A stretch of 64,000 nucleotides of DNA, taken from Syntrophales bacterium. Lineage in GTDB: Bacteria; Desulfobacterota; Syntrophia; Syntrophales; UBA8958. The stretch spans positions 24,212 to 88,211 of the forward strand of contig JAOAFE010000002.1 in NCBI GenBank assembly GCA_026416455.1, in the 5' to 3' direction. Made by a program: the position numbers and the translations under genes. Within the stretch, counting starts at the first letter, position 1; every line of letters starts with the position of its first letter. The notes under the pieces were generated by a model. It worked only from the letters and a program-made list of their open reading frames with translations. It searched no databases and was not told where the DNA came from. Below, in pieces: positions 1-64,000 of the stretch.

Positions 1-48
1 ATGTAGGGGAAAGGGAGCGGGGCTTTTGTCCCGCCCCCCGATGGACTA

Positions 49-1596
49 TTACTTCTTCTCCACGGTCGAGAAGAGGCGGTAAGAAGTGTCAATGGGCGGC
101 ATGAGAGGCTCGATTTCTTTGTCGGGTTCAAAGAGGTTCCCGTAGATGGGATCGTCTTGCCACCCGTCGATACCGCAAGCCCTCTTGGCTGCTGCTACGT
201 ATCGTTTCCAATCGGCACTAAAATAGAGGAAGATTTGCTGTGCTGCCCGAGATCCTTCTCCGTGGATGTGATCTATTTGATAGTAGTTATGGGTCATATC
301 CTTGATAAGACGGATGAGCTTGAGTCGGTCTTCCGTTGGCACCCCCGCTTTGGCGGCGAGATACTTCTCAATATAATCATGCGTATCCGGGTTGATCCAA
401 TCTCGGTAGGTGGGTACAGTAGTGGCTATTCCACCACAGATATCTTGAGCGATCTTACACATCTCGTGGAAGTTGTCGGCAAAGGTAAATTTAGCTGAAT
501 TGGTGAGCATGAGATCGGGGACCATAATTCCCGAGGTAGGTTCTTTCGTGCCTTTTAGGCATGACATCTCACCTAAAGAAGCTACGGTTTGGGTGATCAT
601 GGCCATCCACGCGAGTTTATTTCTTATATGTTCATATTTTTCCAGGCCGTTGTATTCGGCAATAAGTCGGACGGCCCCGGTCAGCCTTTCTAATTCGCCG
701 ACCATCTTACAGGTACCGAAGAGGCGATGGAAGCTGGCGAAACCGTAAGTTAAATCCCGAGAAAACTGCCATTCACCACACATAAACACCCGTTCCCAGG
801 GGATGAAGACGTCGTCAAAGACGATTAGGCATTCTGTCGGTTGGAGATGCCAGGCGTGAGGGTAGTCCCAAGCTGCTTCTTCACCGTAGGTGCGTGTGAG
901 AGGTTCAACGGCGATCAGCTTAATGCCCGGTGTTCCCAGGGGAACGGCGAAGGAAAGGGCATAGTCCTTGTCTTCTTCCCCATGTGTGCGGCAGGGTAGG
1001 ACAATAGCTTCATTGGCACATGGAGTGGCGCTAATATGAATCTTGGCCCCACGTACGACGATGCCGTCTTTCTGCCGATCGATCACGCGAAGATAAAAGT
1101 CTTTATGCTGTACCTGTTTGGAGGGTCTTAGACTCCGGTCTCCCTTTACGTCTGTCATCGCTCCGGTGAGACCGATGTCGTTTTTTTGCAGGTAGCGGCG
1201 ATAGTTTTCAACCCTTTCGACATAGTTAGTTCCCAGGGCGCGGTCCATTTTATTTGCCGCAAGGGTTATCGCTGCGAGGGCGTCTACTCCCATACAATGC
1301 ACCAGAAATCCTCCGCCCGAGCGAATACCGGTTACGAAGCACTCCCGGCGGCGAAGAAGATCCTCGATGGTACGAGGCGCCGTCAGTAGAAAGTTAACAT
1401 CTTCACCGTCCTCATCCTGGGTGACGAACAGGTGGCGAAAGCGTGGGTCATGGGGCATGGCAAAATCCATGGCTGCGGAACGTATGATGGTGCGCAGCAT
1501 AGGATGAGTTCTTACGTCTTTGACCCTCTCGCCTAAACAATAGACGACTCTTCCATCGTTCAAACTTTCTAAATATTGCTCAACTGTTCTAATCAT
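49..1596 (-). CDS. 4-hydroxybutyryl-CoA dehydratase / vinylacetyl-CoA isomerase family protein (AbfD/HpaB superfamily)
   Basis: 515-aa ORF. The N-terminus MIRTVEQYLESLNDGRVVY and the blocks GAMTDVKGDRSLRPS, DGIVVRGAK and DKDYALSFAVP resemble Clostridium AbfD as I remember it. The His/Cys of SFHRLFGTCK are present, but the first Cys of the AbfD CxxxC motif appears replaced (GGGFLVHCMG). Confidence 0.7.
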   Translation of the reverse strand: MIRTVEQYLESLNDGRVVYCLGERVKDVRTHPMLRTIIRSAAMDFAMPHDPRFRHLFVTQDEDGEDVNFLLTAPRTIEDLLRRRECFVTGIRSGGGFLVHCMGVDALAAITLAANKMDRALGTNYVERVENYRRYLQKNDIGLTGAMTDVKGDRSLRPSKQVQHKDFYLRVIDRQKDGIVVRGAKIHISATPCANEAIVLPCRTHGEEDKDYALSFAVPLGTPGIKLIAVEPLTRTYGEEAAWDYPHAWHLQPTECLIVFDDVFIPWERVFMCGEWQFSRDLTYGFASFHRLFGTCKMVGELERLTGAVRLIAEYNGLEKYEHIRNKLAWMAMITQTVASLGEMSCLKGTKEPTSGIMVPDLMLTNSAKFTFADNFHEMCKIAQDICGGIATTVPTYRDWINPDTHDYIEKYLAAKAGVPTEDRLKLIRLIKDMTHNYYQIDHIHGEGSRAAQQIFLYFSADWKRYVAAAKRACGIDGWQDDPIYGNLFEPDKEIEPLMPPIDTSYRLFSTVEKK

Positions 1597-1627
1597 GCCT
1601 GCCCTCCTTTTTTAAACAAAGATGGCC

Positions 1628-2107
1628 TCATTTTGAAAGGCGAGTCCTGAGGTTGGAGAGACTTTTGAAGTGGCCTCGCTCTTCTTCTATTACTTGATCC
1701 ACGGTAGGGTGATCTTTTACTGGGACGAAACATTTAATTTCTTGATAGTAGAGGATGGAATCAAGTTCACGCCGAATGGCAAAATCTAAAGCTTCTTTTA
1801 CGTCTTTTATTTTGCCTAGCTCATTTTCCAGCATGTCTTTTTTGAAAATGATGTTACCGTCTACGTAGTTATGCAGATAAGCGGCGTATTCTCCATCGTA
1901 AGTTTCGGGCAGTCTTTCCTTTTCCAAGCTAGCAAAGATGCGTTCAAATAACTTGCGATGATTGGCTTCCGCTTGAGCTAGTTCTTGGAAGAGTCTCTTT
2001 ACTTCTTCGTCTCTTGCCAACTGTACGGCGAAGCGATAGAAGTTCTCCCCATTTTCTTCGATTCTCATGGCAAATTCCATAATGTCCGTCGCTTTGAACG
2101 TACTCAT
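1628..2107 (-). CDS. ferritin-like diiron protein (rubrerythrin family, no rubredoxin domain)
   Basis: The ORF track gives 1628..2122. I prefer the internal ATG (MSTFKATD...) because GAGGAGG lies 6 nt upstream on the minus strand. Two ExxH motifs (AEANH, EERGH) sit in a ~160-aa helical protein. Confidence 0.6.
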   Translation of the reverse strand: MSTFKATDIMEFAMRIEENGENFYRFAVQLARDEEVKRLFQELAQAEANHRKLFERIFASLEKERLPETYDGEYAAYLHNYVDGNIIFKKDMLENELGKIKDVKEALDFAIRRELDSILYYQEIKCFVPVKDHPTVDQVIEEERGHFKSLSNLRTRLSK

Positions 2108-2204
2108 TTTTTTCCTCCTCAAATTTTATGGTTTCTATATAGGGTAAAAGGGGCCTTCGTCTCAATATAATTTTTGTCCCTGTTGTAACCAAGCTAAATG
2201 AGGT

Positions 2205-2990
2205 ATGAAAAAGACTATGAAATATTGGTTCAAAATTCTTTTAATTGTAACTGCTTGTTCATGTTTTGGTATGGACTCCTCATCTGCCTCCGAATGGTTG
2301 GCTTCGGGACGGTGGACAAACGACTTTGACGTTGGTCCTGCTATTTCCAGAACGCAGCATTTTTATGAAATTTTACCGCGCAGGTATTTTCCCGATATAG
2401 ACCGTTGGGAGGATATCACAAGGCTTCACGATGGGGGCATTAAATTTTCCTGGGATGAGAATTTCATGTTTCGTCTAAGCGTCAAGGGTATCAGTGGATT
2501 AAGCATAAGCAAGAGGGAAAATCTCAATTTTGCCTTTCATGTTAATTATCTCTTCGATCGTGGTAAGGTCTGGATGCGAGAGCACAAGGAGGTTTCTTCT
2601 CTGGATTTTTCTCCTGGAAAAAGTGAGGAAAACGCACGTTTTTTTTCTTATCTTTTGCCTGCCGTTGACAGGAAAAACAAAAGACTTTTTACGCTCGTCC
2701 TTCAGTATAGGGCGGGAAAAACAGACCTCACAAGAGAGAACCGGGAAGTACTCAAAGGTCTTTTTCAATATTTGAAGAGGAATCGAGACGTATTTATTGT
2801 GATTACGGGAACGGTTAATGATATCTTTAAAAAGAGAGAAGAAAATTTAATTCTCTATATGATCCGAGTCGGCAAGGTAAGAAAAGAGATGATTATCGAG
2901 GAGGGGAAGGGTGACGGCAATGGTTATCCTTGGGTAGAGGTAAAACTGCAGGAGGAGAGAATATGTAAATTCTCCAAGGAAATTAACTAG
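2205..2990 (+). CDS. hypothetical lipoprotein / secreted protein, possibly with a degenerate OmpA-like C-terminal region
   Basis: 261-aa ORF. The N-terminus MKKTMKYWFKILLIVTAC has a positive n-region, a hydrophobic core and a lipobox-like VTAC. I recognise no family. The C-terminal FIVITGTVND...LILYMIRVGKVRKEMI loosely recalls OmpA_C. The gene looks more AT-rich than its neighbours by eye. Confidence 0.5.
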   Translation: MKKTMKYWFKILLIVTACSCFGMDSSSASEWLASGRWTNDFDVGPAISRTQHFYEILPRRYFPDIDRWEDITRLHDGGIKFSWDENFMFRLSVKGISGLSISKRENLNFAFHVNYLFDRGKVWMREHKEVSSLDFSPGKSEENARFFSYLLPAVDRKNKRLFTLVLQYRAGKTDLTRENREVLKGLFQYLKRNRDVFIVITGTVNDIFKKREENLILYMIRVGKVRKEMIIEEGKGDGNGYPWVEVKLQEERICKFSKEIN

Positions 2991-3065
2991 TAAATTCTGG
3001 ATATATTTTTTGTTCAGTGATAATAATGTGTATCAGAATTCACAGCAAATGAGGAGGACATTTCC

Positions 3066-3665
3066 ATGGCGCAGCGGAGGCGTAGTCAACTCGATGTTAA
3101 AGAAAGGCAGATGAATATAGTTAAAAAGGCGGCTCGGTTGTTTTTCAAAAAAGGGTATGCCCAAACGACCATGAGGGACATAGCACGGGCAACCAAAATC
3201 AATTTGGGAAATCTCTACAATTACATAGAGAGTAAAGAAGATATTTTATGTCACATTTTCTATATGTACCATGAGCCCTTTGCCGAATGGATTGAAAAAG
3301 AAAAGATAATGGAAATAGAAGATCCTCGGGTACAGCTGGAGAAGAGTGTGGAGAAGGTAGTGGAGATGATCAATAATTACCGTAAAGAAGTACTTCTCAT
3401 GTACCGGGAAACGAGGGTATTGCCGCCTAAGTTCATGAAGAGAGTGTTGGCAACGGAAGGATCGGTGGTTAGCTTCTTTGAGGGCATTTTAAAAAGAGGT
3501 ATGGATCAAGGAGTCTTTAAGATTAAAGACCCTTTTTTTTCTGCCAATATGTTAGTCTTCCAGATGTCCCTGTATGCCCTAAGAAGTTGGAATTTAAAAA
3601 GATACTCGCAGGAAGAAATTAAGAAACTCATGGTAGAATCAATCATGGCGAGCGTTCTTCCATGA
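3066..3665 (+). CDS. TetR/AcrR family transcriptional regulator
   Basis: The N-terminal HTH KKAARLFFKKGYAQTTMRDIARATKINLGNLYNYIESKEDIL is the TetR_N signature. Length is ~200 aa and GAGGAGG lies upstream. Confidence 0.85.
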   Translation: MAQRRRSQLDVKERQMNIVKKAARLFFKKGYAQTTMRDIARATKINLGNLYNYIESKEDILCHIFYMYHEPFAEWIEKEKIMEIEDPRVQLEKSVEKVVEMINNYRKEVLLMYRETRVLPPKFMKRVLATEGSVVSFFEGILKRGMDQGVFKIKDPFFSANMLVFQMSLYALRSWNLKRYSQEEIKKLMVESIMASVLP

Positions 3666-3728
3666 TCAATCAAATTCAAGAAAATTATTGACAAAATCTC
3701 TCTATGCAATTAGGAAAATCCGCTTCTT

Positions 3729-4754
3729 ATGAACGTGCCTAGGGATTCGAAAGTGAAGATAAGTCGGAAGCGGGCGATCGAAATTATCGATCGATTCCAG
3801 GCAGCCCATGTGCTCGTGGTTGGAGATATCATGGTAGATCATTTCATCTGGGGTAAAGTTGCCCGTATATCCCCGGAAGCGCCCGTACCGGTCGTCGAAG
3901 TGCAGAAAGATAATATCATGCTCGGTGGATCGGCCAACGTTATGAATAATATCAAATCTTTGGATGGTCAGGTTTACGGGGTGGGAATTGTCGGTGCGGA
4001 CGAGATGGGAAAGAGGCTGATTGCCGAACTAAAAAAGAAAAACATAGATACGGAGGGAATTTTTGTTGAGACCGGTAGACCTACGACAATAAAGACGAGA
4101 ATTGTTGCCCACGGTCAACAGGTGGTAAGGTTTGATCGAGAAAGTAGGAAAGAAGTGAATCGGCATATGACAGAACGGATGCTGGCCCGCGTCGAGTCTC
4201 TCTTGCCTTTCATTCGGGTAATCGTCATCTCCGATTACAATAAAGGAGTGGTCACCAAGGAGCTGGTCACGGGTCTTACAAGATTGGCTGCTAATAGGGA
4301 TGTGATGATCTGTGTGGATCCCAAAAAAACGGATTTTTCCGTTTATCAGGGTGTTCACGTTATCACGCCCAATCATCACGAAGCGGAGAGGGCAATAGGA
4401 ATTGAGATCTCAAATCGGCGTTCTTTAAATAGGGTAGGAGAAGAATTGATCAGGCGTTATGCCTTTAAGGCCGCCTTGATAACCAGGGGCGAGCAGGGCA
4501 TGAGCCTGTTCGAGCGAGACACCACTATTATACACACGGAATTGCCAGCCGATGCGAAAGAAGTCTTCGATGTGACAGGAGCCGGAGATACAGCTATTGG
4601 TACATTTGCCCTGGCGGTGGCTTCGGGAGCAACTCTTAGAGAAGCAGCGTTTCTTGCAAACAAAGCGGCAGGAGTAGTTGTGGGTAAGACGGGAACGGCG
4701 ACGGTAACTCGCAGAGAGCTGAAGCGAGTGCTCAGAGATTATGGATCAGCTTAA
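3729..4754 (+). CDS. hldA: D-glycero-beta-D-manno-heptose-7-phosphate kinase (RfaE domain I type, PfkB family)
   Basis: 341 aa. VLVVGDIMVDHFIWGKVARISPEAPVPVV and the C-terminal DVTGAGDT...GKTGTATV match stand-alone RfaE kinase domains. No adenylyltransferase domain is fused. Confidence 0.75.
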   Translation: MNVPRDSKVKISRKRAIEIIDRFQAAHVLVVGDIMVDHFIWGKVARISPEAPVPVVEVQKDNIMLGGSANVMNNIKSLDGQVYGVGIVGADEMGKRLIAELKKKNIDTEGIFVETGRPTTIKTRIVAHGQQVVRFDRESRKEVNRHMTERMLARVESLLPFIRVIVISDYNKGVVTKELVTGLTRLAANRDVMICVDPKKTDFSVYQGVHVITPNHHEAERAIGIEISNRRSLNRVGEELIRRYAFKAALITRGEQGMSLFERDTTIIHTELPADAKEVFDVTGAGDTAIGTFALAVASGATLREAAFLANKAAGVVVGKTGTATVTRRELKRVLRDYGSA

Positions 4755-4769
4755 AAACGACAGATAGCT

Positions 4770-5303
4770 ATGAGCCAATTAAGGCCACCGGAGCCGGTAA
4801 AACTAGTCATGAGCCTTCTCTCTCCTGAAAGGATAATTATTGCCGCTATTATACGAGAGCTGGTAAAAGCTTATGGCGAACCTGATATTATAAGTAAATT
4901 TTTCGCCTTCCCTTTTACTGATTACTATGAACGGGAAATGGGAAGCCAATTGGAGAGGAGAATGGTTTCTTTCAATAACCTTGTTTCTCCCGAAGCACTA
5001 CCGGAAATTAAGTTATTCACCACGGAAGTAGAGTCTAAGTGGGCGCGGGAAGGAAAAAGGGTAATAAACATAGATCCCGGTTATGTTGCCTTAGCCCATC
5101 TCATCCTCGCCACGGGTAAGGGATATACTCACCGACCATACTTACGCTCTGGTGTCTATGCTGACTTGACGCTGATTTACCAAGATGGAGATTTCCGAAC
5201 TCTTCCCTGGACATATCCAGATTATGGCTCGACAGAAATGTTAACCTTCTTGAGGAAGGTGCGTGCTAAATATTTAAAACAACTTCGTATCTTGAAGGGA
5301 TAA
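4770..5303 (+). CDS. DUF4416 family protein
   Basis: 177 aa. FTDYYEREMG ... RVINIDPGYV ... LILATGKGYTHRPYL resembles the DUF4416 family as I remember it. Function unknown. Confidence 0.6.
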   Translation: MSQLRPPEPVKLVMSLLSPERIIIAAIIRELVKAYGEPDIISKFFAFPFTDYYEREMGSQLERRMVSFNNLVSPEALPEIKLFTTEVESKWAREGKRVINIDPGYVALAHLILATGKGYTHRPYLRSGVYADLTLIYQDGDFRTLPWTYPDYGSTEMLTFLRKVRAKYLKQLRILKG

Positions 5304-5306
5304 GCC

Positions 5307-6182
5307 ATGTTGCTCAGCATGACGGGATTTGGGCGCTCCGAAGCCCTTTGGCAGGGGAAAAAAGTCGTAGTAGAGATGAAGTCTCTAAACCACCGTTACC
5401 TCGATGTAACTGTGAGAACACCCCAAGCCCTTTCACTCTATGAAATTGAGATAAAGAAAAAGATCGGAGAGCGGTTTTCTCGAGGCAAGGTTGATGTGAC
5501 GATCAGAGTAGAGAGCGATGCCAATGGCGATCGGGCAGTCAGTCTCAACTTGGAAAAGGCACGCCGTTATTTACAATTGTTCTCCCTTTTGAAAGAGGAG
5601 CTCTCATTGGCTGGGGAGATCGAATTGTCTCTCTTCAAAGACCTGCGGGATGTATTTGAAATGGAGGATTACAACCAAATTTCCATCCCCTGGGAAGTGA
5701 TGGAAGAAATCTTAGAGGGAGCGATTTCTAATCTTACGGAGATGAGAATATCAGAGGGCGAGGCCTTAAAGAAGGACATTATAGGTCGCATGGCCGTGAT
5801 CAAAGGCTTGCTGAAAGAAATCTTGGTGCGGGCTCCGGTCGTCCTCCAAGAGTACCGGGTTCGGTTGACCAACCGGATAAAGGAACTTTTAGGCAACCAT
5901 CCTTTTGATGAATACCGGGTCTATCAGGAAGTAGCTATCATGGCCGAGAAGAGCGATATTACTGAGGAACTGGTAAGGATGGAAAGCCACTTGAATCAGT
6001 TATCTCTTCTCGTCTCCGAAGGGCAGACGGTGGGCAGGAAATTGGATTTTCTCATTCAAGAAATGATGAGAGAAATAAATACGCTGGGAGCCAAGAGTAA
6101 CGATGGGGAGATAACGCGGTTGGTTATAGAAATAAAAAGTGAGCTGGCCAAACTGAGGGAACAGGTGCAGAACATTGAGTGA
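5307..6182 (+). CDS. yicC: YicC/YloC family stress-induced protein
   Basis: 291 aa. Starts MTGFGRSE and has the C-terminal block REINTLGAKSND...IKSELAKLREQVQNIE typical of YicC. Confidence 0.85.
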   Translation: MLLSMTGFGRSEALWQGKKVVVEMKSLNHRYLDVTVRTPQALSLYEIEIKKKIGERFSRGKVDVTIRVESDANGDRAVSLNLEKARRYLQLFSLLKEELSLAGEIELSLFKDLRDVFEMEDYNQISIPWEVMEEILEGAISNLTEMRISEGEALKKDIIGRMAVIKGLLKEILVRAPVVLQEYRVRLTNRIKELLGNHPFDEYRVYQEVAIMAEKSDITEELVRMESHLNQLSLLVSEGQTVGRKLDFLIQEMMREINTLGAKSNDGEITRLVIEIKSELAKLREQVQNIE

Positions 6183-6804
6183 GAGAGGACTACTGATCAT
6201 AGTTTCGGCTCCCTCTGGCACGGGGAAGACGACCATCTGCAGAAAGGTGCTAAAGGCATGTCCGAGGCTCGAATTCTCTGTCTCCTATACAACGAGGAAG
6301 CCCCGTCCCGGGGAGGTAGATGGAAGGGATTATCATTTTATTTCGGAGGAGGAATTCAAAGCTCGTATCGAAAAAGGTGAATTTGTTGAGTGGGTCGTGA
6401 ACTATGATAATTATTATGGCACATCAGGTGTCGATCTAGAGGAGAAATTAAAGCGCGGAAGAGACGTAATGCTCGATATTGAATTTCGGGGGGCTCAGGC
6501 GATCAAGGAAAGATACCAAGATGGTGTGTTTGTCTATATCTTACCTCCTGACCTTACGGAGTTGAAAAATCGGTTGGGAAAGAGGGGCTTTGAAAGCCCC
6601 ATGGTAATTGAGAAGAGATTCAATCAGGCCTTAGAAGAAATAGCCTCTATTTTTTGGTATGATTACGTCGTATTTAACGATAAACTCGAGGAGGCGGTAG
6701 AGACGTTAAAAGCTATCTATGTGGCGGAAAAGAGCCGTCGCTCTCGTTTGGAACACCGCATAAAAGAGTTTCTGGCGAGGGAGAAGGAGCGTAAATTATT
6801 TTAG
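6175..6804 (+). CDS. gmk: guanylate kinase
   Basis: P-loop SAPSGTGKTT plus YTTRKPRPGEVDGRDYHF. TTG start overlapping the yicC stop by 8 nt. Confidence 0.9.
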   Translation: MSERGLLIIVSAPSGTGKTTICRKVLKACPRLEFSVSYTTRKPRPGEVDGRDYHFISEEEFKARIEKGEFVEWVVNYDNYYGTSGVDLEEKLKRGRDVMLDIEFRGAQAIKERYQDGVFVYILPPDLTELKNRLGKRGFESPMVIEKRFNQALEEIASIFWYDYVVFNDKLEEAVETLKAIYVAEKSRRSRLEHRIKEFLAREKERKLF

Positions 6805-6816
6805 GAGGATTTAAAA

Positions 6817-7086
6817 ATGGCGAGAATTACAGTAGAGGATGCACTGAAAGAGGCGAAAAATAGATTTGCCCTGGTGCTTCTCGCATCCAATCGGGCGAAG
6901 CAACTTCTTAAAGGGGCCAAGCCTTTAGTAGAATCCAATAATCGTGAGATTGTAACGGCATTAAGAGAGATTGCGGCTGGAAAAGTTACTTATGCTCATC
7001 CGGAGTATCTCGTGAACACGAAGGATAATTTCAGGCAGATAGAAGACCATACGGAATTCATCGATGATGACGATGATACAGAATGA
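6817..7086 (+). CDS. rpoZ: DNA-directed RNA polymerase subunit omega
   Basis: 89 aa. [30 protein letters not shown] is the RpoZ signature. The gmk-rpoZ order is conserved. Confidence 0.9.
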
Positions 7087-7843
7087 TAATCCCTGTGGGC
7101 GCCTCATCTTTGCCTTAGATCTCAGCGAGGATTTTGCGGGGATCATGGCTTGGGTGAGGAGGTTAAAGGACCGCGTAGGGATGTTTAAGGTGGGAAAAGA
7201 GCTATTCACGAGATTCGGTCCCCCCATAGTGGAGGCAATAAAAAATGAGGGAGCGGAGGTTTTCCTGGACCTTAAGTTCCATGACATCCCCTCAACGGTT
7301 GCCCACGCAGCAGAAGGGGCGGTGAGGTTGGGGGTGAGGATGTTTAACGTTCATGCCTTAGGGGGTGAAGAGATGATGCGGGCAGCTGTCCATACTGCTT
7401 CGCAAAGGGCAAATGAATCGGGTCAATCAGCCCCTATTGTACTGGCGGTTACGGTCCTTACGAGTCTATCGGAAGGGGATCTTGCGGAAATAGGTTTTAG
7501 TTTAAGGGTGCCCGATCTGGTTTCGCGATTGGCTATCTTGGCAAAGAAGGCGGGCATACATGGAGTCGTTTGTTCACCTCAAGAGATCGGTCTTTTGCGA
7601 CCTCAAGTGGGTGATGATTTCTTCATTGTTACACCGGGCGTGAGGGGAGGCAATAGTGTGCCGGGTGATGATCAAAAAAGGACTCTTTCGGCCCGAGAAG
7701 CGATCGCTGCCGGGGCCGATTACCTGGTCGTAGGCCGACCTATCAGATGGGCACCAAATCCGGAAGCCGCTGCTGATGCGTTGGCCGCCGAAATAGGGAA
7801 GGGGTTGGAAGATCGTAAGCAATGCCAACCATCTACGGCATAA
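7064..7843 (+). CDS. pyrF: orotidine 5'-phosphate decarboxylase
   Basis: Motifs [27 protein letters not shown] and VVGRPI. The start is uncertain among ATGs at 7064, 7067 and 7073, and overlaps the rpoZ end. Confidence 0.9.
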
Positions 7844-8565
7844 ATCCCATCAAGGAATTTCTCAAGGCTGATCCCGGAAGCTTTGAGAAAATCTTCGTTT
7901 CTCGTAGTCGGCGGGGAAAAGAAATAGAAGAAATAAACCGGCTTGCGGAAGAGGCAGGGGTTGAGATGGCGGTCGTGGAAGGCCGACAATTGGAAAAAAT
8001 GGTGGGGCACGTCGTTCATCAAGGGGTCGTCGGCCTCTTGAGGGAATTCAAATACTCTTCTCTGGATGATATAGTGGCCAATCGTCGGGCGGAAATGGCG
8101 GGGGACTTAGTGGTCTTAGCGGACGAAATAGTGGACCCCCATAATCTGGGGGCCATCATCAGGACGGCTTATTTGATGGGTGCCAATGGCATCGTTGTTC
8201 CCGCGCGCAGGGCGTCGACAGTTACAGCCACGGTCTTTAAAACCTCCGCCGGCGCTGTGCGCTATCTTCCCATCGCGAGAGAAACAAATTTGGCGCACGT
8301 AATCGAGGTACTGAAAAAAAAGGGATATTGGATTTATGCCGCGGAAGCTGGGGCTGAAAAGACACTGGAAGAAATGGAGTTCAAGGGAAGTGTAGCACTT
8401 GTGGTTGGGAGTGAAGGGAGAGGCGTAAGGAGGCTGCTTAGAGAAAAAGCAGATTTTCTTTTTTCCATTCCTATGATAGGCAGAATTAATTCACTTAACG
8501 TGTCGGTGGCAACGGGGATTGTGACTTATAAAATATTTTCTTCATTAAGAAGGCGGGTGGGTTGA
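7822..8565 (+). CDS. rlmB: 23S rRNA (guanosine-2'-O)-methyltransferase, SpoU/TrmH family (RlmB-like)
   Basis: N-terminal [11 protein letters not shown] substrate-binding domain, then the SpoU motifs DEIVDPHNLGAIIRTA, VVGSEGRGVRRL and SLNVSVATGI. Confidence 0.85.
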   Translation: MPTIYGINPIKEFLKADPGSFEKIFVSRSRRGKEIEEINRLAEEAGVEMAVVEGRQLEKMVGHVVHQGVVGLLREFKYSSLDDIVANRRAEMAGDLVVLADEIVDPHNLGAIIRTAYLMGANGIVVPARRASTVTATVFKTSAGAVRYLPIARETNLAHVIEVLKKKGYWIYAAEAGAEKTLEEMEFKGSVALVVGSEGRGVRRLLREKADFLFSIPMIGRINSLNVSVATGIVTYKIFSSLRRRVG

Positions 8566-8566
8566 G

Positions 8567-9778
8567 ATGCCGACCTACGTGTGGGAAGGAGTTACGAGAA
8601 AAGGGGAGACTAGAAAAGGAGAAATAGAGGGCCCCGATGAGGCAACGGTCAGAGGTATTCTGCGTCGGCAGGGGTTTCGAACCTTAAACGTCAAGGAAAA
8701 GCCGAAGGATATTTCCGAATATCTCACGTTTCTCCAGCCCAAGGTTAAGGAGAAAGACGTTGTAGTCTTTGCCCGTATCTTTGCCACTATGATTAATGCT
8801 GGTCTTCCCCTCATTCAGTGTCTAGATCTCTTGGCTCAGGAAGAGCAGAACAAGACGTTCAAAAAGGTTATTAAGGCTATTAAGGAGGATATTGAAGCAG
8901 GATCTACTCTAACGGACGCTCTGAAAAAGTATCCCAAGATCTTCGATGAGCTATTTGTAAATTTGGTGGCGGCTGGTGAAAGTGGTGGTATTCTTGATGT
9001 CATTTTGCAGAGGCTTTCCAATTATATGGAAAAGGCGATGAAGCTGAAATCGAAGGTCAAGGGGGCGATGACCTATCCCGCCAGTGTGCTTGTCATATCC
9101 ATTGGTGTTGTTACCCTTCTTTTGCTCAAGGTTATCCCCGTGTTTCAGAAGATGTTTGAAGGGATGGGAGGTGAGCTTCCAGCCCCTACGCAGTTCCTCG
9201 TCAATGCCAGCGCCTTCATGCAGAGTTATTTTCTCTATATGGTTGGAATCGTGGTGGCCGTGGGCATTGTTTTCAATAGGTTCAAAAGTACGGAAAAGGG
9301 GCGGTACATACTGGATGGACTTGTCCTAAAATCACCGGTCTTCGGTCCTCTGTTAAAGAAGGTAGCCGTTGCCAAGTTTACCCGTACCATGTCCACGATG
9401 ATGTCCAGTGGGGTCCCTATTTTGGAGGGGCTTGCCATCGTTAGCAAGACAGCGGGTAACGTAATTATAGAGCAGGCTTTGATGAATGTGAGGAAAAGTA
9501 TTTCAGAAGGAAAACCCATTGCCGAACCCTTAGCCGAGACGGGGATTTTCCCTCCCATGGTGGTGCAGATGATAGCCGTAGGAGAGGCCACAGGGGCTCT
9601 GGATCAAATGTTGGCGAAAATCGCCGATTTTTACGATGACGAAGTGGATGCAGCAGTCGAAGCCATGACTTCTCTTCTGGAGCCTTTTATGATGGTGTTT
9701 CTTGGTGGTGTGGTAGGTGGAATGATTATCGCCATGTACCTACCTATCTTCAAGATGGCTTCGGTAGTGGGTGGATAA
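8567..9778 (+). CDS. pilC: type IV pilus assembly / type II secretion platform protein (PilC/GspF family)
   Basis: 403 aa with two T2SSF repeats, three TM segments and the C-terminal [14 protein letters not shown]. No pilB/pilT ATPase is adjacent. Confidence 0.85.
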
Positions 9779-9782
9779 AAAA

Positions 9783-9859
9783 TGGTCGGGATGGCGCGAT
9801 TTGAACGCGCGACCCCTGCGTCCCGAACGCAGTGCCCTACCCAGCTGGGCCACATCCCG
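9783..9859 (-). tRNA. tRNA-Pro (anticodon CGG)
   Basis: Reverse complement is CGGGATGTGGCCCAGCTGGGTAGGGCACTGCGTTCGGGACGCAGGGGTCGCGCGTTCAAATCGCGCCATCCCGACCA. It has a 7-bp acceptor stem CGGGATG/CATCCCG, anticodon stem CTGCG/CGCAG with loop TTCGGGA, T-loop TTCAAAT and an encoded CCA. Confidence 0.93.
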
Positions 9860-9933
9860 ATGCTTTTTTAATATATAAAAATAAGGCACGTGTCCATATT
9901 TTTTTGGTGAGGAGAAAGTGAGGACAGCTTATT

Positions 9934-10335
9934 ATGATTATCTTTGATTTAGAATGTGAGCGAGGACATAAATTCGAAGGCTGGTTTAAAGACCTGGCCG
10001 CCTTCGAAGAGCAAGAAAAGAAGAAACTTGTCTCCTGTCCCGTATGTGGCAGTGTAGATACCCGACGTCTGCCCTCCACTGTGACGGTCATGAAAAAAGA
10101 ACGCTCTTCATCACCGGAGATTTCTCCCCTCAAGTATCTGGCTATGATCCACGATTATATTGACCGACATTTTGAAGACGTGGGCGAGAGATTTGCTGAG
10201 GTGGCCCTAAAGATTCATTATGGTGAAGAAGAAAGGCGTAATATAAAAGGGACAACCACGCCAGAGGAAGAAGAAACATTAAGAGAGGAAGGGGTGGAAT
10301 TCATAAAAATTCCCCATGTTCGCTTTGATAGTTGA
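9934..10335 (+). CDS. DUF1178 family zinc-ribbon protein
   Basis: 133 aa. MIIFDLECERGHKFEGWFKD...LVSCPVCGS matches the DUF1178 N-terminal signature (C..H...CxxC). It ends 6 nt before the next ORF. Confidence 0.65.
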   Translation: MIIFDLECERGHKFEGWFKDLAAFEEQEKKKLVSCPVCGSVDTRRLPSTVTVMKKERSSSPEISPLKYLAMIHDYIDRHFEDVGERFAEVALKIHYGEEERRNIKGTTTPEEEETLREEGVEFIKIPHVRFDS

Positions 10336-10341
10336 GAGGCC

Positions 10342-12663
10342 ATGCAGCGATTGTCTTACAAGAGCATTTTGGAAGCCATTGGCCACACCCCGTTGATTGA
10401 AATTCGTCGTCTGAATCCTAACAAACAGGTAAAAATCCTCGCTAAAGTGGAAAGTTTTAATCCTGGTGGCTCCATCAAGGACCGTGCGGCCCTCTACATG
10501 ATTGAGGGTGCAGAGAAAAGGGGCGAATTGAAGCCTGGTATGACCATTCTGGAAGCCACAAGTGGTAACACCGGTATTGGTCTGGCTTTGGTAGCGGCGG
10601 CAAAGGGTTATCATCTCTGCCTTACCATGTCGGAGGGGGTAAGCGAGGAGCGAAAGAAGATTCTTCGCGCCTTGGGAGCTGAACTTATTTTTACGCCTGC
10701 CCATTTGGGCACAGATGGGGCCATTGAAGTCGCTTATCGTCTATGGCGGGAAAATCCGGGTAAATATTTCTGTACGGATCAATTCAACAATCCCGATAAT
10801 GTGAGGGCTCATTACGAGGGTACGGCAGAAGAAATATGGGAGCAGACGGGAGGAGAAGTAGACTATGTGGTCGTCGCCCTAGGTACCACAGGAACGGCTA
10901 TGGGCCTGTCACAAAAGCTAAAGGAGTATAATCCTAAAATCAAGATCATCGGAGTGGAACCCTATCTGAAACATCGCATTCAGGGCTTAAAAAACATGAA
11001 GGAGTCTTATCGACCCGGCATTTATGACCGCAAGAGGCTAGATGAGAAGATAAATATCCTCGATGAAGATGCCTTTGCTATGGCGAGAAGACTCGTTAGA
11101 GAAGAGGGGCTCTTTGTGGGTATGAGTTCGGGAGCGGCTATGTTCGTAGCCGCCCAAAAGGCCAGAGAAATAGAAAAAGGGGTAATCGTAGTGATCTTTC
11201 CCGACGGAGGAGAAAGGTATTTAAGCACCGATCTCTTCGTTCAAGAAGAAGTATGCCCCCTTTCTCTGTACAATGCCCTCACCCGTCGTAAAGAAAAGTT
11301 ACGTCCCCGGCGGCCGGGAGAAATATTGATTCATACTTGTGGACCGACGGTCCACGATGTGCCTCATTTGGGCAGTTATCGCCGATTTGTCGTCTCCGAC
11401 CTATTGAGAAGGTACCTGCTATACCGGGGATACAAGGTGACAAATCTAACAAACATAATCGATCTTGCCGATCGGACGATTCAAGGGGCGTTCAAAGAGG
11501 GTATCGATATAAAGAACTATGCGGACCGTTACGTGAAGGTGTTCCTCTCCGATTTGGAGAAACTCAACGTCGTATTAGACTCCAATTATCCAAGGGCGAG
11601 TGAGCATGTGGAAGACATGCTAAAATTGGTGGAGAAGCTGGAAGAAAAGGGATTCGCTTATGAAAAGCTCCACTCCGTGTATTTTGACATCTCCAAACTG
11701 GATACCTATGGATGTCTGTCCAACATTGACCTGCGCCAAGTGCGACTGGATAAAACCGTTGATTTTGACGATTATGAAAAAGATAGCCCCGTCGATTTTA
11801 CCCTCCTCAAAAGGGCGACCCTCCCCGAACTGAAACAGGGCGTTTACTATTCAACCAAGTGGGGGTCAGTAAGACCCAGCTGGCATCTAGAATGTGCAGC
11901 TATTGCCCTTAAGTATTTAGGAGATTGCTTCGATATCCATGTTGGGGGGGAGGATATAATCTTTCCCCATTGCGAAAATGTTTTGGCCATAGGAGAGGCC
12001 CTCACTGGCAAAAACCCAGCTGGTCATTGGATAAATACGGCACTCGTCATGGTAGACGGGAAGAAGATGTCTCGTTCCCTAAACAATACTGTGACTTTGG
12101 ACGAGTTGGAGGCAATGGGTTTTTCTGGCCGTGAGGTCAGATTTTTTCTCCTATCAACCCACTACCGGAAACCTCTCAATTATTCCATATCGACACTCAA
12201 GATGGTTCAGAATACCTTGAACCGAATAGATCACTTCGTAAGGAGGATCTTTTTTCTGCCTCCCGAGGAAAAAGGTACCGACGTTGAGCAGTGGCTATAT
12301 GAATTACGCCAGGACTTCCATGAAGCCATGGATGACGATCTAAACGTAGCAGGTGCCATGGCGGCCTTCTTCACCTTTATGAAGAAGACAAATAAGTTGC
12401 TTAACGAAGGTGGGATTTCTAGAACGGAAAAAGAAAGGGTGCTGGAGTTTCTCGGGTCTATGCATCAGGTCTTAGGCATTCTAGATTTTCCACGGGAGGA
12501 TGAAGGGGGAGAAATTGAACAATTGATTACCTTAAGAGAGGCGTTGAGAAAGGAAAAAAAGTGGGAGGCAGCGGATGAAATCAGGGAGAAATTGAGGCAG
12601 ATGGGCATCGAAGTTATAGATGCACCTCAAGGTACCCTTTGGCGAAGGGTAAAAAATTCTTGA
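10342..12663 (+). CDS. cysS: fusion protein: PLP-dependent cysteine synthase (CysM/CysK family, aa ~1-300) joined to cysteine--tRNA ligase-like enzyme (aa ~307-773)
   Basis: One uninterrupted 773-aa ORF. The N-terminal half has SFNPGGSIKDR, SGNTG, GTTGT and MSSGAA. The C-terminal half starts LSLYNALTRRKEKL...TCGPTVHD and has WHLECAA, KMSRS, DDDLN and GIEVIDAPQGTLWRR, collinear with E. coli CysRS. Confidence 0.85.
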   Translation: MQRLSYKSILEAIGHTPLIEIRRLNPNKQVKILAKVESFNPGGSIKDRAALYMIEGAEKRGELKPGMTILEATSGNTGIGLALVAAAKGYHLCLTMSEGVSEERKKILRALGAELIFTPAHLGTDGAIEVAYRLWRENPGKYFCTDQFNNPDNVRAHYEGTAEEIWEQTGGEVDYVVVALGTTGTAMGLSQKLKEYNPKIKIIGVEPYLKHRIQGLKNMKESYRPGIYDRKRLDEKINILDEDAFAMARRLVREEGLFVGMSSGAAMFVAAQKAREIEKGVIVVIFPDGGERYLSTDLFVQEEVCPLSLYNALTRRKEKLRPRRPGEILIHTCGPTVHDVPHLGSYRRFVVSDLLRRYLLYRGYKVTNLTNIIDLADRTIQGAFKEGIDIKNYADRYVKVFLSDLEKLNVVLDSNYPRASEHVEDMLKLVEKLEEKGFAYEKLHSVYFDISKLDTYGCLSNIDLRQVRLDKTVDFDDYEKDSPVDFTLLKRATLPELKQGVYYSTKWGSVRPSWHLECAAIALKYLGDCFDIHVGGEDIIFPHCENVLAIGEALTGKNPAGHWINTALVMVDGKKMSRSLNNTVTLDELEAMGFSGREVRFFLLSTHYRKPLNYSISTLKMVQNTLNRIDHFVRRIFFLPPEEKGTDVEQWLYELRQDFHEAMDDDLNVAGAMAAFFTFMKKTNKLLNEGGISRTEKERVLEFLGSMHQVLGILDFPREDEGGEIEQLITLREALRKEKKWEAADEIREKLRQMGIEVIDAPQGTLWRRVKNS

Positions 12664-12687
12664 CAAAAGAGGGGTAAAAAATTAAAG

Positions 12688-12736
12688 TTCCCAATTCGCA
12701 TCTTCTTTTAGTTGTGGGAATTTTTATCGTTTTTTC
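12688..12736 (+). terminator. weak candidate intrinsic terminator downstream of the cysteine synthase-CysRS gene
   Basis: TTCCCA (12688-12693) pairs with TGGGAA (12715-12720) across a long 21-nt loop, followed by TTTTTATCGTTTTTT. The stem is short, so confidence is low. Confidence 0.3.
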
Positions 12737-12763
12737 TAAGTTCTTTGAATTTTTGAAATACTT

Positions 12764-12836
12764 GCTGGCGTAGCTCAACGGGTAGAGCAGCTGATTTGTA
12801 ATCAGCAGGTTGCGGGTTCGAGTCCCATCGCCAGCT
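12764..12836 (+). tRNA. tRNA-Thr (anticodon UGU)
   Basis: GCTGGCG...CGCCAGC is a perfect acceptor stem. The anticodon arm is GCTGA-TTTGTAA-TCAGC and the T-loop is TTCGAGT. There is one C-A mismatch in the T stem, and CCA is not encoded. Confidence 0.88.
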
Positions 12837-12857
12837 TTCAGGGAATACCGGTTTTAT

Positions 12858-12942
12858 GGAGGGGTTCCCGAGCGGTCAAAGGGAGCAGACTGTAAATCTG
12901 CCGGCTCAGCCTTCGGAGGTTCGAATCCTCCCCCCTCCACCA
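12858..12942 (+). tRNA. tRNA-Tyr (anticodon GUA)
   Basis: Acceptor stem GGAGGGG...CCCCTCC, anticodon arm GCAGA-CTGTAAA-TCTGC, a long variable arm, T-arm GGAGG-TTCGAAT-CCTCC and an encoded CCA. Confidence 0.93.
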
Positions 12943-12988
12943 TTGATATGTGCCCGTATGTCAGGGCATGTTGAGAGGGACTGGTAAA

Positions 12989-13064
12989 GCGGGAGTAGCT
13001 CAGTGGCTAGAGCATCAGCCTTCCAAGCTGAGGGTCGCGGGTTCGAATCCCGTTTCCCGCTCCA
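12989..13064 (+). tRNA. tRNA-Gly (anticodon UCC)
   Basis: GCGGGAGTAGCTCAGTGGCTAGAGC..., anticodon loop CTTCCAA, T-arm GCGGG-TTCGAAT-CCCGT and an encoded CCA. Confidence 0.93.
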
Positions 13065-13089
13065 ATAACCTCTCATGGGGAGGAGGGCG

Positions 13090-13165
13090 GCCCACGTAGC
13101 TCAGTAGGCAGAGCACATCCTTGGTAAGGATGAGGTCACCAGTTCAATCCTGGTCGTGGGCTCCA
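13090..13165 (+). tRNA. tRNA-Thr (anticodon GGU)
   Basis: Acceptor stem GCCCACG...CGTGGGC, anticodon arm CATCC-TTGGTAA-GGATG, T-arm ACCAG-TTCAATC-CTGGT and an encoded CCA. Confidence 0.93.
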
Positions 13166-13191
13166 GTTGATAACGATGAAAGGTGCGCTCT

Positions 13192-13341
13192 ATGAGGACT
13201 ATAATTACGTTGGCTTGTACGGAATGCAAGCAAAAGAACTATACAACAACAAAGAACAAAAAGACGCTGCAGGGGAGACTGGAGCTTAAGAAATATTGTA
13301 AGTTTTGCCGGACTCATACGGTGCATCGGGAAACTAAGTAG
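13192..13341 (+). CDS. rpmG: 50S ribosomal protein L33 (Zn-ribbon form)
   Basis: 49-aa ORF below the 60-aa track cutoff: [49 protein letters not shown]. It has the CxxC...CxxC signature, GAAAGGTG upstream, and the conserved position before tRNA-Trp and secE. Confidence 0.9.
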
Positions 13342-13353
13342 AGGTGGTTTTAC

Positions 13354-13430
13354 AGGCCAGTAGCTCTAATGGCTAGAGCGCCGGACTCCAAATCCGGAAG
13401 CTGGGGGTTCGAGTCCCTCCTGGCCTGCCA
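13354..13430 (+). tRNA. tRNA-Trp (anticodon CCA)
   Basis: Acceptor stem AGGCCAG...CTGGCCT, anticodon arm CCGGA-CTCCAAA-TCCGG, T-loop TTCGAGT and an encoded CCA. Confidence 0.93.
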
Positions 13431-13448
13431 TTTTTTGAGAGAGAGAAC

Positions 13449-13664
13449 ATGAAACCTTGGTGGGAGAAGATAAAAAGTTGGTTCGTGAAGGGGAAAGCCT
13501 TCTTACTCGACGCCAAAGCGGAGTTGAGAAAGGTTACTTGGCCCACGAGAAAGCAAACGTTGGCTTCGACGATGGTCGTTATTGTTGTTGTGTTTATTGT
13601 CTCTACCTTTCTGGGCCTGGTGGATTTTGGTTTAGTAAAACTGATAAAATTAATTTTGGGATAG
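13449..13664 (+). CDS. secE: preprotein translocase subunit SecE
   Basis: 71 aa with AELRKVTWPTRKQT followed by a single TM segment. The position before nusG is conserved. Confidence 0.9.
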   Translation: MKPWWEKIKSWFVKGKAFLLDAKAELRKVTWPTRKQTLASTMVVIVVVFIVSTFLGLVDFGLVKLIKLILG

Positions 13665-13668
13665 GGTA

Positions 13669-14199
13669 ATGGCTCACCGCTGGTATGTAGTTCATACTTA
13701 TTCTGGATTTGAAAACAGGGTAAAATTGTCCCTTATGGAACGCGTACAGGCGGCGGGAAAACAGGAATATTTTTCCGAAATTCTCATTCCCGAGGAAAAT
13801 ATTGAAGAGCTTGTGCAGGGAGAGAAAAAAACGTCGAAAAGAAAGTTTTTCCCCGGTTATATCCTGGTAAGAATGGAATTGAATGATGAAACATGGCATC
13901 TCGTCAAAAACACACCCAAAGTGACGGGTTTTATTGGCAGTAGAGAACGACCGGTACCCATCCCGGATGAGGATGTGGAGATTTTACGGAAAAGGATCGA
14001 TGAGGGGACTTTGAAGCCAAAACCGAAGTTCAAGTTCGAAGTGGGGGATCACGTAAAAATTATCGATGGTCCTTTTACGAACTTTGATGGCGTGATTGAC
14101 GAGGTGAAACCGGAGAAAGGTAAACTAAGGGTCAATGTAAGTATCTTCGGGCGGTCCACGCCGGTCGAGCTGGACTTTATTCAAGTGACCCCGATGTGA
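13669..14199 (+). CDS. nusG: transcription termination/antitermination factor NusG
   Basis: [17 protein letters not shown] domain and the KOW motif [21 protein letters not shown]. Confidence 0.95.
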
Positions 14200-14223
14200 A
14201 AATAATCAAGGTGGGTGCGACGT

Positions 14224-14649
14224 ATGGCCAAGAAAGTAATTGCAAATATTAAACTCCAATTAAAAGCGGGGAAGGCAACCCCTTCACCTCCCGTGGGGCC
14301 TGCGCTGGGACAGCATGGCGTAAACATAATGGAGTTCTGTAAGGCTTACAATGCCATGACCCAAAGCCAGGAGGGGACCGTGATACCGGTGGTCATCACC
14401 GTATATGCCGATAGATCTTTTACGTTCGTCACCAAGACACCTCCCGCTTCTGTTCTTCTGAAGCAGGCGGCAAAGATCGCCAAAGGATCGAGTGATCCGA
14501 AAAAGGAAAAAGTAGGCAAGGTGACGGCCAAACAGATAGAGGAAATTGCACGGCTTAAATTTAAAGACTTAAATGCCGTCGACATGGATGCGGCTATTCG
14601 CATCATAGAAGGAACGGCCAAGTCAATGGGCATTGTGATTGAAGGTTAA
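14224..14649 (+). CDS. rplK: 50S ribosomal protein L11
   Basis: [40 protein letters not shown]. The start was moved to the ATG at 14224 to match L11 N-termini (ORF track start is 14215). Confidence 0.95.
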
Positions 14650-14659
14650 GGTGAGTGTC

Positions 14660-15358
14660 ATGTCGAAGAGAGGAAAGAAGTGGATCGAAGCAAAGAAGAA
14701 CATCATCCCGGGTAAAAAGTATAGTTTAAACGAAGCCATCGATCTTGTTTTAAAGTCGGCTTACGCGAAATTTGACGAAACGGTGGAAGCGGCAATACGG
14801 CTCGGAGTGAACCCTCAGCATGCGGACCAAATGGTGAGGGGCAGTGTCGTTCTTCCCCATGGCCTAGGGAAAGCGGTAAGGGTACTCGTCTTTGCCAAGG
14901 GAGAAAAGGAGAAAGAGGCCTTGGAAGCAGGTGCCGATTATGCCGGGGGTGATGAATTCATTGAAAAAATCCGTGGTGGATGGCTCGAATTTGATCGGGT
15001 TGTAGCCACGCCGGATATGATGGGAAGTGTAGGAAAATTGGGTAAGATTTTAGGACCGAGGGGACTTATGCCCAATCCCAAAGTGGGTACGGTAACCTTT
15101 GACGTAGGTCGGGCCGTAAAAGAGTTAAAGGCGGGTAAGGTGGAATTTCGGGTAGAGAGGGCAGGTATCGTTCATTCCCCCGTAGGAAAGGTATCCTTTG
15201 GTCCGGAGAAATTGAGGGAGAATATCTTGGCTCTTCTGGAGACGATAATAAAGTTAAAGCCTGCATCTAGCAAGGGTACTTATTTAAGGAGTATCGCCCT
15301 TTCTTCCACGATGGGGCCCGGGGTCAAGGTGGATCCTCTTGAAGTAAGGAATATATAG
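14660..15358 (+). CDS. rplA: 50S ribosomal protein L1
   Basis: [13 protein letters not shown]...[18 protein letters not shown] lies upstream of ATG 14660 (ORF track start is 14639). Confidence 0.95.
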
Positions 15359-15536
15359 AACGGAAAGAGGTCGATCGTCTGAGACAGCAGGTACAGGAGT
15401 TTAAACGGTTGTGGCCGGCCTGCCGAGACGAGATGATTTGTAACGAGGTGGCTTGATGATAGTTACTTCTGAAGCCTGCTTATCTCGGACTTTCGATGCC
15501 GACGCCGTCAATCAGTTATAGAAAGGAGGTTGGAAG
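15359..15536 (+). promoter_or_regulatory. putative rplJ (L10) leader RNA
   Basis: An unusually long 178-nt gap in an otherwise tightly packed cluster, at the position of the known L10(L12)4 autoregulatory leader. It contains nested helices CGTCT/AGACG and GCAGG/CCTGC, plus competing pairings CCGAGA/TCTCGG and AGCAGG/CCTGCT. Confidence 0.5.
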
Positions 15537-16061
15537 TTGGATCGAAAGGAGAAAGAGCAGGTAGTAAAAGAGCTGCATGATAGGCTCAAAGCGTTCAACC
15601 TGGCCGTTCTTGCCGAGTATAGCGGTTTGGATGTGGAGCGCATGACCGCCCTTCGACGGGGGTTGAGGAACGCTTCAGCAGAGCTACGGGTGGTGAAGAA
15701 TACGCTATTGAGAATTGCCTCGGAAGGAACGGAATTTAGTATCGTTCATGATTATCTGAAGGGTCCTTTGGCGCTTGTGCTGACGAACGGTGATCCCGTG
15801 GAGGCAGCTAAAGTACTTTCAGAATTCGCCAAAAAAAACGCGGAGCTCAATGTTAAAATAGGGGTCTTAAGTGGGAGGCTTTTAACTAAGGAGCAGTTAG
15901 AGGCCTTGGCTCAGCTACCGAGCAGGGAAGTGCTCATTGGCAAATTGCTTTCCGTCATGATTGCCGCCCAAGGGTCCCTGGTCAATGTCTTAAGCGCTGT
16001 ACCAAGGAGTTTCGTACAGGTTTTAAATGCATATCGAGAGAAGAAAGAAAAGCTAAACTAA
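15537..16061 (+). CDS. rplJ: 50S ribosomal protein L10
   Basis: TTG start 6 nt after GAAAGGAGG. KEQVVKELHDRLKAFNLAVLAEYSGLDVERMTALRRGLR is the L10 signature. Confidence 0.95.
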   Translation: MDRKEKEQVVKELHDRLKAFNLAVLAEYSGLDVERMTALRRGLRNASAELRVVKNTLLRIASEGTEFSIVHDYLKGPLALVLTNGDPVEAAKVLSEFAKKNAELNVKIGVLSGRLLTKEQLEALAQLPSREVLIGKLLSVMIAAQGSLVNVLSAVPRSFVQVLNAYREKKEKLN

Positions 16062-16085
16062 TAGATAGGAAAGGGATAGGAGAAA

Positions 16086-16469
16086 ATGGCCATCACGAAA
16101 GAAGATGTTATAAAGTTCATCGAAAATATGACGGTATTGGAGCTCTCTGAGCTCGTCAAGGAACTGGAGCAGCGGTTTGGTGTGTCGGCTGCGGCCCCGG
16201 TCGCCGTGGCAGCGGTAGCCGCACCTGGGGCAGCTCCCGCAGAACAGGCTGAAGAAAAGACGGAGTTTGATGTGATCCTTACGAGTTTTGGGGCAGAAAA
16301 GATTCAAGTGATAAAGGTCGTAAGGGCGATTACGGGTCTTGGTTTGAAAGAGGCTAAGGACTTGGTAGAAGGTGTCCCCAAACCGATTAAGGAAGGGGTC
16401 TCCAAGGACGAGGCGGCGGAAATAAAGAAAAAGATCGAAGAAGTTGGCGGAACGGTCGAAATTAAATAG
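16086..16469 (+). CDS. rplL: 50S ribosomal protein L7/L12
   Basis: [28 protein letters not shown], an Ala/Pro hinge, and the C-terminal [12 protein letters not shown]... Confidence 0.96.
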
Positions 16470-16502
16470 CGACGCCGGATAATGAAAAGAGTAAGAGTAT
16501 TT

Positions 16503-16546
16503 ACAAGTTGCCCGCAGGCAGAAGCGGGCAACTTGTCTGCTTTTTT
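16503..16546 (+). terminator. rplL-rpoB intergenic intrinsic terminator/attenuator
   Basis: Perfect 13-bp stem ACAAGTTGCCCGC (16503-16515) / GCGGGCAACTTGT (16524-16536) with an 8-nt loop, followed by CTGCTTTTTT. Its position is equivalent to the classical partial terminator before rpoB. Confidence 0.8.
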
Positions 16547-16580
16547 GAGAAAACAAAAAATTTAATGATGAAAGGGAATT

Positions 16581-19500
16581 ATGACAGCACTGAACAAAGT
16601 TTTCGGTCGCATCAGGAAGGTAATTGACATACCGAATCTCATCGATATTCAGATCAAGTCCTATGAGAAGTTTCTTCAAAAGGACGTTGATCCGGATAGG
16701 CGGGGTAATTTTGGCCTTCAGGGGGCATTCAAAAGTGTCTTCCCCATTTCCGATTATAGTAAGAAATGTTCTTTGGAGTTTGTGAGTTATAAAATCGGTG
16801 AGGCGCGGTATGATGAGAAGGAATGCATGCAAAAAGGGATGACTTACGCTGCTCCCTTGAGAATTGTGGTGCGCCTCCTCGTATTTGATGTCGATCCCGT
16901 AACCCAGCAGAGGCAGATTAGCAACATAAAGGAGCAAGAGATATATTTTGGGGAAATACCGTTGATGACGGAGAAAGGAACGTTCATCATCAACGGAACG
17001 GAAAGGGTTATCGTAAGCCAGCTCCATCGATCCCCTGGTATCTTTTTCGACCATGACAAGGGAAAAACTTTAACGAGCGGTAAGGTTATCTATTCGGCCC
17101 GGGTTATTCCTATCCGGGGATCTTGGCTCGATTTTGAGTTCGATTCTAAGGATATCCTCCACGTTCGCATCGACCGCAGGCGAAAAATGCCGGTTACCGT
17201 TCTGCTTAAAGCTCTGGGCAACGATACGGAATTTATCCTTAATTATTTCTATGAGATAGAACATGTGGTGAGAGAGGACGGACAATTTTTCATGGCGGTG
17301 GGGGAAGCTTTATTGGGAGAAAAAGCGCCCATAGATATTGAAGATCCGAGAACAAAAGAAGTTATTATTCGAAAGGGCCGGAAGATAAATAAGCTTATGC
17401 TTCGCCGCATGACCGATGCAGGGGTGAAGTACGTACCCGTTGAAGAAGAAACTTTGATCGGCAAGATTCTGTCCCGAGATGTGAAGGATCCTTTGACGGG
17501 GGAAGCCTTGCGTCGCTGTAATGAAGAATTGACTGCCCAGGACTTGGAGGAAATCAAAAAGAGGGGCATAAAAGAACTAGATTTCATCCATATGGACGAG
17601 GATCGTTCCAATGCCTCAATTAGGGAAACCTTGCTCGTGGATAAGATAGAGACGAAGGAAGACGCGATAATAGAAATCTATCGACGCCTGAGGCCGAGTA
17701 ATCCCCCCACACCGGAAACGGCGACGGCCTTTTTCAACAGCCTCTTTTTTGATCCTGATACTTACGATCTCTCCAATGTAGGTCGAGCCAAAATGAATTA
17801 CAAGCTGCGCCTCGATGTGCCTACTGATGTGACCGTATTACGAAATGAAGACATCTTGGCGGCAGTCAAATACCTCTTGGATTTGAAAAACGGATCCAGT
17901 GATTGTTCCGTTGACGATATAGATCACTTAGGTAACCGGCGAGTGCGGTCCGTTGGGGAGCTGGTGGAAAATCAGTTCCGGATTGGATTGGTAAGAATGG
18001 AGCGGGCGATAAAAGAAAAAATGACCCTTCATGATATAGAAACTCTCATGCCCCATGATCTCGTCAATGCAAAACCTGTTACGGCGGTGGTAAACGAATT
18101 TTTTGGCAGCTCTCAATTGTCTCAGTTTATGGATCAGACAAATCCCCTTTCGGAGATAACCCACAAAAGGCGCTTGTCGGCCCTCGGTCCGGGAGGACTT
18201 ACAAGAGAACGCGCGGGATTTGAAGTGCGGGACGTGCATCCCAGTCATTATGGCCGTATCTGTCCAGTGGAGACACCGGAAGGGCCCAACATAGGATTGA
18301 TCGTATCGTTGAGCACTTATGCCAGAGTGAACGAGTTTGGATTTATCGAAACTCCGTATCGCGTAGTGGAGAATGGAAAACTGACGGATAAAATCCGTTT
18401 CCTTACGGCCATGGAGGAAGAAGACTACTATATTGCTCCTGCCGATTGGCCCGTAGATAGTGAAGGGAGGCTCATAGGAGAGCTGATTACGGTACGCAAG
18501 GGTGGAGATTTCCCGTTGGTGGAGCCGGAAGAAGTGGGTTTGATGGATGTTTCGCCCAACCAGCTCGTATCGGTGGCCGCTACTTTGATACCTTTCCTCG
18601 AACACGACGATGCGAACCGTGCCCTCATGGGATCCAATATGCAGCGGCAGGCGGTGCCCCTCATGAAACCGGCCATTCCCCTTATTGGAACGGGCATGGA
18701 GCCAATTGTAGCCAGAGATTCGGGTGCCGTAGTTGTTGCCCGCCGAGATGGGGTCGTGGAGAGTGTAGATGCCTCGCGAATTGTGATCAAGTGTGACGGT
18801 GTGGAAGAGGATGGTCTGGATGTGGGTGTGGATATTTATAACCTGGTGAAGTACCAGCGTTCCAATCAGGATACCTGTTTCAATCAGCGATGTCTGGTGA
18901 ACAAAGGAGATCGGGTAAAAAAAGGAGATATTATAGCTGATGGACCTGCTACCGACCAAGGGGCCTTAGCCTTAGGACGAAATGTGTTGGTGGCCTTCAT
19001 GTCTTGGGGTGGCTATAACTATGAGGATTCCATTTTAGTGAGCGAAAGGATTGTAAAAGAGGATATTTACACGTCCATCCATATTGAAGAATTCGAGGTC
19101 ATGGCCCGGGATACGAAACAGGGCAAGGAAGAAATCACACGGGATATTCCTAATGTGGGAGAAGAGGCACTGAGAAATCTCGATGATAGTGGTATTGTTC
19201 GAATGGGCGTGTACGTGAAACCCGGGGATATCTTGGTAGGGAAGGTAACCCCGAAAGGGGAGGTCCAGCTTTCACCAGAAGAGAAGCTGCTTCGTTCGAT
19301 ATTCGGTGAGAAGGCAAGCGATGTCAGAGATACATCGTTACGCGTTCCTCCGGGAGTGGAGGGAACCGTCATCGATGCCAAGATCTTTACTCGCAAAGGG
19401 ATAGAGAAAGATTTCCGCACGCAGAGAATAGAAGAAGAGGCGATTGCGGATTTGAGAAAAGACCGAGACGATGAAATCCGTATTATTGAGGATTCCGTGA

Positions 19501-20669
19501 AGAGGCGTGTAAAAGACATGCTTATCGGAAAGGTAGTTAGCGCCAAATTCACGGACCCCAAAAAGAAAAAGGTTGTTCTTAAAAAGGGGGATGTTTTGAC
19601 GGAAGAAGTTTTGTCTGCCCTACCGTTTGACTACTGGAAAGATATCTCTCTGGAAGATGAAGAGACGGAAGCAAAAGTTGGTGCTCTCTTCGATGGTCTG
19701 AAGAGAAGGAAAGATTTCATTCAGGCTTACTTTGAACAGAAGGTGGAAAAACTACAGGCGGGTGATGAGCTCCCCCCGGGCGTGATTAAGATGGTCAAGG
19801 TTTATGTGGCGGTGAAACGAAAGCTCTCTGTGGGAGACAAGATGGCTGGTAGGCATGGAAATAAAGGAGTTTTATCCCGCATTCTGCCGGAAGAGGATAT
19901 GCCCTACTTTGCTGACGGAACACCGGTTGATATAGTTCTCAATCCCCTGGGCGTGCCCTCGCGCATGAACGTAGGGCAAATATTAGAGACCCATTTAGGG
20001 TGGGTGTCCAGGGCTTTGGGGGAAAGGATAAACGATTTACTCCAAAGGTCGGGTGATCTGAAAAAATTAAGAGAGGAGCTCAAATCCATCTATTCTTCGC
20101 CGGAGACGGACAAATTTATAGATGAAGCCTCCGATGATGAAATAAAAGCCTTTGCCCGTCGTCTTGGCCATGGGGTTCCCATGATCACACCCGTTTTCGA
20201 CGGGGCGAACGAAGGGGAAATTGTCAATATGCTTGAAATGGCAGGTCTCCCCGTAAGTGGGCAGACGATACTTTTCGACGGTCGGACGGGAGAACCCTTC
20301 GAACAAGAGATCACCGTGGGTATGATCTATATGTTGAAGCTGCATCACCTGGTGGACAATAAGATTCATGCGCGTTCCATTGGGCCTTATTCCCTGGTTA
20401 CTCAGCAGCCTTTGGGAGGGAAGGCCCAGTTCGGTGGTCAGCGACTGGGAGAAATGGAGGTGTGGGCCATGGAGGCCTATGGTGCCGCCTATTCGCTTCA
20501 GGAATTTCTGACGGTGAAGTCCGACGACGTGGCAGGGAGGACGAGGATCTACGAAGCCATAGTAAAGGGAGAGCACACACTCGAGCCGGGACTTCCGGAG
20601 TCCTTTAACGTTCTAGTCAAGGAGCTCCAGAGTCTCTGCCTCGATGTGGAATTAATTGAAGAAGATTAA
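16581..20669 (+). CDS. rpoB: DNA-directed RNA polymerase subunit beta
   Basis: 1362 aa with [33 protein letters not shown] and GRHGNKGV motifs. Confidence 0.98.
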
Positions 20670-20686
20670 CGATAAGGAGAAAAGCC

Positions 20687-23600
20687 GTGGAAGACGTTTT
20701 CACATATTTTGAGAAGCCAAAAGACCCCATCAGGTTTAATGCCATCAAGATTTCTATTGCCTCGCCGGAAAAGATCCTCGAATGGTCGGCGCGACCAAAC
20801 AGTAGCGGTGAGGTGAAAAAGCCGGAAACCATCAACTATCGCACTTTTAAGCCGGAAAAGGACGGTTTATTCTGCGCTAAGATATTCGGTCCGACGAAAG
20901 ATTATGAATGTCAATGTGGCCGCTACAAAAGAATGAAACACAGGGGCGTCATCTGTGAGAAGTGCGGTGTCGAGGTCATCCAGTCCAAGGTGAGGCGGGA
21001 GCGCATGGGGCATATAAAGTTGGCGGCCCCTGTGGCACACATCTGGTTTCTCAAGAGCCTGCCCAGTCGAATTGGTAGTGTTTTGGATCTCACTTTGAAA
21101 GAACTAGAGAAGGTCCTGTACTTCGAATCGTGGATCGTGATGGATCCGGGTAAAACTCCCTTGAGGAAAATGGAACTCCTTACTGAAGAAGAGGTGAACG
21201 AGCTCAAGGAGCAGTATGGACCCGATGCGTTTAAAGTCGGTATCGGAGCGGAGGCAATTCGTGCCCTCCTGGAAGAAGTGGATCTCGACAAGGTCGATCA
21301 GGAGTTGCGAGAGGAAATTAAAACTTCCGTTTCCGATGCGAAAAGAAAAAAACTCATCAAGCGCCTGAAGGTGATCGAGGCCTTGAAAAAGTCGGGGAAT
21401 CGTCCCGAATGGATGATACTGACCGTATTACCGGTGATTCCTCCCGATTTAAGGCCTTTAGTGCCCTTAGATGGAGGGAGGTTTGCCACGTCGGATCTGA
21501 ACGACTTATACCGCCGGGTGATCAATCGGAATAACCGCTTGAAGAGGTTAATGGAATTGAACGCCCCGGAGATCATCATCCGTAATGAAAAGCGAATGCT
21601 CCAAGAGGCGGTTGACGTCCTTTTCGATAACGGTCGTCGGGGTAGGGCTATCACGGGCACGAATAAAAGACCCCTGAGATCTCTCTCCGATATGTTGAAG
21701 GGGAAACAGGGGCGATTTCGCCAGAACCTCCTCGGTAAACGGGTCGATTATTCAGGACGATCCGTCATCACCGTAGGACCTGATTTGAGACTCCACCAGT
21801 GTGGCTTGCCTAAAATTATGGCCCTCGAGCTCTTTAAGCCTTTTGTCTACAATCGATTGATGGAGAAGGGCATCGTTACAACGGTCAAAAGTGCGAAGAA
21901 AAGGGTGGAGCAAGAAACGGCGGATGTGTGGGATGCCCTAGATGAAGTCGTTCGGGAGTATCCTGTGCTTCTCAATCGGGCCCCAACGTTACACCGTTTA
22001 GGTATTCAGGCATTCGAACCCGTTCTTATAGAAGGTAAGGCTATTCAGCTTCATCCTCTTGTATGTCCCGCGTTTAATGCCGACTTCGATGGTGACCAGA
22101 TGGCCGTGCATGTGCCCCTTTCTATCGAAGCGAGATCGGAAGCCCGGGTGCTTATGATGTCCACCAATAACATCCTTTCTCCAGCGCACGGGAAGCCCAT
22201 CATCAACCCAAACCAGGATATCGTGCTTGGTATTTACTATCTAACCCGCATGAGGGCTAAGGTGAAAGGGGAGGGGATAATATTCTCCGGACCGGAGGAG
22301 GTATTGTGTGCCCTGGATAACGGAGAGGTGGATCTCCATGCGCGCATTAAGGTGCGTATCAATGGAGAGATGAAAGAGACGACAGCCGGACGGATTCTGC
22401 TTTGGGAATTGATTCCGAAGGAGCTGCCCTTCGAGCTCATTAATCGAGTGATGAAGAAAAAGGAGCTCGCCAATCTCATTGACCAATGCTACCGCACTTG
22501 CGGAGCAAAGAAGACGGTTATTTTGGCGGACCGTTTGAAGGATCTTGGGTTTAAGTATGCCACTATATCCGGTGCCTCTATCGCCATCAGGAACATGGTG
22601 ATTCCGGCGAGTAAAAAGGAAATTGTGGAGAAGGCGGATCGGGAAGTTCAGAAGATACAAAAGCAGTACATGGACGGTCTTATCACCGACGGTGAGAGAT
22701 ACAACAAAGTAATCGATATTTGGGCACAGGCCACGGAAAGAATTGCGGCGGAGATGATGGGTGGAATTGCCGCTGCGGAGGCAAGCATAGAAAACGGCGA
22801 AAAAGGAAGAACTGAGGGGTTCAACCCCATCTATATGATGGCCGACTCTGGCGCTCGTGGCTCGGCACTTCAGATTAGGCAGCTTGCCGGCATGAGGGGA
22901 CTGATGGCCAAACCATCCGGTGAAATTATAGAAACCCCCATCACATCAAATTTCCGCGAAGGGCTGACGGTTCTTCAGTACTTCATCTCTACGCACGGGG
23001 CAAGGAAAGGTCTAGCCGATACGGCATTGAAGACCGCTAACTCAGGTTACCTAACAAGACGTCTCGTGGACGTGGCGCAGGACTGTATCGTCACGGAACT
23101 CGATTGTGGCACTATAGACGGTATCTACGTTTCCGCCCTGATGGAGGGAGGAGAAATAATCGAGACGGCCGGAGAGCGTGTCCTCGGGAGAGTAGCCTTG
23201 GAAGACATTAAAGATCCTTACACGGGGGAAATCATCGTTCATGCCAACCAAGAAATAGACGAAACTTTGGCCGAGAAAATAGATAAAGCGGGTATTGAGA
23301 AGGTGGCCATCCGGTCTGTTCTCACCTGTAAATCTAAATTCGGAGTCTGTGCCATGTGTTATGGGCGAGATCTCGCCCACGGGCGTTTGGTGAACATCGG
23401 AGAGGCAGTAGGTATTATTGCGGCCCAATCTATCGGAGAGCCGGGAACACAGCTTACCATGAGAACTTTCCATATCGGTGGTACGGCTAGGTTCGAGGAA
23501 CATTCGACCCTGCAGTCTCGCCATGATGGTAGGGTGAAATTTGTAAACCTACACACCGTGGTGAGTAAGACCGGAGACCTCGTCGTGATGAACAGGAATG

Positions 23601-24844
23601 GAGAAGTACATGTGATAGATGAGGAAGGTCGCAGTCGCGGTCGGTACCCCGTTCCTTACGGTGCTCATCTGAAGGTAAAAGAAGGGGATTACGTGCAGGG
23701 TTCGGGTCGCGACGAGAAAACCGGTCAGGAAAAAGCGGGCACCCTTATTGCTGAGTGGGACCCCTTTGCCATCCCCATTCTGGCCGAAGTTAGCGGCACC
23801 GTTAAGTTTGGTGATATCATAGAGGGGAAGACGATGCAGGAGCTCGTCGATGAGGTCACGGGCCTTTCCCGGAAGGTGATCGTGGAATTTAAGGGAACGG
23901 ATTTACGTCCAAGGATATCGATCAAAGATAGCAAAGGGAAAACGGCCAAGATACCGGGAACTAATATGGTGGCCCGCCATCTCCTATCTGTCGGCGCCAA
24001 TATAGTTGTATCCGAAGGTGATTATGTCGAGCCGGGAGACATCCTCGCCAAGATACCACGAGAAACGACGAAAACGAAAGATATCACAGGCGGTCTACCT
24101 CGTGTGGCAGAACTCTTTGAGGCGAGAAAACCGAAGGAGTACGCAGTGATAAGTGAAATTAGAGGCATCGTTTCGTACGGAAAAGATGCGAAAGGTAAGA
24201 GAAAGATAATTATTACCCCCGAGGGAGGAGGGGAAGAGAAAGAATACCTGATTCCCAAGGGAAAACATGTCACCGTACAGGAAGGAGAGAGGGTGACGGA
24301 AGGAGAACCCTTGATGGAAGGGGTTTTAAATCCCCATGATCTGCTGGCGATAAAAGGGGAAAAGGAGCTGGCCCGCTACCTTCTAGATGAGATACAGGAT
24401 GTATATCGGCTTCAGGGAGTAAAAATCAATGACAAGAACATCGAGATCATTATCCGTCAGATGCTTCGACGGGTTAAGGTTGTGGATCCCGGAGATACCA
24501 TGTTTATCGCCGATGAACAGGTGGAGCGTTATCGTTTTCAAGAGGAAAACGAACGAGTGATGGCGCAGGGAGGTAGGCCAGCGGTGGGGAGACCGATTCT
24601 CCTCGGTATAACTAAGGCTTCTCTCTCCACTCAGAGCTTCATTTCCGCGGCTTCTTTCCAGGAAACAACTCGAGTGCTAACAGAAGCAAGTTTGGCGGGC
24701 AAGATAGATTATCTGCGCGGATTGAAGGAAAACGTGATTATGGGGCGTCTGATTCCAGCAGGGACGGGTCTGCCCATGTACAGGAAATTGGGGATCAAAG
24801 TCCTGGGAGATGAAGAGGTGGAAGAAATTGAGACTTCTACCTGA
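20687..24844 (+). CDS. rpoC: DNA-directed RNA polymerase subunit beta'
   Basis: 1385 aa with a GTG start. N-terminal Zn motif CQCGRYKR...CEKCGVEV and the catalytic [12 protein letters not shown]. Confidence 0.98.
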
Positions 24845-24852
24845 GAAAATCC

Positions 24853-24881
24853 TTGACAAATGGCCATGAAATTGATAGCAA
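24853..24881 (+). promoter_or_regulatory. candidate sigma70-type promoter for the rpsL-rpsG-tuf unit
   Basis: TTGACA (24853-24858), a 17-nt spacer, then TAGCAA (24876-24881), about 38 nt upstream of the rpsL start. Sequence match only. Confidence 0.35.
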
Positions 24882-24919
24882 GCCAAATTCACTGTACCTG
24901 ATAGTTTAGGGAGGTTAAG

Positions 24920-25291
24920 TTGCCCACGATAAATCAGTTGGTACGTAACGGTAGATGTAAGGTCGTCAAGAAGACATCGGCGCCTGCCTTGGCCGGCTCT
25001 CCGCAGAGGCGGGGGGTGTGTGTAAGGGTCTATACTACGACCCCAAAGAAACCTAATTCCGCCTTGAGAAAGGTAGCGAGAGTTAGGCTTACTAGCGGAT
25101 ACGAAATTACGGCTTATATTCCTGGCGTTGGACATAACATTCAGGAGCATTCGGTAGTTTTAGTGCGAGGAGGAAGAGTAAAAGACTTACCGGGTGTGAG
25201 GTATCATATCGTCCGTGGTACGTTAGATGCCATGGGTGTTCAGGGGAGAAAACAGGGTCGTTCCAAGTACGGGGCCAAAAAACCAAGCTGA
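24920..25291 (+). CDS. rpsL: 30S ribosomal protein S12
   Basis: TTG start after [17 protein letters not shown]...[15 protein letters not shown]. Confidence 0.97.
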
Positions 25292-25315
25292 TAAGAGAGC
25301 TGATAAGAGAAAAAT

Positions 25316-25786
25316 ATGCCGAGAAGAAGAGTTGTACAAAAGAGAGATATACTACCGGATCCGAAGTATAACAGTAAGCTCGTCGCCCGATTCATCAATA
25401 ACTTGATGAAAAAGGGGAAAAAGAGTATAGCAGAATCGATTATGTATGGGGCCCTCGAGCTTGTAGAAAAGAGAGCGAAGGAGCCGGCCCTTGAGTTGTT
25501 TGAAAAGGCCATCAGTAATGTAAAACCCTTGATTGAGGTTAAATCGCGGAGAGTAGGTGGTGCGACCTACCAGGTGCCAACGGAGGTATTGCCCCATCGG
25601 CAGGTCGCCTTGGCCATTCGCTGGTTGATTCAAAACGCACGCGAAAGATCGGAAAAGACGATGGTAGATAAACTGGCGGCGGAGCTTATTGACGCGGCCA
25701 ATAATCGGGGTGGAGCGATTAAGAAGAGAGAATCGGTACATAAGATGGCAGAAGCCAACCGAGCATTTGCCCATTACCGATTCTAA
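25316..25786 (+). CDS. rpsG: 30S ribosomal protein S7
   Basis: [23 protein letters not shown]...[15 protein letters not shown]. Confidence 0.97.
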
Positions 25787-25859
25787 TGGATAGTAGAGGT
25801 TGATGGGGAGAAAGAGGAGAAGTTAGTTATCGCTATACAGACGAAGGAGGTAAAAAAAG

Positions 25860-27053
25860 ATGGGTAAGAAAAAATTTGAACGGACGAAGCCGCATTTGAA
25901 TATCGGTACGATCGGCCACGTGGATCATGGGAAGACAACCCTTACTTCAGCCATAACCAAGCATCTTTCAAAAAAGGGGTTGGCTGAGTATCGACCGTTT
26001 GACTCTATTGACAATGCCCCAGAAGAAAAGGAACGTGGGGTTACCATCAATATATGCCATGTTGAGTATGAAACTCCGAAGCGACATTATGCCCATGTAG
26101 ATTGCCCCGGTCACGCGGACTACATCAAAAACATGATTTCCGGTGCTGCCCACATGGACGGCGCGATTTTGGTGGTGGCCGCTTCCGATGGACCCATGCC
26201 CCAAACGAGGGAGCATATACTTCTTGCCCGTCAGGTTCAGGTTCCTTATATAGTAGTATTTCTCAACAAGGTGGATCTCGTAGACGATCCCGAATTGCTT
26301 GACTTAGTTGAGCTGGAATTGAGAGAGCTTCTTACCACTTATGAGTTTCCCGGTGATGAAATCCCCATCATTCGCGGTTCCGCGTTGAAGGCTTTGGAAG
26401 CGGATGATCCTGACTCACCGGATGCGAAGTGCATTTGGGAACTCATGGAGGCGGTAGATAATTATATTCCCGAACCGGTTAGGTTGCTTGATAAACCTTT
26501 CCTTATGCCTATCGGAGATGTATTTAGCATCTCCGGTCGTGGAACAGTAGTAACTGGCAGAATTGACCGTGGTATCATTAGATTGGGAGATGAGGTCGAG
26601 GTAGTAGGTATTAGACCTACCTTCAAGACCGTCTGCACCGGAATCGAAATGTTCCGCAAGGCCTTGGATGAAGGTCAGGCGGGAGATGATGTGGGATTGC
26701 TCCTTCGGGGTACGAAAAGAGAAGAAGTGGAACGCGGTCAGGTAGTAGTGAAGCCGGGTTCTATTACGCCGCATACAAAATTTAAAGCTCAGGTCTACGT
26801 GCTTACGAAGGAGGAAGGTGGTCGTCATACACCATTTTTCACCGGTTACCGGCCTCAGTTTTATTTCCGTACGACGGATGTAACTGGTGTGGTCCATCTG
26901 CCTGAGGGAGTAGAGATGGTTATGCCGGGCGACAACGTGGAGTTAACAATTGAACTTATAACTCCCATTGCCATGGAGGAATCCCTAAGATTCGCCATCC
27001 GAGAGGGTGGTAGGACGGTGGGTTCCGGGGTTGTAACGAAGATTTTAGAATAG
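25860..27053 (+). CDS. tuf: translation elongation factor Tu
   Basis: 397 aa. [22 protein letters not shown] and the C-terminal [15 protein letters not shown]. Confidence 0.98.
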
Positions 27054-27061
27054 TTAATTTT

Positions 27062-27370
27062 ATGAAGGATCAGAGAATAAGAATACGCCTCAGGGCGTAT
27101 GATTACAGATTGTTGGATCGCTCCGTCGAGGATATTGTGGAGACGGCCAAAAGGACAGGCGCCCGGGTGGCCGGTCCTGTCCCACTGCCCACAGAAATAA
27201 ATCGGTTTTGTGTAAACCGATCCCCGCATGTGGACAAGAAGTCGCGAGAGCAATTTGAGATCAGAACCCACAAGAGGCTAATCGATATTATAGAGCCCAC
27301 CCAGGCCACGGTGGATGCGCTTATGAAGCTCGACTTGTCCGCCGGGGTGGACGTCGAGATAAAACTTTAA
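27062..27370 (+). CDS. rpsJ: 30S ribosomal protein S10
   Basis: [31 protein letters not shown]. Confidence 0.97.
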
Positions 27371-27391
27371 AATACCCAGTAAGTGGCAAGA

Positions 27392-27430
27392 GATGGTGGC
27401 CGCCAGGTTAAGCGCACCGTCTTTTGTTTT
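27392..27430 (+). terminator. terminator-like hairpin between rpsJ and rplC (possible attenuator)
   Basis: GATGGTG (27392-27398) pairs with CACCGTC (27415-27421): 7 bp including one G-U, with a 16-nt loop, followed immediately by TTTTGTTTT (27422-27430). Confidence 0.4.
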
Positions 27431-27466
27431 CTAAACTGGTTATGAAAAGGTAGCCAGAGAAGGGTT

Positions 27467-28108
27467 ATGATAAAGGGACTTATTGGAAGAAAATTGGGAA
27501 TGACACAAGTGTTTACCGAAGACGGTGTTACTGTGCCTGTTACGGTAATCGAAGTGGAACCTTCGGTGGTTATTCAAAAGAAGACAACCGAGACGGATGG
27601 GTATGATGCAGTCCAACTTGGTTATTTTCGGGTGAAGCAGAAATCCGTAAATAAACCACTCCAAGGGCATTTTAAGAAAGCAGATCGCGGTTTTTTCCGG
27701 TTCATAAGGGAGTTTCGCGGCCCGGTGGATGATATGGAAGTAGGCCAAGAGGTGACAGTAGATATATTCTCACCAGGCGATTACGTTGACATCACAGGGA
27801 TCTCTAAAGGAAGAGGATTTCAGGGAGGAGTTAAACGTCACGGATTTCGCGGCGGACGCGCCACCCACGGTTCCATGTTCCATCGTGCACCGGGATCGAT
27901 TGGGGCCAGCTCTTTTCCCTCTCGTGTCTTTAAGGGAAAGAGACTGCCAGGGCATATGGGCAATTCGCGAGTGACGGTGCAAAATTTACGGGTTATTTCT
28001 GTTAGACCGGAAATCAATGCCCTTATCGTGAAGGGTTCTGTGCCTGGTCCGAAAAACGGAATTTTGCTTATTCGAGAAGCGGTGAAAAAACGTAAGGCTG
28101 GGGTGTAA
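27467..28108 (+). CDS. rplC: 50S ribosomal protein L3
   Basis: MIKGLIGRKLGMTQVFTEDG... Confidence 0.97.
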   Translation: MIKGLIGRKLGMTQVFTEDGVTVPVTVIEVEPSVVIQKKTTETDGYDAVQLGYFRVKQKSVNKPLQGHFKKADRGFFRFIREFRGPVDDMEVGQEVTVDIFSPGDYVDITGISKGRGFQGGVKRHGFRGGRATHGSMFHRAPGSIGASSFPSRVFKGKRLPGHMGNSRVTVQNLRVISVRPEINALIVKGSVPGPKNGILLIREAVKKRKAGV

Positions 28109-28110
28109 AG

Positions 28111-28734
28111 ATGCCGACGGTGGCAGTGTACGATATCGAAAAGAACAAGGTCGGGGAAATAGAGTTAAGCGATGCCGTGTTTGGCATCGAAGTGAACGAA
28201 AACGCCATCTATGAAACGGTGAAGATGCAGCTAGCAAACCGACGGTCAGGTACGGCGGCCACCAAAGAACGTAGTTATGTAAGCGGTGGAGGTCGTAAGC
28301 CCTGGAGACAAAAAGGTACCGGCCGCGCACGGGCAGGTTCTATTCGGTCACCTCTATGGCGGGGAGGGGGTACTGTTTTTGGCCCGAGACCGCGTGACTA
28401 CTCTTACAAAGTACCCAAAAAGGTAAGGCGTTTGGCCCTGAAGTCGGCTCTTACTTTGAAGTTAAAAGATGAAAAAATAATAGTATTGCGCGATTTCCCT
28501 CTTGGGGAAATAAAGACCAGGAAAGTTAAAGAGGTGTTGGACCGGTTCGAACTAAAAAAAGTCTTGATTGTAATAGATAGGCCGAATCCCGTTTTTGAGC
28601 TATCGTCCAGGAATATAAAAGATGTAAAAACCATTAGGGCTGAGGGGATTAACGTGTACGATTTGCTTAAGTACGATCATGTACTTTTTCTCGAGCCCAC
28701 CATAAAGTCAATAGAGGGGGCGTTAGTTTCATAA
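28111..28734 (+). CDS. rplD: 50S ribosomal protein L4
   Basis: [29 protein letters not shown]. Confidence 0.97.
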
Positions 28735-29021
28735 TGGAACCCTACGACGTCATAAAAAAAGTATTACTCACGGAAAAAAGTACCATGGCCAAGGAAGCCA
28801 TGAACAAATATACCTTTGCCGTGGATCGGAGGGCGAACAAGATTGATATTGCCCGTGCCGTCGAGGTACTTTTTAAGGTAAAGGTGATAGATGTGCACAC
28901 GATGAATTTCGAGGGCAAGAAAAAGAGAATTGGCCGTATTATAGGCCGACGTCCCAACTGGAAGAAGGCAGTAGTGACTCTTGCGGAAGGAAGCCGCATC
29001 GAAATTTACGAAGGTGTGTGA
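28734..29021 (+). CDS. rplW: 50S ribosomal protein L23
   Basis: [12 protein letters not shown]...[20 protein letters not shown]. Confidence 0.96.
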
Positions 29022-29038
29022 CACGGGGAGGAAAGTCG

Positions 29039-29863
29039 ATGGGAATTAAGGCTTATAAGCCCACCTCACCAGGGCGCAGATTTCAGACGGGTTATGATTT
29101 TGAGGAAATAACAGCCACCAAGCCAGAGGCTCGACTGGTCGTCCCGTTGAAAAAATCCGGTGGGCGGAACAACTATGGTCGGATGACGAGCCGACATATC
29201 GGGGGCGGTCACAAGCGGAAGTACCGTATAATAGACTTTCGTCGCGATAAAATAGATATTCCCGCGAAAGTGGCCACCATCGAATACGACCCCAACCGTT
29301 CGGCAAGGATTGCACTCCTGCATTATGCGGATGGGGAAAAGAGGTACATTATAGCTCCCGATAAACTAGCGGTTGGAGACGTTGTCATAAGCTCTGAACA
29401 GGCAGATATCAAACCGGGCAATGCTTTGCCCCTTAAGAATATCCCCTTAGGTACGTTGATCCATAATGTTGAATTAAAGCCCGGCCGGGGTGGCCAATTG
29501 ATAAGGAGTGCTGGTGGCTATGGTCAGCTCATGGCCAAAGAAGAAGGCTACGCTCAGATTAGGCTCCCGTCGGGTGAGGTAAGGAAAGTACGTTTAGAAT
29601 GTCGGGCTACGGTTGGCCAAGTGGGTAACCTAGATCACGAGAACATAAGCATAGGTAAGGCGGGACGTTCTCGTTGGTTGGGGCGGAGGCCTAAGGTGCG
29701 AGGGGTAGCTATGAACCCCATTGACCATCCCATGGGAGGTGGGGAAGGCAAGACCTCGGGGGGACGCCATCCATGTACACCTTGGGGTAAGCCTACGAAG
29801 GGTCATAAGACGAGAAGGAACAAGAGTACGGATAAATATATTGTAAAGAGAAGAGGTAAGTAA
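29039..29863 (+). CDS. rplB: 50S ribosomal protein L2
   Basis: [15 protein letters not shown]... with GGGAGGAAAG upstream (ORF track start is 29018). [18 protein letters not shown] near the C-terminus. Confidence 0.97.
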
Positions 29864-29865
29864 AG

Positions 29866-30147
29866 GTGGCACGTTCGATTAAAAAAGGCCCCTATATTGA
29901 TGAAAGGCTGCTGGAAAAGGTTAGAAAGATGGAGGCCTCGGGGAGCAAGGCGGTGATTAAGACCTGGTCGAGGAGGTCAACCATCACACCAGAGCTCATT
30001 GGTCATACCTTTGCTGTGCACAATGGCAAGAAGTTCATCCCCGTGTTCGTAACCGAAAACATGGTGGGACACAAATTGGGGGAATTTGCTCCAACGAGGA
30101 CATTCTACGGCCATTCAGGGGACAGGAAATCGAAGGTACAAAAGTAG
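29866..30147 (+). CDS. rpsS: 30S ribosomal protein S19
   Basis: GTG start. [11 protein letters not shown]...[29 protein letters not shown]. Confidence 0.97.
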
Positions 30148-30160
30148 GAGTTGAATCGAT

Positions 30161-30493
30161 ATGGAAGCGAGGGCAGTGGCCAGATATTTAAGGGTTTCCC
30201 CGCAGAAAGCAAGGTTGGTTGCCGATTTAATACGTGGGAAGTCGATATCGGAAGCGGAGAAAATCCTTACCTTCACGAGAAAGTACAGTGCCGCCTTGAT
30301 TATGAAGGTACTCAAGTCGGCGGTAGCAAATGCAAAACAGAACCCAAATATTGATGCTCGGGTGCTCTATGTGAAGGCCATTTATGTAGATCAAGGGCCT
30401 TCTCTGAAGCGGTGGAGAGCTCGGGCTCAGGGCAGAGTGGCGGGCATCAAGAAACGGATGAGTCACATTACAGTTATTTTAGATGAAGCATGA
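30161..30493 (+). CDS. rplV: 50S ribosomal protein L22
   Basis: MEARAVARYLRVSPQKARLVADLIRGK. Confidence 0.97.
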   Translation: MEARAVARYLRVSPQKARLVADLIRGKSISEAEKILTFTRKYSAALIMKVLKSAVANAKQNPNIDARVLYVKAIYVDQGPSLKRWRARAQGRVAGIKKRMSHITVILDEA

Positions 30494-30514
30494 ATTCGAT
30501 GAGGAGGTGACGGT

Positions 30515-31177
30515 TTGGGGCAGAAGGTTAACCCCATCGGATTGAGACTGGGGATAATAAAAAGTTGGCGATCCATCTGGTACGCGGATAAAGATTATAG
30601 TGAGCTCTTGCACGAGGATATCAAAATCCGCAATTATCTGAAGAAGAAACTTTACAGCGCCGGCATCTCACGAATAGAGATTCATCGGGCCGCCAACAAG
30701 GCGAAGGTGAATATCTATGCCGCCCGCCCGGGCATTATCATTGGGAAGAAGGGGGCGGAGATAGAGAAGCTTAAAAAAGAGCTCGAGCAAATAAGTAAGA
30801 GTGAAATAATAATAAATATTATCGAGGTGAGAAAGCCCGAATTGGATGCGCAATTAGTGGCCGAAACCGTTGCCTCGCAATTGGAACGTCGTATATCGTT
30901 TCGAAGGGCAATGAAAAAGAGTGTAACGGCAGCCATGAAGTTCGGGGCGAAGGGAATTAAGATAACCTGTGCCGGACGTTTGGGTGGCGCCGAGATGTCG
31001 CGAACAGAATGGTATCGAGAGGGGCGGGTTCCCCTTCATACCCTGAGGGCCGATATCGATTGGGGCTTTGCTGAAGCGCGTACCACTTACGGGGTGATAG
31101 GGGTGAAGGTTTTAATCTTCCATGGAGAAGTGAGTCCGAAACAGAGAGACGCCGCTTCTCGGGAGGCAATGATATAG
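30515..31177 (+). CDS. rpsC: 30S ribosomal protein S3
   Basis: TTG start. [13 protein letters not shown]...[31 protein letters not shown]. Confidence 0.97.
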
Positions 31178-31202
31178 AGGCTTACGTTGAGGTGATGGAG
31201 AT

Positions 31203-31625
31203 ATGTTAGCGCCGAAAAGAGTTAAGTACAGAAAGCCGCAGCGTGGACGGATGTCAGGGAAACCTGAGCGAGGTTGTCATGTTGCCTTTGGGGATTACGG
31301 GCTTCAGGCAACGGAGTGTGGATGGGTCACATCCCGGCAAATTGAGGCGGCAAGAATTGCCATCACCCGTCACGTACGTCGAGGTGGTAAAATATGGATT
31401 CGCATTTTCCCTCACAAAGCCATAACCAAAAAGCCGGCCGAAACGAGGATGGGAAAGGGGAAAGGTGCGCCCGAGGAATGGGTGGCCGTGGTAAAACCTG
31501 GTATGGTTCTCTATGAGATGAAAGGGGTGTCGGAAGAGGTGGCACGGGAGGCGTTCAGACTGGCGGGGCACAAACTCCCGGTGAAAACGAAATTTTTGAC
31601 ACGGGAGATTTCCTATGAAGGCTAG
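31203..31625 (+). CDS. rplP: 50S ribosomal protein L16
   Basis: [17 protein letters not shown]...RMGKGKG. Confidence 0.97.
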
Positions 31626-31812
31626 GGAATTAAGAGAGATGAGCGTAAACGAGCTTCTTCAGAAAGAAAAGGATTTAAAGGAGGAACTCTTCCGCTTGAG
31701 AATTAGAAAGAGCTCTGGTCCTCTGGAATCTCCGGCCATGCTTAAAAAATTGCGGAGGGATATAGCCCGGATCAAGACGATTCTAAAAGAGCGAGGAAAA
31801 GAAGGAGCATGA
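31615..31812 (+). CDS. rpmC: 50S ribosomal protein L29
   Basis: [29 protein letters not shown]. Confidence 0.95.
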
Positions 31813-32066
31813 AAGAGCGGGGCAACAAAAGGACGATTAAGGGCGTAGTGGTAAGCAACGCTATGGATAAGACGGTGGTCGTTCGGGTAGAGAATTTGGT
31901 CCCTCATCCTAAATTTAAAAAGTACGTAAGACGCCATGTCAAATATAAGGCGCATGATGAACGGAACGAATGTCAGGTAGGGGACACGGTGTTGATCGTT
32001 GAGTCCCGGCCATTGAGTAAAGAAAAGAGGTGGCGTGTGAGGGAAATCTTGGAGCGAGCAAAGTAG
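31809..32066 (+). CDS. rpsQ: 30S ribosomal protein S17
   Basis: [20 protein letters not shown]...[26 protein letters not shown]. Confidence 0.96.
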
Positions 32067-32078
32067 AGGTGATGACCT

Positions 32079-32447
32079 ATGATTCAGATGCAAACGCAAC
32101 TTACTGTGGCGGATAACTCAGGTGCCAAGCGTGTGGCTTGCATCAAGGTACTGGGTGGTTCTAGAAGACGTTATGCCCGAGTGGGAGATGTGATCGTTGT
32201 TTCCGTCAAAGAGGCTTTGCCCAATTCCAAGGTAAAAAAAGGTGATGTGATGAAAGCGGTGGTAGTAAGAACGGTAAAGGAAATTCGGCGCAGCGATGGC
32301 ACCTATCTCAAATTTGATGATAATTCTGCTGTTCTCATCAACGACCAAATGGAGCCGGTGGGTACAAGAATATTTGGTCCAGTGGCCCGGGAGCTAAGGG
32401 CCAAGCAATTTATGAAAATTATCTCCCTGGCTCCAGAGGTGATTTAA
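32079..32447 (+). CDS. rplN: 50S ribosomal protein L14
   Basis: [28 protein letters not shown]. Confidence 0.97.
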
Positions 32448-32472
32448 GGATCATTCAACGGGACGAAAGAAC

Positions 32473-32790
32473 ATGGATGAAATAAAACTGAAAAAAGGCG
32501 ACACGGTCAAGGTTATTGCCGGTAAAGAGAAGGGGAAAACGGGAAAGATAGTGAAAATTCTCCGGGATGAGGGTCGTGTGGTAGTAGAAAAACTCAACTT
32601 TGTGAAACGTCATAAGAGACCCGATGCCCGGGGAAAGGGCGGTATTATGGACAAAGAAGCCCCTCTTGATATATCGAATGTCGCTTATTTTTGCAGTCGA
32701 TGCAACCAAGGGGTTAAAATTGGATACACGTGGAACGATGAAAAAAAGAAGGTGCGCATTTGCAAAAAATGTAAGGAACAACTCGACTGA
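32473..32790 (+). CDS. rplX: 50S ribosomal protein L24 (with C-terminal CxxC...CxxC)
   Basis: KOW motif [21 protein letters not shown]. The C-terminus is [27 protein letters not shown]. Confidence 0.96.
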
Positions 32791-32801
32791 AGGATTTCAA
32801 G

Positions 32802-33341
32802 ATGGCAAGGTTAAAGGAGCTATATAAATCAGAAGTTGTGCCGGCGATGATAAAAAAGTTCGGCTACAAGAATCCCATGGAGGTACCGCGCCTCGAGAAG
32901 ATTGTCGTCAACATGGGCTTAGGAGAGGCGATTCAGAACCCAAAGGTTTTAGATTTCGCTTCTGAAGAGCTAGCTCTCATCGTGGGTCAGAAACCAGTCA
33001 TCACAAAGGCAAAAAAGTCCATCGCATCCTTCAAGTTGAGAAAGGGGATGTCCATAGGATGTTGCGTTACCCTGAGGCGGGAGAGGATGTATGAGTTCTT
33101 TGACCGTTTAGTCAACGTAAGTTTGCCCCGCATCCGAGATTTCCGGGGCGTATCTCCCCGATCGTTTGACGGTCGAGGGAATTTCGCCATGGGCATAAAA
33201 GAGCAAATTATCTTTCCGGAGATCAATTACGACAAAGTCGATAAACTACGGGGTATGAATATAGTCATTGTAACGACCGCCAAGACTGATGATGAAGCTC
33301 GGGAGTTGTTGCGGCTCTTAGGAATGCCGTTTAGAGCTTAA
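32802..33341 (+). CDS. rplE: 50S ribosomal protein L5
   Basis: [39 protein letters not shown]. Confidence 0.97.
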
Positions 33342-33358
33342 GGAGGAGAGGACTTAAC

Positions 33359-33544
33359 GTGGCAAAAAAAGCATTGATGATAAAGGCAAATTCTAAGCCC
33401 AAGTTCGCGGTTCGAAAGTATAATCGCTGTCCCCTTTGTGGTCGTCCGAGGGCTTATTACCGGAAATTCAGAATGTGTCGTATTTGCTTAAGAACTCTTG
33501 CCTCCCGGGGTGAGTTACCGGGAGTTATAAAATCGAGCTGGTAG
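33359..33544 (+). CDS. rpsN: 30S ribosomal protein S14 type Z (Zn-ribbon form)
   Basis: 61 aa with a GTG start. [25 protein letters not shown]. Confidence 0.96.
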
Positions 33545-33564
33545 GATTTGAGAGGTTCTATCTT

Positions 33565-33969
33565 ATGGGAATGACGGATACCATTGCAGACATGCTAACA
33601 AGGGTCAGAAACGCGGTGCGGGCTAATTTGAAGTCTGTCGATGTGATGCCATCGAAGATGAATGTGAGTATCGCCCGAATTTTAAAGCAAGAAGGTTTTA
33701 TAGAGAGCTACGAGATCAAAAAGGAAGGTAAGAGGGGGCACGAGATCCTGAGGATAAATTTGAGGTCCGATGTAGGCAAGAAGAAGGTCTTGTCCGGTTT
33801 ACAGAGGGTAAGCCGGCCGGGTTGCCGAATTTATATGAAGTGTGAAGAGTTGCCCTACGTCATGGGAGGGCTAGGAATTGCCATTTTATCAACGTCGAAA
33901 GGCGTTTTGACCGATCACGAAGCCCGCAAATTGAAGGTGGGTGGAGAGGTAATCTGTAAAGTTTGGTAA
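33565..33969 (+). CDS. rpsH: 30S ribosomal protein S8
   Basis: [17 protein letters not shown]. Confidence 0.97.
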
Positions 33970-33988
33970 GCAGAGGAGTCGATTGTTT

Positions 33989-34534
33989 ATGTCGAGAATT
34001 GGGAGAAAGCCCATACTATTGCCCCCGGGGGTGAAGGTGGAGAGAGAAGGGGAATGGATAAAAGTGGTCGGCCCTAAGGGCGAATTGAAAAAGAAGCTTC
34101 CACCCCTCGTAGATGTAGATCAAGCGGGCAATGTATTGACGGTGAGACGCTTGGTAGAAGACAGATTCGGGCGCTCCTACCATGGTTTGGCCAGAACACT
34201 GATTGGCAATATGGTAGAGGGTGTAACGAAAGGTTATGAAAAGGCTTTGGAAATATCAGGTGTTGGGTATAGGGCGGAGGTGGTAGGGAATACTGAGTTG
34301 AAACTCGTTCTAGGTTTCTCGACCCCTGTTACTTACCGGATTCCAGATGGGATTTCTATCAAAGTGGATAGGCAGGTGAACATAGCCGTCAGCGGCATAG
34401 ATAAGGAGTTGGTAGGTAGAGTGGCGGCTGAAATAAGGGCCCTGAAAAAGCCAGAGCCATATAAAGGAAAAGGCATTCGGTATGCCGGGGAAGTAGTAAG
34501 AAGAAAAGCGGGTAAATCCGTCGGGTCGAAATAA
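33989..34534 (+). CDS. rplF: 50S ribosomal protein L6
   Basis: MSRIGRKPILLPPGVKVE (ORF track start is 33983, two codons upstream). Confidence 0.96.
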   Translation: MSRIGRKPILLPPGVKVEREGEWIKVVGPKGELKKKLPPLVDVDQAGNVLTVRRLVEDRFGRSYHGLARTLIGNMVEGVTKGYEKALEISGVGYRAEVVGNTELKLVLGFSTPVTYRIPDGISIKVDRQVNIAVSGIDKELVGRVAAEIRALKKPEPYKGKGIRYAGEVVRRKAGKSVGSK

Positions 34535-34552
34535 AGCGATTGAGGTATAAAA

Positions 34553-34918
34553 TTGGCGACAAAGAAGGTTGAACGGATAAGAGAAAAAAGAAAGTTGCGC
34601 GTACGGAGTAAGATTAGGGGGACCGAGGTTAGGCCTCGTCTGTCAGTATTTCGGAGTGCGAAACACATATACGTCCAGGCAATCGCTGATGACATAGGGC
34701 GCACCATCGCCTCTGCCTCTTCTTTGAGTGCAGAACTAAGGGGCCATACGGCAGGGATGAAGAAAACGGAGGTAGCGAGAGAGGTAGGTAAGCTGATTTC
34801 TCAGAAGTTGCTGGCTGTTGGTGTGACGGAATGTGTTTTTGACCGAGGACGTTTTCTGTACCACGGGCGGGTCAAGGCACTCGCCGATGGGGCGAGAGAA
34901 GGTGGGTTGAAATTCTAA
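34553..34918 (+). CDS. rplR: 50S ribosomal protein L18
   Basis: TTG start. [18 protein letters not shown]-type motif, and [26 protein letters not shown]. Confidence 0.96.
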
Positions 34919-34937
34919 AGGTACGGTGGGATCTTTT

Positions 34938-35441
34938 ATGATGAGGGATGAGAGGATAGAAGGTGAACTCATAGATCGGGTCATTGCCATTAAGAGAACG
35001 GCAAAAGTGGTTAAGGGAGGCAGAAGATTTCGCTTTAGCGCCATCGTTGTGGTGGGTGACGGAAATGGTTCAGTGGGAACGGGTTTAGGTAAAGCCCATG
35101 AGGTACCGGAGGCCATTCGGAAGGGCATGGAACAAGCAAAGAAGAACATGCAGAAGGTACCCATCATTAATGGCACCCTGCCTCATGAGGTCATAGGCAA
35201 ATTTGGTGCCGGCTCCGTGCTTTTGAAACCAGCCTCAGAAGGCACGGGCCTTATCGCCGGTGGTGCCGTTAGAGCGGTACTGGAGGCGGCTGGCGTACGT
35301 AATGTACTGACGAAGTGTTTAGGCTCTCATAACCCTCACAATTTAGTTAAGGCTACGATGAACGGTCTTTTGAGCCTTAAGGATCCAGAAGAATTTTCCG
35401 CTCTCCGCGGTGTACCGCTGGAAGTCAAACACTTTAAATAA
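34938..35441 (+). CDS. rpsE: 30S ribosomal protein S5
   Basis: [25 protein letters not shown]. The ORF track start is GTG 34926. ATG 34938 has better spacing from GGTGGGA, but the start remains uncertain. Confidence 0.95.
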
Positions 35442-35456
35442 GGGGGCCGGAAGGAA

Positions 35457-35645
35457 GTGGAAAGGAAACTTAGGATTACCCTCGTTAAGAGCTATATCGG
35501 GAGGCCCGAAAAGCATAGACGCATTTTGCGAGGAATGGGTCTTACAAGATTGAATCGCGCAGTGGTACTAAAAGACACCCCTCAGATCAGGGGGATGGTC
35601 AATAAGGTATGCCATTTGGTGAAAATGGAAGAGGTGAAGGAATAA
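35457..35645 (+). CDS. rpmD: 50S ribosomal protein L30
   Basis: 62 aa with a GTG start. LRITLVKSYIGRPEKHRRILRGMGL. Confidence 0.95.
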   Translation: MERKLRITLVKSYIGRPEKHRRILRGMGLTRLNRAVVLKDTPQIRGMVNKVCHLVKMEEVKE

Positions 35646-35648
35646 TCC

Positions 35649-36092
35649 ATGGATCTTGCCCATTTAAGAGCACCTAAAGGTGCCGTAAAAAAGAAGAAGC
35701 GTGTTGGTCGGGGAGACGGCTCCGGTCATGGTGGTACGTCATGTCGTGGACATAAGGGACAACGAGCACGGTCGGGAGGTAAGGTACCACCCCATTTTGA
35801 AGGTGGCCAGATGCCCATGGTCCGTAGGTTACCGAAAAAGGGGTTCCGGAATATCTTCCGTCAGGAGATGGCCATCGTTAATGTGGATCAGCTCAAAAAT
35901 TTCCCTGAGGGTAGTACTGTCGATGCAGCTGCCCTGCTGGAAAAGGGCCTGGTTAAGAAAGTAGGTTGCGGCATCAAGCTCTTGGGACGAGGGGAAATAG
36001 ATCGGCCCCTTACGATTAAGCTGCCGGCAGTAAGTTCCAATGCCAGAAAGAAAATCGAGGCAGCAGGTGGAACGGTGGTCGTAGGCAATTGA
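35649..36092 (+). CDS. rplO: 50S ribosomal protein L15
   Basis: RVGRGDGSGHGGTSCRGHKGQRARSG. Confidence 0.96.
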   Translation: MDLAHLRAPKGAVKKKKRVGRGDGSGHGGTSCRGHKGQRARSGGKVPPHFEGGQMPMVRRLPKKGFRNIFRQEMAIVNVDQLKNFPEGSTVDAAALLEKGLVKKVGCGIKLLGRGEIDRPLTIKLPAVSSNARKKIEAAGGTVVVGN

Positions 36093-36105
36093 AGGAGTAG
36101 GTAGA

Positions 36106-37413
36106 TTGCTAGAAGGATTTTCTAATATACCTAAAGTCCCGGAGCTACAGAAGAGAATCTTTTATTCTCTTGCCCTTTTGGTAGTGTATCGAATTGGAGC
36201 CCATGTGCCCACACCGGGTATTGATGCCACCGCCTTGGCGGCTTATTTCGATCAGGCAAAAGGTTCAATTCTCGGGCTCTTTGACATGTTCGCCGGGGGG
36301 GCGTTAAGCAATCTGTCCGTTTTTGCCCTCGGTATTATGCCTTATATCAGCGCATCAATTATTCTCCAACTCCTTACCATTGCCGTACCCCATTTGGAGA
36401 AACTCTCGAAGGAAGGAGAGGCTGGGAGAAAGAAAATAACCCAATATACCCGATACGGCACGGTAATCTTGAGTCTCATCCAGGGCTTTGGTATCGCAAT
36501 AGGATTGGAGAATATGGCCGGGCCCACTGGTGCGCCCATTGTAATTGAACCTGGATGGTCTTTCCGACTCATGACGATGATTACCTTGACGGCCGGTACG
36601 GCTTTTATCATGTGGCTGGGCGAACAGATGACGGAAAGAGGGATTGGGAACGGCATTTCTCTCATTATTTTCGCTGGTATTGTATGTAGAGCGCCGGAGG
36701 CAATCCTAAATACGTTCCGACTGTTATCCACCGGTGAGATGGGTATCTTCTTTATCGTTATTCTAATTATTCTCATGGTGGTAGTAGTCGGGGTAATTGT
36801 GTTCGTGGAAAGTGCCCAAAGGAGGATACCCGTCCAGTACGCGAAACGGGTAGTAGGCAGGCGCGTTTATGGGGGACAGTCAACCCATCTGCCGTTAAAA
36901 ATAAATACAGCTGGCGTTATCCCCCCCATTTTTGCCTCCTCTATTCTAATGTTCCCGGCAACCATTGCTAACTTTATTCCTCATCCGTGGATGAGTAAGT
37001 TGTCTCAAATGCTTCTGCCAGGGCGGTTCGTCTACGAGGTACTATATGTCGCCTTGATTTTCTTCTTCTGTTACTTTTATACGGCTGTTACGTTTAATCC
37101 CGTCGATGTGGCTGATAACATGAAAAAATACGGTGGCTATGTGCCAGGCATAAGGCCGGGGAAAAGGACGGCTGAGTACATAGATGATATTTTGACCAAG
37201 ATTACTTTTAGCGGTGCCATTTACGTATCGGCCATTTGTGTACTCCCGAGCATTCTTATAAGTTATTTTAACGTACCCTTCTATTTTGGCGGCACGGCGC
37301 TTCTTATTGTAGTGGGTGTAGCCCTAGATACGGCGGGACAGATAGAGACGCATCTGCTCGCCCGTCAGTATGAGGGGTTTATGAAGAAAGGCCGTCTTGC
37401 GCGGCGTCGTTAG
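36106..37413 (+). CDS. secY: preprotein translocase subunit SecY
   Basis: 435 aa with a TTG start and 10 TM segments. LFDMFAGGALSNLSVFALGIMPYISASII. Confidence 0.97.
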   Translation: MLEGFSNIPKVPELQKRIFYSLALLVVYRIGAHVPTPGIDATALAAYFDQAKGSILGLFDMFAGGALSNLSVFALGIMPYISASIILQLLTIAVPHLEKLSKEGEAGRKKITQYTRYGTVILSLIQGFGIAIGLENMAGPTGAPIVIEPGWSFRLMTMITLTAGTAFIMWLGEQMTERGIGNGISLIIFAGIVCRAPEAILNTFRLLSTGEMGIFFIVILIILMVVVVGVIVFVESAQRRIPVQYAKRVVGRRVYGGQSTHLPLKINTAGVIPPIFASSILMFPATIANFIPHPWMSKLSQMLLPGRFVYEVLYVALIFFFCYFYTAVTFNPVDVADNMKKYGGYVPGIRPGKRTAEYIDDILTKITFSGAIYVSAICVLPSILISYFNVPFYFGGTALLIVVGVALDTAGQIETHLLARQYEGFMKKGRLARRR

Positions 37414-37432
37414 GGTTGAATGTGTCCCGATA

Positions 37433-38185
37433 ATGGTTATTATCAGGAAGCCGGATGAGATTGAGAAAATAAGGGAGAGTAACTTAATTGTAGCGGAAAT
37501 ACTAAATGCCTTGAAGAAGGAGGTAAGAGTCGGGGTTACAACGAAGGAACTGGATGAATACTGTGAAGAGTTGACGCGCAAATGGGGGGCTAAGCCGGCA
37601 TTCAAAGGATACCGGGGTTATCCCTATGCCTTATGCACGTCGATCAACCATGAGGTTGTACACGGTATGCCGTCCCATCGCCGTCTCAAGGAGGGAGATA
37701 TTTTGAGTTTAGATTTTGGTGTATACTATAATGGATACTATGGCGATGCGGCGATCACGGTACCTGTAGGCGAGGTAAGTAAAGAGGCACGGAGGTTGAT
37801 AAAGGTAACGGAAGAGGCCCTTTATCGAGGAATTGAAGAAGCGAAAGCGGGTAATCGTTTGGGAGATATTTCGGCGGCTGTTCAGACACATGTAGAGAGC
37901 GCCGGTTTTTCGGTGGTGCGTGATTTTGTGGGACATGGTATAGGAAGTGAGTTACATGAAGACCCACAAATACCAAATTTCGGTACCCCGGGACGGGGGG
38001 TGTTGTTAAGGGAGGGTATGGTCTTAGCCATTGAACCGATGGTCAATGCGGGATCGTATCGGGTAAAGGTACTTGATGACGGATGGACGGTCGTAACGGA
38101 AGATGGGAGTCTATCAGCTCATTTTGAGCACTCCATAGCCATTACGCCGAACGGACCGGATATTTTGAGTTTAAAGAGGAAGTGA
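37433..38185 (+). CDS. map: type I methionine aminopeptidase
   Basis: MVIIRKPDEIEKIRESN matches MAP N-termini (ORF track start is 37397). Metal-site motifs DFGVYYNGYYGD, HGIG and EPMV are present. Confidence 0.93.
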   Translation: MVIIRKPDEIEKIRESNLIVAEILNALKKEVRVGVTTKELDEYCEELTRKWGAKPAFKGYRGYPYALCTSINHEVVHGMPSHRRLKEGDILSLDFGVYYNGYYGDAAITVPVGEVSKEARRLIKVTEEALYRGIEEAKAGNRLGDISAAVQTHVESAGFSVVRDFVGHGIGSELHEDPQIPNFGTPGRGVLLREGMVLAIEPMVNAGSYRVKVLDDGWTVVTEDGSLSAHFEHSIAITPNGPDILSLKRK

Positions 38186-38194
38186 AGGGGGTTT

Positions 38195-38413
38195 ATGCAA
38201 AAAGAGGAACCCATCGAAGTAGAAGGTAAGGTAATTGAGCCGTTACCGAATGCCATGTTCAGAGTAGAGCTGGACAATGGGCATCGTGTCTTGGCCCACA
38301 TATCGGGGAAGATGAGGATGCATTACATACGTATCCTACCCGGGGACAGGGTAACGGTCGAGCTATCGCCCTACGATTTGACGAGGGGCAGGATAGTTTA
38401 CCGCGCCAAGTGA
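38195..38413 (+). CDS. infA: translation initiation factor IF-1
   Basis: 72 aa. [35 protein letters not shown]. Confidence 0.97.
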
Positions 38414-38432
38414 TTAAGAAAGGGTGAGGCAT

Positions 38433-38546
38433 ATGAAAGTAAGATCTTCCGTGAAGAAGATGTGCGACAAGTGTAAAATAATCAAGCGTAAGGGAGTCGT
38501 GCGCGTAATCTGCGAAAATCCAAAACACAAGCAGCGTCAAGGTTGA
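38433..38546 (+). CDS. rpmJ: 50S ribosomal protein L36 (Zn form)
   Basis: 37-aa ORF below the track cutoff: [37 protein letters not shown], with GGGTGAGG upstream. Confidence 0.93.
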
Positions 38547-38567
38547 TTAAGCGGGAGGAAGAGACAA

Positions 38568-38936
38568 GTGGCCAGAATTGCAGGAGTTGATTTACCGAAG
38601 AATAAGCGTATGGAGGTAGCCCTCACTTATATTTATGGTATCGGGCGATCCAAGGCGCGTGATATTTTACAAAAGGCGGGTGTAGATTTCGACAAAAAGA
38701 CGGATGCCTTGAACGATGCGGAAATTACGGCCATCAGGAATATTATTGACAAAGAGCACAAAGTTGAAGGGGATCTGAGGCGCGAAGTAGCCATGTCGAT
38801 CAAACGGTTGATAGACTTGGGTACGTACCGCGGATTGAGGCATAGAAGAGGTTTGCCCGTAAGAGGGCAACGTACCCGCACTAACGCCCGAACTCGAAAG
38901 GGGCCCCGCCGGGCCATCGGAGGAAGGAAAAAATAA
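38568..38936 (+). CDS. rpsM: 30S ribosomal protein S13
   Basis: GTG start. [25 protein letters not shown]. Confidence 0.97.
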
Positions 38937-38955
38937 GTAATCGGACGGAGGTAAA

Positions 38956-39348
38956 ATGGCAAGGCCAGCCAGAAGAACTGGGAAGAAGAAAGAGAAAAAG
39001 AACGTTCCGGAGGGAATTATCCATATTCAGTCCACGTTCAATAATACTATTGTGACGATAACCGATTTAAGCGGCAATGTAATTGCTTGGTCATCCGCTG
39101 GTGTTCAGGGGTTCAAAGGCTCGCGAAAGAGTACTCCTTTTGCTGCGCAGCTAGCCATGGAAGATGCGGTTAAAAAGGCAAAAGAACATGGATTGCGTAG
39201 TGTCCAAGTCTTTGTGAAGGGGCCTGGTGCAGGTCGTGAATCGGCCTTGAGATCTCTCCAGGGCATGGGTCTAAATGTTACTTTGATCCGAGACGTCACC
39301 CCTATTCCCCATAACGGGTGCCGTCCTCCGAAGAGGAGAAGAGTATAA
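38956..39348 (+). CDS. rpsK: 30S ribosomal protein S11
   Basis: [30 protein letters not shown]. Confidence 0.97.
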
Positions 39349-39375
39349 GATCATTACGAATAAAGAGGAGGCAAT

Positions 39376-40002
39376 TTGGCTAGATACAGAGAATCAGTAT
39401 GTAAATTGTGCCGCAGGGAAGGGATAAAACTCTTTCTTAAAGGGGATAGATGTTACAGTGACAAATGCGCCTTCGAAAGAAGGGATTACGCTCCCGGCGA
39501 ACACGGCCATCGTCGACAGAAGTATACCGATTACGGGGTGCAGTTGAGGGAGAAACAGAAATTAAAAAGGATTTACGGTCTTCTTGAAAGGCAGTTTAGA
39601 GGATATTTTGCCCGCGCAGACAGGATGAGGGGAATTACAGGTACCAATTTACTGCTCCTTTTAGAAAGAAGACTCGATAATATGGTGTTTCGCCTGGGTT
39701 TTGCATCTTCGCGGAACGAGGCACGGCAGCTTGTTATGCACAATCATTTTACGGTGAATGGGAAAAAGGTAAACATTCCCTCCTACCTCGTAGAGGTGGG
39801 AGACGTAATAGAGGTACGTGAAAAGAGCCGGGAAATAGCGAGGATTAAAGAGGCGTTAGAGACGGTAGTAAGACGCGGAATCCCCTCCTGGTTAGAATTG
39901 GACAAGGAAAACTTTCGGGGCGTAGTAAAGGCCTTACCTGCCCGCGAGGACTTAACGATGCCAGTTCAGGAGCATTTGGTCGTAGAACTATATTCTAAAT
40001 GA
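39376..40002 (+). CDS. rpsD: 30S ribosomal protein S4 (Cys-rich N-terminus)
   Basis: TTG start. [35 protein letters not shown], plus the S4 domain [22 protein letters not shown]. Confidence 0.97.
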
Positions 40003-40015
40003 TTAAATTGGAAGG

Positions 40016-41023
40016 ATGAAAATGATGCAAAAAAACTGGCAAACCTTGATCAAGCCGAAGAGAATAGAAATAGATGAATCGACCCATACCCCGTTCTATG
40101 GGGAATTTATCTGCCAGCCTTTAGAAAGAGGGGCGGGAATAACTTTGGGAAATGCTTTGAGACGCACTTTGCTTTCGTCAATTGCGGGAGCGGCTATTGT
40201 GTCCGTCCGTTTCGACGGAGTGTTGCATGAGTTTTCAACGATTCCGGGTGTGAAGGAAGATGTAACGGACATTATCCTCAATCTGAAAGGTGTACGTCTG
40301 AAGCTGAACCAAGGTGGCCCACGGGTGTTGCGACTCAATGTTTCCAGGGAAGGGGCCGTGACAGCCGGGGACTTGGAGCATGATGGGACAGTGGAGGTGA
40401 TGAATCCAGATCATCATCTGGCGACTCTTTCGGGCAATGCGGTTTTGAAGGCGGAACTGGTGGCCGATATAGGTCGGGGATACCGGCCGGCCAAAAAGGA
40501 AAAGGATCCCGATCAGCCAGAGGGGACAATCAACATCGATGCCATATTTTCTCCCATAAGAAAGGTAAATTATACGGTTTCTTACGCTCGGGTCGGACAG
40601 GTGGCCGATTACGACCGATTGGACCTGGAGGTATGGACGGACGGAAGCATTAGACCTGAAGATGCCGTTGCCTATGCGGCAAGAATTTTACAAGAACAGC
40701 TGTCCGTGTTTTTATCCTTCGGGCCAGCGATAGAAGAGGAGGAGGCAGCGAAAGAAGAAAAAGAAGAATTTGATCGTTCCATCTTTGAGAGACACGTAGA
40801 TGAGTTGGAGCTTTCAGTTCGTTCGGCTAATTGCTTAAAGAACGCAGGCATCAATTTGATCGGAGAATTGGTCCAAAAAACAGAAGCGGAAATGCTCAAG
40901 ACGAAGAACTTTGGTCGAAAATCCCTCAACGAGATAAAAGACATATTGGCGGAACACGGTCTGAGTTTTGGTATGAAACTCGATTTTCCACCCTGGAACC
41001 AGAAAGAAGAGAAAGAGGGATAA
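40016..41023 (+). CDS. rpoA: DNA-directed RNA polymerase subunit alpha
   Basis: 335 aa. [17 protein letters not shown] and a C-terminal domain with [23 protein letters not shown]. The start is ambiguous among ATGs at 40016, 40022 and 40025. Confidence 0.96.
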
Positions 41024-41044
41024 TTTTGGAGAGAGGTCGACGAT

Positions 41045-41458
41045 ATGCGGCACGCGAAAGCAGGATATAAACTAGGTAGGACTTCAAGCCATCGTAAGGC
41101 GATGTTCCGTAATATGATTACGTCTTTACTCGTGCACGAGAAAATAAAGACAACAGATATGAAGGCAAAGGAGTTAAAACGCTTAGCGGACAAAATGGTG
41201 ACCCTCGGAAAGAGGGGTGATCTCCATGCCAGAAGACAGGCCCTTGCCTTTGTTCGAAGCAAGGCCGCGGTTAAAAAACTCTTTGAAGAGATATCTCCCC
41301 GTTTTGCCAATCGAGCTGGAGGGTATACGAGGGTCATCAAACTGGGCTATCGGCATGGTGATAATGCCCCCCTCGCCTTGGTCGAGTTTGTGGTGGAAGG
41401 AGAAAAGAAGAAAGAGGGTAAGAAGAAAAAGGAAGGTCGGAAGTCGGAAGGGGTCTAA
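41045..41458 (+). CDS. rplQ: 50S ribosomal protein L17 (with Lys/Glu-rich C-terminal tail)
   Basis: [24 protein letters not shown]... The tail is [19 protein letters not shown]. Confidence 0.96.
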
Positions 41459-41480
41459 ATAGTGTTAAGAATTTTAAAAA

Positions 41481-41509
41481 GGCAGGCCCGGTGCCTGCCT
41501 TTTTATTTT
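41481..41509 (+). terminator. intrinsic terminator closing the alpha operon
   Basis: GGCAGGC (41481-41487) pairs with GCCTGCC (41493-41499) across loop CCGGT. It is flanked by an A-run upstream and TTTTTATTTT downstream. Confidence 0.75.
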
Positions 41510-41615
41510 CCCCTTGAGTTTTGCTGGAAAAGAGGCTACGAAAATTATAATAAAGCCAAGGGGAAAAGGACCAAACAACGTAACCTACAGATTTAAATTG
41601 ATAGGAGGTTATTCC

Positions 41616-41873
41616 ATGCCAGAAGAAAAAGTGGGAGAGGTCATAAAGTTTTTTGCGAAGCCGTCGGTCGCTGCAGTTAAGGTCGTAGCAGGGGAACTTC
41701 GTTTAGGCGATAAGATTAGGATTATAGGTCACACGACTGATCTATCGGAGACGATCGATTCGATGGAAGTAAATAATCAGAAAATTGAAAAGGCAGCAGT
41801 GGGGGATCTAATAGGTATCAAAGTATCCGATCGAGTGCGGCCGGGTGATGAAGTATTCAAGATTACGGATTAA
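41616..41873 (+). CDS. small EF-Tu domain-II-like beta-barrel protein (translation elongation factor-like domain only)
   Basis: 85 aa from the ATG preceded by TAGGAGG (ORF track 41514..41873 includes an unlikely 5' extension running into the terminator). LRLGDKIRIIGHTTD...IDSMEVNNQKIEKAAVGDLIGIKV...VRPGDEV fits the GTP_EFTU_D2 pattern. Confidence 0.6.
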   Translation: MPEEKVGEVIKFFAKPSVAAVKVVAGELRLGDKIRIIGHTTDLSETIDSMEVNNQKIEKAAVGDLIGIKVSDRVRPGDEVFKITD

Positions 41874-41896
41874 AAAGGTCTCTTTTTTTCATTGAG

Positions 41897-41925
41897 AGCC
41901 ATGGATAAATATTCCATGGCTTTTC
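41897..41925 (+). terminator. candidate intrinsic terminator
   Basis: AGCCATGG (41897-41904) pairs with CCATGGCT (41914-41921) across a 9-nt loop, followed by TTTC. Confidence 0.5.
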
Positions 41926-41938
41926 TGTCACTGCCACG

Positions 41939-43198
41939 ATGAAATCAAAAATAGAACAACGCCTTGAGACCCTTACAAAAAAGGGTATCAATCTCGATTT
42001 AACTGCAATTAGAGAGGTTCTGGCGCGTCTGAACAATCCCCAAAATTCTTATCCTAGCGTAATTGTGGGAGGCACGAATGGGAAAGGATCGGTGTGTGCC
42101 ACTGTGGCCACCCTTCTTCGGCAAGAAGGGTACAAAGTGGGCCTTTACACCTCACCTCACCTGGTTGACGTCCGGGAACGTATCAGAATAGGTGAAAAGC
42201 TCATTTCTCCAGGGGATTTTAATCGCCTTTTAGACGTAATCAGCGAGGTTGGGGGAAGAAACCTTACTTATTTTGAAATGCTTACAGCCATGGCCTTTGA
42301 GTATTTCAAGGAACAAACGGTAGATATTGCCGTCTTAGAGGTAGGCATGGGGGGCAGATTGGATGCAACCAATGTTGCCACTCCCTTAGTTTCCGTAATT
42401 ACGAACGTGTCTTATGACCACTGTGAGTTTCTTGGCTCTCGTCTTTACCAAATTGCCCGTGAGAAGGCGGGAATAATAAAAGAAGGAGGGATATGCCTTA
42501 CCGGAGTCACACATAAAGTGGCCTGGACTGAGATACAACGTATCTGTCAAGAGAGGGGAGCACAGCTGTTTACATACGGCCGTGATTTTCGGGTGCGTCG
42601 ACGAAGGGCAGAGGGAACCTTTGACTATTTGGGTTTGTCCCGGAGATTCTTTCGCCTTTCCTTTGGCTTGGTCGGTCCTCATCAGATAAAAAATGCAGCT
42701 TGTGCCATTGGAGTTATGGAAATTCTCTCCCATTTCGGTTTTGCCCTACGAGAGATAAGTGTATGGAAAGGGTTAATGAGCGTTCGTTGGGAAGGAAGGT
42801 TAGAACGTGTGGGTTCGGACCCTTTAACTTTGCTTGATGGGGCCCATAATCCGGCGGGTGTCAGGGCTCTAATCGGTGCTTTGCAAGAAGATTATCCCGA
42901 AAGGCGTTTTATATTTGTTTTTGGATGCCTGGCGGACAAAGATTATAAGACCATGGTTCGACTCCTGAAGCCCATGGCGAGGATCATCATCTTTACCAAT
43001 CCTCCGACTGCTCGATGCCTACCGGCAGAAGAGATGGCCATTCTTGCCGGAGAAAACGCCATCGTAGATAAAGATCCCATCTCAGCATTTAAAAAGGCTC
43101 GTCACTATGCCAGAAAAAATGATATAGTCTGCGTCACTGGCTCCCTTTACCTGGTGGGGGCGATTAAGTCTTATCTAAAAAGTGTACATAATGGATAG
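41939..43198 (+). CDS. folC: bifunctional folylpolyglutamate synthase / dihydrofolate synthase
   Basis: 419 aa. Mur-ligase P-loop VIVGGTNGKGSV, EVGMGGRLDATN and DGAHNPAG. Confidence 0.9.
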   Translation: MKSKIEQRLETLTKKGINLDLTAIREVLARLNNPQNSYPSVIVGGTNGKGSVCATVATLLRQEGYKVGLYTSPHLVDVRERIRIGEKLISPGDFNRLLDVISEVGGRNLTYFEMLTAMAFEYFKEQTVDIAVLEVGMGGRLDATNVATPLVSVITNVSYDHCEFLGSRLYQIAREKAGIIKEGGICLTGVTHKVAWTEIQRICQERGAQLFTYGRDFRVRRRRAEGTFDYLGLSRRFFRLSFGLVGPHQIKNAACAIGVMEILSHFGFALREISVWKGLMSVRWEGRLERVGSDPLTLLDGAHNPAGVRALIGALQEDYPERRFIFVFGCLADKDYKTMVRLLKPMARIIIFTNPPTARCLPAEEMAILAGENAIVDKDPISAFKKARHYARKNDIVCVTGSLYLVGAIKSYLKSVHNG

Positions 43199-45632
43199 GA
43201 AAATTGTTCTAAGCCTGTTGATACTTGCCTTCTTGTTTTTTTCCTCCTCATTGAGTTTTGGGCAGGCGGAAAAGTGGAATATCCTGACAGGACACGTGCG
43301 GGATGAAAAAGGCCACCCTCTGGTCGGAGTTTTGGTATCTCTGGTTCGACCTCCTTATGAATACACAATTACGGGTCCACATGGAGAGTTTACCCTGAAG
43401 GTAGGGGAGGACATTCCGGCCTGGGATCTAATCTTGGTGGGAGGTGATTATTCGCCTTTTTATTTGACCGTTCCCATTGGGCAAAAAGAGATCTCCGTCC
43501 AGTTATTTTTATCTCCACCCATCCCTCGCATGGATGTGGAAGGGGTTCCAATTTTAATAGAGGCCGAGAGTTTCGCTTATGAAGAAGAAAAGGATGTCTA
43601 CCGTGCTTACGGCGAGGTGGTTATAACGTTCAAAGGGGAGAGAATGGCGGCTGATTTTGTAGAACTAAGAAAAAAGGCAGATAGGTTCATAGCTGAAGGA
43701 AGGGTTCAGTTAAGGAATGCCGAGGGTGATAAATTAGAGGGAAGACGGCTAGAAATGAGAGTATCCGACAAAATAGGGTTCTTGGAACAGGGAGAGATTT
43801 TCGTGAATCGAACTCATTTTTACCTCCGCGGTCCCCGCCTGGAAAGAAAAGGAGAGTCGACTTACGATGGCGACCAAGTGGAGGTGACGACTTGTGATGG
43901 AGTCAACCCTGACTGGCGTATTACAGCCGAGAGACTTACCGTTACCATCGATGGTTATGGAATGATGAAAAATGGATGTTTTTACGCGAAAAACATTCCA
44001 CTCATCTATGCGCCCTATCTCATCTTTCCAGTTAAGACGACCAGACAGACGGGTTTTCTCTTACCCCATCGTTTGGCATATTCGAGAGATAGATTAGGAC
44101 TGGATTTGGGCATTCCCTTTTTTTGGGCCCTGTCGCCGGATAAAGATGCTACCTTCTATCAGCGGTTCATGAGTCAGAGGGGATTCCAAGAGGGTGTGGA
44201 ATTTAGGTATTTAGCTTCCAAAAGTCAAGGTACGATCTATGCAGAGCTCATGCAGGATCGAAAGAAGATTAAAGAAACGGTGGGTGATTTGACCCGCGAT
44301 TGGAAAGAGGAAAAGACGCGATGGGCCCTTTATTTGAATCAGGAAACTTCTTGGCAGGAAAATCTGTTTTTTAGAGCTGATGTCGCTCGGGTTTCAGACA
44401 ACTTCTACTTTAAAGACTTTACATCCTACAACTACTTCCTCGCCAATTTCAAACCGACTCGAGGTGGTAGTTTTCAAAAGGTCGATTTCTTTGGTAATGA
44501 AAGTCTTCCTTACCTTGAATCAACGATACGATTAGAGAAATCGTGGAACAAGTACGGCCTAACCGTGTTAGTTAAGAATACCCAGGATCTCTCGGTGGCA
44601 TCGAACGGACAGACGTTACAAAAGTATCCTGAAATAGCCTTCATGGGGGTAAAACAGCCTCTGGGTGAGACTCCCATTTGGTTCGACGTCTCAGGTAACT
44701 ACGACTATTTTTACCGTCGAGAAGGAGAGAAAGGACATCTGCTAGACGTTTCTCCTTCCCTCTATCTGCCTTTAAGGATGGGGCGGCATATCCGTTTTAC
44801 TCCATTTGTGGGGATGAGGAGTCTTCTGTGGGCGAAAGGAGATGAATCGAAAGAGGGTACAGGCAAGACAGATCATCGTGAGATATATCTGACTGGTGCG
44901 ACTTTTTCAACCGAACTTAGTCGTTCATACCCGATGGGGGAAGGTAGAAGTATCAAACATACCGTTCAACCGGAGTTTTTTTATTTGTACAGCCCTATTC
45001 CTACCGGAGGGGAAGCCCCCAGCTTCGTACCCACTGTTTCTGCTGGTGGTTCTTTGACCAATATATACAGCCAGACTTTCTTTTATGCCCCTTCCACCAA
45101 GGCGATTACTCCTCTAACGGGGGATTTCAACTTAATCTCCTACGCTATTACCAATTTTTTGAGATGGAAGGATGCGTCTGATTTTTTGCGGTGGAAGATT
45201 GTCCAATATTACGACATTAGGGAGGCACGGCGTCCCGAAGGGAAACCTTGGGGTGATATATTCTCTGAATTGGACATCTCCCCGATAAAATATATCTCTG
45301 TAAGTGCCAGGAATCGCTATGATGTTTACGATACGAGATGGAGAGAGGAGAATTACGCCGTGACCATTAAAGACCAGCGAGGAGATACGGCCAGCGTGAC
45401 TTATCGTTATACAAAAGAGAGCGTCAAGGAAGTGGGTATTAATGTAAAAGCGGTAATGGAGAAGTATCTCGATTTGCGCTTCTATTTTCGTCGTGATTTG
45501 GTGAGCGATAAGGATGTGGAAAAGGGAGTGGGTATTGATTACCGAAGGCAGTGTTGGTCTTTAGGGGTAGATTTTGGCGAAAGTATGAATGACCGTGCAG
45601 TCTCCATCCGCTTTTCTCTTTTGGGTCTATGA
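43191..45632 (+). CDS. lptD: LPS-assembly protein LptD (OstA family) with an extra N-terminal beta-sandwich domain
   Basis: Signal peptide MDRKIVLSLLILAFLFFSSSLSFGQA (ORF track start is GTG 43182). OstA-like segment IEAESFAYEEEKDVYRAYGEVVITFKGERMAADFVEL..., followed by a large beta-barrel region rich in aromatic-ended strands. Confidence 0.85.
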   Translation: MDRKIVLSLLILAFLFFSSSLSFGQAEKWNILTGHVRDEKGHPLVGVLVSLVRPPYEYTITGPHGEFTLKVGEDIPAWDLILVGGDYSPFYLTVPIGQKEISVQLFLSPPIPRMDVEGVPILIEAESFAYEEEKDVYRAYGEVVITFKGERMAADFVELRKKADRFIAEGRVQLRNAEGDKLEGRRLEMRVSDKIGFLEQGEIFVNRTHFYLRGPRLERKGESTYDGDQVEVTTCDGVNPDWRITAERLTVTIDGYGMMKNGCFYAKNIPLIYAPYLIFPVKTTRQTGFLLPHRLAYSRDRLGLDLGIPFFWALSPDKDATFYQRFMSQRGFQEGVEFRYLASKSQGTIYAELMQDRKKIKETVGDLTRDWKEEKTRWALYLNQETSWQENLFFRADVARVSDNFYFKDFTSYNYFLANFKPTRGGSFQKVDFFGNESLPYLESTIRLEKSWNKYGLTVLVKNTQDLSVASNGQTLQKYPEIAFMGVKQPLGETPIWFDVSGNYDYFYRREGEKGHLLDVSPSLYLPLRMGRHIRFTPFVGMRSLLWAKGDESKEGTGKTDHREIYLTGATFSTELSRSYPMGEGRSIKHTVQPEFFYLYSPIPTGGEAPSFVPTVSAGGSLTNIYSQTFFYAPSTKAITPLTGDFNLISYAITNFLRWKDASDFLRWKIVQYYDIREARRPEGKPWGDIFSELDISPIKYISVSARNRYDVYDTRWREENYAVTIKDQRGDTASVTYRYTKESVKEVGINVKAVMEKYLDLRFYFRRDLVSDKDVEKGVGIDYRRQCWSLGVDFGESMNDRAVSIRFSLLGL

Positions 45633-45637
45633 AGAGA

Positions 45638-45665
45638 GGGACCGCAGGCATTGGCCTACGGTCCC
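45638..45665. terminator. hairpin between convergent lptD and the AOR gene
   Basis: GGGACCG (45638-45644) pairs with CGGTCCC (45659-45665) across a 14-nt loop. There is no clear U-tract on either strand. Confidence 0.3.
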
Positions 45666-45674
45666 AGAGTTAGA

Positions 45675-47510
45675 CTAGGGATACAACTGATAGGCCTCCT
45701 TTTCCATACCGAGGGAGAGGAGTTTTTCTTTCTTGGGCTTTCCCGTTTCCCAATCCCAATCCCGGTAGGAGTAGTACTCTCTGAGCATGATTTCCAGATC
45801 AGGTGTCTTTCCCGCCGAGCTTCCCTCTTCAAGAGCCTTCAGACATATTTTTGGTAGTTTATCTTCCGCCCTCGTCAGTCCACGTCGATTATTTATTACT
45901 CTTTTAATTGTAATCGAACGTTCTCCTGCCGTCAAAAGTACCTGGGGATCATAACCCCAACCGGTGATGGCATTTATCGCCTGACAGATGAAAGTAGGTG
46001 TATAAGGAGCGAATTTGCACAGGGTCAATGAATCAAAGAGGTCTTTGAAATTTTGGTATTTAGCCACCATTTCTGCTTTGCCTTCCGAGGCAAAACGGTC
46101 ACCGGGCAGGATGTTGTATTCTGCAATGAAGCTGCCCAGTTCGATGTTGTAGTAATCACCCTTGAGATGGCAGGCTCCTCTGGGTCCTGTGGCATAAGAT
46201 AATGCCATTCCAGAAAAGGCGCGTGGATCGTGCATAGCAACTTCCATTCCTTTGACCTGCGCTGCTTCTTCTGGGTCGCGTCCGAAATGCTCCGCCATCT
46301 TTAACGTCCCCTGAGATATGAGTTTCCCGATCCCCTCCTGACGGATGCTCATCTCTACGAGTTTTACTATTGTGGGACCATCACCCCATTTGATTTCCAT
46401 TCCTGCTTCCTCTTTGGTGAGGATCCCCAGCTCGTAAAGATACATAGCATAAGCAATCGATACGCCTAGGGAAATTGTGTCTATGCCGTGGGCGTTGCAG
46501 AGATAGTTGGCCTCGATGATGGAGTCGAAGTCGAAATTCATACATAGGGGCCCGAAGGCGATGGTGGTCTCATACTCTGGTCCGTCTACTGAATCGATGC
46601 CCGGTCGGAAGTTTTTAACCTCCCGGCCACAGCCGATCGGGCAGCCCACGCAGGCGTAATTTTCCACTACATACTTCTGACGCAAGGCTTGGCCCGTAAG
46701 CTTAGAGGCAGGGAAAACACTTTTTTGGAAGTACTTTACGGGAACGTCGCTTACTGCCATACCTAAATCAGTGTACATGAGCGTTCCATACTCGCGGAAA
46801 GCGGGGGCTACGATGTTTTGTTTGATAGCCGTCATGGCCTCTTTTGTTAGCTCTTTTATCTGTTCGGGTTCGGCGAGCTCAGTTTTCATTTTTCCTGTAA
46901 CGACGATGGCCTTAAGTTTTTTTGACCCCATGAGGGCCCCAAGACCACAGCGCCCTGCGGTTCTTCCTGCATCGTTCATGATGCCTGCCGTTTTAGCGAG
47001 GTTTTCTCCTGCAGGGCCGATTACAGCCATCCCCAGACCGGGTTGATCAATGGCATGTCGGAGACGATCCTGGGCTTCGTATATGTTTCTTCCCCAAATG
47101 TCAGAGGCGTCTCGGAGTTCTGCCTTTCCATTGTCAAGAAAGAGATAAACTGGTTCGTTTGATCGACCGATAATAAAGATGCCATCGTAGCCCGATTGTT
47201 TAAGGCGGAAAGGAAACGCTCCACCGCTCGTTGCCTCTCCCCAGTAACCCGTAAGAGGGGAGAGTCCACCTACAGCATACCTGCTCACCATGGGAATGGC
47301 ACTACCCGTAAGAGGTCCGGTGGCGAAAATGAGAGGACTCTCCGGCGCCAGGGGATCCATCTCTGGGGTAATATGGTCGTTGGTGAGCTTCGCTGCTAGT
47401 GTGGCGCCCCCTACGTACTGCTTAAAAAGCTCTTCCGAAATGGGCATATCTTCCAACTTTTTGGCCGTAAGATCTACACGAAGAAAACGTCCGTGGATTC
47501 CTTTCATCAT
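45675..47510 (-). CDS. aor: aldehyde:ferredoxin oxidoreductase (tungstopterin AOR family)
   Basis: 611 aa. The N-terminus MKGIHGRFLRVDLTAKKLE is typical of AOR_N. Also present are a Cys motif CVGCPIGCGR, and EYETTIAFG and GACHLKGD blocks. Confidence 0.9.
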   Translation of the reverse strand: MMKGIHGRFLRVDLTAKKLEDMPISEELFKQYVGGATLAAKLTNDHITPEMDPLAPESPLIFATGPLTGSAIPMVSRYAVGGLSPLTGYWGEATSGGAFPFRLKQSGYDGIFIIGRSNEPVYLFLDNGKAELRDASDIWGRNIYEAQDRLRHAIDQPGLGMAVIGPAGENLAKTAGIMNDAGRTAGRCGLGALMGSKKLKAIVVTGKMKTELAEPEQIKELTKEAMTAIKQNIVAPAFREYGTLMYTDLGMAVSDVPVKYFQKSVFPASKLTGQALRQKYVVENYACVGCPIGCGREVKNFRPGIDSVDGPEYETTIAFGPLCMNFDFDSIIEANYLCNAHGIDTISLGVSIAYAMYLYELGILTKEEAGMEIKWGDGPTIVKLVEMSIRQEGIGKLISQGTLKMAEHFGRDPEEAAQVKGMEVAMHDPRAFSGMALSYATGPRGACHLKGDYYNIELGSFIAEYNILPGDRFASEGKAEMVAKYQNFKDLFDSLTLCKFAPYTPTFICQAINAITGWGYDPQVLLTAGERSITIKRVINNRRGLTRAEDKLPKICLKALEEGSSAGKTPDLEIMLREYYSYRDWDWETGKPKKEKLLSLGMEKEAYQLYP

Positions 47511-47525
47511 CTCTTCTGCCCTCCT

Positions 47526-48797
47526 TTAAAAATCTATGTCTTTGCCTTCGTAGGCATACCGGAGAATCTTTTCACACTGGGCTTCTGTTATCGGGCGTGG
47601 TGAAAATATCGTGTCTATATCTTCCACACTGTATTTAACCAACAGGGGCATCTGACGCTCGAATTCGTCCTTTGGGATCCCCAAATCTTTCAGATTCAGG
47701 GGTACGTCCAGTGTTTTTAAGAATTCCTTCACGGTTTTTATTAAATTGTCGAAGCTTTCTTCTTCCGTTTTCCCTTCGATGCGCAAGGCGTGACATATTT
47801 CTAGGTATCTGTCACATACGGGTTTATAAAACTGAAACGAATAGGGGATGAACATGCCTACGGCCAGGCCATGATGCACCTTGAAAATAGAACCTATAGA
47901 GTGTCCTAAACTATGGGTTAGAGCACAACCACTTTGCCCGAACCCGACTCCAGCCGCACTCGCCGCCATGAGCATACGATATCTTGCTTCGCGGTCTTTT
48001 CCGTTTTTGTAGGCCCGCGGTAGGTATTTAAAAACCATTTTAATTGCCGCGATGCTCATGGCTTGGGTGAATTCATTGCCGGCTGGTGTGACGGCCGCAT
48101 CCATGGCATGGGCAAGTACATCTAGTCCTGTGCCGACGGTAAGTTTAGGAGGCATGGAAACGGTGAATTCCGGATACAGGATGGCTACATCTGGTAAGAG
48201 GTCGGCATTGGCAATCGGAATTTTTCGATGCGCTTGCGTGTCGTGGAGAACTGAGACCGCCGTACATTCGGAACCGGTCCCACTGGTGGTGGGAACGGCG
48301 ACGAAGAAGGCCTTTTTCCTCAGTCCCAACAGGACAAGAGGACTAACCTGCGATCCGAGGTCCGTAATATCTGGTCGTTCGTAAAGAATCCAAGCGGCCT
48401 TTGCTCCATCAATGACGGAGCCACCTCCGACGGCAAAGATCACATCTGGTTCGAAGGCCGTCATGGATGCGGCACATTCCTTAACATTGTCTATGGGTAC
48501 TTCAGGAAGTGCCTTCGGCCAAATTTCCGTCGTGAAACCGTTGGTGGAAAAGTAGCCCGCCGTTTTTTGGGCATATTTTTCGCTAATTTCATCCGCCACA
48601 AAGAAAGCCCTTTTTTTAGGGGCATGGGCACCGATGAAATCCGCCGTGGAAGGCCCGATTACCATCCCCTCGGGAAAGACATTAAACCCCATGATGAAAG
48701 CTGGTGTTTTAAAAATGCTAGTCATACCTTTGATGGCATCGGCCAAAGCCAAGGGTAAAATGGCCTTAATCCCCGGGTCTTCAAACCAGTAGGTCAT
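47526..48797 (-). CDS. iron-containing alcohol dehydrogenase
   Basis: 423 aa. GGGSVIDGAKA, metal-site His residues (LDVLAHAMDA, CALTHSLGHSIG), and AAGGAGGA upstream on the minus strand. Confidence 0.88.
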   Translation of the reverse strand: MTYWFEDPGIKAILPLALADAIKGMTSIFKTPAFIMGFNVFPEGMVIGPSTADFIGAHAPKKRAFFVADEISEKYAQKTAGYFSTNGFTTEIWPKALPEVPIDNVKECAASMTAFEPDVIFAVGGGSVIDGAKAAWILYERPDITDLGSQVSPLVLLGLRKKAFFVAVPTTSGTGSECTAVSVLHDTQAHRKIPIANADLLPDVAILYPEFTVSMPPKLTVGTGLDVLAHAMDAAVTPAGNEFTQAMSIAAIKMVFKYLPRAYKNGKDREARYRMLMAASAAGVGFGQSGCALTHSLGHSIGSIFKVHHGLAVGMFIPYSFQFYKPVCDRYLEICHALRIEGKTEEESFDNLIKTVKEFLKTLDVPLNLKDLGIPKDEFERQMPLLVKYSVEDIDTIFSPRPITEAQCEKILRYAYEGKDIDF

Positions 48798-48963
48798 GCC
48801 TCATTCCTCCTTTCTTTTATTCTTTTATCTATTATCCCATGAACAGGGGGTTGAAATAAAGTTTTTTTAAAGTGTTTAATAGGTCGGCTCATGGTGCTTG
48901 CCCGCTTAGTAATCAGTCGCTTTTAGCCAGTATCTAGGCACCTCTCTAAATTGTGGAGACTTG

Positions 48964-49362
48964 CTATTTACCTCTATGGGATTGCCCTATTACCCGGTCG
49001 AACTCTTTTTTATTTTTAGGCCACCAATAGTAGAGGAAAGGCCCTTTTGTTTCTTCGTTTTCCACTGTTTCAACAGAACAGGCCATCAGGGCTATCACGG
49101 CACCATAGTGGAGAACGGCCTCCCAGTTAATCATTCTCTTAAATTGAGATTGATAGGCTTTATTAAACTTAGGAGTGCAAAGAGCAGGCAAACTGAAAAC
49201 GGAGGCAACGGTAGCCAGATTACACATTAGTTTTTTGGAATCTTTTAAAATATGTTGTATCCAATCAAATTTTGCTTGGTCGATGAGGACGAAACCCCCC
49301 TTGTAACCTAGTGTTCTCGCCTGTTCGATTACAAGTGCCGTTGTTGCTTTTGGCTTTTTCAT
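48964..49362 (-). CDS. hypothetical protein (no recognisable family)
   Basis: 132-aa ORF with two moderately hydrophobic stretches (LATVASVFSLPAL, HYGAVIALMA). There is no obvious SD. It is favoured over the opposite-strand 89-aa ORF, whose composition is less protein-like. Confidence 0.4.
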   Translation of the reverse strand: MKKPKATTALVIEQARTLGYKGGFVLIDQAKFDWIQHILKDSKKLMCNLATVASVFSLPALCTPKFNKAYQSQFKRMINWEAVLHYGAVIALMACSVETVENEETKGPFLYYWWPKNKKEFDRVIGQSHRGK

Positions 49363-49477
49363 TTTAATATCTTTTTTGATTTTTTACAAAAACTTTAGTG
49401 ATATCAAAATATTTCTGGTGTTTTAGTGAAAAAAATGTTTTACTGTGAAACACATTTTTCGCTCTGGAGGTTCATTG

Positions 49478-51676
49478 ATGAGAAAAGTTAATAAAGCCTT
49501 TAATGTCTTAATGGCCATGTTTCCCAGTTATGAATCATGGCTCATGTTCGTCGGTAGGGAAGAAAACACGGAGGTATTAAATGACTTGATAGATTTTGCC
49601 AGAAGAGAGGGACTACTAACTTTGGGAACGAAGGAAGAGCTGGAAGCCTTGATAAATCAGTTTCCGGGGGTGAGAAGGGTAGAAATGAGGCATTTGCCGG
49701 TCGATTTTGGCGATTTGTTGGAAAGACGCAAGGAATTCTTGAATTTGTCTGTTTCTCTTCGTTCTTGGGTCAAAAGAATAAATGCCCTACTCGATGAACA
49801 TCGTATCCGCCTGCCTAGAATTAGTAATACGATGATCACAAGATTAAAAAAGGAGGCGGCCGATACGGCTTACAAACAGGACGTCTTGAGGAGTATTGCG
49901 TTCTGGATTGGATACGATCGTCCCCAATTGGTCTCGACATGGAATTATGAGGTATTGAGAAAAATATGTGAGATAGGAATAAATGCGGGAAGTAAAGCCT
50001 TTACTCACGGCGTCCGAATTGGTTTTTCTCTCAGTGGGAGGGGAGAAGTTGTAGATCACGAGGTGGTAGGTTGGTTACGCAAAACTCTGAAAGACTATTT
50101 GGAGAGCTCTAAGGACCCATATCTGCATGCGGGTAAGGTTAAAGGCCATGACATTACCACTCTTTATGTAGATTTCCCACGAGAAGAGGGATCTGAATAT
50201 CCGTCTTCATATCGTTATTGTTTGCGCTCGGCCATGTCTTTAGCCCATCAGATAGCGGTGCGATGGTCACTTTCACCTTACTATTCGGAAAAGAGGTTTC
50301 TCGCGATCGGGCTCGCGGGAGGTGACTTTTCGATGGTGGATACACAACTGTTGCCCATTTTGAGTGTTCGCATCCCCGGAGATCCAATAATTCGAATTAC
50401 GGATTTCATCAGACAATGTCTTCTGATAAACGATGTGCGGGTGATCCTTAGCGAAAGGCCTTATGAAGTTTCCTTGTTCAATGGAGAGGTGCTTTTCGTC
50501 TGGTGGGTCCATGCCTTTTGGAACACAATTTATTTCGATTTTATTCCTGAACTTCTTTCCGATCCTGTGTGTGCGACAACGGAAGAGGCCAAATTCAGAT
50601 TAAACCGTCTACTCTTTTACCCTGAAGAGGTGCAGGATAAGAGACCCAACGCCTTAAGCATTTTTTTCCGCTTTCCCTCTAATTCACTTTTAGGTCAGGA
50701 AATTGCTAAAACCTTATACTTTCGGCGCCGCTTCTGGGAAGCCTTGGAAGTTATGAGAGTTGTGGTGGGATTAAATCCCGATGATCCAACAGCTAGAACG
50801 TTTCGCATGGCTATTTATCGTCATCTGGCCCTTTCGGCACCTTCTTGGAAGGCTGCTAATGCGATGTTAAGATTTGCCCTCCATGAGGCTCGTTATGTGG
50901 AAGATCATTGCTCCTATTTGGGTGAGGACTATTACTGTGAATATGCGGGAGTTTATTTGGAAAAGGCGATCTTGGCCTTAAAATTTTGCCGGCAAGATAG
51001 GGAAGGGGATGCCTCCGCATGGCAAGCCATTGTGTTTGATGCCATTCGGGAAGCGGCACTTCTATTTAATAAAGGAATGGCTATCTCTCCCTCGGGTGTT
51101 CGTTCGACTTTTCTCCTCCACCTGACTTTAATCTTACGTGCTGTGCTCAATGACAACCCAAATGTCTTTACCGACGCCCACTGTCCTCTCTATGGTAGAA
51201 GGTCAGTAATCAGACGTGTAACGGAAGAGGTAATGAAACAGGGAGGCTTTGTCCGGGATGACATACCAGGATTCGATACCAATAGATTTGCGGAAGATAG
51301 GATGATTACCAATTTCGAAGTTCACGATGCCGCCGTTGCCTTGGAAGCATATCGACCTACCACCTACTTCTGCCATGCCGTAGCTCTGTGGGATTTTACC
51401 GTGGTCCGTAGAATAGGAACGGCCCGAAGGGTGCACAAGATATTGGGGGAGGCAAAAAGAAGGGCAGAGGCCATGATGAAAAAAGACGTTTGTATTCGTT
51501 CCTATACTCGTTTGTACGAGGAAATCTTACCCGTGCCGGAGTTTGTCTCCCATATGGATAGATGTATTGCCCTTATCGAATCTCGGGTTGGGGAGGGTCT
51601 TTTTAAAGGAAACGACGACGATGTGATTCCAGAAAGAGATGATTACGAACCCCTTCTTATGACCCTTAACTTTTAG
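49478..51676 (+). CDS. large hypothetical regulator-like protein: XRE-type HTH, degenerate nucleotidyl-cyclase-like middle region, helical-repeat (TPR-like) C-terminal half
   Basis: Start set at the ATG 7 nt after GGAGG (ORF track start is GTG 49445). The HTH-like region is FGDLLERRKEFLNLSVSLRSW...ISNTMITRLKKE...LRSIAFWIGYD. The middle has VRIGFSLSG / ITTLYVDFP / RFLAIGLAGGDF / GDPIIRITDFIRQ in the strand order of class III cyclase folds. The C-terminal ~350 aa is helix-rich. Confidence 0.55.
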   Translation: MRKVNKAFNVLMAMFPSYESWLMFVGREENTEVLNDLIDFARREGLLTLGTKEELEALINQFPGVRRVEMRHLPVDFGDLLERRKEFLNLSVSLRSWVKRINALLDEHRIRLPRISNTMITRLKKEAADTAYKQDVLRSIAFWIGYDRPQLVSTWNYEVLRKICEIGINAGSKAFTHGVRIGFSLSGRGEVVDHEVVGWLRKTLKDYLESSKDPYLHAGKVKGHDITTLYVDFPREEGSEYPSSYRYCLRSAMSLAHQIAVRWSLSPYYSEKRFLAIGLAGGDFSMVDTQLLPILSVRIPGDPIIRITDFIRQCLLINDVRVILSERPYEVSLFNGEVLFVWWVHAFWNTIYFDFIPELLSDPVCATTEEAKFRLNRLLFYPEEVQDKRPNALSIFFRFPSNSLLGQEIAKTLYFRRRFWEALEVMRVVVGLNPDDPTARTFRMAIYRHLALSAPSWKAANAMLRFALHEARYVEDHCSYLGEDYYCEYAGVYLEKAILALKFCRQDREGDASAWQAIVFDAIREAALLFNKGMAISPSGVRSTFLLHLTLILRAVLNDNPNVFTDAHCPLYGRRSVIRRVTEEVMKQGGFVRDDIPGFDTNRFAEDRMITNFEVHDAAVALEAYRPTTYFCHAVALWDFTVVRRIGTARRVHKILGEAKRRAEAMMKKDVCIRSYTRLYEEILPVPEFVSHMDRCIALIESRVGEGLFKGNDDDVIPERDDYEPLLMTLNF

Positions 51677-51719
51677 TCCGCTCTGTGATACAGGAAAATT
51701 ATCATTAAGGAGGAGAGCT

Positions 51720-52238
51720 ATGGAAAAAAGGATTGAGGCTTTGAAAGTCGCCATAGATAATGAGAGAAGGGAGAAAGAATTTTACCAAATTCACGCGGAG
51801 AAAACGAAAAACCCACTAGGAAAAGCCATGTTCGCACGAATTGCCGAAGAGGAGGAAGAACACGAGCAAAGGATAAAAGAGTTACACGAAACATGGCTGA
51901 AGGGAGGAAAATGGCCGGAAACGGTGCCTCTTACGGTAGGGAAGACGAAGGTGCCGGATGTCCTGAAGGATTTCCTGCAAAGGGCCAAAGAAGCGCCGCC
52001 AGCTGAGGCAGATGACTTATCAGCCGTAAGAAAAGCAATCGAATTCGAAGCAAAGGGGGCGGCCTTCTATGCTCGTCTCCGGGATGAAGTCTCGGACCCC
52101 AAAGAGAAGGCATTCTTCAATCTCCTGGCCGAGATTGAGCATGAACATTACGTGTCCCTTAAAGAAACGGAAGAATTTTTTACTGATCCAGCCGCCTGGT
52201 ACCGATTGAAAGAAAAAGGGGGCCTCGACGGAGCCTAA
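51720..52238 (+). CDS. ferritin-like diiron protein (rubrerythrin family, no rubredoxin domain)
   Basis: 172 aa. ExxH motifs EEEEEHEQ and EIEHEHY within two helix pairs. GGAGGAG upstream. It lies 43 nt after the large hypothetical gene. Confidence 0.65.
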   Translation: MEKRIEALKVAIDNERREKEFYQIHAEKTKNPLGKAMFARIAEEEEEHEQRIKELHETWLKGGKWPETVPLTVGKTKVPDVLKDFLQRAKEAPPAEADDLSAVRKAIEFEAKGAAFYARLRDEVSDPKEKAFFNLLAEIEHEHYVSLKETEEFFTDPAAWYRLKEKGGLDGA

Positions 52239-52253
52239 AAATCTAAAAAAGCG

Positions 52254-53465
52254 TCAGCGACGTAAAAGGCGTTTTGAAAGGCGCTCGATGCGGTGGGCGA
52301 TTTCTCTTGACGGAGATACATTCTGCGCTCTTTTGGCATAATCAAGGGCTGCTTCGATATTGCGAGCTCGATGTTCATAGTATTTGGCCAGTTCTATCAG
52401 GGCGAAGGTATCGTAAGGGTTTCTAACTATTATCTGTTTCCAGAGGGAGACGGCCTCTTCCCAGCAACCTAATCTGCGGTATATGATGGAAAGTTCCCGG
52501 GAGGCCGATAGCCAAGATAGTTGGTCGATCTCGCAACTTCTCAAAGATTCAAAAACACGCACTGCGTGGGAAAAAGCACATCTATCGGACCAGATGCGGC
52601 CAGCCTGGATTTTATCTCCAGGAAAAATATCCGATGTCATTGAGTCTGGGTCAATAAGCTCGGTTAACTTGGCGGCTAGGGTAACGAGGGAAAGAACGTC
52701 CAACCGGTTATGTTCAAAAACCCGGGCTATAATTCGGGCGTCGCGCCTTTTCAGCCAGGCGAAATAGAGATGGGGAATTTCATAGCCCGGTACGTCTCCT
52801 TCTCTCGTGAGGCCCAGAACAACTTGCTCTAAAGTGGAAAGGCTACGGTCGTTGAGTCGATGTTTAAAAATACGCCTGGCGGGGTAGAGTAAGTCGGCAT
52901 GAGGCATATTTTCCAGCAAGGGAGGGAGGCGATTTAGAATAAAGCGCGTGTTTAGAAGATTGACGTCGAATGCCTTACCGTTGAAGGTGATGAGAAATTT
53001 CTTTTCCCTTAAGAATTCCATTATGTAATGGAGAGCTGCCCTTTCTTCGTCGTAGTCCCGAAGGAAAATTTGGTAAAGGCTAAATCCGTTTTTTTCAAAC
53101 CAACCGAGTCCGATAAGGAAGGGTAAAGTGCCTGTACCACCTACCAAACCGGTTGTTTCCGTATCGAGAAAGATCCCGTCTTCGATCCGATACTTCAGAA
53201 TTGAGGGGTCGTTGGTCAAAATGGAAAGGAGATGTGTGTCTATGGGTGTACAATCCCTTAAGACATAGCATCCGTGGCGAAAGGAACCAGGAAAAGAATA
53301 ACGAGTCAGGAAAAAACAACCTTTTTCGTTTGATATCTCTTCTCCTGGGACGAGCTCTTCAATTGAAAGGCCCGTTTTTGCTTCGAGTTGCTTATTGGTT
53401 CTCTCCGTTGCACCGGCCTTTACTCTATATCGAGTGAGCAGGGACAGACGGTCACGAATATTCAT
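52254..53465 (-). CDS. YprB-like RNase H-fold exonuclease domain protein with C-terminal TPR repeats (COG3359 architecture)
   Basis: 403 aa. IFLDTETTGL (DEDD-type first motif), ITFNGKAFDVNLL and HNRLDVLSL. The C-terminal helical repeats end in ...YYEHRARNIEAALDYAKRA. Confidence 0.7.
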   Translation of the reverse strand: MNIRDRLSLLTRYRVKAGATERTNKQLEAKTGLSIEELVPGEEISNEKGCFFLTRYSFPGSFRHGCYVLRDCTPIDTHLLSILTNDPSILKYRIEDGIFLDTETTGLVGGTGTLPFLIGLGWFEKNGFSLYQIFLRDYDEERAALHYIMEFLREKKFLITFNGKAFDVNLLNTRFILNRLPPLLENMPHADLLYPARRIFKHRLNDRSLSTLEQVVLGLTREGDVPGYEIPHLYFAWLKRRDARIIARVFEHNRLDVLSLVTLAAKLTELIDPDSMTSDIFPGDKIQAGRIWSDRCAFSHAVRVFESLRSCEIDQLSWLSASRELSIIYRRLGCWEEAVSLWKQIIVRNPYDTFALIELAKYYEHRARNIEAALDYAKRAQNVSPSREIAHRIERLSKRLLRR

Positions 53466-53472
53466 GATTTTT

Positions 53473-54903
53473 TTAATTTTTGAGTTTCTCTCGGAGGAGG
53501 TCGTTAACCAGTTTTGGGTTGGCCTTACCTTGCGTCTCTTTCATCACCTGACCGACAAAAAAGCCAAACACCTTTTCTTTGCCAGCCCGATACTGGGCTA
53601 CCTGCTCCGGATGATGGGCGATGACTCTTTCTATAACTTCCGCAATGAAACGTTCGTCCGTAATTTGGACGAGGCCCTTTTTCTCTACAATCGCTCGAGG
53701 TGCCTCTCCCGTCGAATATGCCTCTTCGAGGATCTCCTTGCCTATTTTCCCGCTGATCGTGCCTTCGCTTATAAGATTGATTATCTCTGCGAGATGCTCG
53801 GGTGTGACGGGACACTCTTTTATTGTCCGTTTGTCCTCGTTTACCAGTTTCAGCAGATCACCCATAATCCAGTTTGCGGCCGACTTCGGTTGTTGACATT
53901 TTTGGGCACACTTTTCAAAGTACTCGGCAAGGAATCTGTCCGAAGTGAGCACCCCTGCGTCATAGGTGGATAGCCCATATTCCTCCATGAATCGCTGTTT
54001 CTTTGCCCCTGGCAGTTCTGGCAAGGTGGAACGTACTTGGGCGATCCAATTTTCATCGATAAAGACTGCCACTAAATCTGGATCGGGGAAGTAGCGGTAA
54101 TCATGGGCCTCTTCCTTACCCCGCATGGCGTAGGTTACGCCCTGGCTTTCGTCCCACAGACGGGTTTCTTGTACTACTTCACCACCGCTTTCGATTATAA
54201 ACATCTGCCTCTTAATTTCGTACTCCAAAGCTCGCTGGACATGACGGAAAGAGTTCATGTTTTTTAATTCTGTCCTTGTTCCGAACTCTTTCTGCCCTCG
54301 GGGGCGGAGAGAAATGTTGGCATCGCAGCGGAAACTGCCCTCCTCCATATTTCCGTCACATATTTCCAGATAGACGAGAATATCTCTGAGGGTCCTCAGA
54401 TATTGGACGGCTTCTTCTGCGCTCCTTATGTCCGGTTCACTTACGATTTCTATCAAGGGGACGCCCGTGCGATTGAAATCTACGTAACTCATAGGGTTGG
54501 TTTCATCGTGGATGAGTTTACCCGCATCTTCTTCCATGTGAATGCGGGTGATACCTATTTTTTTCTTGCCCCCTTCCGTCTCTATTTCTACGTATCCATG
54601 CTCGGCGAGAGGAGAGGCGTATTGAGAGATCTGGTAGCCTTTCGGCAGGTCGGGGTAAAAATAATTTTTCCGCGCGAAATAGTTCTTCCGATTGATAACA
54701 CAATTAGTGGCGATAGCCATGCGAAGGGCATATTCGACGACTCTTCGGTTAAGAACGGGTAGGACGCCGGGCATCCCTAGGCAGATCGGACAGGTGTGAT
54801 GGTTAGGGCTCGCACCAAATGCGGTGGAACAGGCGCAGAAGATCTTCGAAGACGTTAGAAGTTGGGCGTGGACTTCGAGACCGATGACGGGTTCCAATTC
54901 CAT
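53473..54903 (-). CDS. gatB: Asp-tRNA(Asn)/Glu-tRNA(Gln) amidotransferase subunit B
   Basis: 476 aa. [30 protein letters not shown] and the C-terminal [17 protein letters not shown]. Confidence 0.96.
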
Positions 54904-56360
54904 TATAGATCTGGCCTCCTTTTTTCTATTCGGGCTTCACGTTCAAAGGCATGGGCGATCTGAAGGAGCTTTCCTTCCTGGAAGTGATTGCCCAGGAACT
55001 GAATACCGACGGGCAATCCCTCCTTCGTAAATCCGCCGGGAACGGCGATGCCGGGGATGCCGGCGAGATTGGCGGAGATGGTGAAGATGTCCGATAGATA
55101 CATTTGAATGGGGTCCTCTCTCTTTTCTCCCAATTTGAAAGCGGCGGTGGGGGTCGTCGGGGTGAGGATGACATCGCACTTTTCAAAGGCGAGATCGAAG
55201 TCCCGACGGATTAAGGCTCGGACTTGAGAAGCCTTTTTGTAATAGGCTTCGTAGTACCCGGCGGATAGAACATAGGTTCCTATGATAATGCGTCTTTTTA
55301 CCTCGTCGCCGAATCCCTGGGCCCTTGTTTTCCTGTACATCTCTAGGAGATCTCTCCCATCGGGCGAACGATAACCGTATTTAACCCCGTCATAACGAGC
55401 GAGATTGGAGCTCGCTTCCGCCGGTGCGATGATGTAGTAAGTGGCCACGCAGAAAGGTGTATGAGGGAGGGAAATCTCTTCGATACGGGCGCCGACTCCT
55501 TCGAGGGTAGAAATGGCGCGCCTTACAATCTCTTCGACTTCCGGATCAATGCCTTCGATAAAGTACTCCTTTGGTACCCCTACGGTCCAGCCCTTAATCT
55601 CTCGGTTCAGAAAGTCGCGGTAATCGGGGACCGGTTCCGGCACGGAGGTAGATTCCCTCGGATCGTAGCCAGCAAGGTGGTTCATAAAAATGGCACAGTC
55701 TTCTACGTCCTTTGTGATCGGCCCGATCTGATCGAGAGAGGAGGCGAAAGCGATGAGCCCGAAACGTGAGACCCGCCCATAGGTAGGTTTTAAGCCTACG
55801 ACACCGCAGAGGGCAGCTGGTTGTCTGATCGATCCCCCTGTATCTGAGCCAATGGCCCCTATACACTCGTGGGCCGCCACAGCAGCGGCTGAGCCACCGC
55901 TCGATCCACCGGGAATCCTCTCTAAATTCCACGGGTTTGCCGTAATACCGAAATATGACGTCTCCGTTGAGGACCCCATGGCAAATTCGTCCATGTTGGC
56001 TTTGCCTACAAAGATGGCACCGGCGGCTCGCAGTTTTTCTATGACTGTGGCATCGTAGGGGGGAATGAATCTTTCGAGAATACGCGAGCCACAGGTGGTG
56101 GGAAATCCTTTGGTACAGCAAATGTCTTTCAAGGCAATGGGAATCCCCGTAAGTTCCGTTGATTCTCCCTTCGAAAGGCGTAAGTCAGCCTCGTTTGCTT
56201 GTTCGTAGGCCGTCTCCCGCATCAGGGAAATATATGCATGAACCTTCCCTTCCACTTTTTCAATCCGGCGAAAGACGGAATCTAAAACCTCTTTTGCCGA
56301 GACCTCTTTCTTTCGCAGCTTTTTGCTTAATTCGTGCGCCGTGTATTCGCAAAGTTCCAT
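54903..56360 (-). CDS. gatA: Asp-tRNA(Asn)/Glu-tRNA(Gln) amidotransferase subunit A
   Basis: 485 aa. Amidase signature [13 protein letters not shown]...[13 protein letters not shown]. Its stop overlaps the gatB start by 1 nt. Confidence 0.96.
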
Positions 56361-56373
56361 GTTCTAAACCCCA

Positions 56374-56661
56374 CTATTCGATAACTTTGGGCACGCGGAA
56401 AAAATCTCCCTGCGCCTCCGGTGCATTGGCAAGAGCCAGCTCGGGGGAGATGGAAGGTAATACTACATCTTCTCGGAAAGCATTGTTCAATGTAATAGCG
56501 TGAGACATGGGTTCAATTTCGGACGTATCCACGCTATTTAGCTTTTCCATGTAAAGGAGGATATCGTTAAGTTGCAACGTAAATCTGTCTACTTCCTCAT
56601 CGGTAAGTTCGAGTCGCGCCAGATGGGCGACGTAAAGAACTTCGTTTTTGGTTATTTTCAA
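56374..56661 (-). CDS. gatC: Asp-tRNA(Asn)/Glu-tRNA(Gln) amidotransferase subunit C
   Basis: 95 aa. MKITKNEVLYVAHLARLELTDEEV... Confidence 0.93.
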   Translation of the reverse strand: MKITKNEVLYVAHLARLELTDEEVDRFTLQLNDILLYMEKLNSVDTSEIEPMSHAITLNNAFREDVVLPSISPELALANAPEAQGDFFRVPKVIE

Positions 56662-56727
56662 CGTGTTCCTCCCGGAATTTTTTTGTCTGACCCCTATAAA
56701 AAATTGTGGAGAAAAGCAAGATGTCCT

Positions 56728-57789
56728 TCAGCATACGGGCCACTTTTCTTTTATTTGGGCAATAACCTGTGGAATGATGCGATCCCTTTGTTGTTCCGCC
56801 TCGTATTCAAGGCGGTGAATGTCATCTTCCGAGACGTGAGTTTCGCCACTCAGTTCCTTGAGTACAGCCCCTACGGAATTACGCAGGCCATGTGTATCAT
56901 ATCCCCCTTCCAGTATCAAAAGGAGTTTGCCGGCACAACATTCATCGGCCGCATCCATCACCAGGCGAGTTAGGGTGGCGAAACCAAGGGGCGTAACCTG
57001 CATGTCTCCCAGCGGATCGTGTTGATAAATATCGAAGCCGGCGGATACAAGAATAATGTCCGGGCGATAAGCCCGAGCGATGGGTTGTAGGAGGCGACGG
57101 AAAACCATGACGTACGTAGCGTTGTCCGCAAAGGCCTTTAAGGGGACGTTGACGGTGTAATACCTGCCTTCTCCCTCCCCTATCTCTGTCAGCCATCCAG
57201 AACCGGGATAGGCTGGATACTGATGGATGGAAAAGTAGAGAACTGCGCTTGTGCGATAGAAAATATTTTGAGTACCATCGCCATGATGAAGGTCCCAGTC
57301 AACGATCAGGATACGCTTTAATCCCAATTGCCGAAGAGCGTAGGCTGCCGTGATGGCAATGTTGTTGAATATACAGAATCCGGCGGAATGGTTGCGATCC
57401 GCATGGTGACCGGGTGGACGAATCAGGGCAAAGGCGTTGTCTACCTTACCTTCAATGACCGCTTCTAGGGCTGAAAGACAGCCTCCTACAGCCAGAAGGG
57501 CAGTGTCATAAGATTCTTCGGTCGCATGGGTGTCAGGGTCTAGAACGGTCAATCTTTGACCTCGAGTGGCAGCCACCATGTCAATATAGTTCTTACTATG
57601 GACGAGCATTAAGTCCTCAACATTTGCATACCGGGGTGGGAGAAGGAGGAATTTGTCTCTGAATTCGGGAGAATCGAGCAGATCATAGACTTCTTTTAGA
57701 CGACTCGGTGTTTCTGGGTTGAGTAGATAAGAGCCATGTCGTAAGTAGCGTTCGTCTTTTACGATCCCTGTTTTCTTTTTCATCTTCAC
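56728..57789 (-). CDS. histone deacetylase-family (acetoin utilisation/acetylpolyamine amidohydrolase-like) protein
   Basis: 353 aa. RPPGHHA, DWDLHHGDGTQ and GFD...DPLG motifs. Confidence 0.85.
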   Translation of the reverse strand: MKMKKKTGIVKDERYLRHGSYLLNPETPSRLKEVYDLLDSPEFRDKFLLLPPRYANVEDLMLVHSKNYIDMVAATRGQRLTVLDPDTHATEESYDTALLAVGGCLSALEAVIEGKVDNAFALIRPPGHHADRNHSAGFCIFNNIAITAAYALRQLGLKRILIVDWDLHHGDGTQNIFYRTSAVLYFSIHQYPAYPGSGWLTEIGEGEGRYYTVNVPLKAFADNATYVMVFRRLLQPIARAYRPDIILVSAGFDIYQHDPLGDMQVTPLGFATLTRLVMDAADECCAGKLLLILEGGYDTHGLRNSVGAVLKELSGETHVSEDDIHRLEYEAEQQRDRIIPQVIAQIKEKWPVC

Positions 57790-57838
57790 CCAGCTAAACC
57801 CCTATCACAAAATTACCGGTTGGGCAAAATATTTACCA

Positions 57839-57867
57839 TTGACAAACATTTTCGTGCCGCGTTATTA
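57839..57867 (+). promoter_or_regulatory. candidate sigma70-type promoter for tatA-tatC
   Basis: TTGACA (57839-57844), a 17-nt spacer, then TTATTA (57862-57867), about 20 nt upstream of the tatA ATG. Sequence match only. Confidence 0.35.
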
Positions 57868-57887
57868 ACCCGCCAGGTATATGGGCC

Positions 57888-58151
57888 ATGTTCAATATTG
57901 GAATTCCGGAACTGATCGTGATTTTTATCGTCGCCTTACTGGTGGTGGGACCAAAAAAAATTCCCGACCTAGCAAAGTCTTTAGGAAAGGCTATCGGTGA
58001 GTTTCGAAGGGCGACGGAAGATGTAACAGAATCCCTTAAGGAAACCCTTAAAGAAGATGAACCGGCCCCAAAAGATAACGGACTCAAAGATTCTCTTCTT
58101 TACGGGAAGGGGGATGATAGCTCCCCCCGCACATTTAACAATAAGACCTGA
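57888..58151 (+). CDS. tatA: twin-arginine translocase TatA/TatE family subunit
   Basis: 87 aa. [41 protein letters not shown]. Confidence 0.92.
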
Positions 58152-58160
58152 GGCTTAGGG

Positions 58161-58907
58161 ATGGAAGAGGAAAAAATGCCCTTAACCTCCCATTTGGAGG
58201 AGTTAAGGAAGAGGTTGATTCGTATTCTCATTGCCGTAGGAGTGGGCTTCATCGTTTGCTATTATGTGAGGGAACAACTTTATTACGTAATCACTCGTCC
58301 GCTTGTTTCGGTGCTGCCGAAAGGTAGCCATATGATTTTTACCGGTTTACCAGAGGCTTTTTTCGTCTACATGAAAATCTGTTTCTTTGCCTCCCTCTTT
58401 CTGACCAGCCCCTTTACTTTCTATCAGATTTGGAAATTTGTCTCCCCCGGACTGTACGCCCATGAGCGTCGATACGTGGTTCCTTTTGTTTTGTCTTCTA
58501 CCTTCCTTTTTCTTGCCGGCATCACTTTCGGATACTTCGTCGTTCTTCCACCCGCCTTCAGCTTTTTCGTATCCTTTTCGACGGACTTTCTTAAACCCAT
58601 GATTTCTTTTAAGGAGTATCTCTCTTTTTCTCTGAAATTACTATTTGCTTTTGGGATCTCTTTTGAGTTGCCCGTTTTGGTGTTTTTCTTGACCAAAATA
58701 GGGGTCGTAAGCTCACGTCTTTTGAAAAGGCAGAGAAGGTACGCCATTTTATTGATTTTCATCGTGGCGGCAATCCTTACACCATCGCCGGATGCTTTTA
58801 CTCAGATTCTCATGGCTTTACCATTAATGGTATTATATGAACTCGGCATTTTTCTCGCCAAATTAGCGGAAAGAAAAAAAGCGGCAAAAAATGAAGAAAC
58901 GGAATAA
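58161..58907 (+). CDS. tatC: twin-arginine translocase subunit TatC
   Basis: 248 aa. LTSHLEELRKRLI, six TM segments, and TPSPDAFTQ. An alternative start is at 58176. Confidence 0.93.
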   Translation: MEEEKMPLTSHLEELRKRLIRILIAVGVGFIVCYYVREQLYYVITRPLVSVLPKGSHMIFTGLPEAFFVYMKICFFASLFLTSPFTFYQIWKFVSPGLYAHERRYVVPFVLSSTFLFLAGITFGYFVVLPPAFSFFVSFSTDFLKPMISFKEYLSFSLKLLFAFGISFELPVLVFFLTKIGVVSSRLLKRQRRYAILLIFIVAAILTPSPDAFTQILMALPLMVLYELGIFLAKLAERKKAAKNEETE

Positions 58908-60903
58908 AAAGCGAGGATTTTTTACTTTCTTGGTTATTTTTTCGATCCTGGCCATCTTTCTCTTTTTGGCCGTGGTTTATTATATGTTTTTTGCGGAAAT
59001 CCCTTCCATTGCCACCTTGAAGGATTACCGGCCCAATATCACAACTCGAGTGTACAGTGACCAGAACGAACTCATAGACGAGTTCTTCTTGGAAAATAGA
59101 AAAGTGATAAATATAAAAGAAGTACCCAAAGTCGTGATTTATGCATTTGTGGCAGCGGAAGACAGTCGTTTCTTCGAGCATCGGGGTCTTGATCTGGCAA
59201 GCATTATTCGAGCTTTCTTTAAAAACCTCAGTGCGGGCAGAATTGTGCAAGGGGGTAGCACCATTACTCAACAGGTGGCCAAGTCTCTATTCCTTACCCC
59301 AGAGAAAAGTTATGTTCGCAAAATTCGAGAGGCAATTCTGGCCTACAAAATTGACCGCTACCTGACGAAGGAGGAGATTCTGAATCTTTACATTAATCAA
59401 ATATACTTAGGACACGGCACTTATGGCATTGAGGCCGCGGCGCAAGGTTATTTTGGCAAGAGTGCCCGTCAACTTACCCTTCCGGAGGCAGCTATGCTTG
59501 CGGGGTTACCCAAGGCGCCAAATTATTATTCACCCTTTAACAACTTTGAAAGGGCAAGAGCGCGCCAGGCTTATGTTTTGGAGCGAATGTTCGAAGACGG
59601 TTATATAACGAAGCAAGATCGTGATCGCGCCCTTATGACCCCGTTGGTTTTGCGACCCATGAAACCCAAAGAAAAGATAGCCCCTTACTTCACCGAGCAG
59701 GTAAGGAGGTACATATTGGAGAAGTACGGAAGCGACGTACTGTATAAAGAAGGTCTTGAAATTTACACTACCCTGAATGTGGAAGCACAAAAGGCAGCCA
59801 ATGAGGCCTTAGAGCGGGGGTTGAGAGAATTAGAAGCGCGGGAACGTTTCGAGAAAGGCTCGGTTCAAGGAGCTATCGTTGTCATGGAGATGAAAACCGG
59901 GGCTATTAAGGCGATGGTTGGTGGGAGAGATTTCCAGAAGAGTGAATTTAATCGGGCAGTACAATCAAGACGCTTGCCCGGTTCCGCCTTTAAACCTTTT
60001 ATTTACGCCGCTGCATTCGACAAGGGTCTTACTCCGACACACGTGATTGTGGATGAGCCGGTAGAATATCCCGACCCATCCAGTCCCGATGGGTGGTGGC
60101 GACCAAAGAATTTCGATGGAAAGTTTAATGGCCCCACCACCTTGAGGACGGCTTTGGTACAATCACGTAATATAGTGACGGTAAAATTACTGAACGAGAT
60201 TGGTGTTGATTACGCTGCCCAATATGCGGCCAATTTAGGAATTACCTCACCCCTTTCCCGCAATCTGTCTTTAGCCCTAGGGACGTCAGCGGTATCTCTG
60301 TTGGAGATGGTGAGGGCTTATGCGACGATCGGTAATCTAGGGCAAAGAGTGACGCCTTATTTCATCACCCGGATCGTTGATCGGACAGGCCAGGTATTGG
60401 AGGAGACAACCCCCAAGGTCGAGCAGGTGATAGATCCCCGCATCGCCTTTATTACGACTCATGTCATGAGAGATGTCGTGGAAAGTGGTACCGGTCGCCG
60501 TGTTCGGGCCATAGGTAGGCCGGTGGCGGGGAAGACGGGGACAACAAACGATACGAAGGATGCATGGTTCATCGGCTTTACCCCATCTTTGGTGGCAGGC
60601 GTGTGGGTGGGTTTTGATCAAGAAAGAAGCCTGGGTCGGCAGGAAGTGGGGGGGCGGGCCGCAGCCCCCATCTGGCTGTACTGCATGTCTAAGATTCTAT
60701 CGCAAAAACCCGTCGAGGGGTTTCCGACGCCGGAGGGTATAGTGTTCGTTCGGATGAATCCCCACACGGGACAACCTTCATCCGATGGTAAGGCCATCTT
60801 TGAGTGTTTTCTCGAAGGTACTACACCACCGGGGGTTACCGTCTATTACCCCTCGGAGGGCAGTTTCGATGTCATTCCCCGCGAAGAGCCGGGTGAGGAT
60901 TGA
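58891..60903 (+). CDS. mrcA: class A penicillin-binding protein (PBP1A; glycosyltransferase plus transpeptidase)
   Basis: 670 aa with an N-terminal TM anchor. GT51 motifs EDSRFFEHRGLD and GGSTITQQ, and transpeptidase motifs SAFKP, SRN and KTGTTN. Confidence 0.92.
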   Translation: MKKRNKKRGFFTFLVIFSILAIFLFLAVVYYMFFAEIPSIATLKDYRPNITTRVYSDQNELIDEFFLENRKVINIKEVPKVVIYAFVAAEDSRFFEHRGLDLASIIRAFFKNLSAGRIVQGGSTITQQVAKSLFLTPEKSYVRKIREAILAYKIDRYLTKEEILNLYINQIYLGHGTYGIEAAAQGYFGKSARQLTLPEAAMLAGLPKAPNYYSPFNNFERARARQAYVLERMFEDGYITKQDRDRALMTPLVLRPMKPKEKIAPYFTEQVRRYILEKYGSDVLYKEGLEIYTTLNVEAQKAANEALERGLRELEARERFEKGSVQGAIVVMEMKTGAIKAMVGGRDFQKSEFNRAVQSRRLPGSAFKPFIYAAAFDKGLTPTHVIVDEPVEYPDPSSPDGWWRPKNFDGKFNGPTTLRTALVQSRNIVTVKLLNEIGVDYAAQYAANLGITSPLSRNLSLALGTSAVSLLEMVRAYATIGNLGQRVTPYFITRIVDRTGQVLEETTPKVEQVIDPRIAFITTHVMRDVVESGTGRRVRAIGRPVAGKTGTTNDTKDAWFIGFTPSLVAGVWVGFDQERSLGRQEVGGRAAAPIWLYCMSKILSQKPVEGFPTPEGIVFVRMNPHTGQPSSDGKAIFECFLEGTTPPGVTVYYPSEGSFDVIPREEPGED

Positions 60904-61286
60904 TGTTCCGTAATTTTGGTTCGGATCCGCTCTTTGTATTCGTGAATTTCCTTTTTTAAGGTTGTCAGATCTTTAATCCTATTCTCTATGCGGGCTAAAT
61001 GGTTATCCAGGAGCTCAAGAAGCCGATTGAGGACCTTGTCGTTTGATTTTTCGATCGACCAAATAGCTTCCAACTCTTGCATTTCTGCTAATGTAAGCCC
61101 GAGGGTTTTGAGGCGTTTGATAAGTTTTAGACGACGAACGTCTTCGCTGGTATATATCCTTCGACCACCCTCGATACGTTTAATCGAGTTAAGAAGACCT
61201 ATTTCTTCATAATATCTTATAGTACGCGGGGAGAGATTTACCCGCCTGGCCAGGTCCCCAATTTTTATTTCTCTTTCTCCTTTCAT
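60846..61286 (-). CDS. MerR family transcriptional regulator
   Basis: 146 aa. IKIGDLARRVNLSPRTIRYYEEIGLL HTH and a coiled-coil dimerisation helix. The start overlaps the upstream ligase stop by 4 nt. Confidence 0.88.
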   Translation of the reverse strand: MKGEREIKIGDLARRVNLSPRTIRYYEEIGLLNSIKRIEGGRRIYTSEDVRRLKLIKRLKTLGLTLAEMQELEAIWSIEKSNDKVLNRLLELLDNHLARIENRIKDLTTLKKEIHEYKERIRTKITEHQSSPGSSRGMTSKLPSEG

Positions 61287-62947
61287 TCTATAGTTCCATC
61301 GGAATGTCCGTACTTCTTACCATAAATTTCCCGCAATTTGTACTTTTGAACTTTACCACTAGCTGTCATGGGATATGAATCTACGAATTCCCAATATTTT
61401 GGAATTTTATGGCGGGCAATGCGACCGCGACAAAAATCCACCAATTCTTCTGCCGTTGCCTTTTCTCCTGCTTTTAGTTGGATTACGGCTAGTACCTGTT
61501 CCCCGTATTTTTTGTCCGGAACACCCACCACCTGTACGTCTGCGATTTTCGGGTGGCGATAAAGGAATTCTTCTATTTCTTTCGGGTAAATGTTTTCCCC
61601 TCCCCGAATGATCATATCTTTTATTCTTCCTGTGACCTTGAAATAGCCGTTATCATCAACCTCTCCTAGATCTCCTGTATGGAGCCACCCATCCCGATCT
61701 ATGGTCGCGGCCGTCGCTTCCGGCATTTTGTAGTATCCCTTCATGATACAGGGGCTACGAGTCACTATTTCTCCCTGTGTATTGGGAGGGAGATCTACTC
61801 CTGTCTCCGGGTCAACGATCTTCCCCTGCACTCCCGGAAGCAACCGTCCTACCGTTGATACGCGTAATTCTACTGGGTCTTCCCGTCGGGTCATCGTAAT
61901 GACGGGCGACGCTTCGGTGAGCCCATAGGCGATTACAATCTCAGGACAATGCATCGTGGTTCGTACCTGATTCATGGTTTCTGTGGGACAGGGGGCCCCG
62001 GCCATAATGCCTGTGCGGAGGGATTTCATATCGAACTTTCCAAACTCCGGATGATTGAGCATAGCGATAAACATAGTGGGAACACCATTTATGGCGGTGC
62101 AATTTTCGGCAGAAATAGTAGCCAATGATTTGAGGGGATCGAAGGTTTCCATAAGAACCATGGTCGAGCCATGGTAAACACAGTTTAAGGTGCTCATAAC
62201 ACATCCAAAGCAATGAAAAAGGGGTACGTGGATGAGAAGACGGTCTTGCGGTGTCATCCCCATGACATCCCCCACCATGCGGGCGTTGTTGATTATGTTG
62301 TGGTGAGTAAGCATAACCCCTTTCGGAAAGCCGGTGGTACCAGAGGTGTACTGCATATTGATGACGTCGTGTTCATCTAAAGCTGACATACGTTTTTCTA
62401 GTTCTTCTTCCTTTACCTGGTTGGCCATGGCCAGTAAATCGGTAAAACGGAACATGCCCGGAATCGGGGAACGGGTCCCTATGTAAATTACGTTCTTCAA
62501 CTTTGGCAGGCGAGGGGAAATAAGGAATCCAGGTTTACATGTATCTAACTCAGGCAGAATCTCTCTCACCGTTTCATAGAAATTGGTATCACGATATCCT
62601 TCCATGAGAAAGAGGGTGGTCGCGTCCGATTGGTGGAGCAGATATTCGAGTTCGTGAGCGCGGTAATTGGTATTGACCGTGACAAGAATACCCCCAACCA
62701 TACCAAGGGCGAATTGTAGATAAACCCATTCTGGCAGGTTGGTTGTCCAGACGGCACAGGCATCTCCACGACGGATTCCTAGGGCCATAAGCCCCCGGGC
62801 GAGAAGGCGACATTTTTCATAAAGCTCACCGTAGGTTATCCGAATGCCAAAGTCCGGACATACCAGCGCCTCCACCTCTTTTTTTTCGGTTGCCGTTTTC
62901 TTAATGAGCTCTCCCATTGTCATGTGGACAAAGTCAGACATGTGCAC
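61283..62947 (-). CDS. AMP-dependent acyl-CoA synthetase/ligase (FadD-like)
   Basis: 554 aa. AMP-binding motif YTSGTTGFPKGV, GYGLTE-like AYGLTEASP, TGDLGEVDDNGY and the C-terminal SGKVQK. Confidence 0.9.
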   Translation of the reverse strand: MHMSDFVHMTMGELIKKTATEKKEVEALVCPDFGIRITYGELYEKCRLLARGLMALGIRRGDACAVWTTNLPEWVYLQFALGMVGGILVTVNTNYRAHELEYLLHQSDATTLFLMEGYRDTNFYETVREILPELDTCKPGFLISPRLPKLKNVIYIGTRSPIPGMFRFTDLLAMANQVKEEELEKRMSALDEHDVINMQYTSGTTGFPKGVMLTHHNIINNARMVGDVMGMTPQDRLLIHVPLFHCFGCVMSTLNCVYHGSTMVLMETFDPLKSLATISAENCTAINGVPTMFIAMLNHPEFGKFDMKSLRTGIMAGAPCPTETMNQVRTTMHCPEIVIAYGLTEASPVITMTRREDPVELRVSTVGRLLPGVQGKIVDPETGVDLPPNTQGEIVTRSPCIMKGYYKMPEATAATIDRDGWLHTGDLGEVDDNGYFKVTGRIKDMIIRGGENIYPKEIEEFLYRHPKIADVQVVGVPDKKYGEQVLAVIQLKAGEKATAEELVDFCRGRIARHKIPKYWEFVDSYPMTASGKVQKYKLREIYGKKYGHSDGTIE

Positions 62948-63037
62948 CTCCCTTTTTAATCATTCCACTTAACGTAAACTGGTAAGAGATTATCAAATAT
63001 TTTTTCTCTGTCAATTAAATTTTGAAGGTGGCATAAG

Positions 63038-63859
63038 TTATTTTTTTGCCAGAACGGCAAAGCTATGTCCTGAAAACAGTCGCGCCACTGGACGGGCGTA
63101 GATATTACCTGCGGGCCAAGTATCTAGTTTTTCTTTTATATGTTCAGAAAGGTAGCTCTTGGTTCTTAAAATGCGAAAACTGTGTTTCTTCAGAAGCTCC
63201 TTTATGGTGTGAGGGGTGAAGTGGTATAGGTGAAAAGGTATTTGCCATCCTTTCCAGTTTTCTCCTCCTGCCTTAGCATCCGTACTTTCGTAGTTAGGAA
63301 CGTCGATGGCCACAAGCCCTCCTTTCTTAAGCCAAAGGCGCACTTTTTCGAGGCAACGAGAAGGATTAGGCGTATGCTCTAAGAAATGCCACATGGTAAT
63401 GAGATCGAACGACTCAGGCTCAAAGTTGGCCTCTTCTACCGTGCCGATATAAACCTCGAGCCCAAATTTGCTTTTACAGTGACTAGCCGAGTTTTCTGAT
63501 ATATCAAGTCCTCTCACTTCATAGCCCTTTTGGCGGCAGGCGAGAAGAAAATATCCCATTCCACACCCTATGTCCAAGATCTTGCCCCTTTTTAGGTATC
63601 TCCGAAAGAAGCGAATACGATGGGTCTCCTGAGATAAGCGTTTCCCCATTTCGCGAGAACCCAATTCCGGCAGAGGCCCATAATTGACGGTAAAATAACT
63701 TTCGGCATAAAGCCTACTTAATTCTTCCTTATCTGGCCTCGGGTCCAGGATGCCTAAACCACAGGTTTGACAGGCGTAGACTGACCATCCTCGGTTATCA
63801 AGAAGTTTTTTTCTTTCTGTGCCTCCACAGAGGATACATATGTCTGGCGCTTTCTCCAT
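63038..63859 (-). CDS. class I SAM-dependent methyltransferase with N-terminal zinc ribbon
   Basis: 273 aa. CILCGG...CQTCGL ribbon, SAM motif I ILDIGCGMGYF and post-I acidic VRGLDIS. Confidence 0.85.
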   Translation of the reverse strand: MEKAPDICILCGGTERKKLLDNRGWSVYACQTCGLGILDPRPDKEELSRLYAESYFTVNYGPLPELGSREMGKRLSQETHRIRFFRRYLKRGKILDIGCGMGYFLLACRQKGYEVRGLDISENSASHCKSKFGLEVYIGTVEEANFEPESFDLITMWHFLEHTPNPSRCLEKVRLWLKKGGLVAIDVPNYESTDAKAGGENWKGWQIPFHLYHFTPHTIKELLKKHSFRILRTKSYLSEHIKEKLDTWPAGNIYARPVARLFSGHSFAVLAKK

Positions 63860-63894
63860 TTATGAGTGAGCTTCCAACTTCTTATTTCCCATGA

Positions 63895-64000
63895 TTACTC
63901 ATAAATCTTTTCTTCTTCCGCGAACGCCTCTTCTGCATCTGCCTCATAATCTCGAGTCAGTCGACGGGCGCGCTCGGCAAGGCATTCCCGGTACCACTCG
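63895..64000 (-). CDS. 3' end of an unidentified ORF running off the window edge
   Basis: The minus-strand frame reads ...EWYRECLAERARRLTRDYEADAEEAFAEEEKIYE then stop (TAA, complement of 63895-63897). Only 35 codons are visible and no family can be assigned. Confidence 0.3.
   Translation of the reverse strand, partial: EWYRECLAERARRLTRDYEADAEEAFAEEEKIYE

Follow-up and report, generated by a model that had tools for sequence, protein, structure and literature searches.

Cysteinyl-tRNA synthetase (CysRS) is the textbook enzyme that discriminates its amino acid by means of a metal, a zinc whose four ligands are regarded as invariant. In Bacillus, the CysRS gene lies in the order gltX-cysE-cysS-mrnC-rlmB ... 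rpmG-secE-nusG, with cysE and cysS forming an operon under T-box control. Physical coupling of cysteine formation to Cys-tRNA formation is described for the SepRS-SepCysS(-SepCysE) systems of methanogens and some bacteria (PMC5424206). In histidine biosynthesis, the regulatory pseudo-aminoacyl-tRNA synthetase (pseudo-aaRS) HisZ (PMC9437257) is an aaRS-derived module partnered with HisG, a biosynthetic enzyme for its own amino acid. Two further systems are variants of CysRS or relatives of it. The CysRS* of Desulfobacterales, a non-canonical variant in the former Deltaproteobacteria, charges SelC* tRNA with cysteine (PMC9437257), and MshC activates cysteine on a zinc held by C43, C231, H256 and the substrate thiol only (PMC9736012). 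Finally, the E. coli CARS enzyme is reported as a PLP-dependent persulfide synthase, with PLP on K73, K76, K266 and K269 (Akaike et al. 2017, PMC5660078).

Here we analyse a 64,000-nt stretch of DNA from a Syntrophales bacterium (the window), in which a cysteine synthase and a CysRS are encoded by a single ORF. The sequence-only reading that drew attention to this ORF had left open how widespread and how well described such a fusion is. The architecture is common: among the matches listed by a protein search, at least 120 separate clusters (90% identity) contain the fused ORF, and about 75 species carry it, automatically annotated as cysteine--tRNA ligase. We found neither a published description nor a characterisation of it in the full-text literature.

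The fused ORF and its synthase half

The ORF (position 10342 to 12663, plus strand, as are all features below) is uninterrupted and encodes 773 aa plus a stop; its ATG start is preceded by GAGAGG. Pfam identifies PALP at residues 10-288 (PF00291, 256 bits; 10369 to 11205), the class I CysRS catalytic domain (Rossmann plus CP) tRNA-synt_1e at residues 322-623 (PF01406, 275 bits; 11305 to 12210), and an anticodon-binding region composed of DALR_2 (659-714) and CysS_C (722-768) at 12316 to 12645. The single ORF and the domain calls for both halves bear out the in-frame fusion first proposed from the sequence. The linker VQEEVCP (residues 300-306) is also present, at 11239 to 11259, 3 nt upstream of where it had been placed. 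Its sequence varies and its length is fixed: eight residues separate the YLSTxL motif from the CysRS start in all 93 members scorable by pattern. From residue 270 to residue 345 no ATG lies in frame, and the GTG/TTG codons at 284, 329, 340 and 343 are inside one or the other domain and not at the junction, so that none yields a complete separate CysRS.

A related lineage has the pair as split genes: a PALP gene (66% identical to the PALP half of the window), 4 nt, and a CysRS gene starting MLRLYNT, the gene break falling exactly at the junction of the fusion. This could raise the suspicion that an assembly or sequencing error merged two neighbouring genes in the window, and a check for an indel at the junction had been called for. 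The chance of such an error is vanishingly small. Besides its recurrence in the protein clusters and its constant linker length, the fusion occurs throughout the order Syntrophales; 78 of the 80 species loci returned carry both halves (two of these 78 being fragmented by apparent frameshifts), and it is present in the finished genome of the isolate Syntrophus aciditrophicus SB (CP000252.1). An identical protein is also recorded in the database, encoded on a 245,704-bp contig of a Syntrophales MAG. Conservation across genomes thus rules out the artefact, and the window gene is confirmed as a genuine cysteine synthase-CysRS fusion.

The N-terminal half belongs to the cysKM subfamily (TIGR01136, 367.2 against a cutoff of 344.15). 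The complete set of PLP-binding residues noticed in the first reading is present and invariant: the Schiff-base lysine Lys46 in NPGGSIKDR (10477 to 10479), the TSGNTG motif (S74-G78), the GTxGT motif (G181-T185) and the SSG motif (S262-G264). Lys46 is invariant in our alignment (A2) as well as in 120 of 120 Desulfovibrionales relatives. The best match among solved structures is E. coli/Salmonella CysM (260 bits). With this O-acetylserine sulfhydrylase B (2bhs, 2jc3) the window half shares all PLP-binding motifs and the short mobile substrate loop KHRIQGLKNMKESYRP (residues 209-224, 10966 to 11013; AF2 pLDDT below 50), which aligns to CysM (2jc3) without gaps and is about seven residues shorter than in CysK/CBS. 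It differs from CysM in its fusion to CysRS, in the loop sequence (GLKNMKESY versus GIRRWPAEY in Salmonella CysM) and in scores below the cysM equivalog cutoffs (TIGR01138, 367 versus 394.2; NF008735, 345 versus 413); the CysK equivalog TIGR01139 is not reached either (323 versus 351).

The sequence-only reading had associated this loop with CysM enzymes using O-phosphoserine and thiocarboxylate. The CysM-like character stands by loop length, but we find nothing in support of this particular chemistry. The loop is gapless with both 3dki (40 bits) and 2jc3 (38 bits), and full-length similarity to the M. tuberculosis-type CysM is lower than to the E. coli enzyme. The M. tuberculosis-type enzyme (O-phosphoserine/CysO-thiocarboxylate) has an arginine at the phosphate-binding loop position; the residue in the fusion is Lys217, which aligns with R210 of Salmonella CysM (2jc3), and the position of M. 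tuberculosis R220 was compared with Salmonella CysM only, a 38-aa loop query against the PDB being too short. No CysO-type, ThiS/MoaD, E1 or JAB gene was found among the annotated window genes (selected ORFs of at least 150 aa assigned by Pfam, the ribosomal/rpoBC block not being scanned ORF by ORF) or in the S. aciditrophicus flanks.

Conserved machinery and altered pocket of the synthetase half

The C-terminal half has the domain order of canonical CysRS (E. coli CysS, 1li5/1u0b), namely Rossmann/CP, stem-contact fold, DALR_2 and CysS_C. It differs in being preceded by the 300-aa synthase, in showing only about 36-42% identity, and in carrying an insertion within the CP domain (DFTLLKR..L.ELK.G), as is typical for the fusion-type lineage. 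The cysS model TIGR00435 matches residues 307-769 with a score of 388.4, a small margin above the cutoff of 340; scores within the clade are 364-375, those of other intact fusions reach 417-517, and a partly degenerate form (L062) still passes with 350.

Alignment to E. coli CysRS (1li5) places Cys333 at the zinc ligand C28 and H342-L-G-S345 at the HIGH motif (together 11338 to 11376), W514-H-L-E-C518 at W205..C209, which comprises the thiolate-packing tryptophan and a second zinc ligand (11881 to 11895), and K575-M-S-R-S579 at KMSKS (12064 to 12078). In the 120 listed clusters, C333, H342, G344 and the W, H and C of the second motif are always present, position 345 is serine in 77 and asparagine in 36, and KMSRS occurs in 119; its first lysine, its methionine and both serines are invariant in the Syntrophales fusions. 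HLGS and KMSRS had been singled out as departures from the canonical enzyme, a view that we do not retain. HxG[N/S] is usual in CysRS, HIGN being the commonest form among stand-alone enzymes. KMSRS is common to the whole fusion-type lineage and to some stand-alone CysRS, and the E. coli K269A mutant retains translation activity (PMC5660078). The anticodon-binding region includes DDDLN and the C-terminal G764..W767-R, likewise seen in canonical CysRS; D664-D666, N668, G764 and W767 are found in 120 of 120 clusters. Together with the DALR_2 and CysS_C matches, this supports the earlier view that the tRNA-binding domains are retained. Overall, C28, the His and Gly of HIGH, W205-H-x-E-C209, H234, KMS-S, DDDxN and the G..W motif are near-invariant in the 120 clusters, in a CysRS half of otherwise about 56% identity. 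Another substrate contact, T336 (T31/T46 equivalent), is kept in 115 of them.

The amino-acid pocket is altered. The E. coli segment H234-H-E-N-E238 reads H543-C-E-N-V547 (11968 to 11982): the alignment upholds the reported change of FPHHENE to FPHCENV, with C28, C209 and H234 kept, H235 replaced by Cys and the Glu ligand by Val. Position E238 is Val, Ile or Leu in 120 of 120 listed clusters, so that three of the four zinc ligands remain (C333, C518, H543). A further substitution, missed in the first reading, is Ile373 (11458 to 11460) at the T68 position contacting the substrate α-amino group, which is Ile or Val in 120 of 120 clusters and Thr in 60 of 60 canonical CysRS. Clade-wide, T68 is changed to I/V, H235 to C/G, E238 to V/I/L and H256 to N/S, all four being 100% invariant in the 60 canonical sequences. 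These residues sit in the amino-acid and ATP pocket and count against an active CysRS. Cys544 was considered as a replacement zinc ligand and rejected because the position is Gly, Ser or Ala in eleven species loci.

The altered zinc site resembles that of MshC (3c8z), where ATP-dependent cysteine activation relies on Cys, Cys and His, the fourth ligand being supplied by the thiol of the substrate. Since MshC works with three protein ligands, the loss of the Glu ligand is compatible with catalysis. We think it probable, though well short of certain, that the protein is a bifunctional enzyme combining a CysM-type synthase with an active CysRS that has a three-ligand, MshC-like zinc site, and that it probably has a housekeeping role. 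The architecture, its conservation and distribution, the states of the motifs and the split homologue are observed, and both activities are inferred. The N-terminal half would combine an activated serine with reduced sulfur, presumably O-acetylserine with sulfide, to give L-cysteine through the Schiff base on Lys46. The CysRS half, attached by a short flexible linker, would activate cysteine with ATP via HLGS and KMSRS, recognise its thiolate on the zinc held by Cys333, Cys518 and His543, and bind tRNA-Cys through the intact anticodon-binding region.

The same zinc site could instead point to an MshC-like amide ligase whose acceptor for cysteine would be a small molecule and not tRNA, and one split-pair locus (L084) does have a PIG-L family gene at a distance of about 3 kb. 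However, MshC has no anticodon-binding domain, which is kept and invariant in the fusion, and it retains the T68 equivalent (T83). The protein scores 201.5 with the MshC equivalog model against a cutoff of 485.1, and no glycosyltransferase or deacetylase gene was found near the Syntrophales gene. The ligase idea raised by the sequence-only reading is thus unsupported and highly improbable.

A persulfide (supersulfide) synthase, in which PLP chemistry and CysRS would make Cys-SSH or charge tRNA with it, had been suggested on the model of the CARS enzymes (PMC5660078). A genuine PLP enzyme is indeed attached here, and a bulkier thiol might conceivably fit into the pocket, which is enlarged and more hydrophobic (E238V, T68I). 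We nevertheless regard this as very unlikely. The PLP lysines K73, K76, K266 and K269 of E. coli correspond to R378, Q381, K575 and R578, three of the four thus being absent; at the K269 position, 119 of the 120 listed clusters have Arg and none has Lys. The PALP half departs in nothing from ordinary cysteine synthases, and no sulfurtransferase context was found among the annotated window genes.

Both the covalent coupling and the altered pocket would be accounted for if the CysRS half loaded a serine derivative on tRNA-Cys, to be converted to Cys-tRNA by the PLP half. SepRS/SepCysS provides a precedent for coupling cysteine synthesis to tRNA charging (PMC5424206), although it is non-homologous: SepRS belongs to class II, and its partner, a PLP enzyme of fold type I, works on a substrate bound to tRNA, while free cysteine is the likely intermediate here. 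Several features make such a route hardly credible. The strict conservation of the thiolate apparatus (C333, W514, C518, H543) would make little sense if the substrate were of the serine type. The TSGNTG loop, which binds the free α-carboxylate in the PALP-type cysteine synthase family, is retained in the PALP half, and other intact fusions have a fully canonical amino-acid pocket. CysRS* is a different variant again: it is devoid of the anticodon-binding domain and associated with homologues of selB/selC, neither of which applies to the fusion.

Genomic neighbourhood

A DUF1178 zinc-ribbon gene (9934 to 10335; PF06676, 139 bits) ends 6 nt before the start codon of the fusion, as first noted, and is its upstream neighbour in 64 of 80 loci. 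Tight coupling does not hold in general: the gap is short in the window and its closest relative only, and amounts to 202 nt in S. aciditrophicus. Downstream lies a tRNA cluster (Thr-Tyr-Gly-Thr, rpmG, Trp; 12764 to 13430) leading into secE-nusG-rplK, which forms a housekeeping context and not a part of the enzyme. S. aciditrophicus SB and 53-64 of the 80 loci share the order rlmB-pilC-DUF1178-fusion-tRNAs-rpmG-secE-nusG-rplK. As in the Bacillus cysE-cysS operon, a cysteine biosynthesis gene is coupled to the CysRS gene near rlmB and rpmG-secE-nusG. In Bacillus, however, the coupling is transcriptional, between separate genes under a T-box, and the partner is a serine acetyltransferase instead of a sulfhydrylase. 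No T-box was found at the window locus, where Rfam and promoter/terminator scans found nothing regulatory.

Because its neighbours are core housekeeping genes (rlmB, followed by the rpmG-secE-nusG-ribosomal-rpoBC cluster), the fusion is most likely the housekeeping CysRS in Syntrophales. No second CysRS was found in the 64-kb window or in about 1.2 Mb flanking the 80 loci, a small fraction of each genome; the fusion would be the sole CysRS of the Syntrophales cell. The whole order, including the model syntroph S. aciditrophicus, appears to translate with a CysRS devoid of both the Glu ligand and the amino contact of Thr68 and joined to the maker of its own substrate.

The bifunctional enzyme probably arose from, or is interconvertible with, a translationally coupled synthase-CysRS gene pair, and the fusion would fix the 1:1 stoichiometry and the proximity of both enzymes. 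CysM-type enzymes are homodimers, so the fusion probably dimerises the synthetase too. Channelling of nascent cysteine between the halves is plausible. In an AF2 model both halves are confidently folded (mean pLDDT 86.7), pLDDT is below 50 at residues 294-302 in the linker region, and the pTM of 0.60 leaves the relative domain orientation undefined; channelling thus gains no structural support from a defined inter-domain interface.

Intact and decayed forms of the pairing

A large family of fusions is found in cultured Desulfovibrionales. In the 120 examined, the PALP catalytic residues are all intact, whereas the CysRS half has C28 replaced by I/V/F/P/M, the His of HIGH by Asp, C209 by M/I/H/Q/V and the Trp by L/V, and KMSKS is deleted. 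CysRS motifs therefore erode once catalysis is not needed. Of the positions invariant in canonical CysRS (n=80), 59 are kept in Syntrophales and 36 in Desulfovibrionales. Partly decayed fusions also occur (L054-57, L062, P0122).

These relatives bear on a different reading of the window protein, in which an ordinary CysRS is encoded elsewhere in the genome and the fused half is an accessory module, tuning the synthase by binding tRNA-Cys or cysteine in the manner of HisZ, or serving as a scaffold. The pairing outlasts the loss of every catalytic CysRS motif in Desulfovibrionales, as it does in the partly decayed forms, which implies that the association has a value beyond aminoacylation. Syntrophales and the dead Desulfovibrionales domain alike have a hydrophobic residue at E238 and lack T68 and H235, the cysS score is marginal, and HisZ shows that amino-acid biosynthesis can employ a regulatory pseudo-aaRS (PMC9437257). 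Yet every ATP, zinc-thiolate and anticodon motif is invariant across the order-level divergence of Syntrophales, unlike in all decaying lineages, and both the housekeeping gene context and the lack of a second CysRS within the regions covered argue against it. The HisZ pattern, with catalytic motifs lost and fold and partnership kept, is absent in the window clade and is displayed by the Desulfovibrionales fusions, the closest analogues of HisZ-HisG; the window protein differs from that pair in its covalent link and its complete core motifs, and a regulatory role there is hypothetical. We accordingly hold an accessory role to be rather unlikely and keep to the active bifunctional enzyme. An accessory role would make the Syntrophales form an early stage toward the Desulfovibrionales form with its catalytic loss.

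That related bacteria keep the two halves paired even with a dead loading half suggests that the physical association is itself important. More tentatively, and with similarly modest odds, the pair may be a dedicated coupling device instead of two independent enzymes joined by chance, a device in which the CysRS half, devoid of Glu238 and Thr68, binds free cysteine poorly and relies on the cysteine of its own synthase, or senses tRNA-Cys on behalf of the synthase. Such a device would tie sulfide assimilation directly to the Cys-tRNA supply, as a bacterial functional counterpart of the SepRS/SepCysS route, and the dead Desulfovibrionales domains would be its purely regulatory end-point, a "HisZ for cysteine".

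Five states of the pairing occur. The two genes may be split; the fusion may be intact, with either a canonical or a remodelled pocket; it may be partly decayed; or its synthetase half may be fully dead. On this natural series one can study what favours the physical coupling of a biosynthetic enzyme to its aaRS. Candidate reasons are stoichiometry, tRNA-based regulation and, in sulfide-rich anaerobes, the channelling of an amino acid that is both toxic and reactive. The C-terminal G..W motif is missing in 52 of 53 split-pair relatives, so that the ancestral pair may have been accessory rather than housekeeping. An independent PALP-CysRS fusion in a Nanoarchaeota MAG nests within the canonical CysRS clade with 100% bootstrap in a neighbour-joining tree, of which the backbone among fusion-type clades is unresolved (bootstrap values below 60). 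The database names are one-sided, the Syntrophales fusions being called only "cysteine--tRNA ligase" and the Desulfovibrionales ones only "cysteine synthase" (the NCBI name); metabolic reconstructions consequently miss a function in the former and wrongly assume one in the latter.

One reading frame for a cysteine synthase and a CysRS

The fusion is encoded by a single stop-free ORF of 773 aa (position 10342 to 12663, plus strand), starting at an ATG with a GAGAGG ribosome-binding site in front. Pfam identifies the domains PALP (residues 10-288), tRNA-synt_1e (322-623), DALR_2 (659-714) and CysS_C (722-768). With the NCBI curated models, residues 307-769 match the cysS equivalog TIGR00435 (388 bits vs. 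a cutoff of 340) and residues 10-299 match the cysKM cysteine synthase subfamily (367 vs. 344), the synthase half scoring below the cutoffs of the cysM (367 vs. 394) and cysK (323 vs. 351) equivalogs. The two halves are joined by the linker VQEEVCP at position 11239-11259 (plus strand); the sequence-only reading had identified this linker correctly but placed it at about 11242-11262. Residues 270-345 contain no in-frame ATG, and the in-frame GTG and TTG codons of this segment are all inside one domain or the other, none being at the junction, so that they could not give rise to a complete separate CysRS. The earlier claim of an uninterrupted in-frame fusion is thus upheld. The linker length is fixed, with 8 residues in 93 of the 93 scorable family members.

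An identical protein has already been recorded from a Syntrophales MAG. At least 120 database clusters (all of the best 120 matches) are fusions of 766-803 aa, including those of the cultured Syntrophus aciditrophicus and S. gentianae. When one genome per species was scanned, 80 loci were obtained, most of them in Syntrophaceae and Smithellaceae and some in other Thermodesulfobacteriota; both halves were seen in 78 of these loci. The finished chromosome of S. aciditrophicus SB carries the fusion gene in the same gene context as the window. This recurrence across genomes, together with the finished chromosome and the constant linker length, excludes the indel artefact that had been considered for the junction. 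Corrupted entries do exist among the database records of the family: P0132 (761 aa), the representative of a 50% cluster, has a C-terminal half of Arg/Gly/Pro-rich nonsense, probably because the gene of a fusion was called in a shifted frame. A second, frameshifted copy of the Syntrophales type (FPHCENI) is found as three ORF fragments at position 2260-4596 (minus strand) of the locus L007, 3 kb from an intact copy on the same MAG contig; this fragmented copy is a pseudogene or else the product of a strain-chimeric assembly.

By sequence comparison, the synthase half is CysM-like. Its best match of solved structure is the enterobacterial CysM (260 bits), its substrate loop aligns without gaps to both E. 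coli-type and M. tuberculosis-type CysM while being about 7 residues shorter than the CysK or CBS loop, and Lys217 is found where Salmonella CysM has R210. Nothing was found in support of its proposed assignment to the O-phosphoserine/thiocarboxylate-using type: Pfam searches of selected window ORFs (at least 150 aa, outside the ribosomal block) revealed no CysO, MoeZ, Mec or cysE. Nor is there a second cysK or cysM in the window, according to Pfam on selected ORFs and a whole-window tblastn with both fusion halves.

An AF2 model built on a 46-sequence alignment (mean pLDDT 86.7, pTM 0.60) describes two modules that are each well folded and joined by a short tether, without a predicted fixed interface; confidence is low at the linker (294-302) and at the lid loop of the PALP domain (209-224). 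Channelling between the halves is therefore so far without structural support.

Split, intact and decayed relatives

An exhaustive representative search and follow-up searches provided a series of related forms. In Polyangia-type MAGs (locus L084, position 7079-9428, and also L085) the two enzymes are encoded by split genes. The PALP gene (305 aa), which is 66% identical without gaps to the PALP half of the window's protein, ends with ...YLSTVLFNA, and 4 nt separate it from the start (MLRLYNT) of a 475-aa CysRS gene; the break point is exactly the fusion junction. This CysRS is without a C-terminal G..W motif. A PIG-L family gene (MshB/BshB-like fold) is located about 3 kb upstream of the L084 pair on the opposite strand.

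A canonical pocket (NITD, FPHHENE or FPHNENE, KMSRS, C-terminal G..W[RK]) is seen in the intact fusions of Desulfofervidaceae, Thermosulfuriphilus, "Desulfobacterales" MAGs and others. The Syntrophales clade has an intact fusion with a remodelled pocket. Partly decayed forms are found at the loci L054-57, in a Thermodesulfobacterium geofontis MAG (L062) and in the protein P0122. Finally, cultured Desulfovibrionales (Desulfovibrio ferrophilus, Maridesulfovibrio hydrothermalis, M. zosterae, Desulfocurvus, Desulfobaculum, Humidesulfovibrio and others) possess a large family of 760-800 aa proteins named "cysteine synthase" by NCBI (P0125, P0314-P0432; locus L083, position 10001-12295). The PALP catalytic residues are present in all 120 members compared, and their CysRS-derived C-terminal domain has lost C28, HIGH, C209, KMSKS and the C-terminal (anticodon) Trp, with W205, H234 and N237 retained in 120/120. 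The domain is a conserved pseudo-synthetase domain. The TIGR00435 scores (cutoff 340) follow the series: 419-451 bits for the intact canonical fusions, 364-388 for Syntrophales, 417 (L054), 350 (L062) and 300 (P0122) for the partly decayed forms, and 143 for Desulfovibrionales.

A rough NJ tree supports three results only, the backbone among the remaining clades being without resolution: the Syntrophales clade and the Desulfovibrionales-type clade are each monophyletic (100%), and a Nanoarchaeota fusion (P0124, 768 aa, from a MAG) falls inside the canonical stand-alone CysRS clade (100% bootstrap). The CysRS motifs of the latter are fully canonical and it scores 517 bits against TIGR00435. Its position makes it an independent fusion, so that the two enzymes have been joined at least twice. 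Closely related PALP or CysRS modules are also seen in other multi-domain architectures (P0139, P0143, P0168, P0161), among them PALP at the C-terminus of 742-995 aa proteins and a CysRS of 858 aa that carries FPHHECV and is extended by 397 aa at its N-terminus.

Pocket and likely function of the CysRS half

Alignment to solved CysRS structures bears out the residues initially called in the window's protein: C28 and C209 (E. coli numbering) are kept, HIGH reads HLGS, FPHHENE reads FPHCENV and KMSKS reads KMSRS. Two of these differences lose the significance first given to them. Across 150 surveyed representatives, ordinary CysRS most often have HIGN as their "HIGH" motif, so that Ser or Asn at the fourth position (S77/N36 in the Syntrophales clade) is unremarkable. 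KMSRS is common to the whole fusion-type lineage and some stand-alone CysRS, and the E. coli K269A mutant still has translation activity (PMC5660078).

Among 80 positions conserved at 90% or more in 60 canonical CysRS, 59 are kept in the Syntrophales clade. Four residues that are 100% invariant in the canonical set are specifically altered: E. coli T68 to I/V (window residue 373), H235 to C/G (544), E238 to V/I/L (547) and H256 to N/S (565). Cys544 was rejected as a conserved substitute ligand, the position being Gly, Ser or Ala in eleven species loci. T336, one of two Thr contacts to the alpha-amino group, is kept. Although identity within Syntrophales has fallen to about 56% in the CysRS half (76% in the synthase half), C333, H342, G344, W514-H-x-E-C518, H543, K575-M-S-x-S579, DDDxN and G764..W767 are invariant.

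Desulfovibrionales provide a natural control, indicating that the ATP, zinc and anticodon motifs erode where the CysRS half is not needed catalytically. Their invariance in Syntrophales suggests continued selection for ATP-dependent activation of a thiol amino acid and for tRNA-Cys anticodon recognition, which argues for CysRS activity. The missing Glu ligand is consistent with such activity, since the zinc of MshC is held by C43, C231, H256 and the substrate thiol only (PMC9736012). We thus consider the fusion to be probably a bifunctional cysteine synthase/CysRS: the synthase half would make cysteine, and the CysRS half would activate it with ATP, load tRNA-Cys and serve translation.

The main alternative is that Syntrophales also possess an ordinary CysRS, the fused half being an accessory or regulatory partner on its way to the dead form. 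The pocket changes common to Syntrophales and Desulfovibrionales, the marginal cysS equivalog score, the fact that the pairing persists where catalysis is lost and the precedent of HisZ (PMC9437257) speak for this, but given the invariant motifs we regard it as rather unlikely. Two activities suggested by the sequence-only reading are not supported. For a persulfide synthase of the CARS type, only one of the four published PLP lysines is present, and Lys never occurs at the position equivalent to K269; for an MshC-like Cys ligase, the model score is 201 against a cutoff of 485 and the anticodon domain is retained. tRNA-dependent cysteine synthesis is unlikely, the thiolate site being strictly conserved.

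No description of a PALP-CysRS fusion was found in the full-text literature, a scope outside which many subscription-journal papers fall, so that this absence is no proof. Two surveys of cysteine-encoding systems (PMC5424206, PMC8762117) and a 2010 survey of aaRS-like proteins (PMC2922099) do not describe it, and a 2022 review of aaRS paralogues gives CysRS* and MshC as the only CysRS variants (PMC9437257). The architecture is visible in databases, where automatic annotation names one function only; it is common, but a characterised form was not found in the literature searched. The components and chemistries are already known. What appears new is that the two enzymes are paired covalently, that a probable housekeeping CysRS has a three-ligand pocket, and that the relatives form a decay series.

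Gene neighbourhood

The fusion gene is located in a core housekeeping neighbourhood, in the order rlmB, pilC, DUF1178, fusion, tRNA cluster, rpmG-secE-nusG-rplK and the ribosomal/rpoBC block. The rlmB...rplK order is conserved in 53-64 of the 80 loci. It is similar to the order cysS-rlmB...rpmG-secE-nusG, the classic arrangement in Firmicutes and Actinobacteria. Together with the motif invariance, this neighbourhood favours the bifunctional enzyme serving translation.

Between rlmB and DUF1178, a type II secretion/type IV pilus PilC-family gene (8567-9778) and a tRNA-Pro(CGG) (9783-9859, minus strand) sit in a block otherwise translation-related; the pilC position is kept across Syntrophales (55/80 loci). 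A permuted "tmRNA*" proposed by ARAGORN at position 12850-13286 overlies tRNA-Tyr, tRNA-Gly, tRNA-Thr and the rpmG start, has no Rfam tmRNA match and is almost certainly a false positive. In S. aciditrophicus (L081, position 12457-13916), the fusion and the rpmG cluster are separated by an insertion of Memo and AMMECR1 genes, and several other Syntrophaceae loci show a comparably long gap there; the insertion is absent from the window (12664-12763) and its closest relative L003. The ORFs at 2205-2990 and 49445-51676 (743 aa) have no Pfam match. Anaerobe-typical genes lie on both sides of the housekeeping block (49-1596, 1628-2122 and 45675-48797 on the minus strand; 51720-52238 on the plus strand), encoding among others a member of the HpaB family, which may be of the 4-hydroxybutyryl-CoA dehydratase type, as well as two rubrerythrins, an aldehyde:ferredoxin oxidoreductase and an Fe-alcohol dehydrogenase.

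Follow-up and report, generated by a model that had tools for sequence, protein, structure and literature searches.

Known regulators of adhE include the redox repressor Rex, which recognizes the Rex box TTGTGAA-N4-TTCACAA, and Cra, Fis, and NarL in E. coli. Among one-component regulators that act at nearby promoters, the RNPP proteins (PlcR, NprR, PrgX, Rgg, and ComR), a Firmicutes family, carry an N-terminal DNA-binding segment of the HTH_3 type followed by a TPR-type, peptide-sensing domain. M. tuberculosis Rv0386 exemplifies a second type of regulator, in which a cyclase-homology domain (CHD) is joined to a LuxR domain. In the CHD+LuxR and CHD-ATPase-TPR-LuxR proteins of Actinobacteria, the cyclase is detectable by Pfam, the LuxR HTH is C-terminal, and a P-loop ATPase is usually present as well. 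Both CHD+LuxR and TPR+LuxR architectures have been listed (PMC3466318).

The protein described here resembles each of these systems in part. It is encoded in a 64,000-nucleotide stretch of a Syntrophales bacterium contig (JAOAFE010000002.1), which was analyzed as a whole and is termed the window, and it is probably a one-component transcription factor of an uncharacterized family, with predicted DNA binding, for alcohol/aldehyde genes and, in the case of its paralogs, acyl-CoA ligase genes. Like the actinobacterial CHD regulators, it is a single polypeptide in which helical repeats accompany a cyclase-homology domain and a (putative) DNA-binding domain, but this last segment is N-terminal and unclassified, the ATPase is absent, and sequence comparison does not detect the cyclase fold. 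Its predicted target genes are those of the known adhE regulators, although the proteins are unrelated and the GTTTTA-N3-TAAAAC array associated with the 732-aa family differs from the Rex box. The genes and domains of the locus are as follows.

49478..51676, plus strand: putative transcription factor gene, 732 aa (ORF with GGAGG RBS; full-length homologs align from its ATG)
49739..49921, plus strand: aa 88-148, most conserved stretch of the N-terminal helical domain, putative DNA-binding segment
49826-49852, plus strand: aa 117-125, proposed recognition helix, with predicted specificity residues S116/N117
50006..50545, plus strand: aa 177-356, class III nucleotidyl-cyclase-fold domain (Foldseek against PDB)
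50546..51607, plus strand: aa 357-710, all-helical TPR-like C-terminal domain (AF2 secondary structure)
48909..49362, minus strand: remnant of a Peripla_BP_6 solute-binding-protein gene (tblastn with the L004 protein)
48964-49362, minus strand: 132-aa ORF of this remnant, with a frameshifted C-terminal tail at about 48909-48965
47526..48797, minus strand: Fe-ADH (iron-containing alcohol dehydrogenase), predicted regulatory target (Pfam Fe-ADH and ADH_Fe_C)
45675..47510, minus strand: AOR (aldehyde:ferredoxin oxidoreductase), predicted target, sharing an operon with Fe-ADH (Pfam AFOR_N and AFOR_C)

Both divergent ORFs that an initial annotation of this DNA had proposed are real, and all five peptide strings quoted in it are found in the 732-aa translation. 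Initiation at an in-frame alternative GTG (49445) would lengthen the protein from 732 aa to 743 aa, and the GGAGG sequence (49466-49470) lies 7 nt before the ATG of the shorter form. The spacer between the ORFs is AT-rich as described (GC 0.25); its length is 115 nt when counted to the ATG and 82 nt when counted to the GTG. A rubrerythrin-like gene does begin 43 nt downstream of the 732-aa gene (Pfam Rubrerythrin, E 9.5e-12); its proposed role as an operon partner is rejected as a feature of the family, however, because this neighbor is not conserved beyond the closest syntenic subclade.

The same annotation had called the 732-aa protein an orphan, whereas searches return at least 220 homolog clusters at E<=1e-3 (identities of 40-79% for the full-length homologs), and among the 120 listed 97-100% of the query is covered at identities of 42-79%. 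These homologs are hosted by Syntrophales, Smithella, Desulfobacterales, and two Halomonadaceae. Mean column identity in a 35-member alignment is 62%, and an exhaustive HMM search of 1.84 billion proteins yields only 111 family representatives, nearly all of which are 700-790 aa long with the cyclase-fold domain in the same position. The protein is a member of a small, unnamed, well-conserved family. No Pfam, NCBIfam, or PDB sequence match is obtained for it, family members are currently annotated merely as "hypothetical" or "TPR repeat protein", and the family is described nowhere in the literature that we found on adhE regulators or on cyclase-homology/HTH/TPR proteins. The AF2 model of the full-length protein has a pLDDT of 86.5 and a pTM of 0.73.

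Genomic context is conserved along with the protein. In 55 of 77 loci, among them those of the two Halomonadaceae isolates, the opposite strand upstream of the gene encodes AdhE, Fe-ADH (with or without AOR), or AOR, and the Fe-ADH plus AOR pairing recurs in 10 loci. For most of the remaining 22 loci the divergent neighbor is an AMP-binding ligase, an ABC-transporter operon, an FAD oxidoreductase, or an esterase. Four relatives share the synteny of the window from AOR/Fe-ADH to GatB/GatA, the far side of which carries LptD in two of the four and GatC in three.

A block of TGTTTYA/TRAAACA half-sites, about 76 nt long and placed beside a -35-like TTGACA, travels with the gene. The corresponding features of the spacer in the window are listed below.

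49393..49468, plus strand: conserved operator-like block of about 76 nt (PWM score 33 bits; equivalent present in most related loci)
49419-49425: half-site B, TGTTTTA
49436-49442: half-site C, TGTTTTA
49446-49452: half-site D, TGAAACA
49379..49407, minus strand: candidate sigma-70 promoter toward the remnant and Fe-ADH/AOR (consensus scan, weak)

An ungapped alignment of the block is obtained for 30 of 34 AdhE loci and for the window. A PWM trained on the AdhE loci gives single strong matches upstream of the regulator gene in loci on which it had not been trained, and the block at 49393-49468 is the sole match above 15 bits in the 64-kb window; the maximum reached in 5000 spacer shuffles is 6.7 bits (0/5000 reach 33 bits). 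Distal Fe-ADH-AOR operons and acyl-CoA ligase genes are also preceded by additional blocks. The version carried by the window and its subclade is degenerate (20-33 bits). It abuts the start codon, and half-sites A and E, the flanking ones in the consensus, are out of register. Half-sites C and D form a palindrome, GTTTTA-N3-TGAAAC, at 49437-49451. The initial annotation had noticed a direct repeat, TTTAGTGA, at 49394-49401 and 49422-49429, and an inverted repeat, AAAAATGT-N13-ACATTTTT, at 49431-49459, and had proposed both as operator sites. Both are present, and by themselves such 8-nt repeats are at about chance level for the composition of the spacer, base frequencies giving an estimated expectation of ~0.8 direct and ~0.4 inverted repeats in 115 nt. 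The inverted repeat is meaningful because it is conserved as the outer flank of the family palindrome; the direct repeat is only partly relevant, its second copy overlapping half-site B. In the candidate promoter, a -35 hexamer TTGATA (49407-49402) is separated by 17 nt from a -10 hexamer AAAAAT (49384-49379). These hexamers are weak matches, and the consensus scan finds 4 sites where 2.6 are expected, but the -35 hexamer coincides with the family-conserved GTCAA of the block (reverse complement TTGAC), and relatives have TATAAA 17 nt after this conserved TTGAC. No RNA family is found in the spacer by Rfam.

Residues 116/117, 121, and 134 of the protein change together with the sequence of the half-sites, and all half-sites within one block change together. 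Three classes are seen: [ST]N117 pairs with GTTT[TC]A, D116-K117 pairs with GTCTTA (4/4 loci), and H117 together with I/M121 and I/M/L134 pairs with GG[TA]TTA/TAAACC (7 loci). In the genome of locus L031, moreover, distal operons carry blocks of a different class from that of the local paralog. Because the block is passed on with the adjoining gene, shared ancestry is a partial confounder of the covariation, which rests on three clades. As expected of a one-component transcription factor, a cis-element conserved across loci and phyla lies by the gene and its predicted targets, and the predicted binding specificity covaries with the protein. The regulatory role and the operator sites that had been suspected in the spacer are strongly supported by conservation of gene context and operator block and by the protein-DNA covariation.

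No recognized DNA-binding family is matched by the N-terminal domain in sequence, profile, or full-length-model fold searches. AF2 places helices at aa 94-107, 117-125, and 131-147, and the family alignment contains a near-invariant motif in this domain (LP.V[ST]NSMLTRLKKE..DT.YKQNVLRS). The initial annotation had seen an XRE-like HTH here, a claim that finds no support: HTH Pfam families are absent from all 35 members examined (E<=1), aa 76-167 alone give no Pfam match even at E<=10 in a search for which six XRE domains, as positive control, scored 1e-12 to 1e-18, and hhalign assigns a probability of 0.1% to the N-terminal profile against a validated XRE domain alignment. Nothing meaningful is found with the N-terminal profile among PDB sequences. 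TPR and cyclase matches dominate fold searches with the full-length model, and a viral fold library returns only TPR, sensor, and cyclase-type matches to it, with no HTH. A sub-threshold SAP_new25 match (aa 36-62) in 3 of 35 members was not relied upon.

For the middle segment, the class III cyclase likeness put forward earlier is borne out at the level of the fold only. Foldseek searches with the domain model (aa 170-362; pLDDT 69) give 21 matches at E<=1e-3 (best E 4.5e-5), and almost all of the top 47 matches are cyclase catalytic domains (TM 0.45-0.62 over ~190 aligned columns); cyclase matches reappear when the full-length model is used. The overall fold of aa 177-356, a beta-alpha-alpha-beta-beta-alpha-beta core with a C-terminal beta hairpin, and its strand/helix order are those of class III cyclases (PF00211; soluble guanylate cyclase beta1, Ma1120, CyaB, and Rv1625c). 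Soluble guanylate cyclase is among the closest matches through its beta subunit, which supplies only part of a shared active site. Unlike these cyclases, the 732-aa family has its domain embedded between putative DNA-binding and TPR-like domains and lacks sequence or profile similarity to the enzymes: no Pfam cyclase match is obtained in 35 members, the middle-domain profile has 0 matches among PDB sequences, an exhaustive HMM search with this domain reaches no canonical cyclase, and hhalign against the genuine C1 and C2 domains of AC5/AC8/AC9 gives a probability of 0.2%. A regex search of the DNA of the retrieved loci likewise finds no canonical cyclases. Catalytic residues are not mappable by sequence because the hhalign comparison finds no similarity. 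Mapped by topology only, the canonical first metal-binding Asp appears to be missing from beta1 (aa 178-189), in which no D or E occurs in any of 75 members, in line with the earlier remark that the usual metal-binding residues are not obviously conserved. The H/Y224-D225 pair at the beta2-beta3 turn (D in 70/75 members) could, on the same mapping, provide the second metal-binding Asp, T/S308 would take the place of the transition-state Asn at the start of helix alpha4, and R312 (72/75 members) may be the counterpart of the transition-state Arg. The domain is the best conserved of the regions aligned separately (mean column identity 80% in alignment A2), with D193, H194, D225, D232, E236, R273, D302, R306, R312, N318, and D319 as invariant polar residues. 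The domain is probably a non-canonical pseudo-cyclase. The C-terminal half, for which helical repeats had been reported, is TPR-like, Foldseek matching this half to IFIT5, PEX5, OGT, and designed TPRs (E ~1e-3, probability 1.0, low TM), while sub-threshold Pfam TPR matches occur in 12 of 35 members.

The computations show the conservation of the family, its fold assignments, its conserved divergent gene arrangement, and an operator block that covaries with the protein; DNA binding, activation versus repression, the identity of the effector, and what the two C-terminal domains do are what we infer. In the proposed mechanism, the N-terminal helical domain would bind an array of 6-7-bp half-sites (TGTTTYA/TRAAACA in the lineage of the window, including the GTTTTA-N3-TAAAAC palindrome) located between the regulator gene and the divergent sigma-70 promoter, with residues 116/117 of the helix at aa 117-125 contacting the bases. 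The protein would thereby control the leftward alcohol/aldehyde operon, Fe-ADH and AOR in this case and AdhE in most relatives, and probably its own expression as well. The cyclase-fold domain might act as a dimer interface and ligand pocket, that is, as a pseudo-enzyme sensor, and the TPR-like domain might mediate higher-order assembly or offer a second site for a ligand or partner. The binding-protein gene from which the remnant derives may once have been served by the same leftward promoter.

The absence of a recognizable DNA-binding domain in Pfam, PDB profile, XRE hhalign, and fold searches could be taken to mean that the 732-aa protein is a co-regulated enzyme or scaffold, such as a cyclase or a TPR adaptor, and that the block is bound by another, unlinked factor. 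The many invariant polar residues of the cyclase fold could then form an active site, and the covariation could be phylogenetic, block and gene being co-inherited. We consider this reading unlikely, however, given that the joint half-site changes go with class-specific substitutions in a helix that is otherwise nearly invariant, that the distal blocks in the L031 genome are of another class than the local paralog, that paralogs are divergent from different catabolic genes, which is the usual pattern for pathway-specific regulators, and that beta1 appears to lack the acidic residue on which canonical two-metal catalysis depends. It is very unlikely that the protein is a quorum-sensing regulator of the RNPP (PlcR/NprR/Rgg) type, with an HTH that binds DNA, a TPR domain that binds a re-imported peptide, and the cyclase-like domain as a structural insert. 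The order of the N-terminal helical and TPR-like segments fits such a protein, and a solute-binding protein with a signal peptide is sometimes encoded next to it, yet HTH_3 is not detected, a highly conserved cyclase-fold domain of ~180 aa separates the two parts, and the targets are catabolic enzymes. Moreover, no small peptide gene was noticed beside the regulator, although no systematic search was made; the binding protein is dispensable, having been lost in relative L085 and having decayed in the window; and the restriction of RNPP proteins to Firmicutes also counts against this assignment in a family hosted by Thermodesulfobacteriota and Halomonadaceae.

The initial annotation had suggested an NTP-dependent signal-transduction regulator in the style of STAND/MalT/AfsR, for which large size, sensor-like helical repeats, and regulatory context would speak. 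The absence of the defining NTPase domain already refutes this highly improbable proposal, there being no Walker A motif and no AAA, NB-ARC, or NACHT match in 35 members (the one AAA-related Pfam entry, a sub-threshold Cdc6_lid match in a single member, does not recur), and the central domain has a cyclase rather than a P-loop fold. There is also scarcely any likelihood that the locus represents an island acquired by horizontal transfer, or a defense element, with the small ORF as its partner gene, a reading to which a GC dip of 0.397 at 49-50 kb and the occurrence of the regulator-adhE pair in distant Halomonadaceae, suggestive of a mobile cassette, might point. The large gene was said to have a more AT-rich codon usage, but its GC (0.453) and GC3 (0.453) fall within the range of 26 long ORFs in the window (0.482+-0.024 and 0.505+-0.037; z = -1.2 and -1.4), three other ORFs being as low or lower, and the AT-rich parts of the locus are only the spacer and the remnant. 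With the synteny kept in the four relatives and the small ORF being a gene remnant, foreign origin is essentially refuted on composition and synteny; PADLOC and PHROG searches were without matches and therefore provide no defense or phage reading.

Judged from its sequence, the 132-aa ORF, which had been taken for a small unknown gene, is a decaying binding-protein remnant and not a partner gene or functional member of the locus. The remnant aligns to residues 268-432 of the protein of relative L004 (tblastn, E 4e-53), a Peripla_BP_6 member (PF13458, E 7e-43), with 73% identity to its C-terminal lobe (88/120 aligned residues) and at the same genomic position. The first 267 codons, which encode the signal peptide and N-terminal lobe, are missing, and there is an internal 45-codon gap in addition to the frameshifted tail. 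An intact Peripla_BP_6 gene occupies the orthologous position in the syntenic relatives L083, L084, and L004, and is absent in the fourth, L085. No Shine-Dalgarno sequence precedes the ATG of the ORF, which has no Pfam or NCBIfam match of its own. Differences at codon positions 1/2/3 number 24/15/68, a pattern that fits recent truncation and residual constraint alike. As a result, a spurious small gene in the genome annotation can be corrected to a binding-protein remnant.

The regulation of alcohol and aldehyde metabolism (AdhE, Fe-ADH, and tungsten AOR) is essentially uncharted in syntrophic and hydrocarbon-degrading Deltaproteobacteria. The locus offers a testable triplet of regulator, operator, and target, comprising a ~76-bp operator, a predicted recognition helix, and three natural specificity variants, and cultivable strains of Halomonas, Desulfatibacillum, and Desulfatitalea carry homologs. 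This is also one more case in which the nucleotidyl-cyclase fold has apparently been recruited as a non-catalytic module in a predicted transcription factor. More tentatively, the protein may be the first representative of a new family of bacterial one-component regulators, one that unites a cyclase-fold pseudo-enzyme, as a ligand-sensing dimerization core, with a DNA-binding domain outside the known HTH families. If so, a code at residues 116/117 would specify the half-site (SN for GTTTTA, DK for GTCTTA, and TH for GGTTTA), and the family, which possibly senses a metabolite that contains a nucleotide, for example NAD(H), CoA esters, or acyl-AMP, would govern genes for ethanol/aldehyde metabolism and fatty-acid activation in syntrophic and alkane-degrading Thermodesulfobacteriota.

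The ORFs, ribosome-binding site, both spacer repeats and the rubrerythrin-like neighbour all lie where the initial annotation had placed them, and its five peptide strings all occur in the translation of the regulator:

49478-51676, plus strand: ORF of the putative regulator, 732 aa (743 aa if translation begins at the in-frame GTG at 49445)
48964-49362, minus strand: small ORF, 132 aa
49466-49470: GGAGG, 7 nt 5' of the regulator ATG
49394-49401 and 49422-49429: copies of the direct repeat TTTAGTGA, seen in the spacer sequence
49431-49459: inverted repeat AAAAATGT-N13-ACATTTTT, seen in the spacer sequence
43 nt downstream of the regulator ORF: rubrerythrin-like gene (Pfam Rubrerythrin, E 9.5e-12)

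The regulator has no significant match in Pfam, NCBIfam, PADLOC, PHROGs or the PDB sequence set, and the literature searched holds no description of its family. It is not an orphan, as had been proposed, because at least 220 clusters in the protein collection match it at E<=1e-3, the best match being identical and coming from a Syntrophales MAG. The 120 listed homologs, none of which has a Pfam domain on record, are about 720-760 aa long with 97-100% query coverage and 42-79% identity, and are found in Syntrophales, Smithellaceae, Desulfobacteraceae, Desulfatitalea, Desulfatibacillum and Syntrophobacteraceae. Mean column identity in a 35-member family alignment is 62%, with long invariant stretches. 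Species-representative genomes gave 114 matches, from which 79 loci were kept; these include the cultured Desulfatibacillum alkenivorans, Desulfatitalea alkaliphila and Desulfosudis oleivorans and, on long contigs, two isolates of Halomonadaceae. When an HMM of the middle domain was searched exhaustively against 1.84 billion representatives, only 111 proteins were retrieved, nearly all of them 700-790 aa long and carrying the domain at residues ~170-370. As judged from these sequences, the family is small and closed, and its architecture is fixed.

A confident AlphaFold model computed from the family alignment (pLDDT 86.5, pTM 0.73) divides the protein into three parts:

aa 1-166: N-terminal helical region
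aa 177-347: alpha/beta middle domain
aa 357-710: all-helical C-terminal half

Fold searches relate the C-terminal half to the TPR proteins IFIT5, PEX5 and OGT and to designed TPRs (E about 1e-3), and sub-threshold TPR Pfam matches occur in 12 of 35 members. The middle-domain model, also computed alone (pLDDT 69, pTM 0.72), retrieves almost solely class III nucleotidyl cyclase catalytic domains (sGC beta, Ma1120, CyaB, Cya2, sAC and Pycsar cyclases), with E down to 4.5e-5 and TM 0.45-0.62 over about 190 columns. The cyclase-type fold recognized by eye for this segment is therefore upheld by a search with a predicted model, at the level of fold only. A middle-domain profile finds zero matches among PDB sequences, the exhaustive HMM search reached no cyclase, and hhalign against genuine AC5/AC8/AC9 C1 and C2 domains returns a probability of 0.2%. 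Canonical cyclases carry their first metal-binding Asp in strand beta1; with residues mapped onto cyclases by topology and not by structural alignment, this strand (GVRIGFALYSRG) has no acidic residue in any of 75 full-length members. In the same 75 members R180, R188, D193, H194, D225, D232, E236, R273, D302, R306, R312, N318, D319, E330 and E337 are invariant or nearly so. We read this conservation pattern as that of a non-canonical domain which probably lacks catalytic activity and keeps a conserved surface of functional importance.

Two more familiar assignments had been suggested for the protein. An XRE-like HTH was placed near the N-terminus, but none of the 35 members matches an HTH family in Pfam, residues 76-167 alone give no Pfam match at E<=10 (six XRE controls score 1e-12 to 1e-18), hhalign of the N-terminal profile with the XRE controls gives a probability of 0.1%, and fold searches with the full-length model return no HTH proteins. 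A regulator in the style of STAND/MalT/AfsR would have a Walker A motif and an NTPase domain; neither is present, so that this reading fails on its defining feature. The sequence features that define XRE, RNPP and STAND proteins were each looked for and not found, and the regulator is not placed in any of these families. In 3 of 35 members, residues 36-62 give a match to SAP_new25/SAP (E 3.4e-4) that falls short of the gathering score; this could be a second DNA-contacting motif within the first 65 residues, or noise.

A dehydrogenase gene lies upstream on the opposite strand in 55 of the 77 loci that retain upstream sequence, as the immediate neighbor in most and beyond intervening genes in a few. 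The gene encodes a complete AdhE-type fusion of aldehyde dehydrogenase (Aldedh) and iron-containing alcohol dehydrogenase (Fe-ADH) in 34 loci and a partial one in 6; Fe-ADH is found with aldehyde:ferredoxin oxidoreductase (AOR) in 10 and alone in 3, and an AOR gene is cut by the contig end in 2. Most regulator genes in the remaining 22 loci diverge from catabolic or transport genes, encoding an AMP-binding acyl-CoA ligase in nine and, elsewhere, a Peripla_BP_4/ABC-transporter operon, an FAD oxidoreductase, a carboxylesterase and others. Two or more paralogs, with differing neighbor targets and half-site classes, are present in several Smithella/Smithellaceae genomes (OY820932, loci L030/L064; CAXXVL01, L039/L068; CAZJMX01, L005/L053), and locus L010 has a pair within 5.4 kb (2381-4609 and 10001-12226). 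Paralogs that each stand head-to-head with a different catabolic gene are, we infer, what one classically sees in a family of pathway-specific transcription factors, and their co-occurrence implies that members of one family form a small regulatory network.

Each of the two Halomonadaceae loci shows the AdhE arrangement. These regulator-operator-adhE cassettes, in the gammaproteobacterial isolates Vreelandella nigrificans (L072) and Halomonas eurihalina (L076), encode an AdhE 69% identical to that of Smithella and retain an operator block recognizable at 34-36 bits, which suggests that the regulatory unit as a whole was transferred horizontally. The two isolates offer genetically tractable hosts for it.

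The intergenic, operator-like block, of ~76 nt, aligns ungapped in 30 of the 34 AdhE loci and in the window, in spacers that are otherwise unalignable. Its consensus (.TaAAAcaa.tGTCAA...tt....gTGTTTtA.taAAA.Ta.cGTTTTA..gTaAAACA......tGTTTt) contains five TGTTTYA/TRAAACA half-sites, among them the palindrome GTTTTA-N3-TAAAAC, together with GTCAA, which on the opposite strand reads as the sigma-70 -35 element TTGAC, and TATAAA-like hexamers lie 17 nt further left. If GTCAA marks a leftward promoter, the alignment puts the half-site centers near -24, -49, -66, -76 and -88. A position weight matrix (66 bits) built from the 30 AdhE loci has one match in the 64-kb window, at 49393-49468, where it scores 33 bits (33.1, against a maximum of 6.7 in 5000 shuffles of the AT-rich spacer). 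Single strong matches occur 60-170 nt 5' of the regulator gene in loci outside the training set, including those with Fe-ADH+AOR and ABC-transporter neighbors, and extra copies precede distal small-ORF-Fe-ADH-AOR operons (L031 and L038) and AMP-binding ligase genes (L017 and L057). The block is a conserved cis-element common to the regulator gene and to dehydrogenase or ligase operons. The subclade of the window has a shorter version of it, about 25 nt away from the start codon. In the window, the inverted repeat forms the outer flank of the C/D palindrome (GTTTTACTGTGAAAC, 49437-49451), and the second TTTAGTGA copy overlaps half-site B (TGTTTTA, 49419-49425). A candidate leftward -35 element, TTGATA (49407-49402), with a -10-like AAAAAT at 17 nt, is a weak match to consensus. 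No Rfam family matches the window spacer, and no terminator-like site was found in 48700-49600.

Two different small conserved ORFs, neither with a Pfam match, can be the first gene after the block and ahead of Fe-ADH-AOR operons (between block and Fe-ADH in L011, L026, L036 and L080; L031, 559-960; L038, 3958-4311). The longer, of ~135-139 aa, has the pattern MAKF.TQEW.D.Y.EEIN.S.AYEE.A.TWEGDFYFI..., and the shorter measures ~117-133 aa; the same slot is held by a binding-protein gene in L004 and by its remnant in the window.

The main argument that the regulator itself would bind the block, via a predicted helix at aa 117-125, is covariation between protein and DNA. The segment LP.V[ST]NSMLTRLKKE..DT.YKQNVLRS (aa 112-139) is nearly invariant across the family, and the few class-specific substitutions within it track half-site sequence, the half-sites of one block all changing together:

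[ST]116-N117: half-sites GTTT[TC]A / T[AG]AAAC, about 55 loci, window included
D116-K117: half-sites GTCTTA / TAAGAC, all 4 loci
T116-H117 with I/M121 and I/M/L134: half-sites GG[TA]TTA, GA[AT]TTA / TAAACC, identical block spacing, 7 loci

The conserved three-part protein falls into specificity classes. The covariation involves three clades and is in part confounded by the joint inheritance of block and gene. At a distal Fe-ADH-AOR operon, locus L031 has a block of the GTCTTA type, although its local paralog and the block beside that gene belong to the GTTTTA type; half-site class therefore does not merely follow locus lineage.

The small ORF, previously listed as unknown, is the truncated and frameshifted remnant of a Peripla_BP_6 gene. 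In L004, the closest relative in the genome collection (regulator 78% identical), the equivalent position holds a 452-aa Peripla_BP_6 protein (E 7e-43). Used as a tblastn query, its residues 268-432 align to the 132-aa ORF (E 4e-53) with a 45-residue internal gap, its last 20 residues match another frame at about 48909-48965, and its first 267 residues, signal peptide included, have no counterpart in the window. The gene is intact in L004, L083 and L084 and is missing altogether from L085, in which the regulator and Fe-ADH genes diverge with no other gene between them; gene loss in the window thus stands at an intermediate stage. The remnant ATG lacks a 5' Shine-Dalgarno sequence. Differences from L004 number 24/15/68 at codon positions 1/2/3 (117 codons), a third-position bias that fits recent truncation or residual constraint.

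Four relatives share the order AOR/Fe-ADH, regulator, rubrerythrin, RNaseH/TPR genes and GatB/GatA, and LptD is found on the far side in two of them (L083 and L085), GatC in three (L083, L084 and L085). The 49-50 kb interval has the lowest GC of the window (0.397) because of the spacer (0.25) and the small ORF (0.42). The regulator ORF (GC 0.453, GC3 0.453) lies inside the spread of 26 long window ORFs (0.482+-0.024 and 0.505+-0.037; z = -1.2 and -1.4) and is no compositional outlier, contrary to the AT-rich codon usage first attributed to it. The regulator gene is native and syntenic, and the small ORF and AT-rich pocket reflect gene decay; in this respect the locus is more ordinary than an orphan gene would be. 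A second GC dip (0.40-0.42) occurs at 2001-4000, where ORF 2205-2990 (GC 0.406, GC3 0.431) falls below the studied locus. Between the rubrerythrin gene and gatB, as in L004 and L083-L085, 52254-53465 (minus strand) encodes a 403-aa protein with an RNase_H_2 exonuclease-like domain (PF13482, E 5e-37) and C-terminal TPRs, which weakly matches a PADLOC CRISPR-associated DEDDh model. The signal-peptide-bearing Peripla_BP_6 gene, which has no adjoining permease genes, stands between regulator and dehydrogenase in some lineages (L001, L004, L005, L007, L016, L083 and L084, as against the window and L085), and even close relatives differ in whether it is intact, decayed or absent; its product may be a transport accessory or an extracytoplasmic sensor.

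We consider it fairly likely that the regulator acts as a transcription factor on the dehydrogenase genes next to it. It would bind the half-site array as a dimer or higher oligomer. Class III cyclase domains act as dimers with their sites at the interface, and the cyclase-fold domain may likewise give a dimer interface and a ligand pocket, with the TPR-like domain serving in oligomerization or in partner or ligand binding. Binding would control the putative leftward sigma-70 promoter and autoregulate the regulator gene; in the window, leftward transcripts would pass through the remnant into Fe-ADH/AOR. Activation is compatible with the sites 5' of the -35 element; repression is compatible with the site located between -35 and -10 and, in the window, with a block that abuts the regulator start codon. 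From the targets (AdhE, ADH/AOR and acyl-CoA ligases) we speculate that the effector is an alcohol, an aldehyde or a nucleotide-containing metabolite.

Such a protein would work like other one-component, divergently encoded pathway regulators, and has only its fold in common with class III cyclases. In architecture it comes closest to the actinobacterial CHD(+ATPase/TPR)+LuxR regulators, which have sequence-detectable cyclase domains, a C-terminal LuxR HTH and usually an ATPase (PMC3466318). We take the regulator to represent a probable new transcription factor family, in which a putative, unclassified DNA-binding domain is joined to a cyclase-fold module. In one respect the gene is more interesting than an orphan: its family of probable regulators, conserved but as yet unnamed, comes with an operator and a set of targets that are both readable.
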